Part shown: in pieces, positions 1-44,568 of the stretch | Layout of the letters: each line of letters opens with the position of its first letter | Position numbering within the stretch: position 1 is the first letter of the stretch | Origin: a virus | DNA: 44,568 nucleotides | Reading direction: 5' to 3' (one strand) | Virus genome (UHGV): UHGV-0171754 | Notes under the pieces: generated by a model | Databases searched by the model: none | What the model was told of the DNA's origin: nothing | What the model saw: the letters and a program-made list of their open reading frames with translations, nothing else | Made by a program: the position numbers and the translations under genes

Positions 1-300
1 GGGGCCAATGACCCCCGTCTAGTCTGAAAGACTGGGCTTTGTCCCGCCTGTCCCGATCGGCTAAACCCCGCGGCAGCACTGGCGGGGACAGGGGTGCTGT
101 CCCGCCTTGTCCCGCCCCATTCTGTCCCGCTTTTTGTCCCGTTTGTTTTATGCACGAAAACTGAATAGATATTCACATTTTGGAGGCGGGACAGATCGGG
201 ACAGCACCCCTGTCCCGCTTTTAATTTATGCAATGAAAGTGAGTATATATGCTGTTTAATGGTGGCGGGACAAAACGGGACGTCCCGCCTGTCCCGCTCC
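1..300. repeat. Element A: dense array of about 13 GTCCCGC / GCGGGAC heptamers in both orientations, following the junction hairpin
   Basis: Copies at about 41-47, 50-56, 83-90(rc), 99-106, 110-116, 124-130, 136-142, 186-193(rc), 197-203(rc), 212-218, 265-272(rc), 277-283(rc), 291-297; no ORF of note on either strand. Confidence 0.8.
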
Positions 301-301
301 G

Positions 302-978
302 TTATGCGGGGTTCTGCCGCGCCATTTCATCCAGCGCAACGCGTTCCATTAGCTTAATATCTTTAAACGCACGCTGCGCGTTTTCGACGCCATGCATCTT
401 AAACAGCCATTCCAGTACGCCGTAGTCGATGCCGTATGCGCCACCGAATCCGGTGCGCCATTGCGTGGAGCAATCTGTGAAGACGGCGACTACCTTCGCG
501 TTGTCGGGCCATAGCGCAACTGGTGGGCAAACATCTTCAGGGGCCGCGCCCCATAAACTCGCGGCTAAATCTTCGGAGGGTGGCGGCGGGCCATAAAAGC
601 GTCGCGCCGCCTCAATTAGTTTTTTTCACGCAATCCCATCAGTTCAAGATAGTACGACGTATGGAACACGCCGAACGCGCGAGGATAGTTAACTACCAGG
701 CGGCGGACGTTCTCCGCGTTAAATTCGTCAGGCAGATTCCAGCCTTCAGCGACGTGCATGATGGCCTCGACCATAACGTTAAAGCCTTCCGGGTCGTTGT
801 CGTCATATTCCGACAGCTTGCGCTCCGTGTCCTGCATGGTCTGCGAAAACTCGTCAATCGGGCGGTGGCGTACTGTAAACGTCATTTTACCCGGTTCGTT
901 CTCACCAGGGCGCGGGATCTCAATCGGCAGCTTAAAGGTCGGTTTAGGGTCTAGTGTAAAGAGTGGTGCTTTAGCCAT
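302..978 (-). CDS. Tail assembly chaperone GT fusion made by programmed -1 ribosomal frameshift
   Basis: Heptamer A AAA AAC (minus strand, plus coordinates 619-625) precedes stop TAA (616-618); the -1 frame stays open for 107 codons (LIEAARRFYGPPPPSEDL...DEMARQNPA) to TAA at 302-304. Confidence 0.6.
616..978 (-). CDS. Tail assembly chaperone (lambda gpG-like)
   Basis: 120 aa ORF starting MAKAPLF with GGAG RBS 8 nt upstream; lies between major tail protein and tape measure genes; ends in slippery site A AAA AAC directly before TAA. Confidence 0.65.
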   Translation of the reverse strand: MAKAPLFTLDPKPTFKLPIEIPRPGENEPGKMTFTVRHRPIDEFSQTMQDTERKLSEYDDNDPEGFNVMVEAIMHVAEGWNLPDEFNAENVRRLVVNYPRAFGVFHTSYYLELMGLREKN

Positions 979-994
979 TGTAGTATTCTCCAAT

Positions 995-1016
995 AAAAAG
1001 GGGCCATACAGGCCCC
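995..1016 (-). terminator. Intrinsic terminator after major tail protein gene
   Basis: Stem ggggcc/ggcccc with 5 nt loop, followed on the minus strand by a T5 run. Confidence 0.55.
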
Positions 1017-1046
1017 ATATTAACACCCGCTATTTAAGCGACCAAA

Positions 1047-1772
1047 TTACGACAGCGCTTCAACCAGGTCCTTACGGTAAATAACCATATCGGATTGCAT
1101 GGTCAGAGTAGACTCCACCGTCTCCACGTTGTTTACTTCAGCGGACGGAATCTTCTGGAAAGACACCTTAGCCGGGTAAATACGAATTTCACCTTTGCCG
1201 CTTGCCGCTGCCGGGTTGGTGAACTTAATCACAGTGGTTTTCTGTGTGTCGTCCAGGTCTTCCAGAATCGGGCGGATCGGGTCTTCTTCGTCGTGGGTGA
1301 AAGTGTAGGTCTGGACCAACGGGTTTTTCGTGGTATTCAGACTGATCGCAGTATTCACCTGCAACGGCTGGAAGGTAGTAGTCTGCTGGTCGCCACCAGA
1401 CACGGCGACGTTAGTGATAAACGGGAAGTCGATAAAGCTCGACACCTTCACCACCTCGCCTGGTGTGCCTACGCTGAAAGCACCGGTCGGGTATTTGGTG
1501 GCGTCTTGAGTATCGAAGCGCGCCAGCGTAACGTCGTTGGTAGCCACTTTACCCACGATGAACGCTCGGTTCAGCGCACGGACCCACGGAGTTTTAGTGA
1601 ACATTACCACGTCGCCGACTTTCAGGCCATGAGAAGCCGCGCAGGTGATAACGCAACCTTTCGTAAGGTCAGAGATAGACGCGGCGGCGTTGGTAGCTGC
1701 CGTAACAGCGATGCCGCTGCCCAGTACGGACCCAATCTGGACGCTAGACCCGTTAGGAAGTTGATAACCCAT
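1047..1772 (-). CDS. Major tail protein
   Basis: 241 aa from ATG (MGYQLPNG) with AGGAG RBS; position immediately upstream of G/GT chaperone; terminator follows. Confidence 0.7.
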   Translation of the reverse strand: MGYQLPNGSSVQIGSVLGSGIAVTAATNAAASISDLTKGCVITCAASHGLKVGDVVMFTKTPWVRALNRAFIVGKVATNDVTLARFDTQDATKYPTGAFSVGTPGEVVKVSSFIDFPFITNVAVSGGDQQTTTFQPLQVNTAISLNTTKNPLVQTYTFTHDEEDPIRPILEDLDDTQKTTVIKFTNPAAASGKGEIRIYPAKVSFQKIPSAEVNNVETVESTLTMQSDMVIYRKDLVEALS

Positions 1773-1833
1773 AATGAACACTCCTGTTTAGATATACGGT
1801 TCAATGATACAGCACGCGCAGAATAGCGCCAAA

Positions 1834-2256
1834 TCAGGCGCAACAGGTGTAGGGGACTGTAACCACGATGCGGGCGCGATCAACGTCCTCAACCACTGAA
1901 CTGGTGTATGGCGCGTCCTGAAGCTGGAATACAGCGCCGGAAATCTTTACCGCCAGCCACTTATCCGACGTAGCGATGGCGTCCGCCAGTTCGCTCGCGT
2001 ACTGTGTGCCAGTACCCGCGGGGAACACAACGGCAACCTGATAAACGCCTGCATATATTCTCCCCTTTTGCTGGAGGCCCACAAACTGGGTCGGGGCCGG
2101 TAGCAGGTACGGCTCCAGGTAGACACCACTCCCGATTGCGTGGTCCCCTTGCACGTTCTCCCAGTTAACCCGGATCGGACGCTGGCTTGTGCTCAGGCGC
2201 GCCGATAACTCTTCTACCACGCTGTTAAGCGCTTTGCGGATTGCGGTATTGCTCAT
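1834..2256 (-). CDS. Tail terminator protein (gpU-like)
   Basis: 140 aa; position directly upstream of major tail gene as in lambda U-V order; start overlaps upstream stop (TAATG). Confidence 0.5.
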   Translation of the reverse strand: MSNTAIRKALNSVVEELSARLSTSQRPIRVNWENVQGDHAIGSGVYLEPYLLPAPTQFVGLQQKGRIYAGVYQVAVVFPAGTGTQYASELADAIATSDKWLAVKISGAVFQLQDAPYTSSVVEDVDRARIVVTVPYTCCA

Positions 2257-2849
2257 TATTTCACCTTCGAATTAATTTCTGCCGCTACGACGCGAACAAT
2301 CCCCGCGGGCGCTTGTTTACTCCAGCCATACTCAAGTCGCTGCGCGTATGGCACGTTGTTAGTAAACCAGATCGACCCGTATTCACTCGAATCGTAGTGC
2401 GCCAGCACTTCACGCCCTGCGGCTAATGTTGCCGTTCCGGCCTTGTCCACGCGGTCAATAGCACCAACAGCCGGGCGGTCAAACGTCACCTGCCAGTTCC
2501 CCCGGAAGCGTCCGCCGGTGTAATTCTTCGCGGCCCAGCCACGCTGGCGGAACGTGACGTTGCCATTTTTAGTCTTGAATGATACCAGCACGCTGGCGTG
2601 CTTTTTCTGCCCGCGCTTCAGTTTGCCACCATTCTTGCGACGCTGCGCGGCGTTCACCTTGTTCGCGTGCTGGCGGGCCAGCGCGTAAGCCCTGTTAATT
2701 TTCCACCGGCGAGGGTCGCCCACCGGGGAGATCTCAATAAGGCGTCCGAGTATTTGCATCCCGTACGCCCGCACCGCCTTATCGTTGTTCTCCTTCGTCT
2801 TATCCACCCACGTAGCAATAGTGGCGGCGAATGAGTAGACTTCAGCCAC
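2256..2849 (-). CDS. Tail completion protein (gpZ-like)
   Basis: 197 aa; GTG start 1 nt after upstream stop with AAGGGG RBS; size and position match lambda Z. Confidence 0.45.
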   Translation of the reverse strand: MAEVYSFAATIATWVDKTKENNDKAVRAYGMQILGRLIEISPVGDPRRWKINRAYALARQHANKVNAAQRRKNGGKLKRGQKKHASVLVSFKTKNGNVTFRQRGWAAKNYTGGRFRGNWQVTFDRPAVGAIDRVDKAGTATLAAGREVLAHYDSSEYGSIWFTNNVPYAQRLEYGWSKQAPAGIVRVVAAEINSKVK

Positions 2850-2850
2850 G

Positions 2851-3204
2851 TTAGCCCCTTAGCTGTAGTTGAAACAGCATGGTCTGGCCTGCCGGTTGCA
2901 GGGGGTTTGGATTGATAACCCGGTAGTCTGTATTGTTCAGGCTAACCAAATCCCCGACCTTTACCTGATTGACGGCCTGACACAAAAACTTCACATCACC
3001 GGCAACGATACGCGTCCCGTCGATCTCGCTCGGCTTGTACTCCTCTCGAAGACCGATGACGTCAAACGAGGTCGGAGGGATGACCACTTCGTCGCCGTCT
3101 ACGCGGTCGACTGTACCAGGACGCGTCACCGTAGCCGTCATGCCGTACTTTTTAATCAGCGGATTGACTTTCCGCTTTAACCCCGCGTAATTAAAGCCCG
3201 CCAT
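2851..3204 (-). CDS. Head-tail joining protein (gpFII-like)
   Basis: 117 aa from ATG (MAGFNYAG) with GGAGG RBS; position between connector and tail completion genes. Confidence 0.5.
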   Translation of the reverse strand: MAGFNYAGLKRKVNPLIKKYGMTATVTRPGTVDRVDGDEVVIPPTSFDVIGLREEYKPSEIDGTRIVAGDVKFLCQAVNQVKVGDLVSLNNTDYRVINPNPLQPAGQTMLFQLQLRG

Positions 3205-3307
3205 TATCATCCTCCTGTACCGGTGGTTCCGGTTCTGGCGCTGGTTCCGGTTCTGGTTGGCGTTTAGTATTTGCGGCGATAATAGCCGCCAGTAATGCAG
3301 GATTCAT
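3191..3307 (-). CDS. Small Pro/Glu-repeat ORF (38 aa), hypothetical
   Basis: MNPALLAAIIAANTKRQPEPEPAPEPEPPVQEDDNGGL; ATG overlaps upstream stop (TAATATG); below the 60 aa track threshold; built on a tandem DNA repeat. Confidence 0.25.
   Translation of the reverse strand: MNPALLAAIIAANTKRQPEPEPAPEPEPPVQEDDNGGL
3224..3255. repeat. Tandem direct repeat ggttccggttctgg x2
   Basis: Two copies separated by cgct; encodes the PEPEP repeat on the minus strand. Confidence 0.7.
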
Positions 3308-3308
3308 A

Positions 3309-3809
3309 TTACCCCCGGAATACATCAAAATTACCCGCTGCGTTGCCGTCTGAGTCAATCCAGTGGCCCAGCAAGCCATCCCACCACGGGAACGAGACAC
3401 CGCTACCAATCGTCGCAGGGTCATATTCCATCGTGATCGGGCCAACAGTTTCGCGGATAGTCTCCTTACCGCTGCCCACAGGAGAAATATCAACCTCGTC
3501 CGCCACCAACATCGCCAACCGGTAAACGGCTTGCTCAACGGCAACGGGGATTGATGCGAAGTCTACTATTTGCCCTGCAGGCACTACTGCCAAAACTTCA
3601 GTGAGCGTGTCGCGCACCGGCTTGCCGTCAGATGGGTAATTGATGCGAGGCCATGCGTCGATGCCTGTCTGGTCTGCGGGTTCGCCGATCCAGTTGATGC
3701 CGTTAAGGAAGTCATTAACGACGGTGAGGTATCGCGTTGCATCGCTCAGCGTGACTTCAACGCCTCGCGCTGCGGCATAATCGACAAAGGTTTGCGGGTC
3801 GCCATACAT
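3309..3809 (-). CDS. Head-tail connector/adaptor protein (gp6-like)
   Basis: 166 aa from ATG (MYGDPQTFVDYAAARG) with GGAG RBS; immediately downstream of major capsid gene. Confidence 0.5.
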   Translation of the reverse strand: MYGDPQTFVDYAAARGVEVTLSDATRYLTVVNDFLNGINWIGEPADQTGIDAWPRINYPSDGKPVRDTLTEVLAVVPAGQIVDFASIPVAVEQAVYRLAMLVADEVDISPVGSGKETIRETVGPITMEYDPATIGSGVSFPWWDGLLGHWIDSDGNAAGNFDVFRG

Positions 3810-3824
3810 TTCATTCACTCCTAT

Positions 3825-3848
3825 AAAAAAGGCGGGCATAAGCCCGCC
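3825..3848 (-). terminator. Attenuator/terminator after major capsid gene
   Basis: Stem ggcgggc/gcccgcc with 4 nt loop, T-run on minus strand. Confidence 0.5.
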
Positions 3849-3867
3849 CCTTTGGGATGTGCGCCCG

Positions 3868-4968
3868 TTAAGACGCGGTAGTCTCAGTCAGCGTAACCAG
3901 TACGCCAGCCGTTTCCTTGATGTGACGGGTCGGCACTTCCTGTGCGGCCTGGGTCTTACGACGGCCTTTAGTATCACCATCACCCACAGCGCCAACATCT
4001 TGAACGGTTGCCGGTGCGTTGTCTACCTGGCCCTGGTCCAGCTCCCAGTTAGCGGAAGTGGTGATGTCGGACAGTTTGAACGAGCGGACGCCTTCGATCG
4101 GGGTACGAGCGGACGCCTTCAGACGATAGCCTTTAACAGCCACGTTGAAGTCGAACTCACCCTGCCACCAGCGCTCGATGTTCTCGTTACCGCCTTTCTC
4201 CTGCGCCAGCATATCAAGGCCGTTGGTGGTAACTGCAACCGCGCCAGGGACCAGGCCCAGCATGTTACCAGCACCCATAGCATCGGCAGCGGCATCGGAG
4301 ATAATGAAGCGACGGCCCAGGCCATCTCCCATTACCTGGAGATCGCCAATTGCGAATACCTGCTCGGCAGACGGGAGCGCCTGGTATGCAATAAAGTTTG
4401 CCCAGGTAACGCCGTCCATAAACCACGATTTAATCAAAGACGCCTGATCGCCGAACTTAGAAGCCGCCAGCGGGAAGTCTGCCAGGGTCGGGAAGGTACG
4501 ACCGCCAACGCCGTCAACGCGCGCCGGTTGGGTGTATTTTGCCGCTGCGTTGCTTTCGATCGCCGCTTTACCCGCACCGATACCCGCTTTCAGGTAGTGC
4601 AACAAAATCGCTTGAGTGGCCTGCGCCGCAATCTCAGCCGCAACGCTGTTAACGTTGGTTTCGATCTTAGCCATCATAGCCTTAGTGATTGCCACCGGAC
4701 CCACTTTCGCGGACAGGTTGACGGAGTTGGTCAGCATACGCGCCAGCACTTTTGCGGTCGCCGGAGTACCTACAGGGGCATAGGCGTTACGGTCGGTAAC
4801 TAGGTTGGCGATCAAGCCTACGGACATTTTTTCTACAACATCCTTCAGCACTTCACCCGTACCGAGAACAACAGCGCCATTTGCGGCGGCGTTGAACACG
4901 TTCAGGTTATCGGGGATCATTTGCGTAACCGCGGTGACGAGTTTACGCTGGAACACTGTTAAAGACAT
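3868..4968 (-). CDS. Major capsid protein
   Basis: 366 aa; AAAGGA RBS 7 nt before ATG; position after scaffold and before connector genes; sequence looks like a major capsid protein of the HK97-fold class; hairpin terminator follows. Confidence 0.8.
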   Translation of the reverse strand: MSLTVFQRKLVTAVTQMIPDNLNVFNAAANGAVVLGTGEVLKDVVEKMSVGLIANLVTDRNAYAPVGTPATAKVLARMLTNSVNLSAKVGPVAITKAMMAKIETNVNSVAAEIAAQATQAILLHYLKAGIGAGKAAIESNAAAKYTQPARVDGVGGRTFPTLADFPLAASKFGDQASLIKSWFMDGVTWANFIAYQALPSAEQVFAIGDLQVMGDGLGRRFIISDAAADAMGAGNMLGLVPGAVAVTTNGLDMLAQEKGGNENIERWWQGEFDFNVAVKGYRLKASARTPIEGVRSFKLSDITTSANWELDQGQVDNAPATVQDVGAVGDGDTKGRRKTQAAQEVPTRHIKETAGVLVTLTETTAS

Positions 4969-5065
4969 ATCGAAATCCTTTGAGTTGTGAGCATTCGCCC
5001 AGTACCGTTAATGTTACCTTAGATTTACGCGCTCGCAAAATCGCCCGCTTTCGCGGGCAATTTGC

Positions 5066-5767
5066 TTACTCGTCGCCCATTTTAGCGATGATTTCACCAG
5101 CCTGTTTCGTCAGATCGGTGATGCCGAAGCTGTGGCCCATAGAGATTTTCGACTTCACATCTTCGACAACATGCGTCGGTTTGCTCGGCGCACCACCGGC
5201 TGGCGTGCCAGCCAGGACGGATGCAAAATCGGCGTTATTACGGAACTCTTTTTCAAGCTCTTCCATAGTCAGCGCGGACGGTTTACCATCCTGCAAGACA
5301 CGCACCTTCAAGCTGCCGTCTTCGCCGTCTTCCAGCGTCAGGCGGTCCATTACGTGGCGTTGCATGATTCCAGCATTCTTACCGAACAGCTTCGAGGCCA
5401 AATCTTTGGCAGCGCTGCCGATGGTTAGATCGTGGATCTGCTTGCGGTAGGCTTCGATTTTTCCCGATGTGTCCGCTTCATGTTTTGCGAACTTATCTTT
5501 CCAGGACTTATCGATCGCTTCGAGGTCGCCATTTTTGCGCGCGGCGGCTTCCTCTTTCTCTTTCGCAAGGCGCTCAGCTTCGGCGCGACGTTCGGCTTCT
5601 GCTCTCTTCTCGCTAACCAGCTTCGCGTTGTTGTCTTTCAGACCCTTGATCTCCGCCTGTACTTCTTCGGCGGTCATGAACGTGGATTTATACCCATCGC
5701 CATCGGCAACAAATAAAGCCTTCATGCCTTCTGGCAACGCGTCATATTCTGCTTTAGTAAGTTTCAT
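5066..5767 (-). CDS. Scaffolding protein
   Basis: 233 aa from ATG (MKLTKAEYDAL) with AGGGGGA RBS; charged coiled-coil-like (KRAEAERRAEAERLAKEKEEAAARK); sits between morphogenesis and capsid genes. Confidence 0.6.
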   Translation of the reverse strand: MKLTKAEYDALPEGMKALFVADGDGYKSTFMTAEEVQAEIKGLKDNNAKLVSEKRAEAERRAEAERLAKEKEEAAARKNGDLEAIDKSWKDKFAKHEADTSGKIEAYRKQIHDLTIGSAAKDLASKLFGKNAGIMQRHVMDRLTLEDGEDGSLKVRVLQDGKPSALTMEELEKEFRNNADFASVLAGTPAGGAPSKPTHVVEDVKSKISMGHSFGITDLTKQAGEIIAKMGDE

Positions 5768-5857
5768 GCTATCCCCCTGGGATTGTGGCAAAGCGGGCCA
5801 CCCGCTTGACTTCACGCCTTAATATTATCAGCGATAAAAATAATCGCAAAATTCGCT

Positions 5858-5902
5858 TGCACTGCGGGAATTGGTTGCGCTATATTGGTTGCACACCAAC
5901 AA
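5858..5902 (+). promoter_or_regulatory. Sigma70-like promoter (TTGCAC-18-TATATT) with two TTGGTTGC octamers and a TTGGT-N5-ACCAA palindrome over the start site
   Basis: -35 at 5858-5863, -10 at 5884-5889, octamers at 5874-5881 and 5888-5895, palindrome at 5888-5902; near-identical to the leader at 15946-15960. Confidence 0.5.
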
Positions 5903-5915
5903 TGAGGACATAAAA

Positions 5916-6680
5916 ATGAGACTGACGAAAGACATTAAAAATCAGATCCTAGCTAACATCCTGCGCGACCACGAAATCGCTACCGAAGCCAAAACAATCA
6001 TGATGGACTCTCGCGACCTGGCGTACGCAATCACGCTGGACTGTATGCCGGACGGCATTCGCACATTCGCCGCGCTACGCGAGCATATCAAGGCAATCCG
6101 CGATGACCAGTCGCAGATGTACGGCGTCAGCGTATACACCAACAAGGCGACGTATAGTTATAACACCGACCGCCCGAAGGGTATCGGCAGCGTTTACGAC
6201 GCCACCTTTGAAATCAACGCAGGCGGAAATGTTCGCACCTTGTCCTTGAGCGGTGACGGTCGCCAATACCGCGTACATCGCGGATACTGGGAAGAGAAAT
6301 ATATGAATAAGCTCTCGCCTGATCTCGGCGATATCGTTCCGGGGTTCGAGACAGTTATGCTCGCGTCAGTGTGCGAAGTGGACGAGGAAGGGAAAGCGCT
6401 GCCGATATATCTCCCACGCGGTCGCGCAGACTACCCGGCGGACCATGACTTCTGTAAGCGCCTGGACCGCAACGACAAGGCACGTCGCGAGTTGCGTGCG
6501 AAGTATGACGCGTTCAAACTCACCGTTACCGGTGTACTGGACCTGCACAATACTGACAAGAAGCTGATTAAAGCATGGCCTGAAGTTGAGCAATTCATCC
6601 CATACCCGGACAAGCCAAAATCCACGGCGGTGGCGCTGGATGTGAAAACACTCAACGAGATTTGCGGCATTCCTCGCTAA
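5916..6680 (+). CDS. Hypothetical protein (254 aa), opposite-strand insertion in the morphogenesis module
   Basis: ATG (MRLTKDIKNQ) with GAGGA RBS 7 nt upstream; own promoter and a bidirectional terminator; no recognisable motif. Confidence 0.7.
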   Translation: MRLTKDIKNQILANILRDHEIATEAKTIMMDSRDLAYAITLDCMPDGIRTFAALREHIKAIRDDQSQMYGVSVYTNKATYSYNTDRPKGIGSVYDATFEINAGGNVRTLSLSGDGRQYRVHRGYWEEKYMNKLSPDLGDIVPGFETVMLASVCEVDEEGKALPIYLPRGRADYPADHDFCKRLDRNDKARRELRAKYDAFKLTVTGVLDLHNTDKKLIKAWPEVEQFIPYPDKPKSTAVALDVKTLNEICGIPR

Positions 6681-6685
6681 CGAAA

Positions 6686-6706
6686 AAGGGGCCATTATGG
6701 CCCCTT
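6686..6706. terminator. Bidirectional intrinsic terminator between convergent genes
   Basis: 9 bp stem aaggggcca/tggcccctt with 3 nt loop, A-run upstream and T-rich run downstream. Confidence 0.6.
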
Positions 6707-6925
6707 AATTATTTGCTGCAACTCCAGCACCTGCGCCCTTAGCTTCGCCCCGCATTCCATATTTTTCACGTCAATCATCAAATCTTCGTCGGGGTCCGCA
6801 GACGGGTTATCGAACTTGCACGGCGGTCGCAGTGCCGATTCCGTTAGCGGCATCAACGGCACGCTGCTTGATCCGCACGCGCTCAGCGTCAAAACTACAA
6901 TCAGGGCGGTTAGGGCGCGTAACAT
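6695..6925 (-). CDS. o-spanin (Rz1-like outer membrane lipoprotein)
   Basis: 76 aa from MLRALTALIVVLTLSAC; lipobox LSAC, proline-rich mature part; reading frame overlaps the 3' part of the i-spanin gene. Confidence 0.55.
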   Translation of the reverse strand: MLRALTALIVVLTLSACGSSSVPLMPLTESALRPPCKFDNPSADPDEDLMIDVKNMECGAKLRAQVLELQQIIKGP

Positions 6926-7136
6926 ATTTAACAACCTCTTTTGTGATAGTCCGGTATTCCACGTCGCGGGCTTGTTCTGCCTGCACGGAGCGCTCAATTA
7001 CTTTAGTTTGCTGCCGTTGGGCTTGGGATTGCGCTTCTTGCGCCGCCTTCGCCACTACGCCAGCGCGGTAGGAGTCACCTAGCCAGAATCCTACCGCCAG
7101 ACCCATAACCAGTCCAATAGCCGCATATTTAATCAC
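6807..7136 (-). CDS. i-spanin (Rz-like)
   Basis: 109 aa; N-terminal transmembrane segment (IKYAAIGLVMGLAVGFWLG), then charged coiled-coil region and a C-terminal Cys; GTG start overlapping upstream stop. Confidence 0.6.
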   Translation of the reverse strand: MIKYAAIGLVMGLAVGFWLGDSYRAGVVAKAAQEAQSQAQRQQTKVIERSVQAEQARDVEYRTITKEVVKYVTRPNRPDCSFDAERVRIKQRAVDAANGIGTATAVQVR

Positions 7137-8232
7137 GCCATAACCCCCGGTTTTTAAGCTGTGCGATAGTCATTAGTTCGCCGGAATCGGTGAACATCTT
7201 CGGGACTTTCACGCCGCGCATAATCTGGTCGGCGCGTTGCACCCCGTATAATTCCTCCAGGATATGGCGCGGCTGGCGCTGCACCCATGAGAAGAAATCA
7301 GTCTGCGCGTCGACCTGCTCACTCAGCAATCTGCCAGCGTCAGCCTTCAGCGCCGGACGCTTACCACTGGGCCAATCTTCCATACCTTTGACTTTCCACG
7401 TCTCCGTCGAACGGCAGCAATAATGTAGCTTGCCTGGACCAGCGCCATATTGTGATCCAGCCACCACTTTCCCGCCGCGCTTTCCTTTGGTGTCGGGAGT
7501 AACATCAACCGGATAAAACAGGCGATCGCGTAGCTGGCACATGGGAGAAGTATGCGTGTCCAATGTAGATAACCATTGGCGACCTTCGAGAATATCGTCA
7601 TTTGCTTTTACCATTAGTTCGCGGGCTGTCGCCGCATAGTGGTTGACTGCGGACTTAACAACGCTTGAGATAGCTTGCGCACTACGACCGCCGAGCGCGC
7701 GCCTCACGTCCGCAATAATTTCCATAGTCGGCTTGCCCTGGATGAATCCGGCGCGCACCTGATTGCCGATCTGCGTCCTGGTCCACTCAGAAAGTGAGTC
7801 AGGCCATTGCATCATCGTATTACCCTGGAACGGGTTTTTAATTGCAGTCGCTGCGATCTGCGCACCGGTCACTACGCCAACCACCTCGACTGCAGGTACG
7901 GCGACCACCGGCTGGATCGCTGCCGTTAATGTGTCGGCGAGATAATCAGCCTCCGTGTCGGCAAACTCCTGAAGGCTTTCAGCCAACGCCTTAAACTCGG
8001 CGCGCAGTTCCGTTTTTACGGTCTTGTCGATTTGCGTTAGCAGGGTTGAAAGTGCCTTGTTGTTCATTGACGATTTGCCATCAAGCAACTCAGTCAGCTT
8101 TCCCAGTAACGTAGGCCGGAACTTCTCCCACATAGCCAGCACCCTTCGCGCCTGGTCATTGCTCAGGCGCTGGGTGAAGATGTGTCGGCGGATCATTCGA
8201 TCCGCCATATATTGATTAATTGTCTTCGCCAT
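7129..8232 (-). CDS. Head morphogenesis protein (Mu F / SPP1 gp7-like minor head protein)
   Basis: About 367 aa from ATG (MAKTINQYMADR); immediately downstream of portal, overlapping its stop. Confidence 0.7.
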   Translation of the reverse strand: MAKTINQYMADRMIRRHIFTQRLSNDQARRVLAMWEKFRPTLLGKLTELLDGKSSMNNKALSTLLTQIDKTVKTELRAEFKALAESLQEFADTEADYLADTLTAAIQPVVAVPAVEVVGVVTGAQIAATAIKNPFQGNTMMQWPDSLSEWTRTQIGNQVRAGFIQGKPTMEIIADVRRALGGRSAQAISSVVKSAVNHYAATARELMVKANDDILEGRQWLSTLDTHTSPMCQLRDRLFYPVDVTPDTKGKRGGKVVAGSQYGAGPGKLHYCCRSTETWKVKGMEDWPSGKRPALKADAGRLLSEQVDAQTDFFSWVQRQPRHILEELYGVQRADQIMRGVKVPKMFTDSGELMTIAQLKNRGLWRD

Positions 8233-9736
8233 TGTCCGCAACCTTGTCCGGGTCTTCTTCGGTAGATTCTACCGCATCCGGGGACATTTGAGGCAATGGA
8301 TTCTGATTTCGCAGTTCGTCTTCCACCTGCTCGACGGTTTGCGAGTCATCAATTACGCCCTGGGCCATCATCCACTTGATAAAGTCCGCCAGACGGACCG
8401 TACCGGTCTGCACCCCCGCCATCATTGCGGTCATAAGCTGTGCGTCCACCGTGATCTCGGTGTAGAACTTATTCAGCGTTACGCGTTGATCTGCGGTGTC
8501 GCCAGTGAACAGCTTGACGATTTGCAGCGCACGGTTGAAAGCCTTCTCAACGTTACCGGCGATCAGTGACAGGATACTGTTATCCGTCTGTGCATCATAG
8601 GCCGCCTCGGTTGCCGTCTTAGGTGCGGTCCCCTTCTCGACCAGGGCCGCGCCCAGTTTAGCCATTTGCAATTCGCGTCGCTCACACAGCGCAACTGACA
8701 GGTTTCGCTCCTCCGCCTGAAGCAGTTTAGCGTCCATGTTCTGACCAAGGATGACGCCTTTAGTGGCCCCTAGCGCGATGCCGCCCTTCAGGTTTTTATC
8801 CGCCCATGATTGGGTCAGACCGGTCGCAATGAGTGTAGGTTGGCCCACAATGTGCGCAATCTCGGCGACGTCTGCTTCGGCGTTGTAGTGCTTAATGTTG
8901 ATTGACGCGATATCCGCCAGCGGTGCGGCATCTGGTGTTGCATTGTTATCCACCGCGCCACACCAACAGAAAGGCAGTTGCGTAAGCGCGTTACCGGCGG
9001 CATCCACCAGTGGCACAAGGTCGGTGCGGGTGAATCCCCGCGGCAAGTCCATTTGCACCTCGGACGTGTCCGCATTGTAAAACCAGCGGCGGGCGTGTGC
9101 CTTACCCGCAATCATGCGAAGCTCAGTCCAGATCGTTACTTCGTGGTTTGCGAAGTCGTCCGGGTCTACGGTGCTGATTTCGTCCGTCTCCTTCAGCACG
9201 ATTAGCGTGTCGACCCCGTGGGTCTGTCGCCAGTTAATGATCTGTTCCGCCGTATACAGGCGGATAAGCGGGCGGTGTGCCGCCATTTCAGCGGCTGTCT
9301 GCGGCACTACGTTACCCAGTTCGTCAAAATGCGCCTGGCGGTCGTAGTCCACCATAAAGCCAGCGCGGCCCGATTGCAGCACTTCCGACATAGCTCCGCG
9401 CAGGAGTTGCGCCAGCGGCATCCCGCTGCCGTCTACGTCATCAATCAGGTCAGCCATTGCCCCGGAAAGGTCAATACTCACCGGTTTGGCGAAGGCGACG
9501 CCTAACAGGGCATTCAGTGTGCGGGCGGTGGCATTCAGGAAGACAGCACGTTGCTTATATGCCTTATAGCGCGCACGCGATTTCGGGTCGGTGGTGTCGC
9601 CGCTGGCTGGGTGTGGCAGGTACAATGGCCCGCACGCCTTTACGGCGCGCTCCCCTGCTACGCAGTCACGGATCATTTTCCACTCAGGCGCGATGCGTGC
9701 ATAGAGCGGGTGCTGGTTGTCAACGTTAACGGTCAT
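8216..9736 (-). CDS. Portal protein
   Basis: 506 aa; AAGGAAA RBS; position between terminase large subunit and head morphogenesis gene. Confidence 0.8.
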   Translation of the reverse strand: MTVNVDNQHPLYARIAPEWKMIRDCVAGERAVKACGPLYLPHPASGDTTDPKSRARYKAYKQRAVFLNATARTLNALLGVAFAKPVSIDLSGAMADLIDDVDGSGMPLAQLLRGAMSEVLQSGRAGFMVDYDRQAHFDELGNVVPQTAAEMAAHRPLIRLYTAEQIINWRQTHGVDTLIVLKETDEISTVDPDDFANHEVTIWTELRMIAGKAHARRWFYNADTSEVQMDLPRGFTRTDLVPLVDAAGNALTQLPFCWCGAVDNNATPDAAPLADIASINIKHYNAEADVAEIAHIVGQPTLIATGLTQSWADKNLKGGIALGATKGVILGQNMDAKLLQAEERNLSVALCERRELQMAKLGAALVEKGTAPKTATEAAYDAQTDNSILSLIAGNVEKAFNRALQIVKLFTGDTADQRVTLNKFYTEITVDAQLMTAMMAGVQTGTVRLADFIKWMMAQGVIDDSQTVEQVEDELRNQNPLPQMSPDAVESTEEDPDKVADNGEDN

Positions 9737-9747
9737 GGTCGGTTTCC

Positions 9748-11133
9748 TTAGTAGAAGTCTACAGTTGGAACAACGGCGATTGGGCGAATCACTGGGAACA
9801 AGTGCGCAATAGGATAGCCCGCTGCGTCATTCATGTGGTCCACCCCGGCCGTTTTATCCGGCTCGCCTTTCTTCAGGTCGTAAACCTGCTGTTCCAGACA
9901 TTTCGCTAGTGTAGGGCATTTATCCAGGTTGACAAAATACTGGCGTACACCCTTCGAGTTGCACATCATCGTATTCATCGCGATCAATCGGTCTTTCACA
10001 GGTGGGTTAACGCTGTCGTACTCCACCTCGAAGCCCGCATCTTCCAGTTGCGCGATATCGGACGACGACGCGTTGACCGTTTTGCGGGATTTTCCGCTGC
10101 TATCCGGATACACGACGACCCTACCGGCGGCACAATGTTCCGGGTAGCGCTCCTCGATCGCCTCAATCATAGCCGGGGTGTCAAACAGGTCCACAAATTC
10201 ATCCACCGCGTGAATCTCGTCGCGGAACTCCTTGTTCTCGGTGGTACGCTGCCGTCTTACATACACGACCGCCGCCATTTTCGTGACGTTAAAGTCTATA
10301 CCGATAATCAGCGTATCGTCCGGTTGTACTTCTTCGGTGCTGGCGTTCTCATCGCGGTTGAACATCTTGTACACCGCGCCCGACGTAAGGTTAACAAACA
10401 GACCGTTCAGGTACGCATCAATCAGGTTCGCCGGGTACTGACTGCGCAGCGTGTCGATAAAGTCTGCCGGTAAATGGTGGTTGTCGGTGGTCTTCGCCCG
10501 GATCAGGCGCTTTTGGCTATCCTTCTCCACCTCGAAAATTTGATACATCGCCCGGTAGCCTTCAGGCGTGGATACTATGACGAACTGGCGGACGAAGCCC
10601 GCACGCAGACGACCTAGCAATTTGTGATATGCCGCCAGCGCGACGTCTTGTTTCGTGGTGTCGAACTCGTCGGCAACAATCCACGCGGCGTTGACCCCGA
10701 TCAGGCGGGTATAGTTCTCCATTGATTCACAGATCACGCGGGTCCATTTGCCTTTCACCAGAACGCTATAGATCTTGTCCTGCTTGTTGAACTTCCACCG
10801 GAAGCCAGCCTCGTCGAAAGCCTTCTCCAGTTCCGGATACATGATTTTAACCAGGAGGGGAATAGTCGGCTCCGTAACAATGCCATCATGACCGGGGTTC
10901 AGGGTTAAAAGCTGGATGACCTTACGCGCAGCGACCCACGACTTTCCGCCACCGAAGCCAGAACACAGGCCGAGGATTTTAGTCTTAGTGTCCCGCAGTA
11001 GTTCGACCTGGTGCGGAAGGCAATCAGGCTGGTAAAGCCGCACCGCCTGCGCAACGCGTGTTGGGCGTGGTGGTCGGTTGCGCTTTGCGATCGTGCGCTC
11101 CAGTGCGCGGTGTTCCGCCGCATAGTTACGCAT
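9748..11133 (-). CDS. Terminase large subunit
   Basis: 461 aa; P-loop GLCSGFGGGKSW and acidic ADEFD motif in the N-terminal ATPase part; start overlaps the small-subunit stop (TAATG). Confidence 0.9.
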   Translation of the reverse strand: MRNYAAEHRALERTIAKRNRPPRPTRVAQAVRLYQPDCLPHQVELLRDTKTKILGLCSGFGGGKSWVAARKVIQLLTLNPGHDGIVTEPTIPLLVKIMYPELEKAFDEAGFRWKFNKQDKIYSVLVKGKWTRVICESMENYTRLIGVNAAWIVADEFDTTKQDVALAAYHKLLGRLRAGFVRQFVIVSTPEGYRAMYQIFEVEKDSQKRLIRAKTTDNHHLPADFIDTLRSQYPANLIDAYLNGLFVNLTSGAVYKMFNRDENASTEEVQPDDTLIIGIDFNVTKMAAVVYVRRQRTTENKEFRDEIHAVDEFVDLFDTPAMIEAIEERYPEHCAAGRVVVYPDSSGKSRKTVNASSSDIAQLEDAGFEVEYDSVNPPVKDRLIAMNTMMCNSKGVRQYFVNLDKCPTLAKCLEQQVYDLKKGEPDKTAGVDHMNDAAGYPIAHLFPVIRPIAVVPTVDFY

Positions 11134-11684
11134 TATTCGCCCTGGCCTTTGCCGGTAGGTTCGACAACGACGTCGCCGTTATCATCTTCGTCGTCATCCA
11201 GTGGGATATCGTCGCGTACGCCGTGGTTGGCTTTAAGCAGGAACGTGGCGAAGCCCGCCGCGATGGTCACGCCGCCAGCTTCCATCAGGAAAGTTTTCTG
11301 CAACTCCATCGCGTCAGCCATCGCCTCGGCGAACTCCTCATGTGCGCGCGCCCAGCGATACAGGCAAGCTACGCCCACACCGATTTCCGCGGCAAATCGA
11401 CCGAAGGTTGGCATTTTGTTGCGGGGGATTACTTGCGCAGCGCCTTTATCGGAGTAGTTGACCTGCCAGGCGTCGGCGTCGGCAAAATAGCGGCGAAGCT
11501 GGTCGCAGTAAACGGATCGGTAGTCCGTAGGGCGTCCACATTTGCCGCCTTTACGGCGCTTGCCGTACTCGATCTCAGGTCCGAGATTGGTATGCTCGGT
11601 TTGCTCGCCTGGTTTACGGCGCGGGGTTACAGCCACTCGTCCGTCCAGTTTGGCGCGTCGGCCCTTAACTTTGATTTCTGCCAT
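11133..11684 (-). CDS. Terminase small subunit (putative)
   Basis: 183 aa from ATG (MAEIKVKGRR) with AAAAGGG RBS; basic N-terminus, acidic C-terminus; directly upstream of large subunit. Confidence 0.55.
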   Translation of the reverse strand: MAEIKVKGRRAKLDGRVAVTPRRKPGEQTEHTNLGPEIEYGKRRKGGKCGRPTDYRSVYCDQLRRYFADADAWQVNYSDKGAAQVIPRNKMPTFGRFAAEIGVGVACLYRWARAHEEFAEAMADAMELQKTFLMEAGGVTIAAGFATFLLKANHGVRDDIPLDDDEDDNGDVVVEPTGKGQGE

Positions 11685-11814
11685 GGTATATGCCCTTTTG
11701 TTCATATGCGCCGACCATCGGCAACATAGGAGACGGCCCTGCCATCTAATTGGGATTATAACAGGCACAAAAAAGCCCACCAAATCGGCAGGCTGGGAGG
11801 CTTACGGGTTGCCG

Positions 11815-12957
11815 TTACTTCAACATTTCCGGGCTAATGGTTAAGCGCGCTACTTCGCCGTAGTTGGCGCTATAGGTGATGACGTTTGCGCTGCGACCGG
11901 ACATCCAACCGCCACGACTGGCGTAGGCGTCTTTCGCTGCGAGCGTCCGGTGCTGTTCAACAATCATGTTGCGAGACTCGACAATCTTCTGGTGGTGCAA
12001 ATGACCTACGTGCGCGTAGCTGTATTCGCTTGACCCGAACGCCTGTCTGAATTTAGCGATCATAACCTGCTCGATAGCATCGAATCGCGCTTTGTGCCCG
12101 TGGTGGAAAAATAGCGTGGTCTTACCGTGCTGCACCATTTTGTAGACGTCCGGGGACGTATCCACATCGACGCGCGGCTCGTTCTCGTACAGCGTGTTGA
12201 ACATCTCAGCAAGCCAAATCATGCCCGACTCGTCATGATTACCCTGGACGATTAGCAGTTTGACTTTGTGGTGTTTTTGCAGCGCCAGGTCTACCACGTT
12301 GCGCACCATGCGAATCATGTAGCGGACCAACTTCTGGTATCTGGTGTCAGCGTCAAGTACGTGACCGCTTGCCGGTGTGACGGCATCAAGGCTATCAAAG
12401 TGCGCCATATCGCCGAGGATATTGATCACGGCAGTGCCTGCGTCTGGTGCGCGTGCGAAGGCTTCGACAAACCAGCGGTAGAACAGGTCTTCGGCGATCG
12501 CCATATCCCAGTCTTCGCCAGTCTCCTCGCCCCATGCCAACATGCCCAGGTGGAAGTCTGACACGGTGTACAGGTTGAGCAAGTCAAGCGCCTGGATCGG
12601 TACTGGAGGGGATTTTACTGGCGCTGCCGGTGTGATTTCGCTGTTCATACCCTCGACAACAGCGCGCATGGCTTCGAGTTGGCGCTCCTTGTCCTGCTCA
12701 GTGATGACCCACGACATGACCTCTTCGCCATTGCCGCGCACCAAGGCAGATACGCGCTTAACACCGAAGCCATCAGCAACGCGCTTGCGGATTACGGTAT
12801 CATTGCCGTGTCCAATGCCTTTTTTCGACAGGCGGGCTTTCCGCATGTAGACGTTTCGGAGGGCAATACCGTATTTCTTCGCAATCTCTTTAACCGTAGT
12901 CCCTGCCTGAATTTCTGCGATCAATTGCTCATCGGTAATTTTAGTTTGCGGGTGCAT
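11815..12957 (-). CDS. Calcineurin-like metallophosphoesterase with N-terminal helix-turn-helix domain
   Basis: 380 aa; HTH-like TVKEIAKKYGIALRNVYMRKARL; phosphoesterase motifs SDFHLG, GDMAHFD, GNHDE, HHGHK, GHLHH. Confidence 0.7.
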   Translation of the reverse strand: MHPQTKITDEQLIAEIQAGTTVKEIAKKYGIALRNVYMRKARLSKKGIGHGNDTVIRKRVADGFGVKRVSALVRGNGEEVMSWVITEQDKERQLEAMRAVVEGMNSEITPAAPVKSPPVPIQALDLLNLYTVSDFHLGMLAWGEETGEDWDMAIAEDLFYRWFVEAFARAPDAGTAVINILGDMAHFDSLDAVTPASGHVLDADTRYQKLVRYMIRMVRNVVDLALQKHHKVKLLIVQGNHDESGMIWLAEMFNTLYENEPRVDVDTSPDVYKMVQHGKTTLFFHHGHKARFDAIEQVMIAKFRQAFGSSEYSYAHVGHLHHQKIVESRNMIVEQHRTLAAKDAYASRGGWMSGRSANVITYSANYGEVARLTISPEMLK

Positions 12958-13020
12958 ATTTAATTAATTCCTGATTAGTGTACTGGGGACAATATATCAT
13001 GGGACTTATTGAGGCGGGCA

Positions 13021-13046
13021 ATAAAAAGCCCGGATAATACCGGGCT
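13021..13046 (-). terminator. Intrinsic terminator ending the lysis-cassette transcript
   Basis: Stem agcccgg/ccgggct, 6 nt loop, T5 on minus strand. Confidence 0.65.
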
Positions 13047-13053
13047 TGATTGT

Positions 13054-13215
13054 TTACTCTTCTGGCTCTGCGGACGGTGGTGGGCTTGGCAGCTTCGCAT
13101 CGAAGACCCCAGCGTGGCTGATAGTGTCCGCGATGATAGCGCGAGCGCCCGGATCTTCGGTTTTAGCCAGCGCGGCGAGCGCGTCAGCGTTATGATCAAG
13201 AATGCTTTTTAACAT
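13054..13215 (-). CDS. Small acidic hypothetical protein (53 aa)
   Basis: MLKSILDHNADALAALAKTEDPGARAIIADTISHAGVFDAKLPSPPPSAEPEE; GAGGT RBS 8 nt before ATG; stop followed at once by the terminator; below track threshold. Confidence 0.4.
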   Translation of the reverse strand: MLKSILDHNADALAALAKTEDPGARAIIADTISHAGVFDAKLPSPPPSAEPEE

Positions 13216-13231
13216 ACTGTGTTACCTCGTA

Positions 13232-13723
13232 TTATGCGGCGTTACGCCCGATTTTCTCGGCAACGTCCCACTGCTTACCATCAAACAACGCCTGTCTGCC
13301 GATTGCACGGCGCACCAGACCCTTAAGCACTTCCCCGCCTTGCTTGCGGAACAGCGGCAGCGTAGCACGTACCTTCGCCCAGTCGCCCAACCGCACCGCG
13401 TCATCGAAATCATTCGCGACGCCATCCGGTACGATCGGACCCGGACCGGCGTTGATTACCAGGTCCACCAGCGCGTCAAATTGCGCCTGGTTAATGCTCG
13501 GATGTGCGTATTTGTTCACCCAGTCCTCGGCATACGCCACATCGCGCTTGAGCAATGCCAGCGCTTCCTCGCGGGTAATGCTTCGTGGCGGATTAGTGCC
13601 AGTATGACCATAACCCCAGGTGTACAGGCCGCGGGCCTGCTCTTTCTTGGTCGCGAAATACGGCACCGGGCTGAAAGCCTCCCATGCTGCCGTAAATCGT
13701 AGACCGTTATCACTGAATCGCAT
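13232..13723 (-). CDS. Endolysin (lysozyme-like glycoside hydrolase)
   Basis: 163 aa; EAFSPVPY...WGYGHTG segment resembles phage lysozymes (family assignment GH24-like is from memory); adjacent to holin-like genes. Confidence 0.75.
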   Translation of the reverse strand: MRFSDNGLRFTAAWEAFSPVPYFATKKEQARGLYTWGYGHTGTNPPRSITREEALALLKRDVAYAEDWVNKYAHPSINQAQFDALVDLVINAGPGPIVPDGVANDFDDAVRLGDWAKVRATLPLFRKQGGEVLKGLVRRAIGRQALFDGKQWDVAEKIGRNAA

Positions 13724-13955
13724 GTTTTACCCCATTTAAAACAGCATTACGCAGGGTGCGCAATGCAAACAGCCAGATTAACGCGGTCCAGGTGGTATCC
13801 GATACGTCTCCTGTTTGCAACAGTCCAATAAGACAGATCATTGCCGTTAACAGATACAGCACCCGGCCTAAGATGCCATCCTGGACGGACGGCGCATACA
13901 CGTTAAACAGGGACGAAGCCCCGATGATAACAAACAACAGGACGGAGATAATCAT
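13710..13955 (-). CDS. Holin/antiholin-like small membrane protein
   Basis: 81 aa, hydrophobic segments; overlaps endolysin start and upstream gene stop. Confidence 0.5.
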   Translation of the reverse strand: MIISVLLFVIIGASSLFNVYAPSVQDGILGRVLYLLTAMICLIGLLQTGDVSDTTWTALIWLFALRTLRNAVLNGVKHAIQ

Positions 13956-14242
13956 TTTGCGCCCCCCGGAAGGTGTAGCGTCGCAATTGTCTCCCGGATC
14001 CGGTCAGCTATTGGCATCCAGAAGATGGCAGTTACGAAGCCCAAACCGGCGACAGTGCGCTCCCCCGACAAACCAGCCCACTCAGCGATAGCCGGTGCGC
14101 CAAATATGGCACACAGGAAGCCAACTACAACATACAAAACGAAGTTTAGCGGCCCCTTCGTAGCCTCACCATGAATGCGTGCGCCTACGAAGCCACCCGC
14201 CAGACATGCCAGGGCGAATAGCCACTCGTTTAGCTTATCCAT
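13952..14242 (-). CDS. Holin-like membrane protein
   Basis: 96 aa with at least two hydrophobic segments; first gene after a terminator, directly upstream of endolysin. Confidence 0.5.
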   Translation of the reverse strand: MDKLNEWLFALACLAGGFVGARIHGEATKGPLNFVLYVVVGFLCAIFGAPAIAEWAGLSGERTVAGLGFVTAIFWMPIADRIRETIATLHLPGGAK

Positions 14243-14278
14243 AAAAAAGTCCCAGTAAGTTTTAGCTCACTGGGACTA
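14243..14278 (-). terminator. Intrinsic terminator immediately upstream of the lysis cassette
   Basis: Stem agtcccagt/actgggact, 12 nt loop, T6 on minus strand abutting the holin ATG. Confidence 0.55.
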
Positions 14279-14294
14279 TATCACGCTTGCATAA

Positions 14295-14582
14295 TTAATC
14301 GAAAACGGACCACTTGCCGACGCCTTTCCACTCCCACCCGGATGACCGTACGGCTTCGAATGTTCGCCCGCCTATCATATCCCGATACCACAGCCACCAC
14401 ATGCGCAACCTGGTAGGGTGCTCCGTGATTCCACGGCGCTTGTATATCACGAACGTCATGCGGGTAATGCTGGCGGCTTCCACCGCGGGCCATACTACGA
14501 ACATCAGGACGCCCAACAGCACCGCGGTAAGCAGGCACAGCCCGCAGATCAAACCAAACCAATAAATCACGTCGTGTAGCAT
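14295..14582 (-). CDS. Small membrane protein, hypothetical
   Basis: 95 aa from ATG (MLHDVIYWFGLICGLCLL) with GGAAGGGG RBS; two hydrophobic segments. Confidence 0.5.
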   Translation of the reverse strand: MLHDVIYWFGLICGLCLLTAVLLGVLMFVVWPAVEAASITRMTFVIYKRRGITEHPTRLRMWWLWYRDMIGGRTFEAVRSSGWEWKGVGKWSVFD

Positions 14583-14703
14583 CGAATTGCCCCTTCCGGT
14601 TTGCCAATATGGCGCGCCCAAGCACGCGCCACGAAGTAATTGCGAAATACCCGACCGCCTATCTCAAAGCGGTTATGCTGAAGCATATCGCGGATCGTCG
14701 CAC

Positions 14704-15084
14704 TCATTTCAGAATCACCGAGCGCGGGTCGATGGCTTTCATGCTGCCGTCACGTTCGACCCGGATGAATCCAACGCCAAACTCCTGCGCATGGCGCTGT
14801 GCATTCGTAACGGCATCAAAGCGATTGACGATTTCGTGTACGGCGCGGCCCATCTTCGCTTGCACCTGGTGGGCGTCGTAGGTTGCGTAGGCTGGCTGCG
14901 ACTTGCGGAACTCCACACACGTCTTTTGCGCCACCTCCCGCGTTACTCGGTTAACGGCGTCCGCTATGGCGTTCGCGCGCTCATGCGGCTGGCGGTCGCG
15001 CAGGCAGTATTTGCGGCCCACGCGCTCGTAGTTGACAAGGCCGAAGTAAGTCATACCGGCGACGCCATCCTTGCGGGATTGCAT
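14704..15084 (-). CDS. Hypothetical protein
   Basis: ORF of 126 aa; start uncertain (alternative ATG 30 nt downstream). Confidence 0.4.
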   Translation of the reverse strand: MQSRKDGVAGMTYFGLVNYERVGRKYCLRDRQPHERANAIADAVNRVTREVAQKTCVEFRKSQPAYATYDAHQVQAKMGRAVHEIVNRFDAVTNAQRHAQEFGVGFIRVERDGSMKAIDPRSVILK

Positions 15085-15160
15085 ACCGTAGCGATGCCGT
15101 TTTGTTCGTAGTCAAGTACGCACATATGCAGGTAGATATACTCCTGCGAGAATCCGCCTA

Positions 15161-15349
15161 TTAACATTTCTCGGCCTCCAGAAATACCCCATGCTTGCGT
15201 ATAAACTTGCGCACGTTATGCGGGCGCATATCACAACGGCAGCGCTTAATAGCCCATACCTGCGGCCCGTAACGATAACTGACCCGCTCTTCGGCGATCC
15301 ACTCCGCAAGCTCGGAGTCCGTCACCTGGTCGCTTAGTCGAATCATCAT
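15161..15349 (-). CDS. Small hypothetical protein (62 aa)
   Basis: ATG overlaps upstream stop (ATGA); GGAGA RBS. Confidence 0.45.
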   Translation of the reverse strand: MMIRLSDQVTDSELAEWIAEERVSYRYGPQVWAIKRCRCDMRPHNVRKFIRKHGVFLEAEKC

Positions 15350-15615
15350 TTGCTCAGTCTCCAGTGTTTGCCTACCCGCTCAACGGCGGGCTTCCGGCGT
15401 AATGTAATACGAATACCCATTGGTTGCAAGGAGGTCCGCACCCTGAAATCGTGTTGTGCTGCGAACTGGTGCAAGTAACGAGTCTGCGTCAGTGGCTTCA
15501 CGTCATCGCGATAGCACCAGAACACAGAATCGCCCTCAGTCGCATTCTTAGCCCATATTCGTATGCAATGCAGGGGAATATGCCACGAAAGCTGTTTTGC
15601 GCGTCTACGGCTCAT
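15346..15615 (-). CDS. Small basic hypothetical protein (89 aa)
   Basis: AAGGGG RBS 5 nt before ATG; basic N-terminus. Confidence 0.5.
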   Translation of the reverse strand: MSRRRAKQLSWHIPLHCIRIWAKNATEGDSVFWCYRDDVKPLTQTRYLHQFAAQHDFRVRTSLQPMGIRITLRRKPAVERVGKHWRLSK

Positions 15616-15624
15616 TTTGGCCCC

Positions 15625-15930
15625 TTATTTCGCAAGCCGGGCAAATAGTTCGCGCTGGGCTTTAATCCGGGCGACGTTTGCCACTGCCGTCTCACCGATC
15701 CCGAAGCGATACGCCAGGCGCTCGCGGGAGAATGCCTGCGCGTATGCATGGATGGCCTTACGCAACGGCCTCAGTTCGTCCATGCTGGCGCCCATACCGT
15801 AAAGCGCGCTGCGAAGTGATTGATGCGCCAGTATCGCTACCTGAAGCGCCGAGTCTACGTTGCTGTTTAGTGCCTTCGCTTCGTCCAGCTTTGCCACGGC
15901 CAGGGAGTAATTCCAGATAATCGCTTTCAT
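15625..15930 (-). CDS. Putative HTH regulator, first gene of the leftward regulatory/lysis operon
   Basis: 101 aa; GAGGA RBS; C-terminal segment FGIGETAVANVARIKAQRE resembles a helix-turn-helix; promoter/operator immediately upstream. Confidence 0.5.
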   Translation of the reverse strand: MKAIIWNYSLAVAKLDEAKALNSNVDSALQVAILAHQSLRSALYGMGASMDELRPLRKAIHAYAQAFSRERLAYRFGIGETAVANVARIKAQRELFARLAK

Positions 15931-15945
15931 TGTTCAGTCCTCATG

Positions 15946-15995
15946 TTGGTGTGCAACCAATATATCAGGGTGCCAGGCGGGGCGCAACCAATATT
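15946..15995 (-). promoter_or_regulatory. Promoter with extended -10 (TGaTATATT), two TTGGTTGC octamers and TTGGT-N5-ACCAA operator
   Basis: Minus-strand reading attggttgcgccccgcctggcaccctgatatattggttgcacaccaacatgagga ATG; leader nearly identical to 5884-5910. Confidence 0.5.
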
Positions 15996-16145
15996 AATCA
16001 CGCGCATGAAAAAGTCGATCGCTATCTGCTGCAACTGCAAACCGCATTTTTCACCCCCCATTCTGCAACTTGCATTGGTTGCCTAGTTCAGCGACGACCG
16101 CAATCCGCAACATGCTGCCGTGTATTTTGCAATCCTGGATTTTAT

Positions 16146-16198
16146 GCAGTCTCAGACGAGGGGGGTGACAGACCCCCCGTCTAGTCTGAAAGACTGGG
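16146..16198. other. Element B hairpin: interrupted palindrome agacgagggggg-tgacaga-cccccc-gtct plus agtct-gaa-agact
   Basis: Same arms as the window-junction palindrome but different loop (tgacaga versus ccaatga). Confidence 0.6.
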
Positions 16199-16305
16199 GT
16201 GCTGTCCCGCTGTCCCGCTCCTCCCCAGGCCGCGTCATCCGGGGCGGGACAGGGGTGCTGTCCCGCTTTGTCCCGCCTCCTGTTTGTCCCGCTTTTTGTC
16301 CCGCT
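16199..16305. repeat. Element B: array of 7 GTCCCGC / GCGGGAC heptamers, homologous to window positions about 80-150
   Basis: Copies at 16204-16210, 16212-16218, 16245-16251(rc), 16259-16265, 16270-16276, 16285-16291, 16298-16304; block gggacaggggtgctgtcccgc...tttttgtcccg shared with element A. Confidence 0.8.
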
Positions 16306-16349
16306 TACTTTATGCAGTTTTATTGCATAACTATTCACTATATTTACAC

Positions 16350-16471
16350 TACACGGCAACCAATGCGACCAGCTAAAAACACTCAAAATGGCAACCAATG
16401 CGCGCAAAATTTAATCTCTTAGCGATATGGGAATTCCCATACCGGCAACCAATGCGCGCAAAATTTAATCT
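16350..16471. repeat. Iteron-like direct repeats (28 bp x2 plus one partial copy) with a 16 bp perfect palindrome between them
   Basis: ggcaaccaatgcgcgcaaaatttaatct at 16390-16417 and 16444-16471, partial copy ggcaaccaatgcg at 16354-16366; palindrome tatgggaattcccata at 16426-16441; the last repeat overlaps the 3' end of the primase gene. Confidence 0.75.
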
Positions 16472-18735
16472 TTCAGGTCGTCATCGGTCGCCGAAAGCGT
16501 GATGGGTATATTCGTTTTGATGACGATATTCGACGACCCATAGATGGCCCCAGTGTGCGGATCTGTATAAAAACCGAGTACGCCGCGCTCGACCATATCG
16601 TCGATTGCCTTCGTCGATGTGCCACCTTTCGCGAGTCCGGCCTGGCGGACAATTGCCGATTTACTGAATCCAGTATGGTCCGGGTTATCTTCCATCAGTT
16701 TTTCCAGGGCCGCATAAAGCACTTTCTCTTTTTCGTTGCGCGGTCCGGCGGTGTTCTCTTCCTTAACCGCGGCCTTGCCTGCTGCCTTCGCCTGTTCTAT
16801 AGCGAACGGTGCCAGGGCAACCGGTACGAGGTAGAGAGTCTCGTCGCGAGGCGTGGAGGCAATCGGCTTGACGTCCCATCCGGCAACCACGTCGCCGAAG
16901 TCTGGCCCAGTGCTGGTGGACTGGTGCGCCTCGAACGCTTCTGACTTGCGGAGATCTACCTTCACCTTGCACTTGAGCAGGACGAAGCCGCGCGGCGCTT
17001 GCTTGATGCCGTTACGTGACTTCTCATGATACAGGTTCAATTGCCCGGGCTGGTTGTCGTCCGGCTGTTCCAGGAAGAACGCTGAATCGACAGCACCATG
17101 CAGCGCGCCGGACCCGCGTGGGGTTCTGCTGCCGTTTGCACCCTTCGCCGGGTGGTGGATGACGCCCGCACTGCCACCTGTATTTTCCGCAATGGCTTTC
17201 AGCGCTTTGACCACTTCACCCATATCGCTGGCGTTGTTCTCGTCAAACGGTTTAGCATCGGCGGACCGCAGCGCAACAGTCTGGTTGAGTGAGTCGAACG
17301 CCACCAGGCCAACAGGTTCACCGTTAGCGGTGCGATTGATGAAGCTGATAACTTCACGCAAGCCGGACTTGCTTGTGATATCCCAGCCGCGTGATTGCAG
17401 GTCGATAATGTGCAGCTTGTCCAGGTCGTGCTCGTATTTAATCTGCAATGCTTCTTTGCGCTGGTTGGAGGCTTCGCCACCTTCCGCGTCGAAATAGAAG
17501 CAATGAGACTGGACGACCTTCGCACCGCCAAACGGAATACCGGCGGCAACCGCGCCCATCTGCCCAAGCACATAGAAAGACTTACCGATATTCGACTCGC
17601 CAGCCATGTACCAGGTCGATTTAAAGTTAATCAACCCCTCGATGATCGGGTCGTGCTTACTGAACAGCGCAACCGGCTCGTTATCCAGATCCGCATCGGT
17701 GCACACGCCGTATTCTTCGCCGTCGCCAACCGCATCAACAATATGTTCATAGCACGACTCCACTTCCTCGTCGTCCAGCCCCGGAAGGATGGCGGCGATT
17801 TGCTTACGGGACATATTGTGTGGCTCGACGTTCAGGTGGTCCGGGATCCCGATAAGACGTAGCGCCAGGTGCTGGTGTCTGTTCAGTTCCGAGCAACACT
17901 CGTTTCCGGTGTGCATACACTTGAAACGGATCTCGCCATCCTTAACCATTATGGCGGTGGACCCTTCGCCGCTGTGCAGATGTTCGTTCGGGCACGGCAC
18001 CTCATAACCACGCCCGGACGACAGTGGTTCGAATCCTGCCTGGAAGCACCAGTCCAGAATGCCGTCCGCCACTTCGTCGTCTCCCTTGGTTAGTTCGCGG
18101 CGTACTTCCTCTTTATCCACCCCCAGCTTATCCGCCAGGCGAAGCAGACGACGGACGCGGGCACGTTTGCCGTAATGACACTTTATTACAGACTGCTGGT
18201 GTGGCAGGTACATCAGGCGGTTTGTGTCTTTCGTGCAATCGTCGAAGTCCACATCTGACAGACCCAGTTGGGCTAACAGGGCATACTGGGCGCGTCCCAG
18301 GTCTTCAGCCGGTACAGGCTTGTCCGTCAACACCAGGAAGCGAGCGCAACGTGTTCCACCTTTCAGTGGGTGACGGTCGCCGGTTGTGGTGTGAAATACG
18401 TGTTCAAGACCCGCGTCAATGAACGCCTTACGGCAGCGGCGTAGGGTGCGGGTGTCGGTGCGGTCAATATCGAAGAACAGGATCGAGCGGTCCACCGCAC
18501 TGGTCTTACGACGCAATCCGTCACTGGTATACGCCACGATGCCGTCGGCCTTACGCTTGCGGCGCGCATACTCGGCTTTATCTTCCGTCTTGTTGATATG
18601 CACCGAGGAGATTTCTTTCGCATCATTGATAAATTCGAAAAACTCTTCGGTAGTCATCTGGAAGTTTTCCGCCCTGGCTTTTTCGCCTTTTTTAGCGGGT
18701 CTTGTTACGGCGAATTTAATTAAACTCATGGTCAT
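16465..18735 (-). CDS. DNA primase/helicase (N-terminal primase-like domain, Cys cluster, C-terminal RecA-like P-loop ATPase)
   Basis: 756 aa; Walker A AGESNIGKS; Cys cluster CPNEHLHSGEGSTAIMVKDGEIRFKCMHTGNEC. Confidence 0.7.
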   Translation of the reverse strand: MTMSLIKFAVTRPAKKGEKARAENFQMTTEEFFEFINDAKEISSVHINKTEDKAEYARRKRKADGIVAYTSDGLRRKTSAVDRSILFFDIDRTDTRTLRRCRKAFIDAGLEHVFHTTTGDRHPLKGGTRCARFLVLTDKPVPAEDLGRAQYALLAQLGLSDVDFDDCTKDTNRLMYLPHQQSVIKCHYGKRARVRRLLRLADKLGVDKEEVRRELTKGDDEVADGILDWCFQAGFEPLSSGRGYEVPCPNEHLHSGEGSTAIMVKDGEIRFKCMHTGNECCSELNRHQHLALRLIGIPDHLNVEPHNMSRKQIAAILPGLDDEEVESCYEHIVDAVGDGEEYGVCTDADLDNEPVALFSKHDPIIEGLINFKSTWYMAGESNIGKSFYVLGQMGAVAAGIPFGGAKVVQSHCFYFDAEGGEASNQRKEALQIKYEHDLDKLHIIDLQSRGWDITSKSGLREVISFINRTANGEPVGLVAFDSLNQTVALRSADAKPFDENNASDMGEVVKALKAIAENTGGSAGVIHHPAKGANGSRTPRGSGALHGAVDSAFFLEQPDDNQPGQLNLYHEKSRNGIKQAPRGFVLLKCKVKVDLRKSEAFEAHQSTSTGPDFGDVVAGWDVKPIASTPRDETLYLVPVALAPFAIEQAKAAGKAAVKEENTAGPRNEKEKVLYAALEKLMEDNPDHTGFSKSAIVRQAGLAKGGTSTKAIDDMVERGVLGFYTDPHTGAIYGSSNIVIKTNIPITLSATDDDLKD

Positions 18736-18739
18736 AGCC

Positions 18740-19069
18740 TTATTTGGAAGTTTTATTATTGCGTACCCAGGAGCGCACTGTGCTCTGATTAATTCCGGTC
18801 AACTCGGCAATCATCGCCCAAGATTTGCCCTCGGCGCGCAAACGGATAACCTGTTTTTTGTATTCTTCCATTTCTTCATTGTGCTTCTGCAGCTTGCTCG
18901 CCGCCGTACCGTTGAGCAATTCCAGCCTGGCGCGCAATTCTTTTTCGGTAAGTCGCAGACGTTCGATTTCAAATAGCACCGCACCCACGGCATCGGTATA
19001 CGCCCATGACCGGCTTGTCTCACTGCAAACAGTCTTCGTTAACATTTCGATTGCGTCGTTTACATTCAT
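18740..19069 (-). CDS. Transcriptional regulator with C-terminal HTH
   Basis: 109 aa; GAGGG RBS; C-terminal GKSWAMIAELTGINQSTVRSWV is helix-turn-helix-like; coiled-coil centre. Confidence 0.55.
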   Translation of the reverse strand: MNVNDAIEMLTKTVCSETSRSWAYTDAVGAVLFEIERLRLTEKELRARLELLNGTAASKLQKHNEEMEEYKKQVIRLRAEGKSWAMIAELTGINQSTVRSWVRNNKTSK

Positions 19070-19083
19070 TGCTCTGCCCTCAG

Positions 19084-19129
19084 TTGGTTAATGACCAACG
19101 AAACTACACCTAAAACCGCAAGGTGTCAA
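19084..19129 (-). promoter_or_regulatory. Leftward early promoter (TTGACA-17-TAGTTT) with TTGGT-N5-ACCAA operator in the leader
   Basis: -35 = rc of 19124-19129, -10 = rc of 19101-19106, palindrome ttggttaatgaccaa at 19084-19098 between -10 and RBS. Confidence 0.45.
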
Positions 19130-19198
19130 ATCCTTTGGATATTGAAACGGGCACGCACGCGTGTAATAATAATTCCCGTCTCATTGTCTCTTATTGGT

Positions 19199-19234
19199 TA
19201 GCGCCGTCGCATTTTGCTTCGGCGCTTTTTTTTT
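19199..19234 (+). terminator. Strong intrinsic terminator with no upstream + strand gene
   Basis: Stem gcgccg/cggcgc, 13 nt loop, followed by T10; lies in the divergent early control region. Confidence 0.6.
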
Positions 19235-19245
19235 TAAATTAGTTG

Positions 19246-19275
19246 TTGACACCCATCCTGCAACCAATCTATTAT
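19246..19275 (+). promoter_or_regulatory. Rightward early promoter (TTGACA-18-TATTAT) with GCAACCAA octamer in the spacer
   Basis: -35 at 19246-19251, -10 at 19270-19275, octamer at 19260-19267; about 195 nt leader before first ATG. Confidence 0.5.
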
Positions 19276-19471
19276 TCACCCCGTCGACAGGATGCAGGAC
19301 GCAAACTGGAGAGGGGCAACGCAGGGGCCGGATCGAAGTGTCAGGATTCCCAACCGTGATTATATAACCTGGTCCACTACCCGAAAGGGAGAACGCGCAA
19401 CCAGGCAATATGTTAAGGCCACCGACGAAGTTAACTGCCGACACCTAAACTTAACCAATCGGAGATATACC

Positions 19472-20011
19472 ATGTTTGAGCAAATCGGAAACCTGATCAC
19501 TCGCGGCGTAGTAGCACTGGAAATCATCGCTAAGCATTATGAAACCGTTGGCGCTGCCGTAGACCCAAAAGCAAACGGCACCGCTAAGAAAGGCAAGGCC
19601 AAGCCGGAGACTGAAGTCGAAGACGACGATCAGGACGAAGTCGAAGATACGCCTAAAACGAAAAAAGGCGCGGCAAGAGAAACCAAGTCTAAAGGTAAGG
19701 CCAAAAAAGAAGTCGTAGAAGATGACGACGACGATGACGCCGATGACGTGAAACCAGCGAAGGGTAAAAAAGCACCGGCGAAAGGCAAAGGCAAGAAAGA
19801 TGCCGATCCGCTGGCAGAGATGCGCGACGAAATCAAACAGTATGCCGCGATTATCGCCGGTGGTGATGACGACGATGCTAACGACGAATTTGATGACCTG
19901 CTGGAAGCGTTCGAGATCAAATCGATCGCTAAACTGGAAGATGACGACGTAGAAGACTTCCACAAAGACCTGAAAGAAATCGTCGAAACCTATTTCGAAC
20001 TGGAAGACTAA
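19472..20011 (+). CDS. Highly charged low-complexity protein (acidic runs alternating with Lys-rich stretches), first gene of rightward early operon
   Basis: 179 aa from ATG (MFEQIGNLITRG) with GGAGA RBS; segments EVEDDDQDEVEDT, VVEDDDDDDADDV, KPAKGKKAPAKGKGKK, GGDDDDANDEFDD; terminator follows. Confidence 0.65.
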   Translation: MFEQIGNLITRGVVALEIIAKHYETVGAAVDPKANGTAKKGKAKPETEVEDDDQDEVEDTPKTKKGAARETKSKGKAKKEVVEDDDDDDADDVKPAKGKKAPAKGKGKKDADPLAEMRDEIKQYAAIIAGGDDDDANDEFDDLLEAFEIKSIAKLEDDDVEDFHKDLKEIVETYFELED

Positions 20012-20017
20012 TATTAT

Positions 20018-20047
20018 CCGGCCCGCTAATCTGCGGGCCTATTTTTA
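20018..20047 (+). terminator. Intrinsic terminator or attenuator
   Basis: Stem gcccgc/gcgggc with 6 nt loop, then ctattttt. Confidence 0.55.
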
Positions 20048-20059
20048 GAGGACGAGACA

Positions 20060-20311
20060 ATGGCACGCTTCACGCTAATCGAGGCGGTGGATTCCCGCGA
20101 CCAGCGCCCGTACTATTGGCTATTCGAACGCATCGGCAGCTTTCAGTCACGCGTTGCCGTAATAGATAAACGCCGTAACACCCCCGCGCAAATTAAGCGC
20201 ACCACCTTTACTAACCCCGACTTTTATATTTGGGCGGATTCCAATCTGGAATATGTTCGCTTCGCAGTTGCATCCGAAGCAAAAACAATTGACCGCTGGG
20301 AGACAAAATAA
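20060..20311 (+). CDS. Small hypothetical protein (83 aa)
   Basis: GAGGA RBS 7 nt before ATG. Confidence 0.5.
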   Translation: MARFTLIEAVDSRDQRPYYWLFERIGSFQSRVAVIDKRRNTPAQIKRTTFTNPDFYIWADSNLEYVRFAVASEAKTIDRWETK

Positions 20312-20500
20312 ATGGCTATATTCTTTGTTTTATTTCGTTGCCGTATTACCGGCGACGAGCAACCGGAAATTGTTATGAATCAAAACTGGAATTGCTGCTG
20401 GATGCAAGCCCGAGGACTGGCGGCTACCATGAACAATGCCGCTAAGCGGGCCAATGTTGAACATGATTATTACATTGCTCAGTTTTCAAGGGTGGAATAA
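20312..20500 (+). CDS. Small hypothetical protein (62 aa)
   Basis: ATG directly after upstream stop; weak RBS; Cys/Trp-rich. Confidence 0.3.
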   Translation: MAIFFVLFRCRITGDEQPEIVMNQNWNCCWMQARGLAATMNNAAKRANVEHDYYIAQFSRVE

Positions 20501-21930
20501 TGGCGATTAAACCAAAACGTAAAACGCAATCCGGTAGCAATACGGAACACTCATTACTTGGGCCATCCGGTGCTAAAAAGTGGATGGGTTGCCCTGCTGC
20601 CCTGGTGGTGGAAAAAGATATCCCGAACGAATCCGGGCAGGCCGCGATTAACGGTACGAGTATGCACACCGTATCTGAGGTGGTGCTAAACCGCATTATC
20701 GCCGGTGAGAAGCAGATAACCGCGAAGACGTATAAAGGGTGCTACGTCGAGAACGAAGGCAAGGGGCCAGTAAAGGCACACCCGAAAGCGCCGAAAGGCG
20801 GCGTGCTGGTCAACGACGATATGGTTAAACAGTGCGACGCGTACATCGACCACTGGCGACCGCTCCTCGAAGTGGCGGAGTTTGTTCAGCTTGAGATGCG
20901 CGCCGATCTCACCCGCGTCCTACACTCTGGCTTCGAGATCGACGGCAACCGGGTTAAGACGTTCGGCACTGCGGATATGGTCATGGTCATGAAGAAGACC
21001 GACGGCACGTACATGCTGATTGTTGGCGACCTGAAGACGGGGCGGCATAAGGTCGAGGCGAAAGAAAACAAACAGCTTATGCTGTATGCGCTCGGCCTGC
21101 TGCGCAAGCTGCAATCCATGTACGACATCACGACCGTGCGCCTGGTTATCTTCCAGCCATATTGCGGCGGGGCGTCGGAGTGGGATATTTCGGTAGAAGC
21201 CCTGGAGATATTCGCGAAGTTTGCGTCCAAGCGTGCTATCGCCGCCCTGGAAGCGTACGCCCGCGGCAAGAAGGGACTAACCCGCGCGGACTTCCGGCCC
21301 AGCGTCGATGCGTGCCAGTGGTGTCGATTTGCGGATCAGTGTAGTGCCCGCGCTAAGGCCGCAATCGACACGATGACCCCACCGACGGCAACCGACGAAG
21401 ACCTGGGCGACGACGTGAGTATTGCGACAGAGGAAGAATGCGCCAACCATGCCCGCAATATGGCCCGCGAAGCCCGGAAGGCGGCTCGACGCGCGAAGCG
21501 TGGTAAGAAAGAAGCAGCCCCCGGTGCTATGAGCGCTGCGGAACTGCGCAAGGCTTATGAAGGCCTGGACGCAATGCGCCAGCACATCAAGGCTATCGAG
21601 TCCGCGGTATTCAAGGCGGTCATGGCTGGCGATGGCGAATCGCTGGGCCTCAAGATGGTTGCCGGTAGGGAAGGGGTCCGTAAGTGGGCGGACGAGAGCG
21701 AAGTGATTGAAATCTTCACGAAGGCCCGGATCAAGCGCGATGTGATGTACAAAGAAACATTGCTCAGTCCTACGGATGCCGAGAAGGTATTGAAGGACGA
21801 GAAGCCGAAAGTGTGGGCTAAATTATGTAATAAAATCACGCGCGCACCGGCTAAACCGGTATTAGCACCCATCGACGACCCGCGCCCTGCGTGGTCGGAG
21901 GCCACTGACGAGGACTTAAGCAATGAATAA
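20500..21930 (+). CDS. PD-(D/E)XK nuclease of the Cas4/RecB-like class (resembles DUF2800) with C-terminal Cys cluster
   Basis: 476 aa; motifs GTADMVMV, VGDLKTGRH, QLMLYALG and CQWCRFADQC; start overlaps upstream stop (TAATG). Confidence 0.7.
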   Translation: MAIKPKRKTQSGSNTEHSLLGPSGAKKWMGCPAALVVEKDIPNESGQAAINGTSMHTVSEVVLNRIIAGEKQITAKTYKGCYVENEGKGPVKAHPKAPKGGVLVNDDMVKQCDAYIDHWRPLLEVAEFVQLEMRADLTRVLHSGFEIDGNRVKTFGTADMVMVMKKTDGTYMLIVGDLKTGRHKVEAKENKQLMLYALGLLRKLQSMYDITTVRLVIFQPYCGGASEWDISVEALEIFAKFASKRAIAALEAYARGKKGLTRADFRPSVDACQWCRFADQCSARAKAAIDTMTPPTATDEDLGDDVSIATEEECANHARNMAREARKAARRAKRGKKEAAPGAMSAAELRKAYEGLDAMRQHIKAIESAVFKAVMAGDGESLGLKMVAGREGVRKWADESEVIEIFTKARIKRDVMYKETLLSPTDAEKVLKDEKPKVWAKLCNKITRAPAKPVLAPIDDPRPAWSEATDEDLSNE

Positions 21931-22105
21931 AGTATTTGCGATCTTATTGATGTTTTTGCTCGGCGCGCTGGGCTTTATCCTGCATTGCGTGCAAGGCGTG
22001 TTAATGGTGGCGTGGATTGCGAGACATGGCGACCGACCGCCGTTAAGCTGGGTCGAGAACACCATCTACTATGTGACCAGAAATCTTTTTAATGAAAATG
22101 CTTGA
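21923..22105 (+). CDS. Small membrane protein (60 aa)
   Basis: Hydrophobic N-terminus (VFAILLMFLLGALGFIL); GAGGA RBS; overlaps upstream stop. Confidence 0.4.
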   Translation: MNKVFAILLMFLLGALGFILHCVQGVLMVAWIARHGDRPPLSWVENTIYYVTRNLFNENA

Positions 22106-22137
22106 CCGCTTAGGCGCAACCAAGTAGATTAGCAACC
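22102..22137 (+). promoter_or_regulatory. Candidate promoter (TTGACC-17-TAGATT) with two GCAACCAA octamers
   Basis: -35 at 22102-22107, -10 at 22125-22130, octamers at 22116-22123 and 22130-22137. Confidence 0.4.
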
Positions 22138-22195
22138 AAGCCGAACGGGGTGGCTCATAATAACCCCGATACATGTGAGAATGAGGAATTGGAAA

Positions 22196-22912
22196 ATGGC
22201 TAAAGTCAACCTGAAAAATGTGCGCGTATGTTTCCTTAAAATTTGGGAACGTGATACCCCTAAACAGGATGGACAAAAACCGGCATACCGTGCAGTGATT
22301 CTTCTTGATAAAGAAGATCCGCAGGTGGACAAAGTGGAAGCGGCAGCGCGCGCAGTGCTCACCGACAAGCTGAAATCCGAGAAGAATGCTGATAAGTGGA
22401 TGGACCGCCACTACGCCCAGGATTCTAAGGAATGCGCAGTCCGCGACGGTGACGAGCGCGACGAAGTAACCGAAGAATTCGAAGGCATGTTGTACATCAA
22501 CGCTAAATCGTTCAAACAGCCAAACATTCAAACGTCACTCGGCGAGAAGCAGACTGAACAAGGTCTGACCGTAGAAGGCGACGAGATCGAAGGCCAGGAG
22601 ATCTACTCCGGTTGTTATTGCAACGTGTCCCTGGATATTTGGGCGTGGAACAATACCAACGGCAAGGGACTCGGTGCCGGTCTTTTGGGTCTGCGCTTCC
22701 GCGATGACGGCGAAGCCTTCGGCGGTGGCGGATCTTCTTGCTCCGACGAAGACCTGGGCGACGACGACGAAGATGAAGTGCCACGCAAGTCCAAAAAGTC
22801 AAAACGTCGTGATGACGATGACGAAGATGAAAAACCTCGTAAACGTCGTAAGCCACGCGATGACGAAGATGATGACGACGACGAAGCGCCACGTAAACGT
22901 CGCCGCCGTTAA
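22196..22912 (+). CDS. Putative ssDNA-binding protein (resembles DUF2815) with charged low-complexity C-terminal tail
   Basis: 238 aa from ATG (MAKVNLKNVRVCF) with GAGGA RBS; lies between the Cas4-like nuclease and DNA polymerase; tail DDDEDEVPRKSKKSKRRDDDDEDEKPRKRRKPRDDEDDDDDEAPRKRRRR. Confidence 0.55.
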   Translation: MAKVNLKNVRVCFLKIWERDTPKQDGQKPAYRAVILLDKEDPQVDKVEAAARAVLTDKLKSEKNADKWMDRHYAQDSKECAVRDGDERDEVTEEFEGMLYINAKSFKQPNIQTSLGEKQTEQGLTVEGDEIEGQEIYSGCYCNVSLDIWAWNNTNGKGLGAGLLGLRFRDDGEAFGGGGSSCSDEDLGDDDEDEVPRKSKKSKRRDDDDEDEKPRKRRKPRDDEDDDDDEAPRKRRRR

Positions 22913-22930
22913 GGGCAAAGCCCACTATTC

Positions 22931-22957
22931 AAGCCCGCTTAATGCGGGCTTTTTAAT
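22931..22957 (+). terminator. Intrinsic terminator or attenuator
   Basis: Stem agcccgc/gcgggct with 5 nt loop, then ttttaat. Confidence 0.6.
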
Positions 22958-22970
22958 AGGACAATGAAAA

Positions 22971-23141
22971 ATGCGCATTAAAGCCAGCGAAGTAAAAGTC
23001 GGAATGCAGGTATGGTCTAAATTGCTGGGCGAGTATTTCACCGTTGCCGAGATTCGCAACAACGGCGAGGAGATAACCCTTTCCGACGGTATCTTCTCCA
23101 TGTTCGGCAGCGCTGACGCCGTAGTGAGGATTAAGCAATGA
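22971..23141 (+). CDS. Small hypothetical protein (56 aa)
   Basis: MRIKASEVKVGMQVWSKLLGEYFTVAEIRNNGEEITLSDGIFSMFGSADAVVRIKQ; AGGA RBS; stop overlaps polymerase ATG (ATGA); below track threshold. Confidence 0.4.
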   Translation: MRIKASEVKVGMQVWSKLLGEYFTVAEIRNNGEEITLSDGIFSMFGSADAVVRIKQ

Positions 23142-25429
23142 AAGACTTCGAACGCCTTTTTCTCGATACCGAGACATTTAGCGGGGTGGACCTGAAGAAA
23201 GTGGGCGCATACGCCTACGCAGAGCACCCAACAACCGAGATTATGATTTGCACCTACGCCATCGACGAGGGCCGCGTGCAGACATGGGATTGCACAGAGT
23301 CCCCAACAATGCCGCGTGAACTGCGCAAGGCGCTCCGCAGGGTATCCCGCAAGAAAGCAAAAATAGTGATGGCTAACGGCCTCCTGTTTGACCGCCTGGT
23401 CATTCGCGAGAAGTGGGGCATTGACCTGCCAGTGTGCCAGATCGAAGACACCATGATTATGGCCTTTCGACACGCGCTGCCGGGTGGCCTCGATATGCAG
23501 TGCCAGGTGTTGGGCGTTGACGCAGAGCACGCGAAGGATAAGGCGGGCAAGGCGCTGATCAAACGATTCTGTAAGCCAACCCCTAAGACCTACAAAATCC
23601 GCCGCTACACGCGCGAGACGCACCCCGAGGAGTGGGCTAAATTCCTGCGCTATGCCGCGTTGGATATCATCGCTATGAGGGAAGTCTATTGGCGCATACC
23701 GGACTGGGGCAACACGCCGAAGGAAGACGAAATCCTGCTTATTGACCAGTTGATCAATGACCGCGGCTTCTATGTGGACGTTGACCTGGCGAACGCCGCG
23801 ATCAAAGCGGTGCAGGCGCATAAGGAAGAATTGAAGGAAGAAGCCTGGGAGCGCTTCGGCGGTAAGCTGACCGGCAATGACTTCTTGCCCGCGCTGCGCG
23901 ACCTCGCGCCTGCGTTCACGATCCACAACGCGCAGAAATCCACGCTTAACGACCTGCTTGAAGATCCAGACTTCCCTGACGAGGGCAAAGTGCTTATCGA
24001 GATGCGCCTCGGGGCATCATCAACGGCGTCGACTAAGTACAATCCGCTCGTAAATGGGCTGTCTGCCGATGGTCGCCGCCGTGGTTGTCTTCAGTATGGT
24101 GGGGCAAAGCGCACGCTACGCTGGGCCGGTAAGGGCTTCCAGCCGCAAAACCTGGCACGCGGCGAGTATAGCGACGACCACGAAGGGAAGATTAAGCGCC
24201 GTGAAGGCGAGAGCGACGTCGCGTTTTGGGTGCGGTCGCACATGCTTACCAACGGCATCAACTCCCTGTTACGCGGGACCGCACACTGGGCGTATGACAT
24301 ATCGAAGTTAACAGCCTCGACCGTTCGCGGGTGCATTATTCCGGCTAAGGGAAAGAAGTTTGTCGTAGCGGACTATTCTAACGTGGAAGGGCGTGGCCTC
24401 GCCTGGATCGCTGGCGAGAAAACCGCGCTAATGGTGTTTAGGGCGGGTCGCGATATTTATTGTGAAACTGCCGGTAAGATGTTTGGCCTCGACCCGGAAT
24501 ACATTAAAGCCAACCGCAAAGACTTACGCCAGATCGGTAAGGCGTGCGAATTGGGACTAGGCTATGGCGGCGGCGTTGCGGCGTTCTTGCAGTTCGCTAA
24601 AAACCTGGGCCTCGACCTTTACGCGATGGCTGACGTGATGAAGGGCACATTCCCAGACCACATATGGGCGGCGGCGAAACGTGGTTATGAGTACGCCCGA
24701 ATCAACGAAGCGAAGCGCCCGCCGAAGCCTGGCAAGAAGGACGAGCGCCCAACTTATATACTGCCGAAAAACGTGTGGTTGACGTGTGACGCGATCAAAC
24801 GTATGTGGCGTGAGGCCCACCCGAAGACGGTAGCCTTTTGGGCCGAACTGGAAGACGCGGTGTTGTGTGCAATCCGCAATCCAGGCAAAGCGTACTGGGC
24901 TGGCGCGAACGTTCGCCCGGATGGCAGGAAAGCGCTTAAGATTGTTCGCACGAAGGCGAAGCATGACCCAACCTTCGACGAGGAGCGCGACGACCCGAAC
25001 GCGGCGGGGTGGTGGCTTAAAATTGAGTTGCCGTCAGGGCGCATCATGAGTTATCCGGGCATCGCGCTGTCTGTCACTACCGAGATCGACGAAGATACTG
25101 GCAAGAAACGCACCAGCACCCGCATTAAATACCAGGGCGAGAATCAGACGACGCGCCAGTGGGGCTTCCAGTATACCTACGGCGGCAAACTGACGGAAAA
25201 CATCGTGCAGGCGCTGTGTCGCGATATCCTCGCATGGTCCATGCCTGGCGTTGAATCCGCGGGATACGAGATCGTCCTGTCAGTGCACGATGAATTGATC
25301 ACCGAAGTTCCGGATACTGACGACTACACGACCGAGGAGCTATGCGCGCTGATGTGCGACCTGCCTATTTGGGCGAAAGGGTTCCCACTTGCCGCCGAAG
25401 GCGATTGTATGTATCGCTACCGCAAGTAG
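23138..25429 (+). CDS. Family A DNA polymerase with 3'-5' exonuclease domain
   Basis: 763 aa; exo motif FLDTETFSG; polymerase motif A DYSNVEGRGLAWIAGE, motif B RQIGKACELGLGYGGG, motif C SVHDELITEV. Confidence 0.9.
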   Translation: MKDFERLFLDTETFSGVDLKKVGAYAYAEHPTTEIMICTYAIDEGRVQTWDCTESPTMPRELRKALRRVSRKKAKIVMANGLLFDRLVIREKWGIDLPVCQIEDTMIMAFRHALPGGLDMQCQVLGVDAEHAKDKAGKALIKRFCKPTPKTYKIRRYTRETHPEEWAKFLRYAALDIIAMREVYWRIPDWGNTPKEDEILLIDQLINDRGFYVDVDLANAAIKAVQAHKEELKEEAWERFGGKLTGNDFLPALRDLAPAFTIHNAQKSTLNDLLEDPDFPDEGKVLIEMRLGASSTASTKYNPLVNGLSADGRRRGCLQYGGAKRTLRWAGKGFQPQNLARGEYSDDHEGKIKRREGESDVAFWVRSHMLTNGINSLLRGTAHWAYDISKLTASTVRGCIIPAKGKKFVVADYSNVEGRGLAWIAGEKTALMVFRAGRDIYCETAGKMFGLDPEYIKANRKDLRQIGKACELGLGYGGGVAAFLQFAKNLGLDLYAMADVMKGTFPDHIWAAAKRGYEYARINEAKRPPKPGKKDERPTYILPKNVWLTCDAIKRMWREAHPKTVAFWAELEDAVLCAIRNPGKAYWAGANVRPDGRKALKIVRTKAKHDPTFDEERDDPNAAGWWLKIELPSGRIMSYPGIALSVTTEIDEDTGKKRTSTRIKYQGENQTTRQWGFQYTYGGKLTENIVQALCRDILAWSMPGVESAGYEIVLSVHDELITEVPDTDDYTTEELCALMCDLPIWAKGFPLAAEGDCMYRYRK

Positions 25430-25497
25430 CGGAAATGTTGCTTTTAGCGGAAACGTCGGGCAATATTGTCTGGCGTTTTCTTTTTCGGGGGTGTATA

Positions 25498-26099
25498 TGA
25501 AACATTGTGGGCGTTGTAATACGGATAAAGATGAGTCCGCTTTCAACAAGGGTCAGTCGTGGTGCGCCAAATGCATGGCGGCGTATAAGAAAGAGAGACG
25601 GGATAAGGAAAGAGGAGCGCCGCCGCGCGAAGTATGGCGAGAGTATACCGGGGAAGTCGTAACATGCCGTACGTGCGGAGAGCGCAAGCGGCTCACGCCG
25701 GAAAACTTCCGGCCCGGAAACCGGGCAAGCCAGTCTCATATTCGTAAAGAATGCCGGTTGTGCGCTAATAAGTCCCGCCGTGAGTACAACCACCGGTCAC
25801 CAGAGGTCCGCGCATACTATAAGCTCTTTCAGTACCGTAAGGCGGACGAAAGGAAGGGGTTAAAAACCGACCTTACCACCGAGGACGTGCTACGCCTTAC
25901 TTCTCAGCCATGCGCGTACTGCGGATTCACCGGCGACAATGGCGCGGACCGACTCGACAACGCAGTAGGCCATACGAAAGATAACTGCGTACCGTGCTGC
26001 GTAGAGTGCAACATAGCCCGCGGTGACCGGTTTACCCCGGACGAAATGAAGAAGTTTATTGGGCCTGCCATAGCTGCCGTAAGGAAAAGCCGACAATGA
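25498..26099 (+). CDS. HNH endonuclease with N-terminal Cys-rich zinc-ribbon region
   Basis: 200 aa from ATG (MKHCGRCNTDKD) with GGGGG RBS; C-terminal CAYCGFTGDNGADRLDNAVGHTKDNCVPCCVECNIARGD. Confidence 0.6.
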
Positions 26100-26374
26100 C
26101 ACCAGAAGGCAAGATCCAAAGTCACCTTATGAAGTTGGTTAAAGCCGTAGGCGGATTCTGCCGTAAAGTGGCATGGGAGGGGCGCGCGGGTGCGCCCGAT
26201 CTGATTATCATCATCAACGGCAAAATAGTGTTCGTCGAAGTGAAGCGCCCAGGCGGCAAACCGAAGCCGCACCAGATACGAGAACATGAGCGAATGGCCC
26301 GCCGCGGTGCGGACGTTCGCGTTATCGACAACATAGCAGACTGTGATTTATTGGTTGCTGAGTTGGTCGCGTAG
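26096..26374 (+). CDS. VRR-NUC domain nuclease
   Basis: 92 aa; PDLIIIINGKIVFVEVKRPGGKPKPHQ signature; start overlaps upstream stop (ATGA). Confidence 0.65.
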   Translation: MTPEGKIQSHLMKLVKAVGGFCRKVAWEGRAGAPDLIIIINGKIVFVEVKRPGGKPKPHQIREHERMARRGADVRVIDNIADCDLLVAELVA

Positions 26375-26414
26375 CGGTATAGTGGGCCGGTTAGCACTAT
26401 CGAGGATTTTAGAA

Positions 26415-26588
26415 ATGGTTGAAGAAAAACGTTGCAGTAATTGCGGCTGCGTTAAACCGCTGTCCCAGTTCCATAAATACACCGGTAAGACTGCGCGAAG
26501 CCCGGACGGGTATCGGGCAGAGTGCAAATCGTGCCGCAATAAAAAAGAGCGCGAACGGCAGCGCCGCTACCGAGCAGAGCAAAAATAA
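26415..26588 (+). CDS. Small zinc-ribbon protein (57 aa)
   Basis: ATG (MVEEKRCSNCGC) with GAGGA RBS; CxxC...CxxC pattern resembling the N-terminus of the HNH protein. Confidence 0.4.
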   Translation: MVEEKRCSNCGCVKPLSQFHKYTGKTARSPDGYRAECKSCRNKKERERQRRYRAEQK

Positions 26589-26631
26589 TTAATACGGCGG
26601 GCTTGTCCCGCCATTTTTTGGAGACATGACG

Positions 26632-26850
26632 ATGAAAGAACATTATCGACTCACCACACTGGGCGAATGCAAACCAGGCGATCGCGTATGGTTTATCGCG
26701 GGCATGAATAACCCGCTGCCGTTAACGGTGTGCTGGCAAAAATTTAATAGCTTCCGGGCGACGGGTGTACACATCGGACACAGCACCAACTATGACGCCA
26801 CAAAAAGGAACTGGAACAGTGAAACCGAAGTCTGGAAAAAGGCGGAATAA
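26632..26850 (+). CDS. Small hypothetical protein (72 aa)
   Basis: ATG (MKEHYRLTTL) with GGAGA RBS. Confidence 0.4.
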   Translation: MKEHYRLTTLGECKPGDRVWFIAGMNNPLPLTVCWQKFNSFRATGVHIGHSTNYDATKRNWNSETEVWKKAE

Positions 26851-26854
26851 AGAT

Positions 26855-28279
26855 ATGGCACGTTTCCGACGTCGCGAATATCAGAAGTTGATAACCGCGT
26901 TCATCCTCAAGCATAAGCGATGCAATATATGGGCGACAATGGGGTCGGGTAAAACCGGCGCGACCATGTGGGCGCTGAATAAAATGTTCCAGACCGGTAT
27001 CCTGTCCAACCAGGAGGACCGCGTACTGGTGCTGGCCCCGCTGCGCGTTGCATCTGGCACATGGCCCCCGGAACAGGAAAAATGGCGATTCCCCGCCTTG
27101 CTGGTAGTAGACGGCACCGGGTCTGAAAAAGACCGTATAGCCGCGCTTGAGAGCGGCGCTAACGTAGTTTGTGTTAACTATGATGTAGTTGAGTGGCTGG
27201 TTGACTATTACGGCGATGCGTGGCCCTTTACGGTCGTTGTTGCCGATGAATCCACTAAGCTGAAAGGTTATCGAAGCAAGCAGGGAAGTAAGCGTGCCCG
27301 TGCGCTGGCAGCGATCGCACATAAGCACGTCAAGCGCTGGATTAACCTGACCGGCACACCCGCACCAAACGGACTGAAAGACCTGTGGGGTCAGACGTGG
27401 TTTGTCGACGGCGGCGAACGCCTCGGCAGTAGTTATAAGGCATTCACTGATCGCTGGTTTATTAGCAAGCCTGTTAAGCCTGGCAGCTTTACTATGCAGC
27501 ACGCCCCGCTTAAGAACTCCGAGAAAGAAATACAACAACGCCTGTCTGACGTATCGCTCACCGTTGATGCGGCTGAATACTTCGGATGTGACAAGCCAAT
27601 CTATACGCCGGTTGTTGTGGACCTGCCGAAGAAAGCCCGCAAGATCTACGACCAGTTTGAAAGCGAGCTATTTGCCGAACTGGAAAGCGGAACGGTGGAG
27701 GCGGCGAACGCTGCTTCGAAGACCATTAAGTGCCTTCAGCTTGCTTCCGGGGCCGTGTATAAGGTCGACGAAGACGGCGAACGGACCGACGAATGGGTGA
27801 AAATTCACGACGCTAAACTGGACGCGCTGGAAAGTATCATGGAGGAGTTGAACGGCGCACCGTTGCTCGTCGCGTACCAATACAAGCATGATCTGGCGCG
27901 TCTCAAGAAGAAATTCCCGCACGGCGTTGCGTTGGGCAAGGGCAAGCAGGGCAATAAGGATATGGAAGCGTGGAATAGGGGCGAGATCCCCATCATGTTT
28001 GCGCACCCTGCCTCGGCGGGTCACGGCCTCAACCTGCAGGATGGCGGGCACCACCTTGCTATCTTCTCCGATACCTGGAACTTTGAGCACTTTTCGCAGA
28101 TCGTGGAGCGTATAGGGCCGGTTCGCCAGATGCAAGCCGGACACCCCCGTCCAGTATTCGTCTATATTATCCAGGCGCGCGGGACACTGGACGAACTGGT
28201 CGCCGAGCGTCGCGACAGTAAGCGAGATATTCAGGACGACTTGATGGAATACATGAAAGCTAAAAAGGCGCGCAAATGA
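26855..28279 (+). CDS. SNF2-family (superfamily 2) helicase
   Basis: 474 aa from ATG (MARFRRREYQ); motif I ATMGSGKTG, motif II VVADESTKL, motif III LTGTPAPNG. Confidence 0.75.
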   Translation: MARFRRREYQKLITAFILKHKRCNIWATMGSGKTGATMWALNKMFQTGILSNQEDRVLVLAPLRVASGTWPPEQEKWRFPALLVVDGTGSEKDRIAALESGANVVCVNYDVVEWLVDYYGDAWPFTVVVADESTKLKGYRSKQGSKRARALAAIAHKHVKRWINLTGTPAPNGLKDLWGQTWFVDGGERLGSSYKAFTDRWFISKPVKPGSFTMQHAPLKNSEKEIQQRLSDVSLTVDAAEYFGCDKPIYTPVVVDLPKKARKIYDQFESELFAELESGTVEAANAASKTIKCLQLASGAVYKVDEDGERTDEWVKIHDAKLDALESIMEELNGAPLLVAYQYKHDLARLKKKFPHGVALGKGKQGNKDMEAWNRGEIPIMFAHPASAGHGLNLQDGGHHLAIFSDTWNFEHFSQIVERIGPVRQMQAGHPRPVFVYIIQARGTLDELVAERRDSKRDIQDDLMEYMKAKKARK

Positions 28280-28971
28280 TTATCTGGTCATTATTTGACG
28301 GCAGCGGCTTGATGATTGAGCGTGCTGCCGAGATGGGTCATAAGTGTTTTTGCTTCAACTACTCCGAAGCCGACCACGGATCGTACCTGGACTACCGGAT
28401 TTATGGGCGCGGGATCCGCTATCGTAATGAGTTTATAGACCTGGACTTCGTGGACCGCGCGATGAATGGTGATTTCGGTACGCCGGATATCATATATGCG
28501 TTCCCTCCGTGTACGGATCTGGCAGTTAGCGGTGCGCCCGCTTTTCCGCGCAAGCGGGCTAAAGACCCTGCCTTTCAGCTTAAGGCGGTGCGCACCGCGA
28601 AGATTGCCGCTTACCTGGGTGATTTCTTTGAGGTGCCATATATGATTGAGAATCCGCGCAGCGTGCTATCCACTCAATGGCGTAAGCCGGACCACTCGTT
28701 TGACCCGTGGGAGTATGGTGGCTATTTGCCAGAGGATGACGTACACCCGTTATTCCCTGAATACATCAACGCCCGCGATTCATATCCGAAGCTGACCTGC
28801 TTATGGACCGGCAACGGCTTCCGTATGCCAGAGAAGAAACCTGTTTTCGTTGAAAAAGGGTACTCGAAGCAGTATAGTCGCCTCGGGGGCAAATCTGCCC
28901 GCACCAAATTAATCAGGTCGCTCACCCCGCGCGGCTTCGCGATAGCGGTCAATGAGGAAAATTTAAAATGA
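28276..28971 (+). CDS. Short DNA cytosine-C5 methyltransferase-like protein
   Basis: 231 aa; motif I-like SLFDGSG, motif IV-like FPPCTDLAVSG (Pro-Cys), motif VI-like ENPRSVL; no obvious target-recognition domain. Confidence 0.5.
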   Translation: MIIWSLFDGSGLMIERAAEMGHKCFCFNYSEADHGSYLDYRIYGRGIRYRNEFIDLDFVDRAMNGDFGTPDIIYAFPPCTDLAVSGAPAFPRKRAKDPAFQLKAVRTAKIAAYLGDFFEVPYMIENPRSVLSTQWRKPDHSFDPWEYGGYLPEDDVHPLFPEYINARDSYPKLTCLWTGNGFRMPEKKPVFVEKGYSKQYSRLGGKSARTKLIRSLTPRGFAIAVNEENLK

Positions 28972-29291
28972 ATACTACATTCGAAGCCATCGACTTTTCC
29001 GTGGCAATGACCAATCAGCTTTTTTCCTACGACAGCAAGACCGGCGTCATTCGCCTGAAATCCACAGGCTGCAAGATCGGCAACCTTAACACTGCCGATG
29101 GTGGCACGCGCATCGAGTGCAACGGCAAGACGCTGTCTGGAGCGCGCGTGGCGTGGATTATCGCGACAGGCAATACAATCCCTCCAGGCTACGCCGTTGT
29201 GTGTCGCCAGCGCACGCCAGGGCACTATGGCAACCGCATTAGTAACCTGTATCTGGTAGACGTTGCGCGCGACCCAAATTTTTATTCGTAA
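28968..29291 (+). CDS. Putative HNH-type homing endonuclease-like protein
   Basis: 107 aa; FSYDSKTGVIRLKS and HYGNRISNLYLVD segments resemble HNH endonuclease N- and C-terminal motifs. Confidence 0.35.
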   Translation: MNTTFEAIDFSVAMTNQLFSYDSKTGVIRLKSTGCKIGNLNTADGGTRIECNGKTLSGARVAWIIATGNTIPPGYAVVCRQRTPGHYGNRISNLYLVDVARDPNFYS

Positions 29292-29296
29292 ATTGG

Positions 29297-29325
29297 TTGC
29301 ATAACCGTATTGGTTGCATTATATT
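29297..29325 (+). promoter_or_regulatory. Candidate promoter (TTGCAT-17-TATATT) with two direct TTGGTTGC octamers
   Basis: Octamers at 29295-29302 and 29310-29317; second ends 2 nt before the -10, same spacing as at 5874/5884 and 31235/31245. Confidence 0.45.
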
Positions 29326-29372
29326 GAGGGTGTCCGGTTTGGACGCCCTTTTTAATACCCGGAGACAGTGAT

Positions 29373-29624
29373 ATGAAATCATTATTTTTCGACTACGACG
29401 GCGACCTTCGATTTTGGGTGCTCCTCACCCTCATGATTGCCGTTTGTGTTTGCGTACCTGCCGCTGGTGTCGCGGGTGCCTACTACTCGGAACGCTACGA
29501 ATGCCGGACTGTGTACGCAGAGCAAACAGGTCGCAACACCCAATGGCGCTATGGTGTCTGCTGGTTAGAGATGGACGGCAAATTTATCCCCCGCGATGAA
29601 ATCCGCACTACGGAGACTAAATAG
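29373..29624 (+). CDS. Small membrane protein (83 aa)
   Basis: GGAGA RBS; hydrophobic segment WVLLTLMIAVCVCVPAAGVAGAYY. Confidence 0.5.
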   Translation: MKSLFFDYDGDLRFWVLLTLMIAVCVCVPAAGVAGAYYSERYECRTVYAEQTGRNTQWRYGVCWLEMDGKFIPRDEIRTTETK

Positions 29625-30089
29625 ATGAAAATTTTACAAGAAGAAAAAGATTACTGGGCCGCGCAATGCCTCGAAGCCCGCGAACAGGCCGAACGTGCGA
29701 ACGCGTTGGCCGACACCAACCAGGCTCTCTATGAAGGCGAGAAGAAAGTGCGCGAGGAATTAGCGGAACGCTTCGTACTTCTCTTCGAACTGATGGGGAT
29801 TATGCAGCGCACCGGATACACAACCAGCGTTGCGCTAAACCGCATCACTGCCGACGGGCTGCGTGAGCACTGCAAACGTGCGGAGGAGTACGTGCGACCG
29901 AAGGGTCGCACGTCTGAGATCGACCGTAAAGACTTGGTGCTTATGGCGTGGCGCAACCCTACAAACGGCAGCTTCTACCCGGACGCTCGCCCGCTTAGTG
30001 CCGAGGAGACAAAGCGCGTGCAACGCATTCTCAAGACCGGCAATAAAATCGCCCTGTATGCGATAGACACCGACCATGCAGAAGAGTGA
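29625..30089 (+). CDS. Hypothetical protein (154 aa)
   Basis: GGAGA RBS; ATG directly after upstream stop. Confidence 0.5.
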   Translation: MKILQEEKDYWAAQCLEAREQAERANALADTNQALYEGEKKVREELAERFVLLFELMGIMQRTGYTTSVALNRITADGLREHCKRAEEYVRPKGRTSEIDRKDLVLMAWRNPTNGSFYPDARPLSAEETKRVQRILKTGNKIALYAIDTDHAEE

Positions 30090-30561
30090 GCAAAAAGATA
30101 GCTGGCGCACGCCGCCAGCTTTATTTAAACCGCTGCGCCGGAAGTACAGATTCCGTTATGACATGGCGGCGAGCGATGCCAACCACCTGTTACCGCGTTA
30201 CTTCACGGCGGAGCACAGCGCGCTCGATGTGGACTGGTCAGAGTTGAAAGGGTGGAAGTGGTGCAACCCGCCGTATTCCGATCCGCTGCCGTGGGTCGAG
30301 TGTGCGGCGCATGGACGCCGTACTGTCATGCTACTGAATCAGGACACGTCGACGAAGTGGGCGAAGCTGGCCAGGAAGACCGCAAACCTGATAATTCTTC
30401 TGGACTGGCGTATCAGATTTATACACGCTGTAACCGGTGAAGTCGGGCCGAGCAATAACAAGTGCCAGCAATTGGTAATCTTTGACGAAGCGCCGCCCCG
30501 CGGCAGCGCACAAATTGAAATAATGAGCGAGAGTGAGCTACATGAATATCTTAGTCGTTGA
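30076..30561 (+). CDS. DNA N6-adenine methyltransferase (phage Dam-like)
   Basis: 161 aa; N-terminal WRTPPALF and catalytic NPPYS motifs. Confidence 0.7.
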   Translation: MQKSEQKDSWRTPPALFKPLRRKYRFRYDMAASDANHLLPRYFTAEHSALDVDWSELKGWKWCNPPYSDPLPWVECAAHGRRTVMLLNQDTSTKWAKLARKTANLIILLDWRIRFIHAVTGEVGPSNNKCQQLVIFDEAPPRGSAQIEIMSESELHEYLSR

Positions 30562-30766
30562 CCGCAGTATGCGCGTCGTGGACGAAATTGTTAAACGCTA
30601 CCAAATTAACCCGAGGGAGAACAAAGTGCGGCGGGTCAGTCGCCCGGAGCAATTGCTCGGCATGGACCTTACCGGCTGGCTTGTAATGACCGCCCGTTGT
30701 CATCTTGTGTGTGACGCTTTTTCTGCCCGTGTTGTTCGTATGAATCTGATCGAGGAGTTGAAATGA
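30542..30766 (+). CDS. Small hypothetical protein (74 aa)
   Basis: ATG (MNILVVDRS); start uncertain (GTG 9 nt upstream also possible). Confidence 0.35.
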   Translation: MNILVVDRSMRVVDEIVKRYQINPRENKVRRVSRPEQLLGMDLTGWLVMTARCHLVCDAFSARVVRMNLIEELK

Positions 30767-31233
30767 AATTACTGATTTGCGATTTGGATGGCGTTATTAA
30801 CGGTTCAAGCGATGCGCGTGCCGACCTGGTGCCTGGGATAAAAACTAAATCCACCTTTTGGGCGAAGTGGCACAAGGCGCACGTCCGCGAAGATCTGAAC
30901 ATGGATATGCTGCCGCTGCTGACCATGTACAAAGAGCAAGGCTTCGAAATCGCGTATCTGACCAACCGGCAGCGGGAATGCTGGGAAACCACCGCCGAAC
31001 AACTGGAAGTATTCCCGACAGGCCGGTTGTTTATGCGCCACATGCTGGACGATACCCCGCCGCCAGAGTTTAAGGCGTGCGCCGTGTTCAAAATGGTCTG
31101 CTATGCGGACGTGTCGGAACTGGTCATCATTGAAGATTGCGAGAAGAACATCGCGGCAATTCGTCGGGCGTGTGGCGATTTGGTCCCGAAAATTTACGCA
31201 ATAAACGTTGCAAAATTCACTTGCAACCAATAG
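30763..31233 (+). CDS. HAD-superfamily phosphatase-like protein (possible nucleotidase)
   Basis: 156 aa; N-terminal LICDLDGVIN resembles the HAD motif I (DxDG). Confidence 0.45.
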   Translation: MKLLICDLDGVINGSSDARADLVPGIKTKSTFWAKWHKAHVREDLNMDMLPLLTMYKEQGFEIAYLTNRQRECWETTAEQLEVFPTGRLFMRHMLDDTPPPEFKACAVFKMVCYADVSELVIIEDCEKNIAAIRRACGDLVPKIYAINVAKFTCNQ

Positions 31234-31250
31234 GTTGGTTGCAGTATCTT
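31221..31250 (+). promoter_or_regulatory. Candidate promoter (TTGCAA-18-TATCTT) containing inverted octamer pair TTGCAACCAA-tagg-TTGGTTGCA
   Basis: Perfect inverted repeat at 31222-31244 spanning the -35 and spacer. Confidence 0.4.
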
Positions 31251-31296
31251 AATCACGTCGGGGGCAATATCGCCCCTCGCTAAAAAGGGTAATACT

Positions 31297-31851
31297 GTGA
31301 AAGCATACGAATACTGCAAAAATGCCGCCACCACTATGGAACAGCGCGGGAAAGAAAACGGCTATGACAACGCAAAAGAAGAACGCAGCGCGAAACAAAT
31401 CGCTGCCGTATTTAACGCGCTTACCGGTCGCGACCTTACCGAGCAAGAAGCCTGGACCTTCCTGATCTGCCTGAAGCTGGTGCGCCAGCACCGTAAGCAC
31501 CAAGAAGATAATATCGTGGACCTGGTGGCGTATGCCGCCCTGCTGGGCGAATCTTACATGACCGTGCATGACGAAATTCAGATCGATACAACGGCAGCGC
31601 AATTTGAAAGCCTCAAAGGGCTGTCCGTGCGTCTTGACGGCGAGATTAATGCGTATAACAGCGCAATTCGCGTTGCAGAAGATACGGTGGCCTCGTTCGG
31701 CAAGACTGTTAAGGCACGCGATTTTGGGGTCGTAGCCCAGGACGTCCAGCCTATGGTCGTGCTCACCGGCGAAGACGGGTCGAAAATCTGCATGACGCAG
31801 GAAGATTTCCGCAACATGGAAAAAACACTGGTGACTGGTGCACTTAAATAA
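31297..31851 (+). CDS. Hypothetical protein (184 aa)
   Basis: GTG start with AAGGG RBS; no confident motif. Confidence 0.45.
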   Translation: MKAYEYCKNAATTMEQRGKENGYDNAKEERSAKQIAAVFNALTGRDLTEQEAWTFLICLKLVRQHRKHQEDNIVDLVAYAALLGESYMTVHDEIQIDTTAAQFESLKGLSVRLDGEINAYNSAIRVAEDTVASFGKTVKARDFGVVAQDVQPMVVLTGEDGSKICMTQEDFRNMEKTLVTGALK

Positions 31852-31893
31852 TTCTAATCGCGGGCTTCGGCCCGCATCAATGAGGACCACACG

Positions 31894-32469
31894 ATGTACG
31901 GCGAATACGAAATATCTGGTAAACAATTCCACATGGCGGCAATGATAGCAAGCATCGAGTTTGACCAGTGGCAATACAAGTCTGACGCGTGCAAGCAAAG
32001 CAGACTCGTCGGTGTGCTTGGCGAAATGTTTGCAGGCATGTACCTTGAGGGTCAGGCGGGTGGGCGTAGTTGTATCCCGCAAGGCTTACTGATGCGTACA
32101 GGCCTGTTTAGCGCCAACACCATTGACCGCGGCGATATTATCATGGTCGGCAAGCGCAAGGTAAAATCCGGTCCCGACTTCCGCGAACATGTGATCGATG
32201 CCGTCTGGACCTACGAGGTTAAGGCCACCAGCGGCATACGTCGAGGACTGGTGGAGGCACGTTGCGCTCGAGAATACCTTACCCGTCGCGTTGCAGGGGT
32301 TATCCTGGTGGGCGTATCGTTCGGGCAACATAGTGCCAGCGGCGTTATTGAGGATATTGCGGAGCCATACGTGATAGTGAACGACTGGCCCCTGGTGGAA
32401 GTGGATGGAAAGGAATATTACGAAAGCCCGCTTGTGCGGCGCAAAATGGACTGGGAAAACTCAAACTAA
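31894..32469 (+). CDS. Hypothetical protein (191 aa), possible PD-(D/E)XK-like nuclease
   Basis: GAGGA RBS; segment GDIIMVGKRKV...VWTYEVKATSG loosely fits a D...ExK pattern; last gene of the rightward operon. Confidence 0.45.
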   Translation: MYGEYEISGKQFHMAAMIASIEFDQWQYKSDACKQSRLVGVLGEMFAGMYLEGQAGGRSCIPQGLLMRTGLFSANTIDRGDIIMVGKRKVKSGPDFREHVIDAVWTYEVKATSGIRRGLVEARCAREYLTRRVAGVILVGVSFGQHSASGVIEDIAEPYVIVNDWPLVEVDGKEYYESPLVRRKMDWENSN

Positions 32470-32473
32470 AAAC

Positions 32474-32491
32474 AGGGGCCACATGGCCCCT
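32474..32491. terminator. Bidirectional terminator between the rightward operon and the tail fiber gene
   Basis: Stem aggggcc/ggcccct with 4 nt loop, A-run upstream, T-rich downstream. Confidence 0.6.
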
Positions 32492-32496
32492 TATCC

Positions 32497-34320
32497 TTAT
32501 TTCTCCGCCAACTTACTTTCCAAAGCCTCAACCTTCGCCGCCAAATGCTGAACAGTCGCGACAAGGTCAAGTAACAGGACGTTTTCATCTAATGCCAGAA
32601 ACTCTTTACCAGTTGCGTCGGCGTACTTGCGAACATACTGCGGGTCGATCTCTTCCAACTGCTGCGCGATAAAACCACGTCTGACTGTCTCCTTTTTGTC
32701 GTAATTATAGACAAAGGAAGAGTATTCCATTGCCATAACGTTATCGAACGCAACTTGAGTGTCGATCCTGGCGATATCATGCTTCAGCGCCCTGTCGGAT
32801 ACCGGGGATTTTGCGAAAATATATCCAACCGACCCAGCGTTGTTGCCGAAGGTAATATCGTATGACTCGGCGTTAAAGGTAGTATTCCGAACTATATCGG
32901 CGTTAGGCTGCAGTCCAGTCGCCAGATCATAGTCAAAGACCTGCGAAATCATAGCGTGAGGGTGTGATGACCCCGCAACGGGGTGAATCAACGCCCCGAA
33001 CGAAATGAAGTTACGCCACCCACCACCCGCCGTGCCCGCGCCACCACCAATAAAACCTACGTGGCCCGCGTACTGGCTGTCCATCCAGGTATTAGGAAGG
33101 GTCGCGTAGGTATTAACAGGCGACGCAGAAATGGACGATGGCCTCAATGCTTTATAAAAAATAAGCCTACCATCATATTTAAAGTCCCACGACGGCGAGT
33201 TCACCGGGTCGAGGACGTTAACGGTCGCCAAACGGGTCCAGGCGTCTACGTTATTACGCCCCTGAAGCTGAATCGACGTTCTGTATTTTTCGGCCCCAGC
33301 AACGGTCACAGATGAGTCGAATCTACCGCCGTATACTTCTGCGCCATTCGCCAGATCTGAAGCGTAATTATTGCGTAAACCCCAAATCCCCACGTCATCA
33401 AGACCGCGCCACACCCACCCTTTAGTCGCAGAGTCAAGAGGGTCGACTGGGTCCGCGCCTACGCGAAGCGGTCCTGACGGCATAAGGTTAGCCCACGACG
33501 CACTTTTGTCCGCAAGCCCGGCGAGGTTGCCGGATTTGGTTAGCAGATTGTCGGGGTTTACGCTTTGCGCCCATTCTTCGGCCTGATCGCGAAATCCCTG
33601 CGCGGCAGTGCTGGCGGCTTGCGCTTCAGCCTTCGCGGCGTTGGCCTCGTCGCGAATAGCGCCGGTGTCAGTCTTGATCTGGTTAGTCTGGTCTTTGATC
33701 GCCTGCGTATCAGCCTTAATCTGATCAGTCTGCGTTTTGATGGTATTAGTGGCATCGCGAATGCCTGCCGTATCTGCCTTAATCTGGTTGGTGGCATCGC
33801 GAATGCCAGCCGTCTCCGTCTTGAAGCCTTCGGCCTCATTGCGAAATCCTTGCGCTGCTGCTTCAGATGCCGCGGCTTGTTGTTGCAGGTTGCGCATTTC
33901 AACGGGGTCAACTTCCTTCAGCAATTGCGACAGGTAGCCCCAGGACATACCCTGCATAACTTGCCCGTTCGGCAGCGTTACCGTTATTTCTTCTTCGTCT
34001 CCGAAGATCGCACGCCAGTTGTTTTCGTCCGCGATCATCAAGCGCAACGCTTTCTGTGCCTGGACGGTTACGCCCATCGTCGCCAGCGACATGGTATCGC
34101 GCTTAACACCATCCCACGCGAGTCCCGTTGCCGTGGGGCCGTCGAACGGCAGCACCAGCGTAAGCGCGGTGTCGCTTTCGACGGACGCGATCGCAACAGT
34201 GTATGGCACTTGTCCTACCACCAGCGTTAAGAAGTCGCCAGCCTTGAACGCGGTAAACGTTGTGCCGACGCCGACAACCGCCTTGCTGTTATTCGTTACG
34301 GATAGAGTACCCGCTGCCAT
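32497..34320 (-). CDS. Tail fiber protein with central tandem repeats and C-terminal intramolecular chaperone-like domain
   Basis: 607 aa; repeated ~10 aa units (GIRDATNQIKADTAGIRDATNTIKTQTDQIKADTQAIKDQTNQIKTDTGAIRDEA); C-terminal SDRALKHDI...YNYDKKETVRRGFIAQQLEEIDPQYV resembles self-cleaving chaperone domains of tail fibers and endosialidases. Confidence 0.75.
   Translation of the reverse strand: MAAGTLSVTNNSKAVVGVGTTFTAFKAGDFLTLVVGQVPYTVAIASVESDTALTLVLPFDGPTATGLAWDGVKRDTMSLATMGVTVQAQKALRLMIADENNWRAIFGDEEEITVTLPNGQVMQGMSWGYLSQLLKEVDPVEMRNLQQQAAASEAAAQGFRNEAEGFKTETAGIRDATNQIKADTAGIRDATNTIKTQTDQIKADTQAIKDQTNQIKTDTGAIRDEANAAKAEAQAASTAAQGFRDQAEEWAQSVNPDNLLTKSGNLAGLADKSASWANLMPSGPLRVGADPVDPLDSATKGWVWRGLDDVGIWGLRNNYASDLANGAEVYGGRFDSSVTVAGAEKYRTSIQLQGRNNVDAWTRLATVNVLDPVNSPSWDFKYDGRLIFYKALRPSSISASPVNTYATLPNTWMDSQYAGHVGFIGGGAGTAGGGWRNFISFGALIHPVAGSSHPHAMISQVFDYDLATGLQPNADIVRNTTFNAESYDITFGNNAGSVGYIFAKSPVSDRALKHDIARIDTQVAFDNVMAMEYSSFVYNYDKKETVRRGFIAQQLEEIDPQYVRKYADATGKEFLALDENVLLLDLVATVQHLAAKVEALESKLAEK
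33615..33870. repeat. Imperfect tandem DNA repeats (about 30-33 bp units) inside the tail fiber gene
   Basis: Units such as ggcatcgcgaatgcc(a/t)gccgt(a/c)tc(t/c)g and ctgatcagtctg / ctggttagtctg recur; encode the peptide repeats. Confidence 0.6.
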
Positions 34321-34339
34321 AGCTAAATCCTCGTATAAA

Positions 34340-34371
34340 TTGGTTGCATTCGTGATTGAGCGGTGTAATAC
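34340..34371 (+). promoter_or_regulatory. Candidate promoter (TTGCAT-16-TAATAC) with TTGGTTGC octamer for the lipoprotein gene
   Basis: Octamer at 34340-34347; -10 at 34366-34371. Confidence 0.4.
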
Positions 34372-34403
34372 TAAAACTCAACCAAATATAGGGGGATGAT
34401 ACC

Positions 34404-34622
34404 ATGAAAACTTTAATTATGATTTGTGCGGTTCTTCTGTCGGGTTGTGCCAACATGCCGACTAAAGTCTGCGACGCGACATATGTTAATAGCGGCATGG
34501 AATACTCGGTCCCGGTGTTTGGGGTTGCCGACTTTAGTGGACACAAAATGATCAAGGCTGGGTATCCGTTCAACTTCCAGTATGTGTCGGTCGACCACTT
34601 CAAAAGCACAACCTGCAAATAA
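34404..34622 (+). CDS. Small lipoprotein (72 aa), opposite-strand insertion next to the tail fiber gene; candidate superinfection-exclusion protein
   Basis: Signal peptide with lipobox MKTLIMICAVLLSGC; AGGGGGA RBS; own promoter and terminator hairpin. Confidence 0.65.
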   Translation: MKTLIMICAVLLSGCANMPTKVCDATYVNSGMEYSVPVFGVADFSGHKMIKAGYPFNFQYVSVDHFKSTTCK

Positions 34623-34637
34623 GCCCCTTTCGGGGCT
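34622..34637 (+). terminator. Hairpin terminator after the lipoprotein gene
   Basis: Stem agcccc/ggggct with tttc loop, followed by ttcttc (weak T-run). Confidence 0.45.
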
Positions 34638-34641
34638 TTCT

Positions 34642-35316
34642 TCAATCATAATTGGCGGTGTTAATCGCCATAATCGCGTTGCCGTTGTTAGTATATCCCA
34701 CCACATCCCCCGTGGCGTTCCCCGACGACGCTGCCGATATACGCGTTCGCGACCCATCAAATCTGGCCCCCGTGAACGCCGTTACCGATATTACTTGCGG
34801 CTGGCCCTGCACAAAAAACCGGATCAGCGTAGACCCCAATATGCCCGGAGCGACGGCGTAGCTGCCGTTTAGCGTCTGGTCAATGTTAATCCCCCCGTTA
34901 GCGCCTGGCGATCCGACGGTAACTAAATCACTTAGTACGCGACTCTCATTAGTAAGCACTAGCTCCCCCGTCTTATCCCAAATAGCGAAGCCCCACCGCG
35001 GAAGGGTCTGTGGGAATATAGCAAAGATGTAAGCCGTCATCGTGAAGCCCTGCCCGAATGGATTGCTGGCGCTCACCTTCACCACATTACCAACGCGAGA
35101 AGACCCTACGACGGTCGGCTGGGCGGTGTGCGTAGTTTTCACAAACGCTATTGCAGGGTAGTCACCACCCAAATTAATATCGGCAGCCGCCGACTGCGCA
35201 GTGCCGTTAGCCGAAGACCCGACAACCACACGGCGGAATAGACAAAACGGCGTCGATTCAGGCGTGATAAACGGGTTGCCGTTTGGTAAGTCAATCAACG
35301 CGCCGTAATTAGCCAT
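34642..35316 (-). CDS. Hypothetical tail-associated protein (224 aa)
   Basis: Position between the J-like tip protein and the tail fiber; Gly/Ser/Thr/Asn-rich. Confidence 0.5.
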   Translation of the reverse strand: MANYGALIDLPNGNPFITPESTPFCLFRRVVVGSSANGTAQSAAADINLGGDYPAIAFVKTTHTAQPTVVGSSRVGNVVKVSASNPFGQGFTMTAYIFAIFPQTLPRWGFAIWDKTGELVLTNESRVLSDLVTVGSPGANGGINIDQTLNGSYAVAPGILGSTLIRFFVQGQPQVISVTAFTGARFDGSRTRISAASSGNATGDVVGYTNNGNAIMAINTANYD

Positions 35317-35618
35317 TATGCTCGCTCCACAAAAACAATAACGTCACATTCAGATGCGGAGTAAACCCCGCCACCTACCTCACTTGCCGCGGAAACCGTT
35401 ATAGTGTTCCCGCTGGCGGTTATTCTGCGGCCTGGCCCGACCGCGCCTTTATCCAGTGCGACCACGTATCCGACCTTCATCCCCGCCGGTACCGGGAAGG
35501 ACCATGCGCCTGATTTTTGTCCTTCCGCAAGATGAATCCTTCCGATAACCGATACCGGTTTAATCCCATAGTTGTTCGGTCGCCCTTGTGCGTCCCATGT
35601 TGCTATTCCGAAAGCCAT
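35316..35618 (-). CDS. Hypothetical tail-associated protein (100 aa)
   Basis: Start after a terminator; stop overlaps downstream ATG. Confidence 0.45.
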   Translation of the reverse strand: MAFGIATWDAQGRPNNYGIKPVSVIGRIHLAEGQKSGAWSFPVPAGMKVGYVVALDKGAVGPGRRITASGNTITVSAASEVGGGVYSASECDVIVFVERA

Positions 35619-35635
35619 AAATAACCTCGTTAAAA

Positions 35636-35651
35636 AGGGGCCGAAGCCCCT
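35636..35651 (-). terminator. Intrinsic terminator after the J-like gene
   Basis: Stem aggggc/gcccct with cgaa loop, T-run on minus strand. Confidence 0.55.
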
Positions 35652-35654
35652 ATA

Positions 35655-38600
35655 CTACCAGCGACCAGTAAGCTCGCCAATTTGCACGCGTAAAACACCG
35701 TTCGCGTCTTTAACGCTGTAGTTGGTGTTGGTCTGCTTTGTACCACCACCGCTTCCAGTCCCCAGGTTGATAAACGTTCCATCTTTCCCTAAGCGCCAGC
35801 CGCGCGTGCTGCCGTCGTAGTTATTCGATTGCAGCGTGTCTGTGATCTGCGCGAAGTTAATGGACGCATTCTTGATGCGGGCGGTGTCGATGTACACCTG
35901 ACCACCGTCAACGATAAACGCGGACGAAAGCGACCCGTTAGATGGGTGCATGATGTAGAACTGGTCCGCTTTGAATGCGATGCGGGATTTAACCGCGCCG
36001 CCTTCCGCCACGACGGAAAGCTGCATACCGGCATCGTAGTAAGTCCCGTTATACGTCACCCCAGCCTTAAGGCTATACGTGGCACTACCACCAGAGTGGT
36101 TAAACGAGGACGTCATCTTCTGCTCTATAGCGGCGGACTGCTGACCGAACTGTGTCGCGACCTGGGTCTTATATTCTGCCAGCGCTCCAGCCACGTCTGC
36201 GGTTGCCGTTTGTACCTGCTGGATGGCGGCTTCCTGTTCCCCGAACTTAGCGGCAACAGTTTGCTGATACTGGGCGAACGCTTGTTCCTGTGTGCTCTGC
36301 GCGGTCTGCAACGTGTGGATTGCCGCTTCAGCATCATCAAGGCGAGTACCGATCAACGTTTCCAGTTGCGCTACCGCCTGGTGGGCATCTGCCGCCACGT
36401 TATACGCCACCGTGATTTCCGCATAAATCCCTTTATACTCGGCGCGGGCGTTAAACAACTGCTGCGCGTCGGTGAGCATAGCCTCGTAAATACCCTGCGG
36501 GATCGTGTTGATTGCTTCCTGGAAGCGTTTACCATCCTCGGAAGTCAAGAACTCGTCATCAAGCCCCTTCATGTACTCGTCAACTTTGTCACTCACCTGC
36601 CCTTCAAACGGGGCCGACCAGTCCGACAGGTTGCCGATTTTATCCGTCACACGGGCGCGCAACTGCTGGTAAATTCCGAACTCCAGCGATGTTTGCGCAT
36701 ACTCCGCCCCTGGATATGGGACGTTGGTAAGGAATTTCCATTCAGTCTCACCGGTCTTGCGCACTTCAAGCTCGGTGTATGAGATATCCGTAGCGGCGTT
36801 GTTGTGGTTCCACTTCCATAGAATCTGGTGTAGGCCCGAAATCGCGTTGGTGATTATTGGTGCGTTAAGCCCACCGAGACGACCTTCCACCGGCGTGATC
36901 GCGGATGATACCCACGGAGATGAAATCTCGCCCATACCGATCGCACGGACGCGTGCCTGGTAGTTACCGGAGAACACGTTAGGAATGTGCGCGCCATTCG
37001 ACGCCGTGCGCGGGATATTCACCCAGTCGTTACCCCACTGGATTTCCATATTCTGTAAGCTGGTGCGCCGCCACTGTATTTCATACACCACGGCGTCCTT
37101 CACCGGAGGGAAAACAATATCCACGTTGGTGATTAGCTGGCCTTGCGATGAAATCTGCGACGGGGTTATGGTCACTGATTCCGGCCCCTTCATTACGCCG
37201 TCAGGCACTTGAGTAAAGATGCCCGGATCAAGGCGCGCGCCATTATCAACGGCATCATATTTGCTATCGTTGTATTCAATCCCGCGCACCGAGAAAGTGC
37301 TGGTAGAGTCGTCATACTCAAGGTCGGTGATGCGGAATTTCTGCAACTGGATATCGTCACCATCAACGCAAAACGGCTGGTCAGGAATAGGGTTGGCGTC
37401 CAGTGCGGTTTTTAACGTTACCTTGTTGCCGTTGACGCTGGCGATCTCGCGAGTCTCAACATTTCCGCTATCGGTGCGTACAAGGAACTTATCGCCAGGA
37501 CGGAACGTGATTTCGCTATCCGTGTTCAGCACGGTACGCGTGCCCGGGTCTGACAACAGTCGACCGCCGCGCGTCTCAAAACCGCCAGAAATGTTTGTAT
37601 CGGCGATCGCGACTACGCTACCCGGAATAAAGAATAACCCTTCCATGCCAACCTTAAAGCTAACTTGCTGGTCAAGCTGGTTGGAAATTAGCGCCCAGTG
37701 CCCGCGGCGTTGCGCTTCAGATTCACGCGTACAGCCGATCGCCGTAATATCAAGACGGTTAATCTTATGGCGGCGTACAAGTTCGACGCGCTGCCCCGTT
37801 GCGATGGCATCTTCATAGTGGTTCTTCGGGTTGCCGTATGCTACCGCAAATGTGGAATAGCGAGTTTTCTGGCTGCCAGATGCGTAGTCGAATCGACCAT
37901 CAATTACCGAGGCGTTGGTGATAGTGTGCGACACTGCTGCGACCGGTTGGTCACTGACAATATTCAACATCTGGTTGCCCCACCAGGTCATTCCAGCGAA
38001 GATGGCGGCTAAATCCTTAAGCACGGTCCAGGCATCCGTCTGTGACTGAATGTACATATCATTCTTAAAGCGGATTTCTCGACCACCGTTGCCGTCGCTG
38101 ACCAACTGATCGCAGCGCTGCGCAATCTGGTAGAGCGCGTATCGGTTTAGCATTTGCGGTTTGATACGCCGACCGAGGCCGAAGCGCTCAGTAATACAAA
38201 TATCGTACCAGTGCCACGCAGGGTTATCAGTCCATGCGCGTTTAAACGTGCCGTCCCAGTCCCCGGAATAGGTATGATTGATCGGGTCGTAGTTGTTAGG
38301 TATTAGAACTTTGCGGCCTTTGCACTTGATGGACACGCGCGGGATGTTCTGGAACGCTTTGGCGTCGAACTCCACAAACAACAGCGCGGTTAGCGGGTAA
38401 CGCAGGCGGGCGTCAATAATCTCAGTGATGGACTGCACCCGGATATCATTAACCACTTTCGCCGATGTGGGGTCTGCCGTTATGCGGTGCACCTCCACGC
38501 GCCAGCCGGTGTTAACGTTCGGAGGTAATTCGATGCGGTGGTCGCGCTCATATAGCGACATTGTTTTACCAACGGCGGCGAATCTGAACTCACGCGGGTC

Positions 38601-39074
38601 GGCGTTATCCGTATACACAACTATCTTATAGTCGATGCGCCCGCCCACCAGGTCGCCATTATCTTCGTTAGTGTACAGGGCTGGAATACCGATGCGAATG
38701 CGAACAGCGTCCAGACTGGTATCGTTAATCTGGCGCACCCACGGCGTGCCGTTTTCCAGTTTTACGCCGACAGATTGCTCACTTTCCACCGCCGAAAATC
38801 CGTGGATCACATCCTGGTGCTGTGTGCCGGGGCGGAACTCCACCCGCGCTCCAGGGAAGTTTTCGGACAGGTCAGCATTCTGGATCGGCGTTCCATCCAG
38901 ATATACACGCTGCCGCAATTCGCTGGCGCTGGTAATACTTTCGAATTCACCCTCGCCCAGTGCAAGCAAGATGCGGATTTTAGCCAGCGAATGCAGGCTA
39001 TCGGGCGTCTCCTGTGGGGTGTGCTGTTTGCCGCCTCCGCCTTTATGCCCTGTGACGTCGTAGATAATCGTCAT
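35655..39074 (-). CDS. Tail tip / host-specificity protein (lambda gpJ-like central fiber)
   Basis: 1139 aa; N-terminus GGGGKQHTPQETPDSLHSLAKIRILLALGEGEFE resembles the gpJ N-terminus; position after the I-like gene. Confidence 0.8.
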   Translation of the reverse strand: MTIIYDVTGHKGGGGKQHTPQETPDSLHSLAKIRILLALGEGEFESITSASELRQRVYLDGTPIQNADLSENFPGARVEFRPGTQHQDVIHGFSAVESEQSVGVKLENGTPWVRQINDTSLDAVRIRIGIPALYTNEDNGDLVGGRIDYKIVVYTDNADPREFRFAAVGKTMSLYERDHRIELPPNVNTGWRVEVHRITADPTSAKVVNDIRVQSITEIIDARLRYPLTALLFVEFDAKAFQNIPRVSIKCKGRKVLIPNNYDPINHTYSGDWDGTFKRAWTDNPAWHWYDICITERFGLGRRIKPQMLNRYALYQIAQRCDQLVSDGNGGREIRFKNDMYIQSQTDAWTVLKDLAAIFAGMTWWGNQMLNIVSDQPVAAVSHTITNASVIDGRFDYASGSQKTRYSTFAVAYGNPKNHYEDAIATGQRVELVRRHKINRLDITAIGCTRESEAQRRGHWALISNQLDQQVSFKVGMEGLFFIPGSVVAIADTNISGGFETRGGRLLSDPGTRTVLNTDSEITFRPGDKFLVRTDSGNVETREIASVNGNKVTLKTALDANPIPDQPFCVDGDDIQLQKFRITDLEYDDSTSTFSVRGIEYNDSKYDAVDNGARLDPGIFTQVPDGVMKGPESVTITPSQISSQGQLITNVDIVFPPVKDAVVYEIQWRRTSLQNMEIQWGNDWVNIPRTASNGAHIPNVFSGNYQARVRAIGMGEISSPWVSSAITPVEGRLGGLNAPIITNAISGLHQILWKWNHNNAATDISYTELEVRKTGETEWKFLTNVPYPGAEYAQTSLEFGIYQQLRARVTDKIGNLSDWSAPFEGQVSDKVDEYMKGLDDEFLTSEDGKRFQEAINTIPQGIYEAMLTDAQQLFNARAEYKGIYAEITVAYNVAADAHQAVAQLETLIGTRLDDAEAAIHTLQTAQSTQEQAFAQYQQTVAAKFGEQEAAIQQVQTATADVAGALAEYKTQVATQFGQQSAAIEQKMTSSFNHSGGSATYSLKAGVTYNGTYYDAGMQLSVVAEGGAVKSRIAFKADQFYIMHPSNGSLSSAFIVDGGQVYIDTARIKNASINFAQITDTLQSNNYDGSTRGWRLGKDGTFINLGTGSGGGTKQTNTNYSVKDANGVLRVQIGELTGRW

Positions 39075-39688
39075 TCGTTCAAGTCCTCGGTTACGATTCC
39101 GGCTGAAATAATAGCGCCGCCGATCTCACGCTCGCCCCATAATACACCAAGCGCCGTGCCTTGCGCGGTCGTGTTTACAGGCCCGCCGAACGCGTACGAC
39201 GCTTTGTTATCCACGTCCTGCCTTGTCTGCAATCCTTTCGGTTGCGGCGATAGCAATTGCATAACGCCACCCAGCGCCATCGACATCCCGAACGAAAACG
39301 TCGCCGTCCCGATAGCGGCAGCGGTCGCCGCCGAAGCCCCGAAAGCGGCAGTAGCAAGCCCGCCAGTATAGAACGACGCCACTACGATCGCGACACCCGC
39401 CAGCAATTGACCCAATCCTCTTTTTGCGCCAGTCATAACCGGCGCGATGGTAACGACGCGGTTGCCGTGGAACTCGCCAAGCTCATCATAACCGGTCATT
39501 GTGTGATTACCCTTGCGCACCTTGAACATCATGTTGTCCAGGTGGGCGGACATTAAAAAGTCTTGTAACCCTGGCAACTTCACACACAAGCCGGTGATTC
39601 CTTCGCCCGGTGTGAAGCAGTCCAGCTTATGCACTTTACCGAATCGACGCCCTAAGACGCCGTACAATTTAAACGTTGTCATTGCCAT
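39071..39688 (-). CDS. Tail assembly protein (gpI-like)
   Basis: 205 aa; Gly/Ala-rich hydrophobic C-terminal half; position between K-like and J-like genes. Confidence 0.65.
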   Translation of the reverse strand: MAMTTFKLYGVLGRRFGKVHKLDCFTPGEGITGLCVKLPGLQDFLMSAHLDNMMFKVRKGNHTMTGYDELGEFHGNRVVTIAPVMTGAKRGLGQLLAGVAIVVASFYTGGLATAAFGASAATAAAIGTATFSFGMSMALGGVMQLLSPQPKGLQTRQDVDNKASYAFGGPVNTTAQGTALGVLWGEREIGGAIISAGIVTEDLNE

Positions 39689-40419
39689 TCTGTGATATTC
39701 CCCGGTAGGTCTTTATGACGGACCCATTTAACCACATTGTCGCGGAAAAATCCTGCCCGGAAGGGGACCACGCTCGACAGACTGCCGTAGATATGGTGTA
39801 GGAGTTGGTTGCCAGGAAGGAATATCCCGGCGTGGTTAGGCACTGGCGCGCTAATCTGCATGATGACCATCGCCCCCGGCGTATTCTCCTCGCATTCCCT
39901 GAAGCCAGCGCCGTACCAGTTATCCATATACAGATTTTCGCCTGTCTCCCACCAATTATACGGCACGCGGAAGTCTGGCAGGTTTACACCCTGCTTTTTG
40001 TGCCATGCCATTACGAGGCCATAGCAATCCGTAATTCCGAGGACAAATCGGCGACCTACCAGCGGCGGGTCTTCCGGGTCAATCTCAATAAAGTCGCCAT
40101 ATTCGTTAGTGATGGTCCACACTACGCCGCTGCCGTTGCATCCGTTAACGTCGCCCAGTGAGGGGGTTAACTCGCGCTGACCCGGGTGTGAGTGGACTAC
40201 GCGCACGACGTCGCCCATATCCTCGGCATCCATCCAGGCCATATCACTAATCGTAAAAGCGTCTTTGCGGGAGCGCACGCCGGTCGGGTCTTCGAATACG
40301 TTCAGACATGGGACGAACACTTGCTTACGACCCACCATGACAACCAGGCCACAGGCTTCTTCCGGCAGACACGCCGCGACGTGTGCGGCGATATCGCTTT
40401 TAACCTTTTTCGTTAACAT
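39679..40419 (-). CDS. Tail tip assembly protein (gpK-like, JAB/MPN plus NlpC/P60-like)
   Basis: 246 aa; HSHPG-containing segment VVRVVHSHPG and conserved Cys/His downstream. Confidence 0.7.
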   Translation of the reverse strand: MLTKKVKSDIAAHVAACLPEEACGLVVMVGRKQVFVPCLNVFEDPTGVRSRKDAFTISDMAWMDAEDMGDVVRVVHSHPGQRELTPSLGDVNGCNGSGVVWTITNEYGDFIEIDPEDPPLVGRRFVLGITDCYGLVMAWHKKQGVNLPDFRVPYNWWETGENLYMDNWYGAGFRECEENTPGAMVIMQISAPVPNHAGIFLPGNQLLHHIYGSLSSVVPFRAGFFRDNVVKWVRHKDLPGNITEWQ

Positions 40420-40421
40420 AA

Positions 40422-41210
40422 CTACCCCTTAATTAATCTGGACCCCGGAAAGCCGCCGAAGTCCAGCACAGCCGCTTTAGGGTCCGCAAGCCCTTGCCCA
40501 AATCGAAGATAACAGTCTGACAAACAGCCGCCGCATCGGTCCATGTTCATCGCGATGACTTCATTACCTCGCTCGTCATAATACTTTATACCAGGCTTCG
40601 CAAGGTTCCAGGTGCACCCGTCCCCGCTGGCGTACTTCCCGTTGAGCGCCCACTCGCACATATTCATGATTTGGCGACGTGGAACGACCTGCCCTTCCAT
40701 ATCCGCAGGCGAGGATAGTGCGAAGGTAATTTGCTTGCCCGGATTTCGGCCCACCTGGGAGTCGATGTAATACTCCTGAACTCGTTTCTGCGTCGGATCT
40801 GGATCTGTCCCGTTATCCAGGAACTTCGCGAACGTATCAATGATCTCAACCTTCGCGCCAAGTAGCTGGTCGTGGTTCAGCGACAGCCGGGTTATTATGC
40901 CGCCAATATCGACGATTGTTAGTTGCGGTTCTGCTGCCGTCGATGTGGAGAAGTTAAGGCCGGACAAATCGAAGGGCCAAAATTCGAACTCCTGCCCGCC
41001 GAAGAAGATTGATTTAGGTTTTAGCTTATCCTCGTCACCACCGGCGGCAGCAATATCCTCGGCAGTGTGCGGAATAAAGCAGTAGTGAAAATAGTGATGC
41101 CCCGCTCCGATCGCGCCGTCGCCTGGTTCCACGTCCTGAGCGTCAATGTGAATAAGGCGAACGCGTCCTGATGGGTCAAAGCGCGTCGCTTCACGATAGA
41201 GTTTATTCAT
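40422..41210 (-). CDS. Minor tail protein (gpL-like)
   Basis: 262 aa; C-terminal Cys cluster CGGCLSDC as in lambda gpL; position between M-like and K-like genes. Confidence 0.7.
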   Translation of the reverse strand: MNKLYREATRFDPSGRVRLIHIDAQDVEPGDGAIGAGHHYFHYCFIPHTAEDIAAAGGDEDKLKPKSIFFGGQEFEFWPFDLSGLNFSTSTAAEPQLTIVDIGGIITRLSLNHDQLLGAKVEIIDTFAKFLDNGTDPDPTQKRVQEYYIDSQVGRNPGKQITFALSSPADMEGQVVPRRQIMNMCEWALNGKYASGDGCTWNLAKPGIKYYDERGNEVIAMNMDRCGGCLSDCYLRFGQGLADPKAAVLDFGGFPGSRLIKG

Positions 41211-41806
41211 CTTACGAATCCAATAGCAGTCTTAAGGGTGGCGGATACCGTTGCCGTGTAGTGCCCGTTGTCCGTGTACGACAAGCTCGAACGCTCGACC
41301 ACGAATAAACCTGTTTCGCCATCCGGCGCGGTGACGACAAACGGTTTTACGAAGTGACCGCGAAGGAAGTTGTAAACCAGTTTGGGGTCGCACCACTTGT
41401 CAGTAGTCAGTCCGATGAATTGCATGGGGAACTGTTTCGTCTCGGCGTTCGGGCCGTCTGCGATGTTCTGACCGTAACCGTTACCAAATTGCAATTCCTC
41501 GGACCGGAAAGACAACTGCACGTCTCCGCCGCCTTGCAATTGCATGTGCCAGTAATAGGGCCATTCGTTTGATCGCGGGTCGTGTGCTTCGATTAGCTCA
41601 TATGCCGCACCGGATTTCGTTGGCCCAGCCCAGTTATCTTTCAGAGTAATGACCGTGTTCGAGTTGAATGCCGCAATTTTGCCGGTGTAGTCGTTGCCGT
41701 CGATGCGGGCGAATACGAGTACCTTCCCGATCTCGCTAAGGAACGCCGTTCCCGCGCCCGTGACGGTCTTACTTCCTTTCGTTAGTGTGATTGTACCTTG
41801 TGACAT
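41207..41806 (-). CDS. Minor tail protein (gpM-like)
   Basis: 199 aa; immediately downstream of the tape measure gene, overlapping the L-like start. Confidence 0.55.
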   Translation of the reverse strand: MSQGTITLTKGSKTVTGAGTAFLSEIGKVLVFARIDGNDYTGKIAAFNSNTVITLKDNWAGPTKSGAAYELIEAHDPRSNEWPYYWHMQLQGGGDVQLSFRSEELQFGNGYGQNIADGPNAETKQFPMQFIGLTTDKWCDPKLVYNFLRGHFVKPFVVTAPDGETGLFVVERSSLSYTDNGHYTATVSATLKTAIGFVR

Positions 41807-41840
41807 AAAAAAGCCCCCACGATGGATGTGAGGGCCATTT
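41805..41840 (-). terminator. Imperfect hairpin terminator/attenuator after the tape measure gene
   Basis: Stem gcccccac/gtgagggc (one mismatch), T6 on minus strand. Confidence 0.45.
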
Positions 41841-41842
41841 TA

Positions 41843-44485
41843 TCATCGTTTATAAAGTACACCACCCGGTTTCGTCGCCTTCACGATCTCGGCCTTCACC
41901 GCCTCGGTGATTTGCTTGCCGAACGCCTGCGCGGTACGGGGGTCCGGCCCGCTGACACTGGTATCCGTTTTACCAGTCCCCGTGTAAACGTTGGTCGTCA
42001 CGACCATACCACCGCCTGCTCCCGACGCGGCAACGCCAAGTTTACCGTCCGGCCCGCGCTTCAGTGGCATGATGGCCTCTGGCCCAGCCTCACCCATCAA
42101 TCCCGCGCCCTTAGCGAACGCCTGAACGCCATAACTGAAAAAGGTAGGCTGGCTTACCACTTTCCCCGAATAGGCCGCGAGATTGCCTCCTGCGTACGCT
42201 CCTCCGTCCGCATTCTTAGTTAGGCCAGAGAAGATAGCGCCGAACAATCCGTTTTTGCCGCCATCGCCACCGAAAGCGCTAACAATGGACTTGAATGCCT
42301 GCGATGTAGCCAGCTTGATTAATTCGCTCAGGATGGACTTAACCATATCCTTTGCGTTCAGCTTGCCAGTCTCGAAAAACTCGTTCATCGTGTCTTGCAT
42401 AGCGCCGAACGTGAATTTTGTGAGTGACGCCATCTGCGTATATCCGTTACCCATATCATCCACGCTATCCTTAAGCCCGCGACTGAATCCATCCCATAAC
42501 GAGGCGTTAGCGCCGGTCTGTGCTTCCTGCACTTCTCGCAGCTTAGACACCGCCTTGTCAATATCGGTATCGTTAGCGCCAACCCGCTTCAGGCGGTCAA
42601 TTAGCTGCAATTCTTCGCGCAGGTTTGCCGCTTCGCGAGTGGAAAGCGCATACCCCGCGGCGGTGGCTTTAAGTTCGGCGTTCTGGTTCTTAACGAAGGC
42701 ATCGATCTGCGCGTGCGCCTTAACCTGCTGCTCTTTCGCATCCAGCAATTTGGCTTCTTCGACGATCTGCTCGCGGACTTCCTTCACGCGCCCGAACTCG
42801 ACTAATTGCTGCTTTTCTGCTGCCGTTAGCGCTCTTTCTTTGCTCGCAGCGATTAACTGCTCATTGTCGGCGATCAGCTTGTTTAAGGCCGCTTGAGCGC
42901 GTTGCGTGCGGGTCTGCGTAGACGCGTTGGCTTCGATCTGCTTGCCGGATTCTCGAAGCTGGGCCAGTTCGCTCCGTGCGACTTCCAGCATTTTCATACC
43001 GGCATCCACGCGAACAGCCGCGGCCTTTTTCGGGGCTGGGTCTTTGTACCGCTCGTTGACCTGCTTAACCGCCTCGGCTAGTTCTTTCTCATCAATAACG
43101 CCGCGCTTATTCAGCAAATTGAGGCGGGCGATCTCGTCGGCGCGCTTCTTAGCGTTGGTGGCGTATTCCTTCTCGAACGCGGCGCGGTCACGGGCAGTGC
43201 GGTTGGCCTCCTCGTTCGCCTTTGCGGATTCGTCTGCGGCGCGGGCGTTGTCTCGCTCAGCACGGTTCCGCAGGGTGAGCGACGCCACCACTTTTTCCTG
43301 GGCGACCAGTTCGCTGTAAAGCATGTTAATACGTGCTTTCTGCGCTTCAGTCATTACCCCACCGGCAGCGTTTACCGCTTTCATCTCGGCATAATAAGCC
43401 GTGGTCATGCGCTGCAAGGACTCACGCGCTTTCATCTCGGACTCATTCGAGGACTGCGCGCGGCCCACATCCAGGATTGCATCCCACATAGATTTAGCTG
43501 CCGATGTGACGACGTTCATCGACCGCTCAAGCGTACCCATGTTGGACTTGATTTCATTGGTCATGCTGGTGAACGACGCAGCGGCTGTTTTGTTAGCCAA
43601 CGCAACTGCGTCTGTCTCACGACCCGCATCAACGAGCGACTGTACCTGCTGGATCTGCGCTTCGTTTACGACGTGATACTTATCCGCCAGCGCACGCAGT
43701 CCACCAACGGGGTCGGTTGACAGCTTCGCCACAGCCGCTACCACATCCTCGATCGGCTGGCTGGACACCTTCGCAAAGTCATTAACTACCTTAGCCAATG
43801 CGCCGAAGTCACCGCCCGCTTTCACACCCGCCGCCGCCAGCGCCTGGATTGTGTCACGCGTCTTGCGAAATGACCCGCCCATGCGCTCGGCGTTCTCGGA
43901 CAGCACCAGGATCTGGTTAGCGGTGAGGCCTGAAATATTACCGGACAGCGCCAGCGTCTTATTAAGCGCGGCGACCTGGTTCTCTGCCCGTGACGCGATT
44001 GCCACGCCCACGCCTAACGTCGCCGTTAATGCAGCGATGCCGATCCCTAACGGGCCGAGTGTGCCGACGACATAACGCAGCGTGTTTCCCAGTCCGCCAA
44101 ACGCCCCAGTAAGCTGCGGTAGCTGCTGAAGCATAACGCGGTGCACCGGCATACCCATCTCAAGCGTAACCGCGATATCCTGTAACTGGAATGCGGCATT
44201 CCGCGATGCGAATCCCAGGTTTTTGGTCGACATGCCTAATCGGCTGGCTAGTCGCTCCTGTTTCGTCATGCCGTCGGCGGCGCGCTGCGATTCAGTCGCT
44301 AACTTTTCCATTCCGCCCGCGGCGTCGCCAGTAACCTTTTTCGACTTACCGAGGGTGTCGTTTAATTTTTTGACTTTCTGTTCTGTGTTCTCGGATTTCT
44401 GCGCAAATGTGTCCAGCACAGTATTCGCCGTTTTAATTTGCGCGACGTCCGCCTTGAGCGTGATGCCCGCTGCCTGATCTGCCAT
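41843..44485 (-). CDS. Tail tape measure protein
   Basis: 880 aa; long Ala/Gln/Lys/Glu-rich helical centre; AAAAGGGGGA RBS; position after the G/GT chaperone and before M/L/K/I/J. Confidence 0.85.
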   Translation of the reverse strand: MADQAAGITLKADVAQIKTANTVLDTFAQKSENTEQKVKKLNDTLGKSKKVTGDAAGGMEKLATESQRAADGMTKQERLASRLGMSTKNLGFASRNAAFQLQDIAVTLEMGMPVHRVMLQQLPQLTGAFGGLGNTLRYVVGTLGPLGIGIAALTATLGVGVAIASRAENQVAALNKTLALSGNISGLTANQILVLSENAERMGGSFRKTRDTIQALAAAGVKAGGDFGALAKVVNDFAKVSSQPIEDVVAAVAKLSTDPVGGLRALADKYHVVNEAQIQQVQSLVDAGRETDAVALANKTAAASFTSMTNEIKSNMGTLERSMNVVTSAAKSMWDAILDVGRAQSSNESEMKARESLQRMTTAYYAEMKAVNAAGGVMTEAQKARINMLYSELVAQEKVVASLTLRNRAERDNARAADESAKANEEANRTARDRAAFEKEYATNAKKRADEIARLNLLNKRGVIDEKELAEAVKQVNERYKDPAPKKAAAVRVDAGMKMLEVARSELAQLRESGKQIEANASTQTRTQRAQAALNKLIADNEQLIAASKERALTAAEKQQLVEFGRVKEVREQIVEEAKLLDAKEQQVKAHAQIDAFVKNQNAELKATAAGYALSTREAANLREELQLIDRLKRVGANDTDIDKAVSKLREVQEAQTGANASLWDGFSRGLKDSVDDMGNGYTQMASLTKFTFGAMQDTMNEFFETGKLNAKDMVKSILSELIKLATSQAFKSIVSAFGGDGGKNGLFGAIFSGLTKNADGGAYAGGNLAAYSGKVVSQPTFFSYGVQAFAKGAGLMGEAGPEAIMPLKRGPDGKLGVAASGAGGGMVVTTNVYTGTGKTDTSVSGPDPRTAQAFGKQITEAVKAEIVKATKPGGVLYKR

Positions 44486-44568
44486 TATGCAGTCCCCCTT
44501 TTTATGCAGTTGCCGTCGGTCATTGTATCAGCGAATTTAAAACAAACCTTATTCAGTCTCAGACGAGG
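44486..44568. other. Left half of element A: untranslated leader upstream of the tape measure gene, ending in ...cagtctcagacgagg, which pairs with window positions 1-30 to form a GC-rich interrupted palindrome
   Basis: End of window plus start of window reads agacgagggggg-ccaatga-ccccc-gtct followed by agtct-gaa-agact; near-identical structure at 16146-16198. Confidence 0.5.

Follow-up and report, generated by a model that had tools for sequence, protein, structure and literature searches.

What does a phage gain from an enzyme that carries its own DNA-binding domain, and does the place of its gene reveal what it acts on? The genome analysed here (UHGV-0171754; 44,568 nucleotides, referred to as the window) belongs to a Dhillonvirus, an HK578-like siphovirus of E. 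coli, and encodes a 380-aa protein in which a helix-turn-helix (HTH)-like N-terminus precedes a metallophosphoesterase domain. A sequence-only reading of this locus had regarded both the fusion and its position, between the lysis cassette and the small terminase gene, as unusual, and had put forward a packaging-associated nuclease as the leading idea, with a host-directed phosphatase and a catalytically active late-gene regulator as further candidates. The sequence feature itself proved to be ordinary and already annotated.

Domain organization of the 380-aa protein

The coding sequence is a single unbroken ORF on the minus strand, with its ATG at 12957 and its stop codon at 11815-11817. The N-terminal region is part of the same gene and not a separate one, as homologues that include T1 gp16 align from residue 3-6 through to the end of the protein. 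The features of the locus are collected in Table 1.

Table 1. Features of the phosphoesterase locus and its surroundings in the window
Feature	Coordinates	Strand	Details and basis
Small terminase subunit gene terS	11133..11705	-	98% identity to the terminase gene annotated in YD-2008.s
Promoter-like extended -10 element TGTTATAAT before terS	11755..11763	-	sequence reading; conserved in Dhillonvirus loci
Terminator-like hairpin followed by U6	11774..11794	-	20 nt past the stop codon; consensus scan
CDS, HTH-metallophosphoesterase (PHROG 704; T1 gp16 family)	11815..12957	-	380 aa; ORF list and sequence
Binuclear metallophosphoesterase domain, motifs I-V	11818..12582	-	residues 126-380
Middle segment: beta-hairpin (64-73, 79-88), helix (90-105), linker	12583..12798	-	residues 54-125; AlphaFold, pLDDT about 80-85
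Predicted N-terminal HTH, basic, LuxR/GerE- or sigma-70-region-4-like	12823..12936	-	residues 8-45; AlphaFold and HTH profile matches
Promoter-like extended -10 element TGATATATT	12991..12999	-	about 35 nt before the ATG; sequence reading
Terminator-like hairpin and U-tract, end of lysis unit, upstream of the gene	13026..13047	-	consensus scan
Conserved 53-aa ORF	13054-13215	-	ORF, YD-2008.s region, tblastn
Endolysin	13232-13723	-	ORF, YD-2008.s annotation, tblastn
Holin	13710-13955	-	ORF, YD-2008.s annotation, tblastn
Holin	13952-14242	-	ORF, YD-2008.s annotation, tblastn

The motif set of the calcineurin-like superfamily (DxH, GDxx(D/H), GNH(D/E), H and GHxH) is complete in the catalytic domain, where the five motifs read D134-F-H136, G182-D183-M-A-H186, G239-N240-H241-D242, H285-H286-G287-H288 and G318-H319-L-H321-H322, bearing out the earlier motif assignment. 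In an alignment of 30 homologues with 33-48% identity to the query, the invariant residues are D134, H136, G182, D183, N240, H241, H286, G287, G318 and H321; conservation is at least 90% at H186, G239, D242, H285, H288 and H319. The protein is also predicted to have the beta-sandwich phosphoesterase fold, and motifs and fold together place it securely in the calcineurin-like metallophosphoesterase superfamily. A conserved flexible loop, 'VTPxSGHxLDADxR', occupies residues 193-206. The net charge of the catalytic domain is -7, a negative value that counts against a DNA nuclease.

Profile searches upheld the phosphoesterase domain. Residues 5-380 match positions 2-390 of the 390 positions of the PHROG 704 profile, whose name, 'DNA repair exonuclease', is a computed annotation, at E 8.9e-162, and judged by this match the phosphoesterase assignment is not a product of chance. 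The Pfam models stay slightly below their gathering scores (Metallophos_2, PF12850, 23.7 versus 27 bits; Metallophos, PF00149, 20.2 versus 21.5 bits) because the family is too divergent for them, and Pfam phosphoesterase models reach E <0.01 in just 8 of 30 relatives. A search of the protein against NCBIfam gave no significant match, and phmmer against the PDB returned only spurious low-complexity matches of residues 67-100 to designed armadillo-repeat proteins. The family profile obtained only marginal matches in the PDB, to GerE (E 0.031) and to 'Nuclease MPE'.

The proposed N-terminal HTH was likewise strengthened. In the MSA-based AlphaFold model, which was used since the single-sequence model was unusable (pLDDT 44.5), helices span residues 9-17, 22-29 and 33-45 with a pLDDT of about 90. 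The protein itself gives weak matches to GerE (E 0.019; 15.1 bits versus a threshold of 23.5), HTH_28 and HTH_7, and a weak one to sigma70-ECF (E 0.11), while many relatives independently match HTH_50, Sigma70_r4_2, HTH_28, HTH_1 or HTH_8. The first 59 residues have a net charge of +8, and a basic N-terminal region is shared by 27 of the 30 family members. From the model and the matches of the relatives, a generic tri-helical HTH at the N-terminus is a well supported prediction.

Between the two domains, the middle segment contains an invariant W83 and a G77 that is at least 90% conserved in the 30-member alignment. A Campylobacter phage homologue is without the HTH and keeps this segment, matching positions 78-389 of the PHROG 704 profile, and we regard the segment as a putative family-specific adaptor. 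The mean majority fraction is 0.38 for the HTH versus 0.56 for the catalytic domain; the lower conservation of the HTH, beside invariant metal-binding motifs, suggests a core function in catalysis, with the HTH as an accessory.

A common family of phage phosphoesterases

The protein shares 99% identity with its counterparts in phages vB_EcoS_PNS1 and B2, 96-99% with those of other Dhillonviruses and 45%, over its full length (377 aa), with T1 gp16 (ST16). By tblastn, 2063 of the 50,697 phage records contain a family member, so that relatives occur in about 4% of sequenced phages, and 1693 records match at a coverage of at least 80%. Metagenome relatives form 4676 clusters at 50% identity, mostly of 370-400 aa, with the same architecture and near full-length alignment. 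The gene is a core gene of the T1-like, Dhillonvirus and Jersey-like phages, all of them virulent enterobacterial siphoviruses, and is reported to persist as such in 508 of the 522 Drexlerviridae (PMC13164509). Many of the approximately 150 sequenced Dhillonviruses already annotate it as 'putative phosphoesterase' or 'DNA repair exonuclease'.

The fusion is thus the standard architecture and not the unusual one that had been supposed. PHROG 704, T1 gp16 and the 'putative phosphoesterases' of Dhillonvirus, Jersey-like phages and Drexlerviridae share HTH, adaptor and phosphoesterase with full-length homology and no substantive difference; judged by homology, our protein is an ordinary member of this very common, already annotated phage-specific family. 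Literature searches on Dhillonvirus and Drexlerviridae phosphoesterases, SECphi4 escapers, T1 host-DNA degradation, PHROG 704 and anti-defence phosphoesterases yielded no experimental work on the family.

Structural similarity to Mre11-type nucleases

A Foldseek search of the PDB placed Mre11 entries at the top (best E 1.5e-8), and DNA nucleases were the top structural matches by two methods, at identities of 13-19% to the best ones. The closest structural class is the nuclease-type phosphoesterase domain of Mre11, SbcD and T4 gp47. The family profile aligns with gp47 over the entire catalytic domain and into a C-terminal stretch past the generic motifs, where 'TLAAxDAYAxRGGW' of the family faces 'TLTAGDENDPRGFW' of gp47; this alignment has an hhalign probability of 4.8%, a low value explained by the single-sequence template.

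Mre11, SbcD and gp47 have a capping domain and a partner, Rad50, SbcC or gp46 (in T4, gp46 lies near gp47 with two small ORFs between), whereas the 380-aa protein has its N-terminal HTH and hairpin module, and gp47-type nucleases form a PHROG of their own, 100. The AlphaFold model shows no capping domain; residue 380, the last of the catalytic domain, is also the end of the protein. No Rad50/SbcC/gp46 partner is annotated in the genome of YD-2008.s, which is 94.7% identical, and none lies beside the gene in the contexts examined. The absence of a capping domain and of a Rad50/SbcC-like gene means that Mre11-type chemistry at DNA ends cannot be taken for granted.

A functional precedent is found in Gp48 of the Cluster A mycobacteriophage A10ZJ24, an early expressed DNase/phosphodiesterase that degrades host DNA and is likewise a stand-alone phage metallophosphoesterase without a Rad50 partner; the likeness holds at superfamily level, the source is a temperate actinobacteriophage and the paper does not mention an HTH (PMC12287305). 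The bacterial ligase-associated nuclease MPE/PdeM (PDB 6nvo, named 'Nuclease MPE'; TIGR04123) is another small stand-alone metallophosphoesterase, and the ligase adjacency seen in Campylobacter phages, described below, echoes the TIGR04123 name 'ligase-associated DNA damage response endonuclease PdeM'.

A polymerase accessory subunit resembling the archaeal PolD DP1 exonuclease or the eukaryotic polymerase B subunits was considered and rejected: these proteins have an OB-fold domain, which is not predicted here, and the phage polymerase has a proofreading domain of its own. In a study on SECphi4, a close relative, the word 'phosphoesterase' does not appear; the escape mutations described there hit the coding sequence or promoter of the SSB gene, and the DNA polymerase, where they map to the proofreading cleft, and on that account an accessory proofreading subunit would not be needed (bioRxiv 10.1101/2022.08.27.505566).

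A predicted one-gene transcription unit

The flanking genes, annotated from the YD-2008.s region, confirmed that the gene lies between the lysis cassette and terS: two holin genes, an endolysin gene and a 53-aa ORF lie upstream (13054..14242, minus strand), and terS, terL and the portal gene downstream. The hairpin that ends the lysis unit has a predicted folding energy of -15.7 kcal/mol (z -3.7) and is conserved in three related loci (L001, L004 and L005). The hairpin past the stop codon (-12.3 kcal/mol) is conserved across loci, its position being taken by another G+C hairpin in L007, and T1 gene 16 is directly followed by an annotated terminator. The element TG-n-TATATT before the gene is kept in 6 of 6 aligned Dhillonvirus loci despite diverging flanks.

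Read in this way, TGATATATT and TGTTATAAT would act as promoters and the hairpins as terminators, and the gene would form a one-gene unit with its own extended -10 promoter of the sigma-70 type, which terminators would shield from the upstream lysis genes and the downstream terminase operon. The description of the gene as the head of the late operon therefore holds only loosely: it does directly precede terS, but terminator hairpins and a promoter-like site set it apart from terS and from the lysis genes.

Position of the gene in other phages

Adjacency to terS was seen in Dhillonvirus and in no other phage group examined. The gene precedes the lysis genes in T1-like phages, in a context of helicase, VRR-NUC and Dam; lambdoid loci have it between NinG and a Q-like gene, with NinB and NinG/Rap nearby; Jersey-like phages carry it in an opposite-strand island inside the tail genes; in LIMEzero-like podoviruses it is near DNA polymerase, a 5'-3' exonuclease and endonuclease VII, and in Campylobacter phages near RusA and DNA ligase. 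This varied placement speaks against a packaging role; in the groups examined outside Dhillonvirus the gene is found in DNA-metabolism or nin-like, pre-lysis or tail regions. Since its neighbours in unrelated phages are genes of DNA metabolism, a DNA nuclease is favoured, and because the terminase linkage is not conserved, a role related to pac or terS was rejected.

Genes for a HAD 'polynucleotide kinase' phosphatase and a dNMP kinase come directly after it in Jersey-like phages and others, and the pattern is also reported for Drexlerviridae (PMC13164509). Relatives of both were sought within the window and none was found. These two conserved neighbours are equally compatible with a nucleotide-level substrate.

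Function of the HTH-phosphoesterase

The reading that we prefer, and that we consider evenly poised between right and wrong, is that the protein is a metal-dependent DNA phosphodiesterase, an exo- or endonuclease, tethered to DNA by its HTH and acting in phage DNA metabolism from its own transcription unit. While the enzyme class is secure, we infer DNA as the substrate, the tethering role and the process. Exo- or endonuclease activity on DNA is most likely, and its site of action is probably phage DNA metabolism and not packaging; nuclease activity as such, one of the candidates first named, is consistent with the Mre11-like fold and the DNA-metabolism neighbours. The flexibly linked HTH would hold the enzyme on DNA, replacing the absent Rad50/SbcC partner and capping domain. 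In recombination-dependent replication the enzyme may trim ends or branched intermediates; alone or besides this, it may degrade host DNA and so feed nucleotide salvage.

The HAD phosphatase suggests a different substrate. Together with a Pnk-type phosphatase/kinase and a ligase, the protein could heal nucleic-acid ends, clearing broken DNA or RNA of 3'-phosphates, 2',3'-cyclic phosphates or other groups that block it, in the manner of the metallophosphoesterase module in bacterial Pnkp. Besides the pattern in Drexlerviridae, the HAD phosphatase (PHROG 415) follows the gene directly or at a short distance in MEW1, LIMEzero and 15 of 74 IMG/VR loci, Campylobacter phage NCTC12673 has a DNA ligase directly upstream, and the metallophosphoesterase domains of Pnkp have been described as 2',3'-phosphatases (PMC3675462, PMC2190708). 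We nevertheless find end healing doubtful: the window is without a homologue of the HAD phosphatase or kinase, the Pnkp module is lambda-phosphatase-like whereas PPP-type folds score low for our protein, and the 3'-phosphatase chemistry already given by the HAD enzyme would make the phosphoesterase redundant. Improbable, too, is a small-molecule phosphodiesterase that degrades defence signalling nucleotides (anti-CBASS, anti-Pycsar or anti-type-III-CRISPR-like) or serves nucleotide metabolism, with a regulatory or incidental HTH. The stand-alone, moron-like unit in this phage would suit such an enzyme, as would the opposite-strand accessory island of Jersey- and Kaguna-like phages, where in SE2 its gene adjoins one annotated 'immunity to superinfection', and neighbours that include a dNMP kinase, nucleotide phosphatases and a MazG-like pyrophosphohydrolase; yet most members retain a DNA-binding-type HTH and a basic N-terminus, DNA nucleases lead the structural matches, and a PADLOC search matched no defence family at E up to 1. 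Anti-defence genes are typically patchy in distribution, unlike this core gene of the Drexlerviridae.

A regulatory switch is less likely still. An early-to-late switch factor whose HTH binds the late promoters (lysis, terminase), with the phosphoesterase as sensor or modulator, would explain the HTH type, which resembles that of transcription activators, the position at early/late boundaries (before terS here, before the holin in T1-like phages, beside a Q-like antiterminator in lambdoid ones) and the inverted repeat TTATTG-N7-CAATAA that overlaps the gene's own predicted promoter region. We hold this to be highly unlikely, as the catalytic residues are all invariant over thousands of members, the HTH is poorly conserved and missing from the Campylobacter phage members, and in Jersey-like phages the gene is far from late promoters; some regulatory part for the HTH is nonetheless conceivable. 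The idea of a Ser/Thr/Tyr phosphatase acting on host proteins draws on lambda NinI, which belongs to the same superfamily and is encoded, as ninH-ninI, in the very slot between NinG and Q that the family takes in lambdoid prophage-like loci. It is largely refuted by motifs and fold, which leave it only a slight chance: NinI is a PPP-type protein phosphatase with other motifs, and of the PPP motif set GDxHG, GDxVDRG and GNHE the signatures GDxHG and GDxVDRG are missing here, the sequence reading SDFHLG and GDMAHFD; PPP-type folds are distant structural matches. Homology to NinI was itself rejected despite the common slot, given that the family profile aligns with it over 47 columns only (E 0.14) and that NinI is in a separate PHROG, 246. 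As for a packaging-associated nuclease acting with terminase, which the joining of a DNA-binding to a nuclease-like domain directly upstream of terS in Dhillonvirus genomes had made attractive, it now appears barely credible: the adjacency is not kept outside Dhillonvirus, a terminator and a separate promoter-like site intervene, TerS has a DNA-binding region of its own, and terminase large subunits normally bear the packaging nuclease.

Possible implications for host-DNA breakdown

The proposed HTH-tethered DNA nuclease allows a narrower, tentative proposal that we think rather unlikely in its full form, namely that in T1-like, Dhillon- and Jersey-like phages it is a Rad50-independent, Mre11-like nuclease for breakdown of the host chromosome and nucleotide salvage. 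Its products would feed the dNMP kinase and nucleotide phosphatases whose genes often follow it, and it would give rise to the mononucleotides that defence systems such as Metis sense as signals. Phage therapy and defence-system screens make wide use of T1-like, Dhillonvirus and Jersey-like phages, and a nuclease that degrades host DNA or acts in recombination would bear on transduction safety, nucleotide salvage and the defence systems that are triggered. If host breakdown is indeed its role, the protein would represent a new Mre11-type build, in which a DNA-binding HTH takes over from Rad50 and the capping domain, and would be the missing enzyme of a classical T1 phenotype; a possible identity of its gene with T1 'gene 2.5' (host DNA degradation) is offered as a lead only.

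Gene, motifs and family

The phosphoesterase ORF, its five motifs (listed in the table) and its flanking genes lie, by sequence and alignment, where the sequence-only reading had placed them. A 3.3-kb stretch around the gene shares 93-95% DNA identity with more than 100 Dhillonvirus genomes. These HK578-like siphoviruses of E. coli include YD-2008.s, JL1, SECphi4 and B2, and their records label the gene 'putative phosphoesterase', 'calcineurin-like phosphoesterase' or 'DNA repair exonuclease'. The phosphoesterase domain was likewise supported by profile searches: the phage-specific PHROG 704 profile covers residues 5-380 (E 8.9e-162), with the generic Pfam Metallophos models scoring slightly below their gathering cut-offs. 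As a feature the protein is already known, given that database proteins match it at 99% identity and that a named PHROG includes it. Across 30 aligned homologues with only 33-48% identity to the query, D134, H136, G182, D183, N240, H241, H286, G287, G318 and H321 are invariant, as are the family-specific W83, D188 and T194.

Coordinates of the features discussed (window positions unless stated otherwise)
Feature	Position	Strand	Details
Phosphoesterase ORF	11815-12957	minus	ATG start, 380 aa, uninterrupted
Motif I	D134-x-H136
Motif II	G182-D183-x-x-H186
Motif III	G239-N240-H241-D242
Motif IV	H285-H286-G287-H288
Motif V	G318-H319-x-H321-H322
53-aa ORF	13054-13215	minus	between endolysin and phosphoesterase
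Terminator-like hairpin	13047-13026	minus	after 53-aa ORF at lysis cluster end; -15.7 kcal/mol, z -3.7
Inverted repeat	~13004-13022	minus	perfect, TTATTG-N7-CAATAA
Extended -10 element	12999-12991	minus	TGATATATT; ~35 nt before phosphoesterase ATG
Hairpin with U6 tail	11794-11774	minus	-12.3 kcal/mol; 20 nt past phosphoesterase stop codon
Extended -10 element	11763-11755	minus	TGTTATAAT; ahead of terS
terS 5' leader hairpin	11712-11745	minus	GAUGGC...GCCGUC
'Transposase' protein	18740-19069	minus	Sigma70_r4 note
T1 ST15 homing-like gene	L089 42028-42510
LIMEzero homologue	L086 3998-5121		annotated as ORF27 and ORF28

HMMER, run exhaustively against 1.84 billion cluster representatives, recovered 4676 clusters (50% identity) at E <= 1e-3, 1138 of them at E <= 1e-30; among the best 150 of the 4676, nearly all are 360-420 aa long and many alignments begin near the N-terminus. 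By tblastn the gene was found in 2063 of 50,697 GenBank phage records (coverage >= 80% in 1693), including phages of Escherichia, Klebsiella, Salmonella, Vibrio, Campylobacter, Shigella, Rhodobacter, Ruegeria and Yersinia, and prophage-like regions in genomes of Pseudomonas, Xanthomonadales, Burkholderiales and Rhizobiales carry relatives too. The product of phage T1 gene 16 is 45% identical over 377 residues. With such a distribution, the fusion is not the unusual one it had been taken for.

The N-terminal helix-turn-helix

The N-terminal segment is a real helix-turn-helix (HTH), as had been proposed. In the MSA-based AlphaFold model (mean pLDDT 85), three N-terminal helices are placed with confidence (residues 9-17, 22-29 and 33-45), ahead of a low-confidence linker (47-53); the segment itself gives weak GerE, HTH_28 and HTH_7 matches, relatives independently match HTH_50, Sigma70_r4_2, HTH_28, HTH_1, HTH_8 and HTH_23, and residues 1-59 carry a net charge of +8, the equivalent region being basic in 27 of 30 family members. 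Homologue alignments run from residues 3-6 to the C-terminal end, and therefore the N-terminus is not a separate gene. The Campylobacter phage homologue is the sole member, of those examined, without the HTH, and it retains the hairpin-helix segment and the catalytic domain. Conservation is strict for the catalytic residues and loose for the HTH (majority fraction 0.38 vs 0.56 for the catalytic domain), which suggests that the core function is catalytic and that the HTH plays an accessory part.

A separate small protein adjoining the primase-helicase gene, annotated 'transposase' by homology to YD-2008.s EpYD_55, indicates that the phage has one or more further stand-alone HTHs of similar type.

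Genomic position across phages

In the window, the gene is preceded by two holin genes, the endolysin gene and the 53-aa ORF, and followed by terS, terL and portal. In T1 and tonijn, helicase, VRR-NUC and Dam lie upstream of it and the lysis genes downstream; the Kaguna- and Jersey-like phages (Bas71, L082; SE2, L083) have it in a small island on the opposite strand, flanked by the minor tail protein gene and the tail assembly chaperone genes. In LIMEzero-like podoviruses, DNA polymerase, 5'-3' exonuclease and endonuclease VII come before it and a HAD 'polynucleotide kinase' phosphatase after it; in MEW1 (L085), too, that phosphatase follows. In lambdoid viral contigs and prophages (L063, L066, L070, L116 and L121, which are viral contigs and Pseudomonas prophage-like regions), the order is NinB, NinG/Rap, phosphoesterase and, in loci that extend far enough downstream, a Q-like or other late gene; in lambda, this slot is instead held by ninH, encoding a small NinH-family protein, and ninI, encoding a phosphatase of the same superfamily. 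Campylobacter phage NCTC12673 has the gene after RusA and DNA ligase, and a Ruegeria phage before DNA methyltransferase and dNMP phosphatase genes. What these positions share is a setting of DNA and nucleotide metabolism, frequently where early genes give way to late ones, and not packaging. The position had been considered unusual; however, terS adjacency is a Dhillonvirus feature, and elsewhere the gene lies in DNA-metabolism, lysis, nin or tail contexts.

Within 2.5 kb downstream, a HAD phosphatase (PHROG 415) is present in 15 of 74 IMG/VR loci and a dNMP kinase (PHROG 139) in 13; neither partner gene is in the window. Both often follow the phosphoesterase in Jersey-like phages, Jedunavirus and LIMEzero-like phages (e.g. 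L027, L039, L048, L013, L085, L086). Such a pairing of a calcineurin-like protein with a HAD phosphatase has a formal counterpart in MisA/MisB of the bacterial Metis defence system (bioRxiv 10.1101/2025.11.05.686725). In SE2, the homologue adjoins a gene annotated 'immunity to superinfection' and a DNA methylase fragment.

Predicted local transcription signals

The hairpins and extended -10 elements that flank the gene are kept across divergent Dhillonvirus loci, and since in locus L007 the standard hairpin is replaced by another G+C hairpin, selection probably acts on the structure. In T1, a terminator is annotated directly 3' of gene 16. The flanking elements would function as promoters and terminators and, with such signals on both sides, the gene looks like an insulated one-gene transcription unit. 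Its supposed place at the head of the late operon is thus only loosely right, and it does not look like the first cistron of that operon, a predicted terminator and a promoter-like site separating it from terS.

The inverted repeat, which overlaps the -35 region of the upstream promoter-like site, is present in L001, matches at 5/6 in L004 and is absent from L002, L003 and L006. Either an operator or just a part of the terminator tail may account for it. The terS leader hairpin, between the predicted terS promoter and the start codon, folds no better than shuffled sequence (z -0.4); L007 has GGUGG...CCACC at its position, which looks compensatory. The 53-aa ORF, directly followed by the upstream terminator hairpin, is 86-100% identical across Dhillonvirus loci. 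In many T1-like phages, a stand-alone SH3 protein is encoded between phosphoesterase and holin (PMC13164509).

Fold and proposed function

PDB sequence and profile searches found no solved structure close by sequence, and Foldseek against the PDB placed Mre11 entries at the top (best E 1.5e-8). The family profile aligned with the SbcD-like T4 gp47 over 179 columns covering all motifs (E 0.008, the low probability being due to a template of one sequence), extending to a C-terminal stretch beyond the generic motifs ('TLAAxDAYAxRGGW' vs 'TLTAGDENDPRGFW' in gp47). Against lambda NinI there was essentially no match (47 columns, E 0.14), so that no sequence relationship was detected despite the shared lambdoid slot; the three families are separate PHROGs (704, 100 for gp47 and 246 for NinI). 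By analogy, the enzyme would work like a Mre11-type nuclease, yet we do not place it in the Mre11/SbcD family, because its AlphaFold model is without the capping domain and, going by the annotation of the closely related YD-2008.s, the genome is without a Rad50/SbcC-like gene.

Four lines of support lead us to propose a metal-dependent DNA phosphodiesterase or nuclease: how its fold ranks, its DNA-binding module, neighbours that consistently belong to DNA metabolism, and a precedent in the literature. The precedent is Gp48 of mycobacteriophage A10ZJ24, a stand-alone metallophosphoesterase with phosphodiesterase and DNase activity that degrades host DNA early in infection (PMC12287305). The flexibly linked basic HTH would keep the enzyme on DNA. 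The enzyme's targets would be ends or branched intermediates in the course of recombination-dependent replication, host DNA as a source of nucleotides, or both. The enzyme class is secure, and it is because DNA as the substrate is what we infer that we give this mechanism about an even chance.

Among five rival readings, we place highest an end-healing phosphoesterase that cooperates with a Pnk-type phosphatase, kinase and ligase, ahead of a small-molecule phosphodiesterase for anti-defence or nucleotide metabolism and, behind that, a late-gene regulator. The two others had been put forward from the sequence: a phosphatase acting on host proteins, ranked fourth, is largely excluded by the motifs and the fold, and a packaging-associated nuclease, ranked last, by a terminase linkage that is not conserved outside Dhillonvirus.

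Neither the fusion nor the position thus bears out the interest first attached to them. The phosphoesterase gene belongs to the core of T1-like, Dhillon- and Jersey-like phages, the literature searched gave no experimentally established function for it, and the remaining interest lies in that function: it may be a Rad50-independent nuclease behind host-DNA breakdown and nucleotide salvage in these phages.

Endonuclease genes around the phosphoesterase

HNH or endonuclease VII-type (homing-like) genes often adjoin or overlap the phosphoesterase gene, and in some Dhillonvirus loci the gene has an additional ~740 bp on its upstream side and ~300 bp on its downstream side, which suggests a hotspot for mobile endonuclease insertion. 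The cases concerned are T1 ST15, loci L035, L070, L080 and L111, two phages of the tblastn search (H33, H51) and locus L006. The annotation of the LIMEzero homologue as two ORFs could reflect a frameshift, a pseudogene or a sequencing error.

Follow-up and report, generated by a model that had tools for sequence, protein, structure and literature searches.

The window analysed, a stretch of 44,568 nucleotides of viral DNA (UHGV virus genome UHGV-0171754), contains a short open reading frame between an endolysin gene and its terminator. The question raised by this locus is whether so short a frame is a gene and, if it is, whether its product regulates lysis or does something else. The same question applies to two further short frames, and the three are referred to here as ORF1, ORF2 and ORF3:

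13054-13215, minus strand: ORF1, 53 aa, with its ATG at 13215
22971-23141, plus strand: ORF2, 56 aa, a member of phrog_10102
3191-3307, minus strand: ORF3, 38 aa, a member of phrog_11158

All three frames were present in the sequence at the coordinates, strands and lengths originally given for them. Their products would have masses of 5.46 kDa (ORF1), 6.25 kDa (ORF2) and 3.99 kDa (ORF3). The 4-kb stretch around the finding was 90-93% identical at the nucleotide level to Escherichia/Shigella Dhillonvirus phages (HK578-like siphophages), with matches to 157 records, YD-2008.s and EK99P-1 among them, and the window is therefore essentially one Dhillonvirus genome. Related loci were retrieved through the neighbouring genes and not through the ORFs themselves, so the sample of loci is unbiased towards retention of the ORFs.

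The original prediction had credited the three frames with ribosome-binding sites and with start-stop coupling to their neighbours. The ribosome-binding sites were confirmed, GAGGT for ORF1 and AGGA for ORF2 being read from the sequence. The coupling was found in ORF2 and ORF3 but not, strictly, in ORF1, which is separated from the endolysin stop by a gap of 16 nt. The lengths of the open frames were not significant by themselves (P 0.07-0.16 by chance for the three ORFs), and it is because of their conservation across the relatives that the frames can be regarded as coding beyond chance. Reading-frame conservation in related phages, proposed earlier as a check, was detected in all three. The pN/pS ratio, calculated from pooled pairwise comparisons across relatives for all six frames, was by far the lowest in the claimed frame, with values of 0.099 for ORF1, 0.088 for ORF2 and 0.35 for ORF3. 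The antisense frame sharing the third codon positions gave values of 0.20-0.46, and the four frames without shared third positions mostly values of 0.8-3.6. A chi-square test on the variable columns indicated third-position bias in each ORF: the third codon positions held 33 of the 49 variable columns in ORF1 (p 3e-6), 26 of 39 in ORF2 (p 5e-5) and 20 of 41 in ORF3 (p 0.045). All three ORFs are genuine genes, and purifying selection has conserved them in the frames claimed. The alternative frames of 74, 67 and 49 aa overlapping around ORF1 had pN/pS values of 2.5-3.2, and as these are above 2 the frames are not coding.

Each ORF matched a PHROG family from end to end: ORF1 matched phrog_11068 (E 1.5e-37), ORF2 phrog_10102 (E 7.5e-42; residues 1-56 of 56) and ORF3 phrog_11158 (E 1.9e-26; residues 1-38 of 38). 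The three families carry no functional annotation in PHROGs, and zero matches to any of the ORFs were found in Pfam and NCBIfam. In the manually curated BASEL phage GeorgBuechner, ORF1 corresponds to gp63 (in a long form), ORF2 to gp42 and ORF3 to gp11. ORF1 is also present as EpYD_44 in YD-2008.s and as gp59 in EK99P-1, and ORF3 as HK578_010, SSL-2009a gp12 and JLBYU60_12. The annotated relatives of ORF3 were found by a protein search with the query extended by 44 aa; tblastn with ORF3, under low-complexity masking of the query, gave zero matches. The annotation given to the ORFs in relatives is "hypothetical protein". With a full-length family match and an annotated counterpart in curated relatives for each ORF, the claim that such genes are routinely missed did not hold. 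The ORFs are already catalogued and none of them is a missed gene; the observation is real, ordinary and largely known.

ORF1 stands at the end of the lysis cassette, which includes the following features:

14277-14248: terminator-like hairpin just upstream of the holin genes
13952-14242 and 13710-13955, minus strand: holin gene pair at the head of the cassette (phrog_2359 and phrog_2508)
13232-13723, minus strand: endolysin gene directly upstream of ORF1, annotated as endolysin in relatives
13228-13224, minus strand: Shine-Dalgarno sequence of ORF1, read from the sequence, 8 nt upstream of the ATG
13047-13026, minus strand: intrinsic-terminator-like hairpin AAGCCCGG-N6-CCGGGCTT with a T-run, 6 nt past the ORF1 stop

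The endolysin stop (13234-13232) and the ORF1 start are thus close without overlapping. The Shine-Dalgarno sequence reads gaggt, gagga or ggggt in the relatives, and the N-terminal module of ORF1 is kept in 16 of the 18 loci. Both the acidic character assigned to the product (pI 4.65) and the position of the gene between endolysin and terminator were verified. The hairpin at 13047-13026, which in the relatives is the same one 3' of the stop in short and long alleles of the gene, terminates the lysis and decoration transcription unit. Judging from its place as the final gene of the holin-holin-endolysin unit, ORF1 would be made late.

The identity of the ORF1 product was indicated by PDB entry 9zys. 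Chain H of this entry, "Decoration protein gp64" (55 aa), was matched by ORF1 with a phmmer E value of 2.9e-27, the alignment running from residues 1-51 to 1-51 with 48 of the 51 residues identical, and with an E value of 4e-34 in a profile match. The cognate capsid protein of the decoration family is encoded in the same genome as ORF1:

3868-4968, minus strand: major capsid protein, matching PDB 9zys_A "Major capsid protein gp09" (E 4.8e-232, residues 1-366)

The sequence file of 9zys includes seven capsid chains and two decoration chains, and the seven capsid chains presumably represent the asymmetric unit expected for a T=7 shell. Portal structures of the same phage group are present in PDB as entries 10ec and 11cq. 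One IMG/VR relative (L011) encodes, directly after its endolysin gene, a 55-aa protein that agrees with every aligned 9zys residue shown. Since the near-identical chain H was deposited together with a near-identical capsid protein, ORF1 is a structural protein and not a lysis regulator. By sequence homology it is the short form of a capsid decoration protein, a label that is the 9zys depositors' own.

The AF2 model of ORF1 shows a helical hairpin with helices at residues 2-18 and 22-35 (pLDDT 85-90 over residues 1-30), and beyond the hairpin a disordered, acidic, Pro-rich tail. When this model was compared with PDB (to 2026-04-08), Foldseek found generic helical hairpins only (E at least 2), and 9zys was not returned. 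By homology to the solved structure, ORF1 would be part of the capsid shell, and the major capsid protein would be its binding partner. The helical hairpin of about 35 residues would bind the outside of the HK97-fold capsid, and the Pro-rich acidic tail would then point outward. The literature search found no paper on PDB 9zys or on a Dhillonvirus capsid or decoration protein; the Sf11 paper deals with another phage and another decoration fold.

The original prediction described small proteins in such positions as often being regulators or inhibitors, and for ORF1 this would mean a role in lysis, be it as an antiholin, as a modulator of the endolysin or in place of a spanin. The gene order agrees with it: ORF1 closes the holin-holin-endolysin unit, which is bracketed by two terminator-like hairpins. 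Also, related T1-like phages have a spanin gene after that of the endolysin, and the lysis module comes with small accessory domains (PMC13164509). However, the suggestion is contradicted by the near-identical homologue modelled as a decoration protein on the capsid in 9zys, and the product itself has none of the lysis-protein features looked for, with a maximum 19-residue hydropathy of 0.69, no transmembrane segment and no lipobox, nor, at a pI of 4.65, the cationic amphipathic character of disruptin-like proteins. The i- and o-spanin genes are located elsewhere, forming an Rz-like spanin pair in the head-morphogenesis region (gp05/gp06 in GeorgBuechner), of which the window includes:

6695-6925: o-spanin (phrog_5672)

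As the spanins are encoded elsewhere, the lysis machinery does not need ORF1. Furthermore, the long alleles of ORF1 bear Big_2, a domain typical of virion surface proteins. With the spanins elsewhere and the PDB match to a decoration protein, the candidate roles of spanin substitute and lysis regulator were rejected, and a lysis function for ORF1 is considered extremely improbable.

The gene following the endolysin occurs in two forms among the relatives of the capsid decoration gene ORF1. Long alleles (HK578, SSL-2009a, GeorgBuechner gp63 and ZCEC10) encode 133-137 aa, of which the first approximately 45 residues are ORF1-like and are followed by Pfam Big_2 (E 1.6e-9 to 5.5e-12). The long gene is labelled "structural protein with Ig domain" in PHROGs and "major tail protein" in ZCEC10. 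From the Ig label, a protein of the virion surface held by a small anchor was to be expected, and the PDB match confirmed this. A near full-length Ig-bearing allele was present in 40 phage records out of approximately 157 Dhillonvirus records and in seven of the 16 IMG/VR loci. Roughly one Dhillonvirus in four carries the Big_2-bearing allele. The Ig alleles include at least three classes, with approximately 60% and 43% identity to each other. The short alleles (53-57 aa) end in hypervariable tails, which are mostly acidic and Pro/Glu-rich and in one locus (L017) lysine-rich.

The difference between the short and long forms is a clean cassette: homology to the window extends to approximately codon 45 and is regained at the stop codon and the terminator. 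Between the alleles, the Ig-coding segment has been cleanly inserted or deleted. The window contained no trace of Ig-coding DNA, the terminator following directly after the ORF1 stop. In the phages with a long allele the same anchor carries Big_2 in place of the short tail, ORF1 being the minimal version. The N-terminal module of the HK578-type decoration protein has only 38% identity to that of ORF1, whereas the capsid proteins of the phages with this module are 97.5-99.2% identical to that of the window and include no discriminating residue, and the decoration gene is therefore exchanged independently of the capsid gene. A test for co-varying residues in the capsid protein and the decoration N-terminal module gave no signal for a specific interface.

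ORF2 is located among replication genes on the plus strand:

22175-22912, plus strand: T7 gp2.5-like ssDNA-binding protein (SSB), upstream neighbour of ORF2 (phrog_112, E 4.6e-57)
22933-22954, plus strand: hairpin GCCCGC-TTAAT-GCGGGC followed by TTTTT, between the SSB gene and ORF2, read from the sequence
22958-22961, plus strand: ribosome-binding site AGGA of ORF2, 9 nt upstream of the start
23138-25429, plus strand: family-A DNA polymerase (PF00476 on homologous genes)

The coupling of ORF2 to the polymerase start was present as described, the ORF2 stop overlapping the polymerase ATG as ATGA (23138-23141), and a GAGGA inside the 3' end of ORF2 is the ribosome-binding site of the polymerase. 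The hairpin at 22933-22954 was not listed by the consensus scan. ORF2 was found in 155 phage records, nearly all of them with 90-98% identity, and no locus lacked it where the polymerase was at least 93% identical and the upstream sequence readable.

An exhaustive HMMER search of 1.84 billion representatives produced 12 matches to ORF2, of which eight were small standalone proteins (45-69 aa) and the others repeat-protein noise. Scans of IMG/VR and metagenomes with the ORF2 alignment returned close relatives only. The homologues keep the motif G-M-R-V-W-S-x-L-L-x-E-Y-F-T-V ... L-x-D/E-G-I-F/Y at 36-51% identity. The genomic contexts of five distant homologues were obtained by exact look-ups, and on all five contigs the homologue was followed by a family-A polymerase gene, either at once or after one small ORF. 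On four of the five, those with readable upstream sequence, it was itself preceded by a gene or gene fragment of a gp2.5/Enc34-type SSB. Four of the homologues had a stop overlapping or abutting the polymerase start, the exception (L082) having an intervening ORF of 58 aa. The distant homologues were also preceded by a GC hairpin with a T-run ("gggcttttt") and a strong ribosome-binding site. On the five contigs the polymerase was 64-84% identical and ORF2 only 42-50%, and ORF2 is therefore evolving faster while keeping its place. ORF2 was not present in a relative whose polymerase was 75% identical or in any of those at approximately 40%, in which the SSB gene directly precedes the polymerase gene, and it is thus not essential to the polymerase family. 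The AF2 model of ORF2 was unusable (pLDDT 52.6), with a low-confidence prediction of beta-strands, and no match to PDB was found (best E 0.47).

ORF2 would be a small protein whose production is tied to that of the family-A DNA polymerase. The conserved gene order suggests that it acts with or on the polymerase or the replisome, and the chance of this is put at even or slightly below. The more specific reading that it is a phage-encoded small polymerase subunit, co-translated with the polymerase for processivity, folding or replisome docking, is possible if somewhat doubtful. Phage T7 gp5 recruits host thioredoxin, and a polymerase subunit encoded by ORF2 would be a viral counterpart of this host protein and the founding member of a new family of fast-evolving polymerase partners.

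Other readings of ORF2 take the peptide to be irrelevant or its neighbourhood to be incidental. As a translational leader, ORF2 would serve to deliver ribosomes to the polymerase start, which agrees with the ATGA overlap, the polymerase ribosome-binding site within the frame, the overlapping or abutting stops of most distant homologues and the divergence much faster than that of the polymerase. The low pN/pS among close relatives is against it, as is the persistence of the motif, which a pure spacer would lose, and the ORF between the homologue and the polymerase gene in L082 shows that direct coupling is not obligatory. This reading is decidedly unlikely. A host-takeover or anti-defence protein riding in the replication operon, for which the small T7 class II proteins around gene 5 provide a comparison, is unlikely too. 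It is in line with the small size and fast evolution of ORF2, with its being non-essential across the wider polymerase family and with the lack of a recognisable domain, and accessory genes against host defence, anti-Tmn for one (PMC11846954), are indeed found in Dhillonviruses. However, the strict positional linkage to the polymerase in the homologues found is unusual for freely shuffling accessory genes, and the presence of ORF2 in essentially all Dhillonvirus records is not patchy. ORF2 also differs from the published anti-Tmn, an accessory gene that is absent from phage SM_A8 (PMC11846954). Homologues of both ORF1 and ORF2 are present in SM_A8, and anti-Tmn was rejected as the identity of either. 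The linkage of SSB, ORF2 and polymerase is the best remaining lead, being both concrete and testable.

ORF3 was predicted as a Pro/Glu repeat frame between two connector genes, and this was confirmed, the neighbours being:

3309-3839, minus strand: head-tail adaptor Ad1, upstream neighbour of ORF3 (phrog_477, E 7.5e-38)
2851-3210, minus strand: head-closure protein or stopper Hc1, downstream neighbour of ORF3 (phrog_161, E 3.6e-29)

Hc1 also matched PDB 10lj_A "Stopper protein gp12" over residues 1-119 (E 3.5e-74). ORF3 starts 1 nt past the adaptor stop (TAAtATG) and overlaps the Hc1 start by 20 nt. Its architecture was constant, consisting of MNPALLAAIIAANTK, a Pro/Glu-rich acidic stretch and a C-terminus ending in GGL. 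The N-terminal hydrophobic helix (ALLAAIIAA) is too short to span a membrane, since the maximum 19-residue hydropathy of ORF3 is 0.06. The ribosome-binding site (AGGAGG) and the ATG of Hc1 overlap ORF3 and dictate its final residues, EDDNGGL, which are therefore uninformative about the peptide. No match to PDB was found for ORF3; its absence from solved models is uninformative, because PDB lacks the adaptor and the tail-completion protein as well.

Among the three ORFs it is chiefly ORF3 that could be a chance open frame in a spacer, or a copied annotation habit. A frame of 38 codons is open by chance with a P of approximately 0.16, the C-terminus is forced by the Hc1 overlap, and the pN/pS of ORF3 is only moderately low. 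However, the frame was open in 15 of 15 related loci, with length variants of 38 or 39 aa that differ by whole codons, and the variation in the helix codons was mostly synonymous, six codons having synonymous changes only. The most diverged locus (L058) keeps the start, architecture and length in spite of a changed frame offset to the upstream gene: its ORF3 has 39 aa with 20 identical residues, and includes a different hydrophobic helix and a different acidic tail. In Edwardsiella phage eiAU, with an Ad1 only 40.6% identical, the gap between Ad1 and Hc1 contains an unannotated ORF of up to 53 aa with a similar layout, that is, a hydrophobic helix, a Pro/Glu/Gln-rich middle and an overlap with the Hc1 start. 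A chance frame or annotation artefact is accordingly given very little probability. In Pectobacterium phage Taid and Serratia phage Scapp no gap separates Ad1 from Hc1, and ORF3 is absent.

As a gene, ORF3 would encode a peptide of 4 kDa, with translation re-initiating between the genes for the adaptor and for head closure. Its position and conservation tentatively suggest a small head-completion or neck-assembly factor binding its partner by the hydrophobic helix, a role judged somewhat less than evenly probable. Two other interpretations of the frame were rejected. For a programmed-frameshift extension of Ad1, the offset was +1 in 14 loci and +2 in L058, and the stop TAA or TGA; for a 117-aa, TTG-initiated extension of ORF3 (3191-3544), the equivalent frame in relatives was an ORF of at most 45 aa.

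Taken together, the three frames would be ordinary, expressed small genes of a Dhillonvirus. The joint model, with ORF1 as a decoration protein, ORF2 as a polymerase-linked protein and ORF3 in head completion or the neck, is very probably correct. These findings overturn nothing in current understanding. They do have a consequence for annotation, as the gene called "hypothetical", "major tail protein" or "putative lysozyme" in approximately 150 Dhillonvirus genomes should be named as that of the capsid decoration protein. The existence of minimal and Ig-displaying forms suggests a natural site for display and engineering on phages that are used for therapy and in studies of defence systems.

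Compared with gp64 of 9zys, ORF1 belongs to the same length class and is accompanied by the same capsid protein, and the two differ only in the hypervariable last residues, PPEEP... in 9zys and PSAEPEE in ORF1. Homology, the cognate capsid protein and genomic position all place ORF1 in the gp64 family. ORF1 and the long Dhillonvirus alleles agree in N-terminal module and ribosome-binding site, and both follow the endolysin gene and precede the terminator, but ORF1 does not have the Big_2 domain of approximately 90 residues that in the long alleles follows a Pro-rich linker.

Very small auxiliary capsid proteins are also found in other phages, such as SPP1 gp12 (approximately 6.6 kDa) and T4 Soc (approximately 9 kDa). 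ORF1 resembles them in size class and in the role of a non-essential outer capsid protein, but the folds are different: SPP1 gp12 is a collagen-like trimer and T4 Soc an alpha/beta protein, while a helical hairpin is predicted for ORF1. T5 pb10 and T4 Hoc are decoration proteins with a capsid-binding module and an exposed Ig-like domain. Their defining Ig domain is absent from ORF1, which has no Pfam match and no sequence in common with their anchors, and is thus not a member of this group. The long alleles are similar to them in architecture, with a small capsid anchor and an outward Ig-like domain, but there is no sequence similarity outside the Ig domain, the PDB matches of the long form being to Big_2 only, and the Dhillonvirus anchor has only approximately 35-45 residues. 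T5 pb10 is also described in PMC10766600. A further point in common with the two proteins is an Ig domain that appears to be dispensable.

The decoration gene (53 aa in its short form in the window), which directly follows the endolysin gene, is polymorphic across the genus Dhillonvirus: in approximately one quarter of the dhillonviruses its N-terminal anchor is fused with a Big_2 Ig-like domain. The Big_2-bearing alleles include at least three classes, and the labels they carry also differ, being variously 'major tail protein', 'putative lysozyme' and 'structural protein with Ig domain'. They were found in the following sequences:

Related loci L003, L006-L008, L010, L014 and L018, at ~3009-3420: decoration gene with Big_2 domain
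GenBank matches H111-H124: decoration gene with Big_2 domain

In the deposited sequence of phage SM_A8 (L059, PP920553.1), decoration-gene segments of ~40-110 nt are repeated in tandem at 1501-1830, and the frame of the gene is broken by these repeats, which are either an assembly artefact or a genuine duplication. An SM_A8 escape mutant with the mutation 'Major tail protein Pro53fs' is listed in the study of the Dhillonvirus anti-Tmn gene (PMC11846954), and the gene hit by this mutation may be the decoration gene.

Downstream of the decoration-gene terminator, three related loci (L003, L008 and L009) have a TTGACT...TATACT element resembling a promoter, together with one or two additional small genes, before the exonuclease gene. 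The insert formed by this element and the small genes is absent from the corresponding region of the window (12958-13025).

ORF2, the 56-aa frame preceding the DNA polymerase gene, is absent from L035 (~1895-2000), a relative with a polymerase identity of 75%. The L035 polymerase instead appears to start with an N-terminal extension that is short and basic (MYKKMIGRKTKRGRARAFKR...). In one distant contig, L082, an additional 58-aa ORF (4188-4364) separates the ORF2 homologue from the polymerase gene.

Three further reading frames of the window were recorded:

6695-6925, minus strand: Rz-like o-spanin lipoprotein (phrog_5672)
14295-14621, minus strand: 108-aa ORF (phrog_2531, unknown function) containing a hydrophobic stretch
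34404-34622, plus strand: 72-aa ORF for a lipoprotein, MKTLIMICAVLLSGC..., preceded by a good ribosome-binding site

The o-spanin gene lies within the head-morphogenesis region, ~6 kb from the holin-endolysin cassette, and the lysis genes of the window are therefore divided over two loci. The 108-aa ORF is situated directly upstream of the hairpin preceding the holin genes. The 72-aa ORF, downstream of the tail-fibre region, may encode a Cor-like superinfection-exclusion lipoprotein.

The frame of ORF3, the 38-aa ORF between the adaptor (Ad1) and head-closure (Hc1) genes, is open for 79 codons further upstream (3191-3544, minus strand), with a TTG start and an overlap with Ad1. This extension looks fortuitous, because the equivalent frame gives an ORF of 45 aa at most in the relatives. 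In Edwardsiella phage eiAU (L086, NC_042029.1), an unannotated ORF of at most 53 aa (1728-1889) occupies the 135-nt gap that separates Ad1 from Hc1. Its layout is the same as that of ORF3: it has a hydrophobic helix and a middle part rich in Pro, Glu and Gln, and it overlaps the start of Hc1.

Follow-up and report, generated by a model that had tools for sequence, protein, structure and literature searches.

The repeat element located between the helicase-primase gene and the next leftward open reading frame of the genome under study (element B) is real and constitutes one of two conserved copies found in every phage of the genus Dhillonvirus. Together with its counterpart within the tail-gene cluster (element A), it is most likely a binding site at which the helicase-primase starts or controls DNA replication, rather than a packaging site or a mobile insertion. 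More precisely, elements A and B would be cis-acting sites of the origin type, serving the replication initiator that the phage itself encodes, a reading that can be held at a probability of about 0.55, since every functional step in it is deduced from sequence comparison. A role in replication or primosome assembly was one of four offered in the original prediction and is the one favoured by the comparative evidence, namely a repeat array sitting beside the helicase-primase gene and the co-variation of these repeats with one domain of the encoded protein.

The existence of the pair is not a new observation as such, since it already figures in the database record of the Sodalis phage SO-1 (GQ502199). 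In the excerpt of this record, both loci are annotated as repeats, 'region A' being flanked by gp16 and the tape-measure gene, and 'region B' by the helicase-primase gene and gp49; the repeats are called 'direct, inverted and palindromic', A is given as similar to B, and a 'possible ...' follows. These are the same two loci as here, described in a database note whose excerpt draws no link to the helicase-primase domain, and a literature search retrieved no paper on the SO-1 regions A and B or on the heptamer strings. What is gained is thus mechanistic rather than the discovery of something unseen.

Two copies of one element in a complete genome

The window, i.e., the whole stretch of 44,568 bp that was analysed, corresponds to the complete genome of a Dhillonvirus, an SO-1/HK578-like coliphage belonging to the siphophages. 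Using a 2-kb query around element B and a 1.5-kb query from the window start, about 159 GenBank phage records were matched at 80-95% identity, none of which is identical to the window. All genes from 19069 down to 1, and then from 44485 to 32497, are on the minus strand, in the order small helix-turn-helix protein, helicase-primase, lysis, terminase, head and then tail genes, and a plus-strand block (19292-32469) comprises the remaining replication genes. Joining the window ends gives a G6 run as in other phages, so that the window is an exact circular permutation cut within the hairpin of element A. The GC skew profile follows the direction of transcription, i.e., gene orientation, and carries no origin signal.

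The features of element B and its surroundings are as follows:

16142-16316, plus strand: element B, the internal copy, about 175 nt common to element A
16147-16196, unstranded: extended imperfect hairpin of B, with a CAGTCT/AGACTG outer stem around a G6/C6 stem
16147-16152 and 16191-16196: the two arms of the outer stem, CAGTCT and AGACTG
16160-16165, 16166-16172 and 16173-16178: G6 arm, loop and C6 arm of the inner stem
16204-16304, plus strand: heptamer array of B (GTCCCGC occurrences)
16204, 16212, 16260, 16270, 16286 and 16298, plus strand: direct GTCCCGC
16244-16250: inverted GTCCCGC
16244-16266: palindrome GCGGGACAGGGGTGCTGTCCCGC
16305-16355, unstranded: AT-rich stretch beside B (73% A+T; genome about 45%)
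15959-15987, minus strand: promoter-like TTGCGC-17-TGATATATT upstream of the open reading frame starting at 15930, by our reading of the sequence

As originally predicted, element B lies between the stop of the helicase-primase gene (16465) and the start of the next leftward open reading frame (15930), about 150 nt beyond the stop codon. In minus-strand order, this region is composed of (i) copies of a separate motif, ATTGGTTGC, (ii) the 73% A+T stretch, with GTGAATAGTTATGCA on its minus strand and a TTATGCA-N7-TGCATAA palindrome at 16310-16330, (iii) four direct heptamers, (iv) two inverted heptamers that together form a perfect palindrome of 9 bp, (v) a locus-specific spacer, (vi) two heptamers, and (vii) the 50-nt imperfect hairpin. 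The AT-rich stretch, called on composition only, is a candidate DNA-unwinding element or operator, and its GTGAATAGTTATGCA motif is also found in Kagunavirus-like lineages. Strict helical phasing of the heptamers is ruled out by their spacings of 8, 10, 12 and 16 nt. The hairpin folds better than shuffled sequences on both strands (z -3.1 for the minus-strand RNA and z -4.05 for the plus-strand DNA), and a 70-nt segment containing it reaches -28.4 kcal/mol (z -5.1). Consensus scans called no promoter or terminator in region B; the promoter-like site at 15959-15987, conserved in an alignment of distinct genomes, was not called because its -35 hexamer matches the consensus at 3 of 6 positions.

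Element A spans the window ends and is extended by a part of its own:

44549-44568, plus strand: left part of element A, continuing at position 1, the window being cut in the G-run of the hairpin 5' arm
1-154, plus strand: right part of element A, i.e., the remainder of the hairpin (outer stem AGACTG at 29-34) and what follows
41, 50, 99, 109, 124 and 136: GTCCCG cores of the right part
85-103: palindrome
148-154: TTATGCA
155-300, unstranded: A-specific extension, two extra blocks of inverted and direct heptamers
187, 197, 266 and 276 (CGGGAC), 212, 282 and 291 (GTCCCG): heptamer cores of the extension
44522-44530, minus strand: extended -10-like promoter element TGATACAAT, with hairpin A on one side and the start codon of the tape-measure gene (44485) on the other, by our reading of the sequence

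This copy lies between a tail-chaperone-like gene and the tape-measure gene, and its extension ends, at 300, on the stop of the former, which is upstream. The blocks of the extension are separated by stretches of 69-77% A+T (69% at 137-181 and 77% at 218-260). The TGATACAAT block is conserved in the region-A alignment; the consensus scan for promoters and terminators covered positions 1-700 of the window, hence a range outside which this site falls, and its sole match was an antisense terminator-like site at 197-217.

On formal alignment, the similarity of 80-90% in the same orientation that had been estimated by eye is borne out. Globally, 145 of 177 columns match between 16142-16316 and 44549-44568 joined to 1-154 (81.9%, with 5 gap columns), and the local score of 184 stands far above that of shuffled sequences (17.4 ± 2.5, maximum 28, n = 500). 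Identity is unevenly distributed: the hairpin module reaches 88% and the right-hand heptamers 86%, with the centre at 73%. The loops differ (TGACAGA in B and CCAATGA in A) with the G6/C5-6 stems kept in both, just as had been noticed at first. The whole window contains 21 occurrences of the heptamer GTCCCGC, against 8.8 ± 3.4 expected, and 16 of these are concentrated within regions A (9) and B (7), which total less than 600 nt. Counted as GTCCCG cores, direct and inverted, there are 13 in A and 7 in B.

Conservation within the genus and architecture beyond it

The presence of the element at both loci in relatives, a check proposed from the outset, was established for all 159 GenBank Dhillonvirus records, both copies being found in each, with 335 places in total, i.e., about two per genome. 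Region B, which is non-coding, hardly varies among 15 distinct genomes. The hairpin stems show no variation at all within the genus and consequently yield no covariation signal, whereas the loop falls into two families, namely CCNNTGA and TGNCAGA. Both loop families, as well as variants of the linker following the hairpin, occur in A for some genomes and in B for others, while the central 60 nt are strictly locus-specific. This distribution of common variants points to sequence exchange between copies A and B rather than to free drift of an unconstrained loop. The initial suggestion that structure rather than sequence is under selection thus finds no help within the genus, the invariant stems being uninformative, but gains from other lineages, which build the same long hairpin from different sequences.

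Scanning IMG/VR with the helicase-primase alignment provided 41 loci, among which a lineage-specific heptamer array was found directly downstream of the helicase-primase gene in at least five further lineages. The array heptamers, by lineage, are:

L055: GCGGGAC
L058, L082 and St162: GGGGAGA
L063 and L065: CGGACAA
L079: TCCGACA
L080: CATCCCC

No array follows the gene in L059, L062 and L066, nor in more distant lineages at 34% identity, so that the adjacency is common but not universal. Wherever the array is present, it is followed by one long imperfect hairpin, of differing sequence from lineage to lineage (-23 to -31 kcal/mol, z -2 to -5). In the Salmonella phage St162, whose helicase-primase is 43% identical to that of the window, a single array directly after the gene holds 6 of the 7 GGGGAGA of the genome, and there is no gap before the tape-measure gene. 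The Eiauvirus phage eiAU-183 exhibits two large gaps at the same two positions as the Dhillonviruses, with a heptamer of its own (CGCCCCG) and about 50 nt in common, and a G/C hairpin, GACGGGGG...CCCCTCGTC, upstream of the tape-measure gene only.

A domain of the helicase-primase that changes with the heptamers

The gene next to element B and the part of it considered here are:

16465-18735, minus strand: helicase-primase gene, 756 aa, proposed initiator (match to PHROG 3228, 'replicative helicase-primase', with E = 0; residues 359-533 match Pfam AAA_25)
16501-16734, minus strand: C-terminal three-helix domain, residues 668-745, winged helix-turn-helix-like, proposed reader of the heptamers

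Comparison of sister lineages, given as amino-acid identity, locates the change in the protein that accompanies a change of heptamer:

L058/L082 versus L063/L065, different heptamers: 96-98% in residues 1-640 and 43-44% in residues 668-745
L058 versus L082, same heptamers: 97% in residues 1-640 and 99% in residues 668-745
L063 versus L065, same heptamers: 97% in residues 1-640 and 100% in residues 668-745

Between L082 and L063, DNA identity is 80-93% along most of the gene body, then 46-59% in its last 300 nt and 49-66% across the array and the hairpin, while parts of the region upstream of the gene, whatever genes they hold, are 94-96% identical. The low identity thus extends from the last 300 nt of the gene to the end of the hairpin, which means that the C-terminal domain is replaced together with the heptamers and the hairpin, as one block. 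Conversely, among Dhillonvirus proteins associated with the same heptamer (GCGGGAC), the stretch GGT(S/N)T(K/T)AI is kept even when the domain is down to 57% identity, and it aligns with the third modelled helix. The simplest reading of these comparisons is that the C-terminal domain and the heptamers form a cognate protein-DNA pair. A 109-aa helix-turn-helix protein encoded upstream (18740-19069) was also considered as the heptamer binder and is disfavoured, because in the sister lineages parts of the region upstream of the helicase-primase gene hardly change while the heptamers do.

Structural prediction is consistent with a DNA-binding fold. In AlphaFold, a 101-residue C-terminal version gave three helices (pLDDT about 73), the model of the C-terminal domain being of low overall confidence (mean pLDDT 58) and that of the C-terminal 217 residues poor (pLDDT 45). 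All top Foldseek matches of the domain were winged-helix DNA binders (MarR, LexA, IclR, the N-domain of Rio2 and DnaD), none of them being significant (E ≥ 0.48). Searches of the helicase-primase against Pfam, NCBIfam and PDB returned just AAA_25 and a weak match to RSF1010 RepA (1G8Y); no significant PDB sequence match was obtained, the SPP1 gp40 helicase (3BGW) was not recovered, and a BurrH match looks spurious. An HHpred match of the helicase to 1NLF is mentioned in the Schulenburg record. In the N-terminal domain, a DxD...H pattern and a Cys/His cluster can be read by eye in the helicase-primase alignment.

A putative replication origin and the competing readings

In the mechanism proposed, the GTCCCGC heptamers would act as iterons bound by the helix-turn-helix-like C-terminal domain of the 756-aa helicase-primase. 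Once the array is bound, the helicase part of the protein, of RepA/AAA_25 type, would be loaded beside an unwindable AT-rich stretch, and the long imperfect hairpin, exposed when the DNA becomes single-stranded, would serve as a loading or priming signal. Element B, beside the initiator gene, would be the primary origin. With the same heptamers and hairpin but a location inside the tail genes, element A would be a second initiator-binding site, a duplicate that might fire as another origin or, once occupied by the initiator, help or halt replication in the manner of SPP1 oriR or P4 crr. The anatomy of both elements, their universality within the genus and the co-variation of domain and heptamer across lineages are observed; the binding, the origin activity and the role of A are inferred. 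Several features of iteron origins are found, namely clustered short repeats, an adjacent AT-rich stretch and repeats co-varying with an initiator domain, and the overall composition is origin-like, with 7 (B) and 13 (A) heptamers in both directions beside stretches of 69-77% A+T and stable hairpins. Several points go against the origin reading: the cognate pair could serve autoregulation rather than initiation; the hairpin of the sister lineages, followed by UUUAUUCAUU, could simply be a terminator of the early operon; three related lineages lack the array; the GC skew gives no origin signal; and the fold matches of the C-terminal domain fall short of significance.

Known replication systems help to frame this reading, though none of SPP1, P4, pRN1 and RSF1010 is homologous by sequence, so that the elements can be said to work like them and not to be members of their kind. 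[quoted passage not shown] Like the present phage, SPP1 is a siphovirus of about 44 kb with headful packaging and two similar sites, one in the replication module and one within late genes; here, B follows the helicase-primase gene and A lies within the late tail genes, at 82% identity. SPP1 differs in that gp38 is a separate initiator with its own loader and a DnaB-type helicase, whereas the candidate binder here is a domain of a fused helicase-primase; in that oriL is inside gene 38, whereas element B is non-coding; and in that no sequence homology is detected, the Dhillonvirus elements adding a long G/C hairpin. On these comparisons, the SPP1 pair is to be regarded as an analogue of A and B, not as a homologous member.

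In the satellite phage P4, the short repeats are octamers of either orientation, which are found at two distinct loci, ori and crr. Its alpha protein is a multifunctional primase-helicase whose C-terminal winged helix binds the origin repeats (PMC4234260). The likeness lies in a primase-helicase with a C-terminal winged-helix or winged-helix-like domain and in short repeats, and the difference in the catalytic parts, since alpha combines a Toprim-type primase with an SF3 helicase, whereas here the helicase is AAA_25 (RepA/DnaB-like) and the N-terminal domain is different; no sequence match of the helicase-primase to P4 alpha is found. In the archaeal plasmid pRN1, the origin is a stem-loop of about 100 nt just downstream of the gene for a primase-helicase with a winged helix, beside a terminator-like hairpin, and similar arrangements were noted by its authors in some phages (PMC4234260). 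It resembles region B in having a stem-loop immediately downstream of the gene for a replication protein, and differs from it by the lack of iterons, an SF3 helicase and a single site. In RSF1010, oriV comprises iterons and hairpins that its plasmid-specific primase uses as single-strand initiation (ssi) signals (PMC8567376). Iterons, an AT-rich region, hairpins and a helicase of the same broad type, given the weak RepA match, liken this IncQ plasmid to the Dhillonvirus arrangement. RSF1010, however, has three separate proteins (RepC, RepA and RepB'), 20-bp iterons and two opposite-strand hairpins, ssiA and ssiB, whereas Dhillonvirus has a single fused protein, repeats of 7 bp and, in each element, one hairpin. 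Elements A and B both point the same way, unlike the opposite-strand paired ssi of IncQ plasmids, which is a point against the origin reading.

Among the competing readings, transcriptional punctuation is the one that survives best. The hairpin would then end the upstream transcription unit (the early operon at B, the tail-tube/chaperone unit at A) and the heptamers would bind a regulator of the downstream promoters. The transcription barrier initially listed as a possible role is thus a live rival, and a terminator or regulator function is plausible for the hairpin, even if the reading as a whole is on the unlikely side. It draws on the U-rich tract UUUAUUCAUU that follows the hairpin outside Dhillonvirus, giving an intrinsic-terminator-like arrangement (hairpin and U-run in L063, L079, L080 and L082); on the HK578 record, where the last heptamer palindrome of region A with its T-run is annotated as a rho-independent terminator; on the extended -10-like promoters that, by our reading, lie just downstream of both elements; on the same orientation of A and B relative to transcription; and on terminator-type hairpins at 995, 6683 and 32469 in the same long leftward operon. 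Against it, hairpin B of the Dhillonvirus is followed by CAUAAAAUCC and not by a U-run, and the terminator scan, empty in B, gave an antisense match only in A (1-700). Nor does a terminator explain 7-13 clustered heptamers, or their co-variation with the C-terminal domain of the helicase-primase when the upstream stretches are nearly unchanged.

A more doubtful proposal concerns hairpin A by itself, which might mark a physical discontinuity in replicating or packaged DNA. At the place occupied by the initiator, this could be a site-specific nick, a site of priming or a preferred end. Like SPP1 oriR, element A would then be a programmed fork-arrest or processing site within the tail genes, turning the phage from circle-to-circle replication to concatemer synthesis. 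Such a discontinuity, if real, would explain why independent assemblies break in or beside the hairpin.

It seems quite improbable that the element acts as RNA, the GCGGGAC repeats and hairpins providing the 31-kb leftward operon with a leader, a processing site or a signal for antitermination. The analogue would be the put or nut sites that lambdoid phages carry in pairs. Both copies are indeed sense-oriented within a single, very long transcription unit running leftward, RNA of the sense strand outperforms shuffled sequences in folding, and the hairpin is kept through different sequences across lineages. The plus-strand DNA folds at least as well, however, so that the signal is not strand-specific; Rfam gave no match at gathering thresholds anywhere in the window; and the mixture of inverted and direct heptamers, together with their co-variation with a DNA-binding-like domain, better fits recognition of double-stranded DNA.

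Packaging is similarly given little credence. Under this explanation, the terminase would make its first cut at A, the pac or cos site, and B would be a pseudo-site that is weaker or left uncut, short repeats being typical of small-terminase binding sites. The case for it comes mostly from record ends: the window itself is linearised inside hairpin A, the break of the UAE_MI-01 record lies 9 nt past the hairpin, the Kente record stops within the loop with about 85 nt missing, and Maverick and eiAU-183 break inside region A. When 60 of the 159 records were sampled at even spacing, five of them proved to break within 700 nt of hairpin A, two of these within about 25 nt, where chance would place about 0.07. 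Yet the breaks are scattered over as much as about 30 nt and one is an assembly gap, and the sober reading of such scatter is a sequencing or assembly effect of a structured segment repeated twice. PhageTerm reports headful packaging for Opt-212, BF9 and UDS3lw and places no terminus here, and the sole 'cos' call, for EE09, maps near 29.3 kb of the window; the BF9 record starts inside a tail gene and that of EE09 near methylase genes, neither touching A or B. The terminase genes (small, 11133-11783; large, 9748-11133) are far from both copies, B being 4.4 kb and A about 9.7 kb away. A location of cos or pac in or beside the terminase genes is usual, if not universal. In the related lineages, moreover, the array follows the helicase-primase gene, not the terminase genes, and co-varies with it, all of which speaks against the non-cleaved pseudo-cos site first envisaged. 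A natural terminus near 16031, where the records of PTXU06, PEC9 and Pandora71 start, was rejected as an orientation convention, because these three fetched records begin 100-101 nt before the first CDS; judging from match coordinates, Zar3M and 101114B2 also appear to start near 16031.

Finally, a MITE-like mobile element inserted at 16.2 kb with TTTATGCAG duplicated as its target site is very hard to credit: direct TTTATGCAG copies do bracket B, the first at 16141-16149 as predicted and the second at 16309-16317, one base off its predicted position, but an empty site was not found in any of the 159 Dhillonvirus records, the same architecture occupies the same locus in other lineages, neither terminal inverted repeats between the element ends nor copies outside this phage group were found, and TTATGCA recurs in and beside both regions (148, 226, 44485, 44502 and, on the minus strand, 16324), also as the TTATGCA-N7-TGCATAA palindrome, which makes the TTTATGCAG flank, from its sequence, a recurring conserved motif and not a target-site duplication.

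Dhillonviruses are among the most often isolated coliphages, with 159 GenBank records, and are used in the BASEL collection and in phage engineering (PMC11846954), while their replication origin and the specificity of their initiator have so far remained undescribed. Should the origin reading be true, the origin, the recognition domain of the initiator and its recognition sequence would be identified in one step, and the domain and iterons would appear to be swapped between phages as a cassette, like the O/ori modules of lambdoid phages. The pair would also represent a second, Gram-negative, example of an SPP1-style pair of origins. In practical terms, the element could act as a plasmid-borne decoy against these phages, and would have to be kept intact when their genomes are rearranged.

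Intergenic motifs around element B

Besides the element itself, the surroundings of element B (the internal copy, 16142..16316) harbour a second motif, namely GCAACCAAT, present in 15 copies in the window versus 0.5 expected by chance. Six of them cluster around element B, and each copy viewed in context, a subset of the 15, is intergenic.

Positions of GCAACCAAT in the window
5870, 5884, 15419, 15953, 15984, 16074, 16356, 16391
16445, 19260, 26350, 29292, 29309, 31223, 34339

At 15953 and 15984, the complement of the motif overlaps the -10-like hexamers TATATTGGTTGC and TAATATTGGTTGC. A variant, GCAACCAAC, occurs in the Eiauvirus phage eiAU-183, and Kagunavirus-like lineages carry ATGTTGGCTG at equivalent places. 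GCAACCAAT is probably an operator or a promoter-linked site for a phage regulator.

Another motif, GTGAATAGT(TATGCA), is common to region B of Dhillonvirus, i.e., the non-coding gap holding element B, and to Kagunavirus-like lineages.

Sites of GTGAATAGT(TATGCA)
16330-16345, minus strand, window
12720-12760, locus L032
near 34300, locus L033

A canonical promoter of phage Schulenburg (TTGACA-A-GTGAATAGT-TCGC-TATTAT), adjoining the cro-like gene, has GTGAATAGT in its spacer, a position which suggests that the motif is an operator.

Helicase-primase gene and its 3' flank

Just past the helicase-primase stop, a tandem duplication of 54 nt (GGCAACCAATGCGCGCAAAATTTAATCT...) lies at 16390-16476, the copies being 94% identical; most other Dhillonviruses of the alignment have a single one. 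When the helicase-primase (16468-18735, minus strand) is aligned with distant relatives, the retained features are a DxD...H pattern close to the N-terminus, a cluster of Cys and His residues (CPN..H...C.H) and, at the C-terminus, an acidic tail (DDLKD/DDLEN/SDLED). No sequence match in Pfam, NCBIfam or PDB covers the N-terminal 350 residues.

Ends and labels of database records

The window ends (44568/1) fall within the G-run of hairpin A, the long imperfect G/C hairpin of element A, and independent GenBank assemblies are likewise broken in or beside it, including at the ends of MW862804 (L036) and OX460974 (L037), far more commonly than expected by chance.

Breaks in named records
UAE_MI-01, 9 nt past hairpin A
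Kente, end in the loop of hairpin A, with about 85 nt absent
Maverick, at +118

Such breaks may stem from an assembly artefact or from a real DNA end or nick. Several Dhillonvirus records, among them MK373789, ON548431 and PV841870 (L083-L085), also share one start point, which maps to window position ~16031 and so lies some 110 nt to the left of element B. In all three records named here, the first CDS comes exactly 100-101 nt after the record start; this common start is therefore an orientation convention, and a terminus at ~16031 was rejected.

Campylobacter phage A144 (MG065648) and Acinetobacter phage NJ01 (OQ221563) in GenBank are ordinary Dhillonviruses despite their non-enterobacterial host labels, with 88-98% identity to the window in the regions compared, which suggests wrong labels or coliphage contamination.

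Hairpins of the leftward operon

The hairpin AAAAAGGGGCCAT..ATGGCCCCTTA occurs three times in the window, for instance directly after the major tail gene.

Copies of AAAAAGGGGCCAT..ATGGCCCCTTA
995-1019
6683-6707
32469-32493

Read on the minus strand, each consists of a GC stem followed by TTTTT. The three copies look like candidate intrinsic terminators, which would punctuate the long operon transcribed leftward.

Follow-up and report, generated by a model that had tools for sequence, protein, structure and literature searches.

A repeat-rich gap after the primase-helicase gene of a Dhillonvirus: dispersed 9-bp boxes, a duplicated 28-mer and a candidate origin module

The window analyzed here, the whole stretch of 44,568 nucleotides, is the entire genome of an HK578-like coliphage (Dhillonvirus) in circularly permuted form; its last bases continue directly into position 1. 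Its gene layout was obtained by mapping the Bas84 annotation onto the window. On the minus strand one long unit of 31 kb runs from a helix-turn-helix (HTH) protein and the primase-helicase through a 537-bp gap into small genes, lysis genes, terminase, head and tail-tube genes, a second gap lying over the window junction, and finally the tape-measure and tail genes. The replication genes on the plus strand form a unit at 19.1-32.5 kb (exonuclease, gp2.5-like SSB, DNA polymerase A, SNF2 helicase and methyltransferases). About 150 GenBank records of Escherichia, Shigella and Sodalis phages match the region around the repeats at 88-93% identity. GC skew was considered as an origin marker and set aside, since its minimum near 19 kb and its maximum near 32-33 kb both coincide with gene-orientation switches and are thus uninformative on the origin. 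A consensus promoter and terminator scan of the gap after the primase-helicase gene gave no terminator-like site and no consensus promoter, and an Rfam search of the locus returned no family at E <= 1. In the literature on Dhillonvirus, SO-1, HK578 and YD-2008.s we found no account of an origin, promoters, a regulator or these repeats, and the motif strings, when looked up in the literature, led to unrelated primer sequences only.

The primase-helicase has a RepA-type AAA_25 core, with a weak profile match to RSF1010 RepA (1G8Y, E = 0.076). PDB sequence and profile searches with this protein recovered neither P4 alpha nor T7 gp4, and Pfam gave AAA_25 only. In the family consensus, an N-terminal LFIDLDG motif is found along with a Cys/His cluster, a combination which we take to be primase-like. 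Compared with distant relatives, the helicase core is 50-70% identical and the last 60 or so residues, the most divergent part, are 14-26% identical. An AlphaFold2 model of the C-terminus predicts three helices and a beta-hairpin, a putative winged helix (pLDDT 80-88), followed by a conserved acidic tail (D-D-D-L-K-D). When the C-terminal model was used for a fold search, the top matches were all generic winged-helix domains and none was significant (E >= 0.09).

The repeats at the end of this gene consist of the 28-mer GGCAACCAATGCGCGCAAAATTTAATCT, found exactly at both positions given in the original prediction; the copy over the primase-helicase stop extends across the stop codon and the last codon and reaches one base into the codon preceding it, in agreement with the overlap proposed there. 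Similarity between the two copies extends to 33 nt (94% identity). The partial third copy is also present, one base away from the interval 16354-16366 to which it had been assigned (Table 1). An exact 28-nt direct repeat within 200 nt did not arise in any of 200 Markov simulations, in which the longest such repeat measured 14 nt. The perfect 16-nt palindrome was located as predicted and is the only one of its kind in the window, but 0.83 such palindromes are expected in a genome of this size and they were seen in 52% of simulated genomes, so that the palindrome alone is not significant. The genome as a whole avoids 6-bp palindromes. Counting all sites that share the core of the 28-mer, the gap holds six boxes, three of which had escaped the original prediction (Table 1), as had a separate array of TGTCCCGC octamers at 16203-16304.

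Table 1. Coordinates of genes, repeats and boxes in the window.
Feature	Position	Strand	Remarks
Region A, paralogous module	1..300, from 44549-44568 across the junction		Eight TGTCCCGC, two AT-rich TTATGCA segments, same hairpins as region B
hyp56, next gene after the gap	15625-15930	-	
Gap after primase-helicase gene (region B locus)	15931-16467		537 bp
Two boxes	15953..15992		Overlap the hyp56 sigma-70-like promoter TTGCGC-17-TATATT (minus strand); missed by the original prediction
Inverted 12-nt box core GCATTGGTTGCC	16072..16083		Missed by the original prediction
ACACGGCAGCA box	16114..16124	-	Conserved in L014, L021, L022, L026; one copy of ACGGCA[GA]C
TTATGCA, then nested GC-rich hairpins	16142..16199		GGGGGGT/ACCCCCC inside AGTCT..CAGAC; stems conserved, loops variable
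Octamer array, seven TGTCCCGC	16203..16304		Six direct, one inverted; iteron-like repeats of region B
AT-rich element	16305..16352		75% AT (genome 45%); inverted TTATGCA pair at 16310-16316 and 16324-16330
Third box GGCAACCAATGCG	16355..16367		Abuts the AT-rich element
Second exact 28-mer	16390..16417		With 16418-16443 forms a 54-nt unit, present or absent among relatives
Palindrome TATGGGAATTCCCATA	16426..16441		Central EcoRI site
28-mer copy over primase-helicase stop	16444..16471		TAA at 16465-16467 (minus strand); box GCAACCAAT at 16445-16453
Primase-helicase, 756 aa	16465..18735	-	phrog_3228; AAA_25 core 359-533; predicted winged helix about 666-740; acidic tail DDDLKD
HTH protein, 109 aa	18740..19069	-	HTH_23 / sigma-70 region 4-like; first gene of the primase-helicase operon
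Best promoter-like site, box in spacer	19246..19275	+	TTGACA-N8-box-N2-TATTAT, 18-nt spacer, 11/12
Promoter-like site	22102-22130		TTGACC-N8-box-N1-TAGATT, then a second box
Box contexts	29310 and 31235		TTGGTTGC ends 2 nt before TATATT or TATCTT
Further dispersed boxes	5871-5892, 22116-22139, 26351-26358, 29293-29317, 31223-31242, 34340-34347		

Comparison with close relatives showed that the 28-mer unit varies in copy number. In 17 of them the distance from the primase stop to the conserved GAATAGTTATGCA element falls into three classes: 154 nt with two 28-mers and the palindrome, 100 nt with a single 28-mer and without the palindrome, and 84 nt with neither (EP23-type), and the GenBank phage matches split into the same coverage classes. 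In Teewinot there are 5.1 repeats of a 53-nt unit at an identity of 96% (about 6 copies); the unit is 53-54 nt long and its copies among close relatives number 0, 1, 2 or about 6. In some relatives the box core inside the 28-mer copies is mutated to ATTGGTCGC. The second copy can be re-aligned onto the 3′ end of the primase gene beyond the 28-mer (CCGATGACGACCTGAAAGATTAA... versus CCCATATCG--CTAAGAGATTAA...), which identifies the unit as a tandem copy, now decayed, of the final codons of the primase gene together with its stop codon and the first box downstream. With units freely gained and lost among relatives, the exact match of the 28-mers reflects recency rather than constraint. As judged from these alignments, the 28-mers are a recent tandem duplication of the primase 3′ end together with one box, and the extra copies appear dispensable. 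The palindrome occurs in multi-copy genomes only and is imperfect in most two-copy genomes (bob, Bas84, L002, L006 and L015), the central EcoRI site being lost in every variant; it is an incidental by-product of the duplication junction. The third box is kept in every Dhillonvirus relative examined, with a single core substitution in bob.

The core of the repeat is a 9-bp box, GCAACCAA (other-strand consensus ATTGGTTGC), with 19 copies in the window against 1-2 expected. Fifteen of the 19 lie in non-coding DNA, which makes up 9.5% of the genome, and a similar bias was seen in Bas84 (21 boxes, 16 of them in its 6.5% non-coding DNA). In L028, a lineage of 69% identity, 11 of 13 boxes are intergenic. 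They occupy places equivalent to those in the window: the region of the divergent early promoters, the sequence downstream of the primase gene, and the upstream sides of both the SSB gene and the gene that follows the primase gene. The sequence TATATTGGTTGCACACCAAC is shared by the hyp7 and hyp56 promoters. Besides the two promoter-like sites spelled out in Table 1, promoters are predicted at 29296-29325, 31221-31250 and 15987-15959. Within the window, 11 of the 15 intergenic boxes fall within promoter-like elements, where randomly chosen intergenic positions give 4.6 ± 1.7 (P about 0.004). The association is partly circular because the box’s own TTGC mimics a −35 element. With its many copies, its intergenic placement and its overlap with promoter elements, the box has the distribution of a dispersed operator. 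The boxes within the two 28-mers and the inverted one at 16072-16083 lie outside promoter-like contexts, and their role is thus unexplained by promoter control. Box orientation relative to local transcription is mixed (about 11 versus 8), and the boxes after the primase gene are flipped in L028, a pattern that fits a duplex protein-binding site rather than an RNA signal or a stoperator. We infer that the functional unit is the 9-bp box and not the 28-mer, and that the box is a candidate asymmetric protein site.

These observations bear directly on the original prediction, in which the 28-bp repeats were iterons of an origin bound by the primase and the palindrome an auxiliary element. The repeats do exceed chance by far, they are found at the end of the primase-helicase gene with the 75%-AT segment alongside, and their unit spacing of 53-54 bp amounts to about 5 helical turns. 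In L025 and L026, moreover, a near-identical and homologous box (CA[AG]CCAAC) is concentrated at the primase 3′ end and confined to it and the downstream gap. But an array of at least three copies conserved in number and sequence is not what the close relatives have: the window itself contains two full 28-mers and one 13-nt partial copy, viable relatives carry anywhere from 0 to about 6, some with mutated cores, and the second copy is a decayed duplicate of a coding 3′ end. Nor is the repeat specific to an origin locus, its 9-nt core being dispersed genome-wide and mostly at promoters. The palindrome is absent or imperfect in most relatives, L025 has nearly the same box together with an unrelated primase C-terminus, and the paralogous region A described below is without any box. 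We consider primase-bound 28-mer iterons distinctly improbable. What stands of the proposed origin-like layout is a non-coding, origin-like region directly after the gene and a C-terminal winged helix predicted in its product; the 28-mers and palindrome as iterons are unsupported, given their variable copy number, dispersed core and incidental palindrome.

The most likely binder of the ATTGGTTGC box, as suggested by conservation across lineages, is the 109-aa HTH protein. Its HTH motif (SWAMIAELTGINxSTVRSWVRN) is almost invariant in the window, L014, L028 and L029 and similar in L013, and it stays the same while the N-terminus of the protein and the neighboring proteins diverge. An HTH_23-type protein is present in all Dhillonvirus-type lineages with the box; L025 and L026 have a similar box and an XRE-type small protein, which weakens the assignment and leaves room for a role of the box in an origin. 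Two other candidates were considered. The product of hyp56 was rejected because it is absent from L028, which retains the boxes, and the winged helix of the primase is an unlikely binder because the C-terminus in L025 is unrelated while its box is nearly the same. For the related phage HK578, escapers of OLD defence have been mapped to the gp45-gp46 operon (HTH protein and helicase-primase) and its promoter, a result that its authors read as pointing to replication initiation, linking the operon to replication-dependent OLD activation.

Next to the AT-rich element lies a second class of repeats, the octamer TGTCCCGC, of which the window has 18 copies against 2 expected, seven at 16203-16304 (region B) and eight at 40-297 (region A). 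Region A lies between the tail-chaperone and tape-measure genes, 16 kb from region B, and contains no ATTGGTTGC boxes. The two regions are paralogous, with 81% identity over 182 columns (16142-16316 against 44549 via the junction to 154). In the direction of transcription both show, one after another, the AT-rich TTATGCA element, four octamers in direct orientation, a single inverted octamer within a GC-rich spacer, another two octamers, the nested hairpins (z = −4.9) and a segment with ACGGCA[GA]C / TGCATAA. The octamer ACGGCA[GA]C is itself strand-polar, with 51 copies genome-wide. Both stretches appear as repeat regions, named “region A” and “region B”, in the excerpt of the Sodalis phage SO-1 record. 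We noted the resemblance of TTATGCA to TTATNCACA, the DnaA-box consensus, and do not claim it as a DnaA box, as only 7 of 9 positions match.

The layout after the primase stop is kept in phages whose primase is 37-83% identical, while the short repeats differ; GAATAGTTATGCA, in the AT-rich element, is nearly unchanged in such phages, even at primase identities of 37-45%. The octamer is replaced by AACGGGACAA in L014, GTGGCA in L029, AGGGATAA in L021, CCGACARAA in L022 and GGGGATGA in L026, and in SM_S22 the octamer block has undergone a perfect 111-nt duplication. Exact iteron-dimer scans for a second module in L021 and L022 gave the known module only, and the repeat spacing of a second one may differ there. 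In the distant comparator phage Jersey the primase family is present, together with one box only and no module. Because the TGTCCCGC octamers are clustered, lie beside the AT-rich element, are lineage-specific within a constant architecture and recur in the paralogous module, it is these adjacent octamers, and not the 28-mers, that appear to behave like iterons. Clustered lineage-specific repeats beside a helicase gene and with an AT-rich neighbor are the arrangement of an iteron-type origin, and the AT-rich element is a candidate DNA-unwinding or factor-binding element. As for a possible reader of the octamers, L025 has neither octamers nor a winged helix that can be aligned. Octamer type and winged-helix sequence show no clean covariation: the putative recognition helix differs between the window and L028, which have their octamers in common, and the octamers differ between L021 and L022, whose helices are similar.

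An alternative would give the origin function to the box, as the site of a dual initiator-regulator of the DnaA or lambda O kind, with the origin marked by a box cluster around the AT-rich element, to which the small protein would recruit the primase-helicase, with transcription regulated through single promoter boxes and with the octamers serving something else. The AT-rich and octamer core of the gap has six boxes around it, at least one box adjoins the AT-rich element in all Dhillonvirus relatives, and in L025 boxes are the only clustered repeats near AT-rich DNA downstream of the primase gene. The combination of a small DNA-binding gene and a helicase gene behind it is moreover the classic initiator-helicase pair, and the link between the HK578 gp45-gp46 operon and OLD activation is in line with such a role. 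On the other hand, region A has no boxes for such a protein to occupy, the small protein of Dhillonvirus is of another family than that of the distant lineages, where the box is similar, and the number and orientation of boxes in the gap are not conserved. We think an initiator role of this kind unlikely.

It could also be argued that there is no origin here and that the gap is a purely transcriptional boundary, where the early HTH-primase operon ends and the middle or late unit starts. In that case the boxes would serve as operators or as roadblocks, the hairpins would signal termination or processing, and a late-gene regulator would act at the octamers. Both modules do lie at operon joints of the 31-kb minus-strand unit with a promoter-like site after each, the hairpins are stable with conserved stems, and boxes elsewhere in the genome are promoter-associated. 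Neither an intrinsic terminator nor a consensus promoter was detected in the gap, however, and the hairpins have no U-tract; the downstream genes have their own promoters 100-200 nt past the module, and it would be unusual for a promoter to have seven or eight lineage-specific octamers beside a conserved AT-rich element and to do so at two loci only. The boundary alone, like the assignment of its parts to operators, terminators and late-regulator sites, seems rather unlikely.

In the pac site of phage P1, short repeats are clustered in two groups. By resemblance, the octamer modules, or else the boxes, could be packaging sites (pac or cos) for the small terminase, and the window ends inside a region A hairpin, while three GenBank records start inside the gap. 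Physical genome ends in the gap (PTXU06, Zar3M and WFI) were considered and rejected: the PTXU06 record is only linearized there, upstream of its first gene, and has no terminal repeat, and other records start elsewhere. The break in the window is what would be expected of an assembly ending in a repeat, and the L029 contig also ends there. With the modules far from the terminase genes, packaging is a very unlikely function for these repeats.

The reading that we favor, and to which we give about an even chance, is that the boxes are regulator sites of the HTH protein, the 28-mers a recent duplication, and the octamers with the AT-rich core the likely origin. Most of the 19 boxes lie in or beside the −35 and −10 elements of early and middle promoters, and the HTH protein would control transcription by binding them. 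Replication would start from the octamer and AT-rich core of region B, perhaps as one of two origins, and region A would serve as the second origin or as an enhancer. The octamers may be read by the predicted C-terminal winged helix of the primase-helicase, allowing the enzyme to load itself at the AT-rich element, and the flanking boxes could tie occupancy by the regulator, or incoming transcription, to the origin site. A more specific version can be put forward tentatively, as possible but doubtful: a two-module origin (B and A) with lineage-specific iterons read by the winged-helix tail of a RepA-fold primase-helicase, in which the HTH protein couples transcription to initiation through boxes at promoters as well as next to the origin and ACGGCA[GA]C may mark priming or recombination sites of this replisome, the whole being a convergent, non-homologous counterpart of P4 alpha and its ori/crr.

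Dhillonviruses are common phages of E. coli and Shigella, are included in the BASEL reference collection and have more than 150 related GenBank records. The analysis resolves what had been a vague “repeat region” into named parts, namely the 9-bp box, the octamer array, the AT-rich TTATGCA element and a second module, and proposes candidates for binder and reader. If the favored reading is true, it would define a replicon for the engineering of Dhillonviruses, explain why OLD escapers of HK578 map to the operon of the HTH protein and helicase-primase, and add an independent case of a self-loading primase-helicase with bipartite iteron sites. Should it fail, the region would still be useful as a VNTR-like copy-number marker and as a frequent cause of assembly breaks in the genus.

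Homologous loci have been flagged before. Regions A and B of SO-1 and a repeat_region of phage bob are annotated for direct, inverted and palindromic repeats and for the similarity between A and B; in the portions of these GenBank notes available to us there is no dissection into box, octamer and AT-rich element and no copy-number analysis. The dispersed box resembles DnaA boxes and the stoperators of mycobacteriophage L5 in being a short asymmetric site with many copies, enriched in intergenic regions and promoters and with one denser cluster. Unlike L5 stoperators it does not run in one direction relative to transcription, and its sequence is not that of a DnaA box; the phage, moreover, is virulent.

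The gap as a whole can be compared with several replication origins. Its helicase belongs to the same Pfam family (AAA_25, RepA) as that of RSF1010/IncQ, and by analogy the combination of iterons, a GC-rich segment, an AT-rich segment and hairpins, which here may act as ssi-type initiation signals, recalls the layout of oriV. In RSF1010, by contrast, iteron binding, helicase and primase are divided among three proteins and the iterons are 20 bp long, whereas here the activities would be fused and the repeats are of 8 bp. In staphylococcal SaPI and in dairy streptococcal and lactococcal phages, origins lie just 3′ of the primase or rep gene. The present locus likewise is a non-coding region directly downstream of a primase/helicase gene, with short element-specific iterons by an AT-rich stretch, and by analogy specificity may again reside in the helicase C-terminus. 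The proteins are unrelated, however, and here the AT-rich element lies between repeats of two different classes and the module has a paralog elsewhere in the genome.

The satellite phage P4 reportedly initiates from ori and crr with its alpha primase-helicase. The helicase core described here is of the RecA-fold AAA_25 type (RepA-like), whereas that of P4 is a P4-type SF3 helicase, and our protein has no sequence match to P4 alpha or to its origin-binding domain. The setting differs as well, this being a 44.6-kb lytic siphophage with its second module in the tail-gene block and with an extra class of dispersed boxes. What the two have in common is a single polypeptide joining primase, helicase and a C-terminal winged helix (the latter predicted here), and octamer iterons (TGTTCACC in P4, TGTCCCGC here) that occur in both orientations and in two clusters kilobases apart; here region B has seven of them and region A eight.

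The octamer TGTCCCGC occurs 18 times in the whole window against 2 copies expected, and the copies group into two paralogous modules, regions A and B, which share 81% identity over 182 columns (see table). Both modules are already annotated, under these names, in the Sodalis phage SO-1 record. The window represents a complete genome in circularly permuted form. Its start and end both lie within the region A hairpin (44540-44568 joined to 1-40), and in one relative, L029, the contig likewise stops within region B. These ends are consistent with assembly breaks at repeats and not with physical termini. Recent tandem duplication was observed in two other phages, Teewinot (L102) and SM_S22 (L101), and has its hot spots in the array of 28-mer repeats at the primase-helicase 3' end and in the octamer block.

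Coordinates of repeat features in the window and in two relatives (L-numbers).
Feature	Coordinates	Location or structure
Region B octamer module	16203-16304	after the primase-helicase gene
Region A octamer module	40-297 with 44549-44568	between the tail-chaperone and tape-measure genes
Near-palindromic pair of boxes, GCAACCAATAGGTTGGTTGC	31223-31242	PNK/hyp30 junction
Teewinot 28-mer array	L102 585-854	53-nt unit, 5.1 copies
SM_S22 octamer-block duplication	L101 412-634	perfect 111-nt unit, 2 copies

The 9-bp box that forms the core of the 28-mers is dispersed over the genome, and GCAACCAATAGGTTGGTTGC is its sole close-range inverted pair, overlapping a promoter-like TTGCAA-18-TATCTT. Near-identical boxes, GCAACCAAC or CAGCCAACA, were found in two distant relatives, L025 (5260-5570) and L026 (5100-5570), where they cluster at the primase 3' end. 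In both of these genomes the small protein encoded upstream of the primase is XRE-type, not HTH_23-type as in Dhillonvirus.

Between the two 28-mers lies a perfect 16-nt palindrome (16426-16441) containing one of the three EcoRI sites in the genome, where about 8.6 would be expected. The palindrome is variant in five relatives (L001, L002, L006, L015 and L027), each of which has lost GAATTC through a substitution. Because thirteen 6-bp palindromes have no copy anywhere in the genome, strong restriction-site avoidance is suggested.

A second octamer, ACGGCA[GA]C, is present in 51 copies across the whole window (e.g., 16114-16121, 16353-16360 and 44509-44516). Coding sequences contain 45 copies, compared with 7.9 +/- 2.8 in synonymous-codon shuffles, and these are distributed among several reading frames. 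The motif is also strand-polar, with 38 copies on the minus and 13 on the plus strand of the window; the ratio reaches 29:5 in the structural-gene block and is even in the replication-gene block. Enrichment to a comparable density was seen in every distant relative (primase 37-45% identical), and to a lesser degree in phage Jersey (20 copies). Possible roles for ACGGCA[GA]C are in priming, as a Chi-like site or as a signal of packaging polarity.

A 669-bp 'gap' (about 25498-26095) separates the DNA polymerase gene from the endonuclease gene and can be read as an open frame with many Cys pairs. This frame carries an HNH-like motif, GHTKDNCVPCCVECNIARGD, and is covered by none of the Bas84 proteins mapped onto the window; the corresponding interval in Bas84 measures only some 190 nt. 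The frame may represent the insertion of a mobile HNH endonuclease.

At its C-terminus (16465-16485), the primase-helicase carries the conserved acidic tail DDDLKD, which in the distant relatives reads DEDLE, DLED or DDLGD. In T7, the acidic C-terminal tails of gp4 and gp2.5 contact the DNA polymerase, and the DDDLKD tail resembles both.

Follow-up and report, generated by a model that had tools for sequence, protein, structure and literature searches.

A conserved promoter-to-terminator unit between the divergent early operons of dhillonviruses as a candidate small-RNA gene

Between two divergent early operons of a phage genome (UHGV-0171754; the whole stretch of 44,568 nucleotides analyzed here is called the window) lies a self-contained plus-strand unit, running from a promoter to a terminator, which is conserved in the genus Dhillonvirus. 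On the basis of sequence comparison, we assign a probability of about 55% to the reading that this unit is an independent noncoding small-RNA (sRNA) gene, the product of which would base-pair with the flanking early genes and dampen their translation. Host sigma-70 RNA polymerase would initiate at a promoter here called Ps (at about 19177) and terminate at about 19233 to 19235, yielding a stable RNA of about 57 nucleotides (nt), in which some 23 unpaired, U/C-rich nt at the 5' end would precede a hairpin and a long U tail; enterobacterial base-pairing sRNAs of the Hfq type are typically built in this way. On either side, the unpaired part would pair in antisense with the ribosome-binding region of the leading gene of the operon, which encodes a 109-amino-acid (aa) HTH protein on the left and an acidic 179-aa protein on the right, and early-gene translation would be damped as the RNA accumulates.

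Results

Anatomy and distribution of the unit

The window is a Dhillonvirus genome, and 175 to 193 GenBank phage records match the region; its source phage is an Escherichia coli phage. The elements of the unit and of its surroundings are as follows.

19066-19099, minus strand: candidate target 1, comprising the 5' untranslated region, SD, and start codon (ATG 19069-19067) of the leftward HTH gene
19101-19129, minus strand: putative leftward promoter PL (-35 TTGACA 19129-19124, 17-nt spacer, -10 TAGTTT 19106-19101)
19142-19147, plus strand: Ps -35, TTGAAA, 1 of 6 columns variable
19148-19161, plus strand: Ps spacer, GCACGCACGCGTGT, GC-rich, strictly alternating purine/pyrimidine, containing an ACGCGT palindrome
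19162-19170, plus strand: Ps extended -10, TGtAATAAT, 10/12 consensus with TG, 0 of 9 columns variable
19171-19177, plus strand: discriminator and putative transcription start (about 19177-19178), 7 of 7 columns variable, including 1-nt indels
19178-19200, plus strand: unpaired 5' part, or seed, GUCUCAUUGUCUCUUAUUGGUUA, without pairs in either the MFE or the centroid fold
19200-19226, plus strand: terminator hairpin AGCGCCG-tc-GCA-ttt-TGC-tt-CGGCGCT, from fold and covariation
19226-19235, plus strand: T10 tract, the U tail of the terminator, with no gap after the stem, at the distal UP-element position of PR
19236-19275, plus strand: rightward early promoter PR, 11/12 consensus (-35 TTGACA 19246-19251, -10 TATTAT 19270-19275)
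19451-19474, plus strand: candidate target 2, the translation-initiation region (TIR) of the first rightward gene, UUAACCAAUCGGAGAUAUACCAUG, with its ATG at 19472

No plus-strand gene precedes the unit, all real genes between about 1.8 kb and 19069 being on the minus strand, which bears out an earlier description, made from the sequence alone, of an orphan terminator. Variation was followed in 24 distinct unit variants, and column by column in 20 intergenic variants, in which 88 of the 229 columns of the region were variable.

We found no annotation of the unit as a noncoding RNA in GenBank, where two records carry it solely as "terminator." Rfam, searched with 116 nt and including a permissive E-value mode, gave no family at the gathering threshold, and the subthreshold matches were driven by the terminator; the best of them scored 21.7 bits against a threshold of 72 and was on the wrong strand, all others having at most 18 bits. 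A blastn comparison with 5,426 E. coli genomes, a method blind to seeds shorter than about 20 nt, gave no match. In IMG/VR, the exact 16-mer of the seed had dhillonviruses alone as a genuine context, the other 16-mer matches being chance occurrences inside unrelated coding sequence. In the Guernseyvirinae-like phages, which are the next relatives and have homologous flanking genes, the unit is absent and there is no orphan terminator.

Ps is a rare and conserved promoter match

Only three sigma-70 sites with at least 10 of the 12 consensus positions occur on both strands of the 44.6-kb window, and two of them are Ps and PR, the latter lying 104 nt downstream of the former. Sites of this quality that also have a TG are expected 0.28 times per genome according to shuffles, from which we estimate the chance of such a match at the right distance at about 1e-4. 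The sequence-only reading had combined TTGAAA at 19142-19147 with a TAATAA at 19164-19169; both are present, but AATAAT at 19165-19170 is the better -10, with 17 nt of spacer and, at 19162-19163, the TG of an extended -10. In the spacer, every substitution observed was a transition, and one lineage harbored a 2-nt deletion. From the usual distance of 7 nt to the -10, transcription would start at about 19177 to 19178.

These data bear on the idea that the terminator serves to end long plus-strand antisense transcripts coming from far upstream, for example from the plus-strand GCAACCAAT cluster at 15.9 to 16.5 kb, and that the match to Ps is fortuitous. Several plus-strand copies of GCAACCAAT do lie 3 kb upstream among minus-strand genes, a small plus-strand gene is annotated in that region in a relative, and the label in the two GenBank records is in line with a mere terminator. 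We nevertheless find this idea barely credible, because the hexamers and the TG of Ps are nearly invariant while the sequence between the -10 and the seed varies, because a match of this kind would rarely arise by chance, and because a promoter-like site is found at the same distance in a divergent lineage described below.

The unit is noncoding, and its predicted 5' end is the most conserved part

Among close relatives, 1-nt indels at 19136 and at 19171-19177 and a T run varying between 8 and 14 nt break every overlapping open reading frame (ORF) on both strands, which rules out a coding function of the unit. The plus-strand ORFs 19091-19201, 19123-19242, and 19194-19367, as well as the minus-strand ORF 19181-19444 and a 23-codon ORF on the same strand, were rejected as coding since their frames are shifted among these relatives.

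The 23 nt that follow the start region (GTCTCATTGTCTCTTATTGGTTA) contained a single variable column, compared to 88/229 overall (hypergeometric P = 1.2e-4), and this remained so when the loci were retrieved with a search pattern that placed no constraint on the RNA body. Folded as RNA, 19170-19240 reached -16.2 kcal/mol (z = -3.4), none of 200 shuffles folding equally well, and the 5' 30 nt of this stretch were unpaired. Work from the Aiba laboratory is reported to have defined an Hfq-binding module that combines a stretch rich in U with a terminator hairpin and a poly-U tail at the 3' end. The sequence of the predicted RNA has these features, with the U-rich UCUCUUAUUGGUUA before the hairpin and 8 to 14 U residues after it, and the RNA may bind Hfq.

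The sole match to AGACAATGAG, considered as another phage site to which the 5' block might be antisense, was rejected; it has one mismatch and lies inside the tape-measure gene.

The terminator stem covaries

The hairpin, which begins about 30 nt downstream of Ps, consists of a 7-bp outer stem (six pairs of which are G-C), a 2x2 internal loop, a 3-bp inner stem, and a UUU loop. Being GC-rich and directly followed by the U tract, it has the sequence of an intrinsic terminator, predicted to act in one direction only since no T run follows the hairpin on the minus strand. An automated terminator scan missed it because its loop limit of 3 to 8 nt excludes the internal loop. The hairpin with T10 reported earlier on the plus strand is thus real, although its limits (19199-19234) were off by one, the first T of T10 closing the stem. 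None of the 10 stem pairs is broken in any variant; we counted two double compensatory changes, one wobble change, and no disruptive change, all the covariation within the genus coming from one lineage.

The terminator was also proposed to insulate the two divergent promoters. This does not fit the layout, since it lies between the tandem rightward promoters Ps and PR while PL fires away from it. As only plus-strand transcription from Ps could be stopped there, insulation alone cannot explain why Ps exists.

A promoter followed by a close terminator upstream of an operon, giving a short default transcript, recalls the pR'-tR' 6S arrangement of phage lambda, and Ps with its terminator could be an attenuator or antitermination entry at which a phage factor permits read-through into the rightward operon. 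The strong terminator within 60 nt of the promoter and directly upstream of the operon is in line with this, as are a -10-like cATtgT of the sigma-dependent-pause type within the conserved block at +2 to +11, the conserved GC-rich palindrome in the spacer as a possible protein-binding site, and a further terminator at 20020-20046, after the first rightward gene. However, in contrast to lambda, a second and stronger promoter, PR, stands immediately past the terminator and already serves the operon, and the late genes (structural and lysis) lie on the opposite strand, downstream of PL and not of Ps. In addition, neither a Q-like nor any other antiterminator family was found in the 14 neighboring or unknown proteins scanned or in the RefSeq annotation, the unit thus showing no sign of a lambdoid Q-dependent module, and an attenuator does not predict the complementarity to TIRs described below. 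We therefore regard this explanation as very unlikely.

The layout of the unit and its 5' block persist in a divergent lineage

A covariance model detected one divergent homologue, L016, from a lineage that is absent from the GenBank phages. In L016, a promoter-like site is followed by CTCATTGTCT, whose spacing from the -10 is unchanged, and by a hairpin with a T13 run adjoining PR. Its hairpin (CCCCAG/CTGGGG) is unrelated in sequence to that of the window, while the 10-nt block CTCATTGTCT, which would form the 5' end of the RNA, is retained. A unit of about 60 nt, as proposed by the sequence-only reading, is thus upheld in its conserved promoter and seed, its covarying stem, its noncoding nature, and its architecture in L016, the transcript itself being predicted.

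The seed is complementary to both flanking TIRs

The seed can pair with the TIR of the first gene of either flanking operon; the duplexes reach -19.1 kcal/mol at the leftward site and -17.2 kcal/mol at the rightward site, energies attained by shuffled seeds in 0.6 to 0.9% and 0.1 to 0.3% of trials, respectively, and by none of 5,000 at both sites, although they are not outliers genome-wide and the target prediction was post hoc. When the 63 annotated TIRs of a close relative were ranked, the two flanking genes came 3rd and 6th, the TIR of another gene being 1st. A repeat finder independently returned the rightward complementarity as a 14-nt inverted repeat, 19187-19200/19452-19465.

On the left, five different sequences of the site all gave -17 to -24 kcal/mol, and in WF5505 and rolling the pairing extends over 16 contiguous bp across the SD. 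CHD5UKE2, which has a different leftward gene, shows no such pairing (-12.7 kcal/mol), its RNA being unchanged. On the right, the cognate pairs were stronger (window RNA on window site, -17.2 kcal/mol; L016 RNA on L016 site, -15.0 kcal/mol) than the crossed pairs (-6.2 and -10.7 kcal/mol), while the leftward site in L016 showed no preference for the RNA of its own lineage.

C/U-rich seeds can pair with any SD. In addition, the AACCAA core is shared with an abundant DNA motif, GCAACCAA, present in 19 copies compared to 1.8 expected, so that the complementarity could partly reflect protein-binding sites. The possibility that TTGGTTA marks multiple operators of a dimeric repressor was rejected, since a palindrome is seen at PL alone (GTTGGTTAATGACCAAC, 19083-19099, within candidate target 1), and the RNA gene, the PR spacer, and the rightward TIR hold copies that lack a partner half-site. 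The best site genome-wide, at 18056-18100 on the minus strand (-26.2 kcal/mol), which resembles an internal start of the primase-helicase gene, was likewise rejected and judged to be due to chance, as it is not conserved in relatives.

The T tract occupies the UP-element position of PR

The T10 tract lies at about -56 to -47 of PR and, together with AAATTAGTTG, the upstream part of PR that resembles a proximal UP element, spans about -56 to -37. Only 1 of the 16 columns covering the UP and -35 part is variable, and the PR spacer contains a GCAACCAAT motif at 19260-19268. The published UP-element consensus consists of A/T tracts. Judging from position and this consensus, the T tract of the terminator, with AAATTAG, probably doubles as an UP element of PR, in which case one sequence would both end the small RNA and boost PR. 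Both this position and the TIR complementarity of the seed go beyond the sequence-only reading.

The same features could mean that the unit acts at the level of DNA and transcription only, providing PR with an UP element and with a hairpin that shields it from polymerases coming from Ps, the RNA being a by-product and Ps modulating the back-to-back PL through polymerase competition or supercoiling coupling. Apart from the position and near invariance of the UP and -35 stretch, this explanation draws on the divergent -35 hexamers of Ps and PL, which are 12 bp apart, so that the polymerase footprints would overlap. The hexamers of PL are conserved, PL itself being a putative promoter because its -10 is weak (3/6). 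A 2026 preprint describes promoter-terminator coupling as widespread in bacteria, in line with such a role. However, a function in DNA leaves unexplained that the 23 transcribed nt are the most conserved while the start-site region varies freely, that CTCATTGTCT survives in L016 although hairpin and body were replaced, that stem changes are compensatory, and that the complementarity to the rightward TIR is specific for the cognate pair; moreover, an UP element does not need a hairpin. We thus consider a role confined to DNA and transcription unlikely, although not negligibly so.

A replication origin is a further explanation, in which a short transcript, or transcription into the AT-rich T tract, would open the DNA or prime the leading strand. 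The primary origin of T7 carries promoters. The unit sits at the switch of gene orientation, adjoining the primase-helicase operon; the minimum of the cumulative GC skew, at about 18 to 20 kb, coincides with it; and the phage encodes its own DNA polymerase, primase-helicase, and SSB. The skew, however, follows the direction of transcription here and is thus not diagnostic of an origin, and the intergenic region showed neither iterons nor DnaA-box-like repeats. Lambda oop, a precedent for this idea, was first proposed as a primer, a role that was later rejected (review), and a primer role does not account for the conserved seed or for its complementarity to the TIRs. We see little probability in an origin at this site.

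Discussion

Among these explanations, we favor an sRNA gene acting in trans. Its predicted build is that of RybB and OmrA/B, which are enterobacterial sRNAs of the Hfq type that act in trans and carry a 5' seed: a sigma-70 promoter of its own, a length of about 50 to 90 nt, an unpaired and conserved 5' seed, a U-rich stretch before a Rho-independent hairpin, a long U tail, and predicted pairing with ribosome-binding regions. No sequence or Rfam relationship links the unit to these RNAs or to PreS, the lambda-encoded Hfq-dependent sRNA that targets host dnaN. The unit differs from PreS in coming from a virulent, not a temperate, siphophage and in having, as leading target candidates, flanking genes of the phage itself; Hfq binding is predicted.

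The antisense RNAs c4 of P1/P7 and Sar of P22 block the ribosome-binding site of regulator genes (review). Like these, the unit would produce a short phage RNA complementary to the TIR of a nearby phage regulatory gene and expected to lower its translation. In contrast to Sar, which overlaps its target in cis, the RNA of the unit does not, since transcription from PL would begin some 80 nt to its left and proceed in the opposite direction; over 19177-19235 there is no conserved minus-strand ORF or promoter, and no promoter-like site was found on the minus strand to the right of the unit. While c4 is processed from a longer transcript, the unit has its own promoter and terminator, and both c4 and Sar serve the control of lysogeny, whereas dhillonviruses are virulent. 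The 77-nt OOP RNA of lambda, with its constitutive promoter and strong intrinsic terminator, acts on a phage regulator gene (review), and the unit would resemble it in giving a short RNA from its own promoter and terminator in the control/replication region of a siphophage. OOP, however, overlaps cII, to the 3' end of which it is antisense, and exerts its effect through RNase III, whereas the complementarity of the unit is partial, in trans, and predicted to be aimed at ribosome-binding sites.

Taken further, the data could suggest a dedicated "anti-RBS" RNA set between divergent operons, which would pair with both SD regions and act as a built-in timer of early translation, with an UP element added. 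Its RNA body would be a near copy of leftward-leader antisense in several lineages and would have coevolved with the rightward leader in the divergent lineage. We put this fuller model forward tentatively and would not bet on it as a whole. The 5' block CUCAUUGUCU may additionally be aimed at a host mRNA.

To our knowledge, functional small RNAs have been documented well for temperate phages and prophages, whereas virulent coliphages have yielded few, and early regulation in dhillonviruses is unstudied. Our literature search, part of which was too broad, turned up no study of transcription, promoters, or small RNAs in dhillonviruses and no dhillonvirus transcriptome resolving small RNAs; a standard RNA-seq data set exists for EHEC Sakai infected with the dhillonvirus bov25_1D (PRJEB75248), although libraries of this kind capture RNAs below 100 nt poorly.

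Sewage and gut samples commonly contain dhillonviruses, which are also represented in the BASEL collection and have found use in studies of therapy and biocontrol. If real, the unit would amount to a gene missing so far from the annotation of about 190 GenBank genomes. The overlap of terminator and UP element would be a compact case in which two adjacent transcription units share one sequence, and a conserved sRNA of about 57 nt in the early control region would offer a cheap entry point to the timing of early genes in these phages.

Layout of the divergent control region

The region from 18700 to 19700 was matched by 175 GenBank phage records at 87 to 96% identity, nearly all of them Dhillonvirus siphophages of Escherichia or Shigella (JL1, SSL-2009a, Sodalis phage SO-1, EP23, and BASEL isolates). 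The - strand carries all genes from about 1.8 kb to 19069 (head, terminase, lysis, small genes, primase-helicase, and HTH protein), while the + strand carries those from 19472 to about 32.4 kb (acidic 179-aa protein, exonuclease, SSB, DNA polymerase, helicase, and methylases), and the 403-nt gap at 19070-19471 is thus the only divergent control region that the genome has. Since the GC-skew minimum at 18 to 20 kb tracks gene orientation and no iterons were seen, a role of this region as a replication origin or primer appears quite improbable.

Pfam recognized only a C-terminal HTH_23/HTH_28/sigma-70 region 4 domain in the HTH protein, whose gene is variously labeled transposase, resolvase, or "DNA recombination nuclease inhibitor gamma" in public records. 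The conserved start of the first rightward gene is ATG 19472 (MFEQI...), with a Shine-Dalgarno (SD) sequence, GGAG, at 19461-19464, and it is the sole possible start in phages with a short leader; some records (e.g., JL1 gp18) begin this gene at an upstream ATG, 19292, and run through a structured leader. Directly after this gene and ahead of the remaining replication operon lies a strong intrinsic terminator (20020-20046, + strand; GGCCCGC-taatct-GCGGGCC, then TATTTTT), also annotated in the dhillonvirus WF5505, which implies attenuation or antitermination within the rightward operon.

Features in and around the divergent gap, read from the sequence
16465-18735, - strand, primase-helicase gene
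18740-19069, - strand, gene of the 109-aa HTH protein
19142-19147, + strand, -35 hexamer TTGAAA of Ps, the sigma-70 promoter of the candidate unit
19162-19163, + strand, TG ending the 17-nt Ps spacer
19165-19170, + strand, Ps -10 hexamer AATAAT
19200-19226, + strand, terminator hairpin AGCGCCG-tc-GCA-ttt-TGC-tt-CGGCGCT
19226-19235, + strand, T10 tract
19246-19275, + strand, rightward early promoter PR (TTGACA at 19246, 18 nt, TATTAT ending at 19275; 11/12 consensus)

A promoter-terminator unit with the build of a small RNA gene

The promoter hexamers, hairpin, and T10 tract from which the sequence-only reading had proposed a small RNA were all found, although its -10 (TAATAA, 19164-19169, after a 16-nt spacer), while present, fits the consensus less well than AATAAT at 19165-19170. 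In a promoter scan, Ps matched the consensus at 10/12 positions and had an extended -10 TG. Just three sites of at least 10/12 exist on both strands of the window (Ps, PR, and one at 28850), and shuffled genomes contained 0.28 sites per genome with at least 10/12 plus TG. That so good a promoter stands some 30 nt 5' of a strong terminator on the same strand, with no intervening gene, is not a product of chance. Since no T run follows the hairpin on the - strand, the terminator would act on rightward transcription alone. The proposal that it may insulate the divergent promoters was imprecise, as it separates two tandem rightward promoters and could stop only transcription from Ps.

The Ps spacer (19148-19164) contains about 15 nt of strictly alternating purines and pyrimidines (GCACGCACGCGTGTA), with an ACGCGT palindrome, and could form Z-DNA. 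All its substitutions in relatives are transitions, so that the alternation is kept, transitions being the commonest change anyway.

The predicted RNA would span about 57 nt, from around 19177 to around 19234. The stretch 19170-19240 folded at -16.2 kcal/mol (z = -3.4; 0 of 200 shuffles as good), leaving the 5' 30 nt unpaired. Its build is that of Hfq-type enterobacterial small RNAs (sRNAs), in which a conserved 5' part free of pairing is followed by a U-rich stretch, a terminator hairpin, and a U tail of some length; the last three define the Hfq module. A promoter with a close terminator is likewise found in lambda pR'-tR', and the promoter-proximal -10-like cATtgT would fit an attenuator of that type; however, the stronger PR comes after the terminator, the late genes are on the other strand, and none of the 14 proteins scanned is Q-like, which makes such an attenuator improbable.

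Conservation and covariation of the unit

GenBank phages, IMG/VR, and metagenome contigs served as sources of the region, and one scan fixed the flanks only, leaving the RNA body free. We obtained 20 distinct variants of the intergenic sequence and 24 of the unit itself. Over the whole alignment, 88 of 229 columns were variable.

Variable alignment columns by element
Ps -35: 1 of 6
TGnAATAAT: 0 of 9
19171-19177, between -10 and start site: 7 of 7, with 1-nt indels
19178-19200, GTCTCATTGTCTCTTATTGGTTA: 1 of 23 (hypergeometric P = 1.2e-4)

Such a pattern is typical of genes whose RNA has a functional 5' part that is single-stranded. That the Ps elements are invariant contradicts the view that the terminator is the end point of long antisense transcripts and Ps fortuitous, which we consider highly improbable. 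The unit is non-coding, since the T run varies in length (8 to 14 nt) and all overlapping open reading frames on either strand are shifted by 1-nt indels.

Substitutions in the hairpin were either confined to the internal loop or compensatory. In one lineage, AGCGCCG/CGGCGCT had become ATCCCCG/CGGGGAT, and an inner A-U pair had become G-U. All 10 stem pairs were paired in 100% of cases, with two double changes, one wobble, and no disruptive change, all from this single lineage. A pure DNA-level role, as an UP element, in protection of PR, or in interplay of Ps with the back-to-back leftward promoter PL, would leave both this covarying stem and the conserved transcribed block unexplained, and is a minor possibility.

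A covariance model built on the unit found a far more divergent homologue in a 44.2-kb IMG/VR phage, L016. There, a promoter-like site (TTGCGC, 17 nt, TATTAT) is followed by a block, CTCATTGTCT, as far from the -10 as it is in dhillonviruses, by a different RNA body, and by a hairpin (CCCCAG...CTGGGG) unrelated in sequence, whose T13 directly abuts the PR of L016. That the predicted architecture was kept despite replaced sequence is the strongest structural argument for the unit obtained in this analysis.

The unit was restricted to Dhillonvirus and the L016 lineage. No Rfam family approached threshold, no similar sequence was found in the E. coli genomes searched, and a literature search found no paper on the unit; none of eight GenBank/RefSeq records inspected annotates an ncRNA, and two annotate a "terminator." In Guernseyvirinae-like relatives with homologous primase and rightward genes, the gaps are shorter and without an orphan terminator. 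In Escherichia virus fEg-Eco19 (Kagunavirus), a distant relative, the equivalent gap contains another orphan unit, not the same one, which measures about 240 nt from promoter to terminator (locus positions ~1180-1440, - strand) and lies 5' of the rightward promoter. About 240 nt separate its sigma-70-like promoter (TTGAAA, 18 nt, TATAAT) from a hairpin, GGGCAGGCC-ttaa-GGCCTGCCC, plus TTT, and the unit may be a counterpart that is non-coding or encodes a small protein.

The conserved Ps and transcribed block, the covarying stem, and the L016 architecture thus support the small-RNA reading at the sequence level. We put the probability that the unit encodes a functional base-pairing sRNA at roughly 0.55, and consider it likelier still that a short RNA is made from it.

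Candidate targets in the flanking early operons

The reverse complement of the predicted RNA, UAACCAAUAAGAGACAAUGAGAC, resembles a ribosome-binding region and has matches in both flanking first genes, UUAACCAACUGAGGGCAGAGCAAUG in the leftward HTH gene and UUAACCAAUCGGAGAUAUACCAUG in the rightward gene. A repeat finder independently listed a 14-nt inverted repeat, 19187-19200/19452-19465. Predicted duplexes of the seed (the unpaired 5' part, 19178-19200) reached -19.1 kcal/mol at the leftward and -17.2 kcal/mol at the rightward start region. Composition-preserving shuffles of the 23-nt seed attained the leftward energy in 0.6 to 0.9% of cases, the rightward one in 0.1 to 0.3%, and both in 0 of 5000, the complementarity having been noticed before the statistics were computed. 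In a close relative, the flanking genes ranked 3rd and 6th for pairing among 63 annotated start regions. Against the genome-wide duplex background (-10.4 ± 3.6 kcal/mol), neither energy is an outlier, and C/U-rich seeds pair with any SD sequence.

The best genome-wide site (-26.2 kcal/mol, in the primase gene) lacks conservation in relatives and was rejected as chance. The duplex scan also returned, only as G-U-rich false matches, six or more CGGGACA repeats (GCGGGACAG, GGCGGGACAAG, etc.) clustered near the window start (~26-145, - strand); the cluster may be a terminase-recognition (cos or pac) region.

The five distinct leftward leader sequences found in the genus all paired at -17 to -24 kcal/mol. 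In WF5505 and rolling, pairing extends over 16 contiguous bp across the leftward SD, and the RNA body is identical to the leader antisense at 15/16 positions, suggesting that the leader of the target was copied to give rise to the RNA gene. In CHD5UKE2, the leftward gene is a different one and shows no pairing, but the RNA is nevertheless kept. The L016 RNA body carries ACUCCUGAA, opposite UUUAGGAGU at its own rightward site; there, within-lineage pairs reached -17.2 (window) and -15.0 kcal/mol (L016), whereas crossed pairs reached -6.2 and -10.7 kcal/mol, apparently one instance of RNA and target changing together. The leftward site of L016 showed no preference for the RNA of its own lineage.

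We hypothesize that the flanking start regions are targets, at which the RNA would damp translation of the first gene in both early operons. Within the phage, no conserved partner was found for the extreme 5' block, CUCAUUGUCU, which is common to both lineages and may have a host target.

DNA elements overlapping the unit

With its -35 at 19246-19251, PR would start near 19282, so that T10 would occupy about -56 to -47, and AAATTAGTT would occupy -46 to -38. The published UP-element consensus has distal and proximal subsites of these sequence types at these positions, and the stretch is almost invariant; the T tract therefore probably has a dual role, ending the small RNA and recruiting polymerase to PR. 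The RNA reading stands nonetheless, since neither a hairpin that covaries nor conservation of a transcribed block is required of an UP element.

The motif GCAACCAA(T) occurs in 19 copies (1.8 expected). Most of these are intergenic, tandem or palindromic pairs are frequent, and one copy lies in the PR spacer, abutting the -10.

Positions of GCAACCAA(T)
Sites 1-9: 5871, 5885, 15420, 15953, 15984, 16075, 16356, 16391, 16445
Sites 10-19: 19260, 22116, 22132, 26351, 29293, 29310, 31223, 31235, 34340, 39805

It is probably a phage transcription factor site or a phage-specific middle/late promoter element, for which the 109-aa HTH protein, with its sigma-70 region 4-like domain, is an obvious candidate factor. 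The AACCAA core of the motif is common to the complementarity between RNA and start regions, part of which could thus reflect protein-binding sites. However, the copies in the RNA gene and the two start regions read YTAACCAA, not GCAACCAA, each at least two positions off the 9-mer GCAACCAAT, and only that at PL is palindromic, which counts against a pure DNA-site reading of the complementarity.

Between the inferred leftward -10 and the HTH-gene SD lies a perfect palindrome (GTTGGT-TAATG-ACCAAC, 19083-19099), replaced in CHD5UKE2, where the first leftward gene differs. It looks like an operator, possibly for autoregulation.

A candidate structured leader RNA downstream of PR

The leader between PR and ATG 19472 contains a structured RNA element (19292-19435, + strand) that is about 140 nt long and covaries clearly. 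One stem reads CCTGG/CCAGG, CCAGG/CCTGG, or CCCGG/CCGGG in dhillonviruses and CATGA/TCATG, CGCAC/GTGCG, CTATC/GATAG, or ATTGG/CCAAT in other phages, and RNAalifold counted seven covarying pairs. The element is common to unrelated siphophages (Warwickvirus tunus, Changchunvirus PHB17, Sortsnevirus, HeidiAbel_Bas97, Enterobacter phage Arya, and Klebsiella KA2-1), always intergenic and with 78 to 92% core identity, and is missing from the short-leader dhillonviruses WF5505, rolling, Envy, and YD-2008.s. It was seen in phages only, the one "bacterial" match being a 42.8-kb contig with a sortkaff-type version, probably a mis-binned phage. Even with E = 10 allowed, Rfam gave no match. The conserved core, GGAGAGG, has a sigma-70-like -10 ending 30 to 34 nt ahead of it in 10 of 14 cases, and the element is not followed by a terminator. 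It is a candidate promoter-proximal leader RNA, e.g., a put-like antiterminator. This leader element may well be more novel than the sRNA unit itself.

Follow-up and report, generated by a model that had tools for sequence, protein, structure and literature searches.

Origin and function of the small genes downstream of the polymerase

The small genes lying just downstream of the DNA polymerase gene in the viral genome UHGV-0171754 raise the question of whether they are homing endonucleases or part of recombination-dependent replication. Both possibilities were offered by an original prediction, which recognized in this region an HNH endonuclease with a Cys-rich N-terminus, a VRR-NUC nuclease, a 57 aa zinc-ribbon protein and, further downstream, an HNH-like gene. 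The stretch of DNA that was analysed (44,568 nucleotides, hereafter the window) is from a Dhillonvirus, i.e. an HK578/SSL-2009a-like coliphage, its positions 23000-30000 showing about 90% identity to 160 phage records, every one of which is Dhillonvirus-type. All four open reading frames claimed near the polymerase are present and prove to be real, conserved genes; only the start of the region, previously placed at 25498, is off by one, as the ATG of the 200 aa ORF is at 25497. The features considered here are the following:

25406..25429, plus strand: last 24 nt of the DNA polymerase gene, with cassette-linked substitutions
25430..25496, plus strand: cassette leader, with a hairpin, a T-run and a GGGGG Shine-Dalgarno sequence
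25497..26099, plus strand: predicted free-standing endonuclease of 200 aa, with PacI-type profile and fold matches
25497-25601, plus strand: zinc ribbon 1 of the 200 aa protein (aa 1-35), Cys4
25656-25796, plus strand: zinc ribbon 2 of the 200 aa protein (aa 54-100), Cys4, with a helical linker after it
25902-26096, plus strand: predicted PacI-type ββα-metal nuclease domain of the 200 aa protein (aa 136-200)
26096..26374, plus strand: stand-alone VRR-NUC of 92 aa (Pfam PF08774, PDB 4QBN)
26415..26588, plus strand: stand-alone zinc ribbon of 57 aa (ribbon profile, synteny)
26596..26612, no strand assigned: terminator-like GC-rich hairpin directly 3' of the 57 aa gene, with flanking T-runs on both strands (consensus match only)
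28968..29291, plus strand: core protein of 107 aa, a remote HNH_3-type relative (PHROG 99, conservation in 158 records)

A sigma-70 promoter scan of 25200-26900 returned zero sites, and PADLOC gave no meaningful match to any defence system. The phage also encodes several DNA methyltransferase-like genes. On balance, and by a modest preference, we regard the region as a part of the Dhillonvirus replication/recombination module that combines three core genes with one accessory cassette coding for a PacI-type homing enzyme.

The 200 aa protein is a predicted PacI-type nuclease

The 200 aa protein displays CxxC pairs at residues 4/7, 23/26, 57/60, 86/89, 139/142 and 168/171, and matches no Pfam family at E<=0.1, the models searched including HNH (PF01844) and Endonuclease_7 (PF02945). 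Its homologues were gathered by exhaustive rather than word-indexed search; among 57 of them a single protein matches Pfam HNH (E=0.008) and none matches PF02945 at E<=0.01. A profile of these 57 homologues detected the restriction enzyme PacI in the PDB (3LDY, 3ldy_A; E=1.8e-12), with an alignment spanning PacI residues 2-137 of 142. Furthermore, a Foldseek search with the AlphaFold2 model of the protein (pLDDT 95) recovered the same chain, 3ldy_A, as the best match (E=3.4e-6, probability 1.0). Profile and modelled fold hence concur in the prediction that the protein is a PacI-type His-Me finger nuclease, a member of group 20, for which there is no Pfam model. The HNH label given to it earlier holds at the level of the superfamily but not at that of Pfam HNH, its place being taken by the PacI type.

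The kinship is apparent in both architecture and motif. In R.PacI (PDB 3LDY/3M7K; His-Me group 20, Jablonska et al. 2017), as in the phage protein, an N-terminal Cys4 zinc motif precedes a ββα-metal domain that contains a further Cys4 site, and both have the motif G-x-D-R-x-D...G-[Y/H]...N...C-x2-C-N...F-[ST]-x2-E-M. Across the family of the phage protein the conserved form is G-x-D-R-[IL]-D-N-x2-G-[HY]-x3-N-x-V-P-C-C-x2-C-N. The corresponding nuclease-domain residues are C139, C142, D151, R152, H159, N163, C168, C171 and N172, the four cysteines being invariant across the family. PacI is devoid of the canonical His and uses a Tyr from the omega loop instead (PMC5714182; PMC3384342), and the canonical general base is likewise missing from the phage protein, where D151-R152 occupies the D-H position of the HNH enzymes. 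Judging from this alignment, Arg152 takes the place of the His that normally acts as general base, and His159, predicted to lie in the omega loop in the place of the catalytic Tyr100 of PacI, has a putative catalytic role. Of 98 family sequences, 80 have His and 18 have Tyr at the position that aligns with PacI Y100. The phage protein also differs from PacI in its additional N-terminal zinc ribbon (200 aa versus 142), and in being encoded by a patchy free-standing phage cassette as opposed to being a bacterial restriction enzyme. Its two N-terminal Cys4 zinc ribbons are presumably involved in DNA targeting.

The name under which the protein is found in PHROG and GenBank, endonuclease VII, would make it a junction resolver that serves in recombination-dependent replication. 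The name comes with a strong match to PHROG 1035 (E=2.6e-41), and would agree both with the location of the gene inside the replication module and with the ββα-metal fold and Cys4 zinc site in common with T4 endonuclease VII (PF02945). However, the Pfam model of that family fails to match, PacI is the best match in structure and profile alike, and the gene is accessory rather than core, with about 82% of the close relatives replicating without it. Moreover, a core resolvase, the VRR-NUC, already adjoins it. We accordingly hold an endonuclease VII-type role to be very unlikely.

Distribution and flanks of the cassette

Together with its leader the 200 aa gene forms a cassette at 25430-26099 (666 nt). 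In the leader a terminator-like 14-bp hairpin (25449-25480; dG -28.7 kcal/mol, z -3.4) is followed by a T-run and then by the GGGGG Shine-Dalgarno sequence, and thus looks like a terminator or attenuator ahead of the endonuclease gene. In 9 genomes the hairpin has been retained, with 8 one-sided pair-preserving changes and no compensatory pair among them. In the unrelated phage Bas74 a 48%-identical homologue is positioned directly after the polymerase gene, and is preceded by a hairpin and T-run of its own.

The presence/absence comparison across relatives that had been suggested as a check revealed a patchy distribution: the 200 aa gene is found at 90% identity or more in 28 of 158 related records, and the polymerase/VRR-NUC junction is not contiguous in an equal number of them. 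Of 60 records sampled at even spacing, about 30 have an empty junction, about 15 carry a 63 aa ORF and 11 carry the cassette. The empty sites are exact, with the polymerase stop codon overlapping the VRR-NUC ATG in JL1 and directly abutting it in StarDew and UAE_MI-01. A decayed copy is seen in phage bob, where the gene is truncated at residue 154, has lost its catalytic core and is fused to the 63 aa ORF. The slot also accommodates non-nuclease ORFs that are unrelated to the 200 aa gene, namely this 63 aa ORF, which is also found in Stx prophages, a 110 aa ORF in HK578 and a 117 aa ORF in Smarc3.

We compared the flanks of 9 genomes with the cassette and 6 without it. Across the final 900 nt of the polymerase gene 223 sites vary, and 4 of these are fixed differences between the two sets. 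All 4 fall inside the last 24 nt of the gene; there are none in the 2.1 kb to the right. At 25406-25407 the carriers have TGT (Cys) versus ATY/GTT (Ile/Val), and at 25421 and 25423 they have CGC versus AGR, which code for Arg both ways. Serratia phage Smarc3 has the Ile variant. These four substitutions are candidates for a mark of target-site immunity or of co-conversion. In their flanks, carriers are as distant from one another as they are from non-carriers, and several carriers have non-carriers as their nearest flank neighbours. These phages recombine freely, and 6 of the 9 examined carriers cluster together in their flanks, implying that a part of the cassette distribution is vertical. 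The synonymous diversity of the cassette (pS 0.17) is below that of the polymerase (0.34) and of VRR-NUC (0.24) in the same genomes, as would suit a mobile element, but at this level it marks an old element rather than a fresh invader. The pN/pS of 0.10 for the 200 aa gene indicates purifying selection. Foreign base composition was not seen, the GC content being 0.551 for the cassette and 0.546 for the window.

Free-standing homing endonuclease genes, which are not housed in introns, are known from phages, for example the seg and mob genes of the T-even phages. The cassette is reminiscent of these in several respects: a small endonuclease gene is inserted between conserved genes, it is present in some relatives and absent, with exact empty sites, from others, sequence differences lie beside the insertion point, decayed copies occur, and a regulatory hairpin is placed ahead of the gene. 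In contrast to the classical homing genes, its nuclease is of the PacI type and not HNH or GIY-YIG, and its slot also accepts non-nuclease ORFs. From the above features we infer that the 200 aa gene is most likely a free-standing homing endonuclease. In a mixed infection the enzyme would cut cassette-less relatives near the polymerase/VRR-NUC junction, and recombinational repair would then copy the cassette into the cut genome, resulting in intron-less homing. The four substitutions at the end of the polymerase gene might protect the carrier from self-cleavage, or else represent a short co-conversion tract, and the leader hairpin would keep expression of the endonuclease low. There are counterpoints to homing: with non-nuclease ORFs entering the same slot, the patchiness could reflect a place prone to the recombination of accessory genes of any kind; the cassette-linked tract is only 24 nt long and on one side; the clustering of six carriers, the age of the cassette and its unexceptional GC content likewise count against homing; and among characterised proteins the closest is a restriction enzyme.

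In a different reading, the PacI-type enzyme is a restriction-like weapon directed at the DNA of the host or of competing phages, and would spread through a variable slot by homologous recombination of the ordinary kind. Such a role would be in keeping with PacI as the closest solved relative, with the presence of other accessory ORFs in the slot, with the methyltransferase-like genes of the phage, and with group 20 itself, most of whose members are viral and some of which, it has been speculated, may be restriction enzymes of viruses (PMC5714182). It is at odds, however, with the location of the cassette-linked substitutions exactly at the insertion junction, with the same post-polymerase position of the homologue in Bas74, and with the existence of a decayed copy, as is found in the homing cycle. 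Similarly, with its two additional zinc ribbons the enzyme would be expected to recognise a long and rare target, and not a short restriction site. Furthermore, the carrier Teewinot is without most of the adjacent C5-methyltransferase-like gene, which speaks against an obligatory nuclease-methylase pairing there. On the same ground we rejected a restriction-modification-like pairing of the nuclease with this neighbouring gene. A weapon thus appears possible but doubtful, and we retain homing as the preferred reading for the 200 aa gene. It is also the only gene for which the homing endonucleases of the original prediction stand, on account of its patchiness, exact empty sites, decayed copy and junction substitutions. 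The VRR-NUC, 57 aa and 107 aa genes are universally conserved at a fixed position, the very distribution that the prediction itself had named as speaking against homing, and by that standard they are not homing endonucleases.

The core genes of the module

The nuclease call for the 92 aa VRR-NUC was borne out by a score above the cutoff of Pfam PF08774 (27.9 bits versus 23.8) and by the residues D35, E48 and K50 of the PD-(D/E)XK fold. Its ATG overlaps the stop of whichever gene lies 5' (ATGA). It aligns end to end with the 93 aa saNUC of Salmonella phage SETP3 (PDB 4QBN, E=4e-22; Pennell et al. 2014, PMC4103454), with PD...EVK kept in the aligned 'APDL...VEVK'. Stand-alone VRR-Nuc proteins are dimers that cut four-way junctions symmetrically, and saNUC showed only weak activity in vitro (PMC4103454). 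VRR-NUC is a core gene coding for a probable Holliday-junction resolvase, which as a dimer would clear branched replication and recombination intermediates. The suggested link to recombination-dependent replication fits this gene, whose product is closely related to an enzyme that cleaves Holliday junctions.

The 57 aa protein comprises CxxC motifs at 7/10 and 37/40 (C7, C10, C37, C40) and a basic tail, with no nuclease domain. Its gene has its own GAGGA ribosome-binding site, occurs in essentially all of about 160 relatives and is under very strong constraint (pS 0.324, pN 0.011). A PDB sequence search with the protein recovered nothing, and word-indexed homologue searches with the three small genes returned near-identical proteins only. 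BLASTP aligned it to residues 57-100 of the 200 aa protein with 38% identity (E=0.004, 19.6 bits). A ribbon profile built from 56 homologues, leaving out the 200 aa protein of the window, matched it with 39.9 bits (E~2e-14), a score reached by none of 1000 shuffles with fixed Cys positions, the best of which scored 18.3. Among 1007 six-frame segments of the window just 2, the 57 aa and the 200 aa ORFs, matched this profile, and positions 62-109 of PHROG 1035 also matched the 57 aa protein (E=6.6e-10). These comparisons show that the protein and the N-terminus of the 200 aa protein are genuine members of one zinc-ribbon family, with the motif C-x2-C-G-x2-K-P-L...D-G...C-K-x-C. In unrelated viral contigs the ribbon module is found joined to nucleases of the HNH, EndoVII and GIY-YIG types; Pfam has no dedicated model for it, giving weak DUF6510 and Stc1 hits only. 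The zinc-ribbon HNH phage endonucleases (Xu et al. 2013, PMC3592412) have comparable CxxC...CxxC ribbons joined to HNH domains. In distinction to these, the ribbon of the window also exists alone as a 57 aa core protein, and in other viral contigs on EndoVII and GIY-YIG nucleases.

The resemblance between the two proteins had been attributed to duplication. Homology is upheld by the profile score and the shuffles, and the two are true homologues encoded 300 nt apart, as a duplication inside this genome would have it. Yet their phyletic patterns differ, the 57 aa gene being core and the 200 aa gene, limited to 28 records, accessory; their identity is just 38% and the module is widespread. The family consensus also scores higher than the neighbour (39.9 bits against the 19.6 bits of BLASTP), a comparison that is only indicative as the score types differ. 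Moreover, the 57 aa gene is in the same position in Eiauvirus (eiAU), Serratia phage Smarc3 and contig L033, all of which are without the cassette. We give hardly any credence to a local duplication; instead, the presence of the 57 aa gene in about 160 relatives and of the 200 aa gene in 28 implies that the latter arrived on a separate cassette with its own ribbons.

The names attached to the 57 aa protein by databases are inconsistent. RefSeq and PHROG 5558 (E=7.6e-17) term it a Lar-like restriction-alleviation protein, Lar being likewise small and Cys-rich, and some GenBank records make it a KilA-type anti-repressor. However, Pfam Lar_restr_allev (PF14354) does not match at E<=0.1, leaving PHROG 5558 as the source of the name, and no KilA domain was found. 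The strong match to an endonuclease-associated ribbon profile and the fusions of the same module to three kinds of nuclease point elsewhere, and we judge both functions improbable. A frameshift fusion with VRR-NUC was conceivable, as the ribbon reading frame stays open upstream as far as 26343 and shares sequence with the end of the VRR-NUC gene. It was rejected: the ribbon gene has its own GAGGA site, eiAU has a gene between the ribbon and VRR-NUC, and in L033 the VRR-NUC is not adjacent.

Most likely, to go by its domain relationships and conservation, the 57 aa protein binds DNA as a small accessory factor of the module centred on the polymerase. A more specific idea, which we put forward as an unlikely one, is that it is a domesticated targeting domain of a homing endonuclease acting in trans: it could be the subunit that recognises DNA for VRR-NUC, whose gene lies 40 nt upstream, or for the HNH protein of eiAU, or it could shield or regulate a specific site in the replication module. 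In eiAU a canonical HNH gene starts 5 nt after the ribbon gene; BLAST shows no similarity between its product and the nuclease portions of the ribbon-fused proteins in the sample, which speaks neither for nor against a split ribbon-HNH origin.

The 107 aa protein had been labeled HNH-like. A remote kinship is supported by PHROG 99, named HNH endonuclease (E=2e-16), but the match to Pfam HNH_3 (PF13392) is below the cutoff (E=0.07, 13.2 bits versus 24.8) and is confined to profile positions 5-21 of 46, the catalytic half being unrecognisable. Its eiAU homologue is 40% identical, with RVAW...C...GHY..R..NL in common. PDB searches with the protein alone or profiled with this homologue gave no match, and tblastn with the homologue found no bridge to canonical HNH_3 proteins. 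An AlphaFold2 model from 6 near-identical sequences had a pLDDT of 44.5 and was left out of the fold search. As the gene is present at 80% identity or more in 158 records, we interpret its product as a probable core, degenerate HNH_3 relative and not a mobile endonuclease.

Implications

The arrangement is an ordinary one for phages, adding one further member to known kinds of genes, and the value of these findings is mostly in annotation and housekeeping. The names endonuclease VII and HNH for the 200 aa protein are corrected to PacI-type nuclease, and Lar-like and KilA anti-repressor for the 57 aa protein to endonuclease-type zinc ribbon, while the database name homing endonuclease is unsupported for the core 107 aa gene. 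The ribbon module common to HNH, EndoVII and GIY-YIG endonucleases could be defined as a family. Phylogenies should steer clear of the polymerase/VRR-NUC junction of Dhillonvirus, a slot whose content varies. If the in-trans reading of the 57 aa ribbon were true, selfish elements would here have given rise to an anti-nuclease or to a nuclease divided over two genes. If homing by the cassette is true, these phages would provide a tractable E. coli system for a PacI-type homing enzyme in which His replaces the unusual catalytic Tyr of PacI, with carriers and empty-site relatives already at hand in phage collections such as BASEL.

Gene order and genomic context

The segment 23000-30000 has matches in 160 phage records, with identity of about 90%, and almost all of these are Dhillonvirus, including HK578, SSL-2009a, JL1, Sodalis phage SO-1 and several BASEL phages. 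Records resembling this Dhillonvirus include some with odd host labels or size (MG065648.1, OQ221563.1, OQ291023.1, PQ843332.1); identity to this E. coli phage is about 92-94% for those titled Campylobacter phage A144, Acinetobacter phage NJ01 and Salmonella phage Kenya-K19, so their host labels look doubtful, and P-GXEC-L2P5, which at 88.6 kb is twice as long as the genome and aligns in 8 pieces, may thus be an assembly concatemer. The original prediction was confirmed with minor corrections, one being that the 200-aa ORF begins at the ATG at 25497, the predicted start (25498) being one base late.

Genes around the DNA polymerase of the window
First in order: Enc34/gp2.5-like ssDNA-binding protein, then a small ORF
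23138-25429: family-A DNA polymerase
25497-26099: 200-aa ORF
26096-26374: VRR-NUC
26415-26588: 57-aa ORF
26626-26850: 74-aa ORF
26855-28279: SNF2-type helicase
28276-28971: C5-methyltransferase-like gene
28968-29291: 107-aa ORF

The polymerase gene of the window is uninterrupted; that of Sodalis phage SO-1 contains an HNH-encoding group I intron (L002 2123-2881), and that of Pubbukkers (NC_073068.1) is annotated as intein-containing. Teewinot has a 186-bp ORF (L005 5282-5467) in place of the window's 696-bp C5-methyltransferase-like gene, which matches PHROG 757 strongly and no Pfam model. Between the 107-aa gene and a ligase-like gene lies an 83-aa ORF (29373-29624), with counterparts in mckay, Envy and UAE_MI-01 (243-bp ORFs) and missing from SO-1, PNS1, Gluttony and JL1, which therefore represents a second presence/absence polymorphism.

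A multi-state slot between the polymerase and VRR-NUC genes

The original prediction held that the nuclease-type genes may be homing endonucleases, which are patchy across related genomes. The 200-aa gene is indeed patchy, occurring at 90% identity or more in 28 records, with 48%-identical versions in KMB35 and Bas74 (tblastn). A 160-nt query across the empty JL1 junction matched 158 records, in 130 of which the junction is contiguous and in 28 not.

States of the slot in 60 evenly spaced records out of the 158
Uninterrupted junction: about 30
193-nt insert encoding a 63-aa ORF: about 15
Large cassette: 11
Minor variants: 3
HK578-type insert: 1

Direct reading of 15 loci showed that in JL1, which has no insert, the polymerase stop overlaps the VRR-NUC ATG, and that in StarDew and UAE_MI-01 the two directly abut. 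SSL-2009a (L003:2935-3126) and KarlBarth contain the 63-aa ORF, a phrog_1222 member with 60-65% identical ORFs in Stx and lambdoid prophages; HK578 a 110-aa ORF (L010:2853-3185) with relatives in Klebsiella and Salmonella phages; a Serratia phage a 117-aa HExxH ORF (L018:2787-3140); and the window and eight others a cassette of 647-666 nt. The stop of any occupant overlaps the VRR-NUC start in an ATGA. Window 25430-26095 is thus an accessory slot, which is empty or holds the 63-aa, 110-aa or 117-aa ORF or the PacI-type cassette. In phage bob (L013 213-818) a hybrid ORF joins endonuclease residues 1-154 to residues 11-63 of the 63-aa ORF; the endonuclease is truncated at residue 154 and its catalytic core is gone, making this a decayed or recombinant copy.

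The cassette encodes a predicted PacI-type nuclease

The 200-aa protein had no match at E<=0.1 in Pfam or NCBIfam. In PHROGs it recovers phrog_1035 (E=2.6e-41), whose title, 'endonuclease VII', receives no support from Pfam. In an exhaustive HMMER search 15,935 representative clusters passed E<=1e-3; many of the matches are proteins of about 150 aa that span residues 56-199 only, i.e. one ribbon and the nuclease domain. Alignment of 97 of the best matches revealed a near-invariant C-terminal motif, P-C-x-Y-C-G ... G-x-D-R-[IL]-D-N-x2-G-[H/Y]-x3-N-x-V-P-C-C-x2-C-N-x2-[RK]-x-[DN]-x-F-[TS]-x-E-E-M. Against the PDB, a 57-member family profile recovered the restriction endonuclease PacI (3LDY, E=1.8e-12) over residues 2-137 of 142, spanning both its N-terminal zinc motif and its nuclease domain, followed by ordinary HNH enzymes. 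Likewise, the AlphaFold2 model (pLDDT 95) had 3ldy_A as its sole significant PDB structure match (E=3.4e-6). Many giant-virus proteins were also among its matches to viral models, and giant-virus members have been described for His-Me group 20 (PMC5714182). PacI is the textbook His-Me finger enzyme lacking the general-base His, using an omega-loop Tyr instead (PMC5714182, PMC3384342). In the 200-aa protein the 'D-H' position is D151-R152, and, unlike PacI with its Tyr100, it has His159 at the aligned position; among 98 family sequences this residue is His in 80 and Tyr in 18. Together, profile and structural model predict that the protein combines two zinc ribbons with a PacI-type nuclease domain.

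Signatures around the cassette

We compared the flanks of nine phages carrying the cassette with those of six lacking it. Among 223 variable sites in the last 900 nt of the polymerase gene only four differences are fixed between carriers and non-carriers, all within its last 24 nt (25406, 25407, 25421, 25423; an Ile/Val to Cys replacement and an Arg codon change from AGR to CGC), and none is fixed in the 2.1 kb to the right. The Ile form is present in Serratia phage Smarc3, hence the Cys form is derived and cassette-linked. Away from the junction, carrier-carrier distances equal carrier-non-carrier distances; in the left flank the window, PNS1, Gluttony and JLBYU60 are nearest to non-carriers, and six carriers group together. 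Across nine genomes synonymous diversity is 0.17 in the endonuclease gene, 0.34 in the polymerase gene and 0.24 in VRR-NUC; the endonuclease gene has a pN/pS of 0.10, with all catalytic-motif residues intact. In the 67-nt leader a 14-bp hairpin and the T-run after it lie directly 5' of the Shine-Dalgarno sequence (dG -28.7, z -3.4); every carrier retains the hairpin, all changes in it being one-sided and pair-preserving. In Bas74 the 48%-identical gene also lies immediately 3' of the polymerase gene behind its own hairpin and T-run. The base composition of the cassette is not unusual. These signatures agree with an endonuclease gene that is free-standing and functional, has long been resident and moves horizontally, its candidate target lying near the polymerase/VRR-NUC junction, but do not prove homing. 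Since the slot clearly swaps non-nuclease ORFs too, ordinary recombination is a serious alternative route by which the cassette could have spread.

VRR-NUC and the 107-aa gene are core components

Of the four genes originally singled out only the 200-aa gene behaves like a homing endonuclease, whereas VRR-NUC and the 107-aa gene are core genes at fixed positions. The 92-aa VRR-NUC protein scores above the Pfam gathering threshold. It can be aligned over its whole length to saNUC of Salmonella phage SETP3 (4QBN, E=4e-22) and retains the PD...EVK motif. Stand-alone VRR-Nuc proteins are dimeric, Hjc-like and cut four-way junctions symmetrically, the in vitro activity of saNUC being only weak (PMC4103454). 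Presence of the gene at a fixed position in every relative examined points to a predicted core resolvase rather than a homing enzyme, which fits the proposed recombination-dependent replication.

The 107-aa gene is found at 80% identity or more in 158 records; the SSL-2009a copy (L003 5995-6330) is frameshifted near codon 75, giving a different C-terminus and a two-piece tblastn match, and is a pseudogene or the product of a sequencing error. Its proposed HNH-like nature holds only as remote kinship: it matches PHROG 99 (E=2e-16), but its Pfam HNH_3 match is sub-threshold and confined to the first, non-catalytic half of the model. With its homologue in eiAU it has 40% identity and RVAW...C...GHY..R..NL in common. 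By eye, against what we take to be the HNH_3 consensus, there is presumably no His at the general-base position, which is a lead only. PDB searches and BLAST bridging found no match, and structure prediction gave no usable model. The gene is core and encodes no mobile endonuclease but a probably degenerate HNH_3 relative.

The zinc ribbon as a widespread module

The 57-aa ribbon occurs at 80% identity or more in about 158 Dhillonvirus records, with homologues in Edwardsiella phage eiAU (67%) and Serratia phage Smarc3 (50%). Its gene has its own GAGGA ribosome-binding site, a pS of 0.324 and a pN of 0.011 across 15 genomes, in which the protein varies only at residues 2, 13, 33 and the last four. 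Directly 3' of it, before the 74-aa ORF and helicase, a terminator-like GC-rich hairpin (26596-26612) flanked by T-runs on both strands might, within the replication module, terminate transcription in both directions. The RefSeq name 'Lar-like', implying restriction alleviation, is unsupported because the Pfam Lar family does not match.

The suspected likeness between this protein and the 200-aa protein is real homology: a ribbon profile of 56 other proteins scores the 57-aa protein at 39.9 bits, against 18.3 for the best of 1000 Cys-fixed shuffles, and picks out nothing but these two ORFs when run over all 1007 six-frame segments of the window. The 57-aa protein also matches positions 62-109 of the phrog_1035 profile (E=6.6e-10). 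Direct BLASTP against the 200-aa protein likewise aligns it with residues 57-100 (38% identity, E=0.004), a weak match beside the strong one to the family consensus. Because pairwise identity is low and the phyletic patterns differ, the 57-aa gene is not a local duplicate. The earlier interpretation is thus partly right: a single gene of the four is homing-like, the ribbons are homologous and VRR-NUC fits recombination-dependent replication, but the ribbons did not arise by duplication in place. Everything in the region belongs to known kinds, and the phage genus is well sampled.

An IMG/VR scan with the ribbon gave 80 loci. The ribbon reads C-x2-C-G-x2-K-P-L-x-E-F-H-K...D-G...C-K-x-C (loci L035-L098, alignment A6). 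No dedicated Pfam model exists for it, the only matches being weak ones to DUF6510 and Stc1. In Pfam, 53 ORFs that bear the ribbon on distant contigs contained Endonuclease_7 (9), HNH (7), HNH_5 (5), GIY-YIG (4), HNH_4 (2), HNH_2, T5orf172, MUG113 and SegE-type GIY-YIG (1 each) domains, and only a few were stand-alone ribbons. The ribbon is therefore a promiscuous phage-endonuclease module, most plausibly used for DNA binding. Its synteny holds across phage lineages: the order is polymerase, VRR-NUC, 91-aa ORF, unannotated ribbon and, 5 nt later, a canonical HNH gene in eiAU, and polymerase, slot, VRR-NUC, ribbon, small ORF, helicase in Smarc3. In eiAU-183 (L017) the unannotated ribbon (about 4005-4165) and the HNH gene (4170-4637) are in different frames, the annotated HNH start (4113) overlapping the ribbon ORF; they may be a split pair or merely juxtaposed. 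A contig from another phage lineage (L033, IMGVR_UViG_3300007085_000007 919-7680) encodes, in this order, a DUF2800 nuclease, polA, a 70%-identical ribbon, an MT-A70 fusion protein and Nmad5, a nucleotide-modification-associated domain; the ribbon thus travels with polA even where no VRR-NUC is adjacent. We infer that the 57-aa protein is a small putative DNA-binding factor of a polymerase-centred module.
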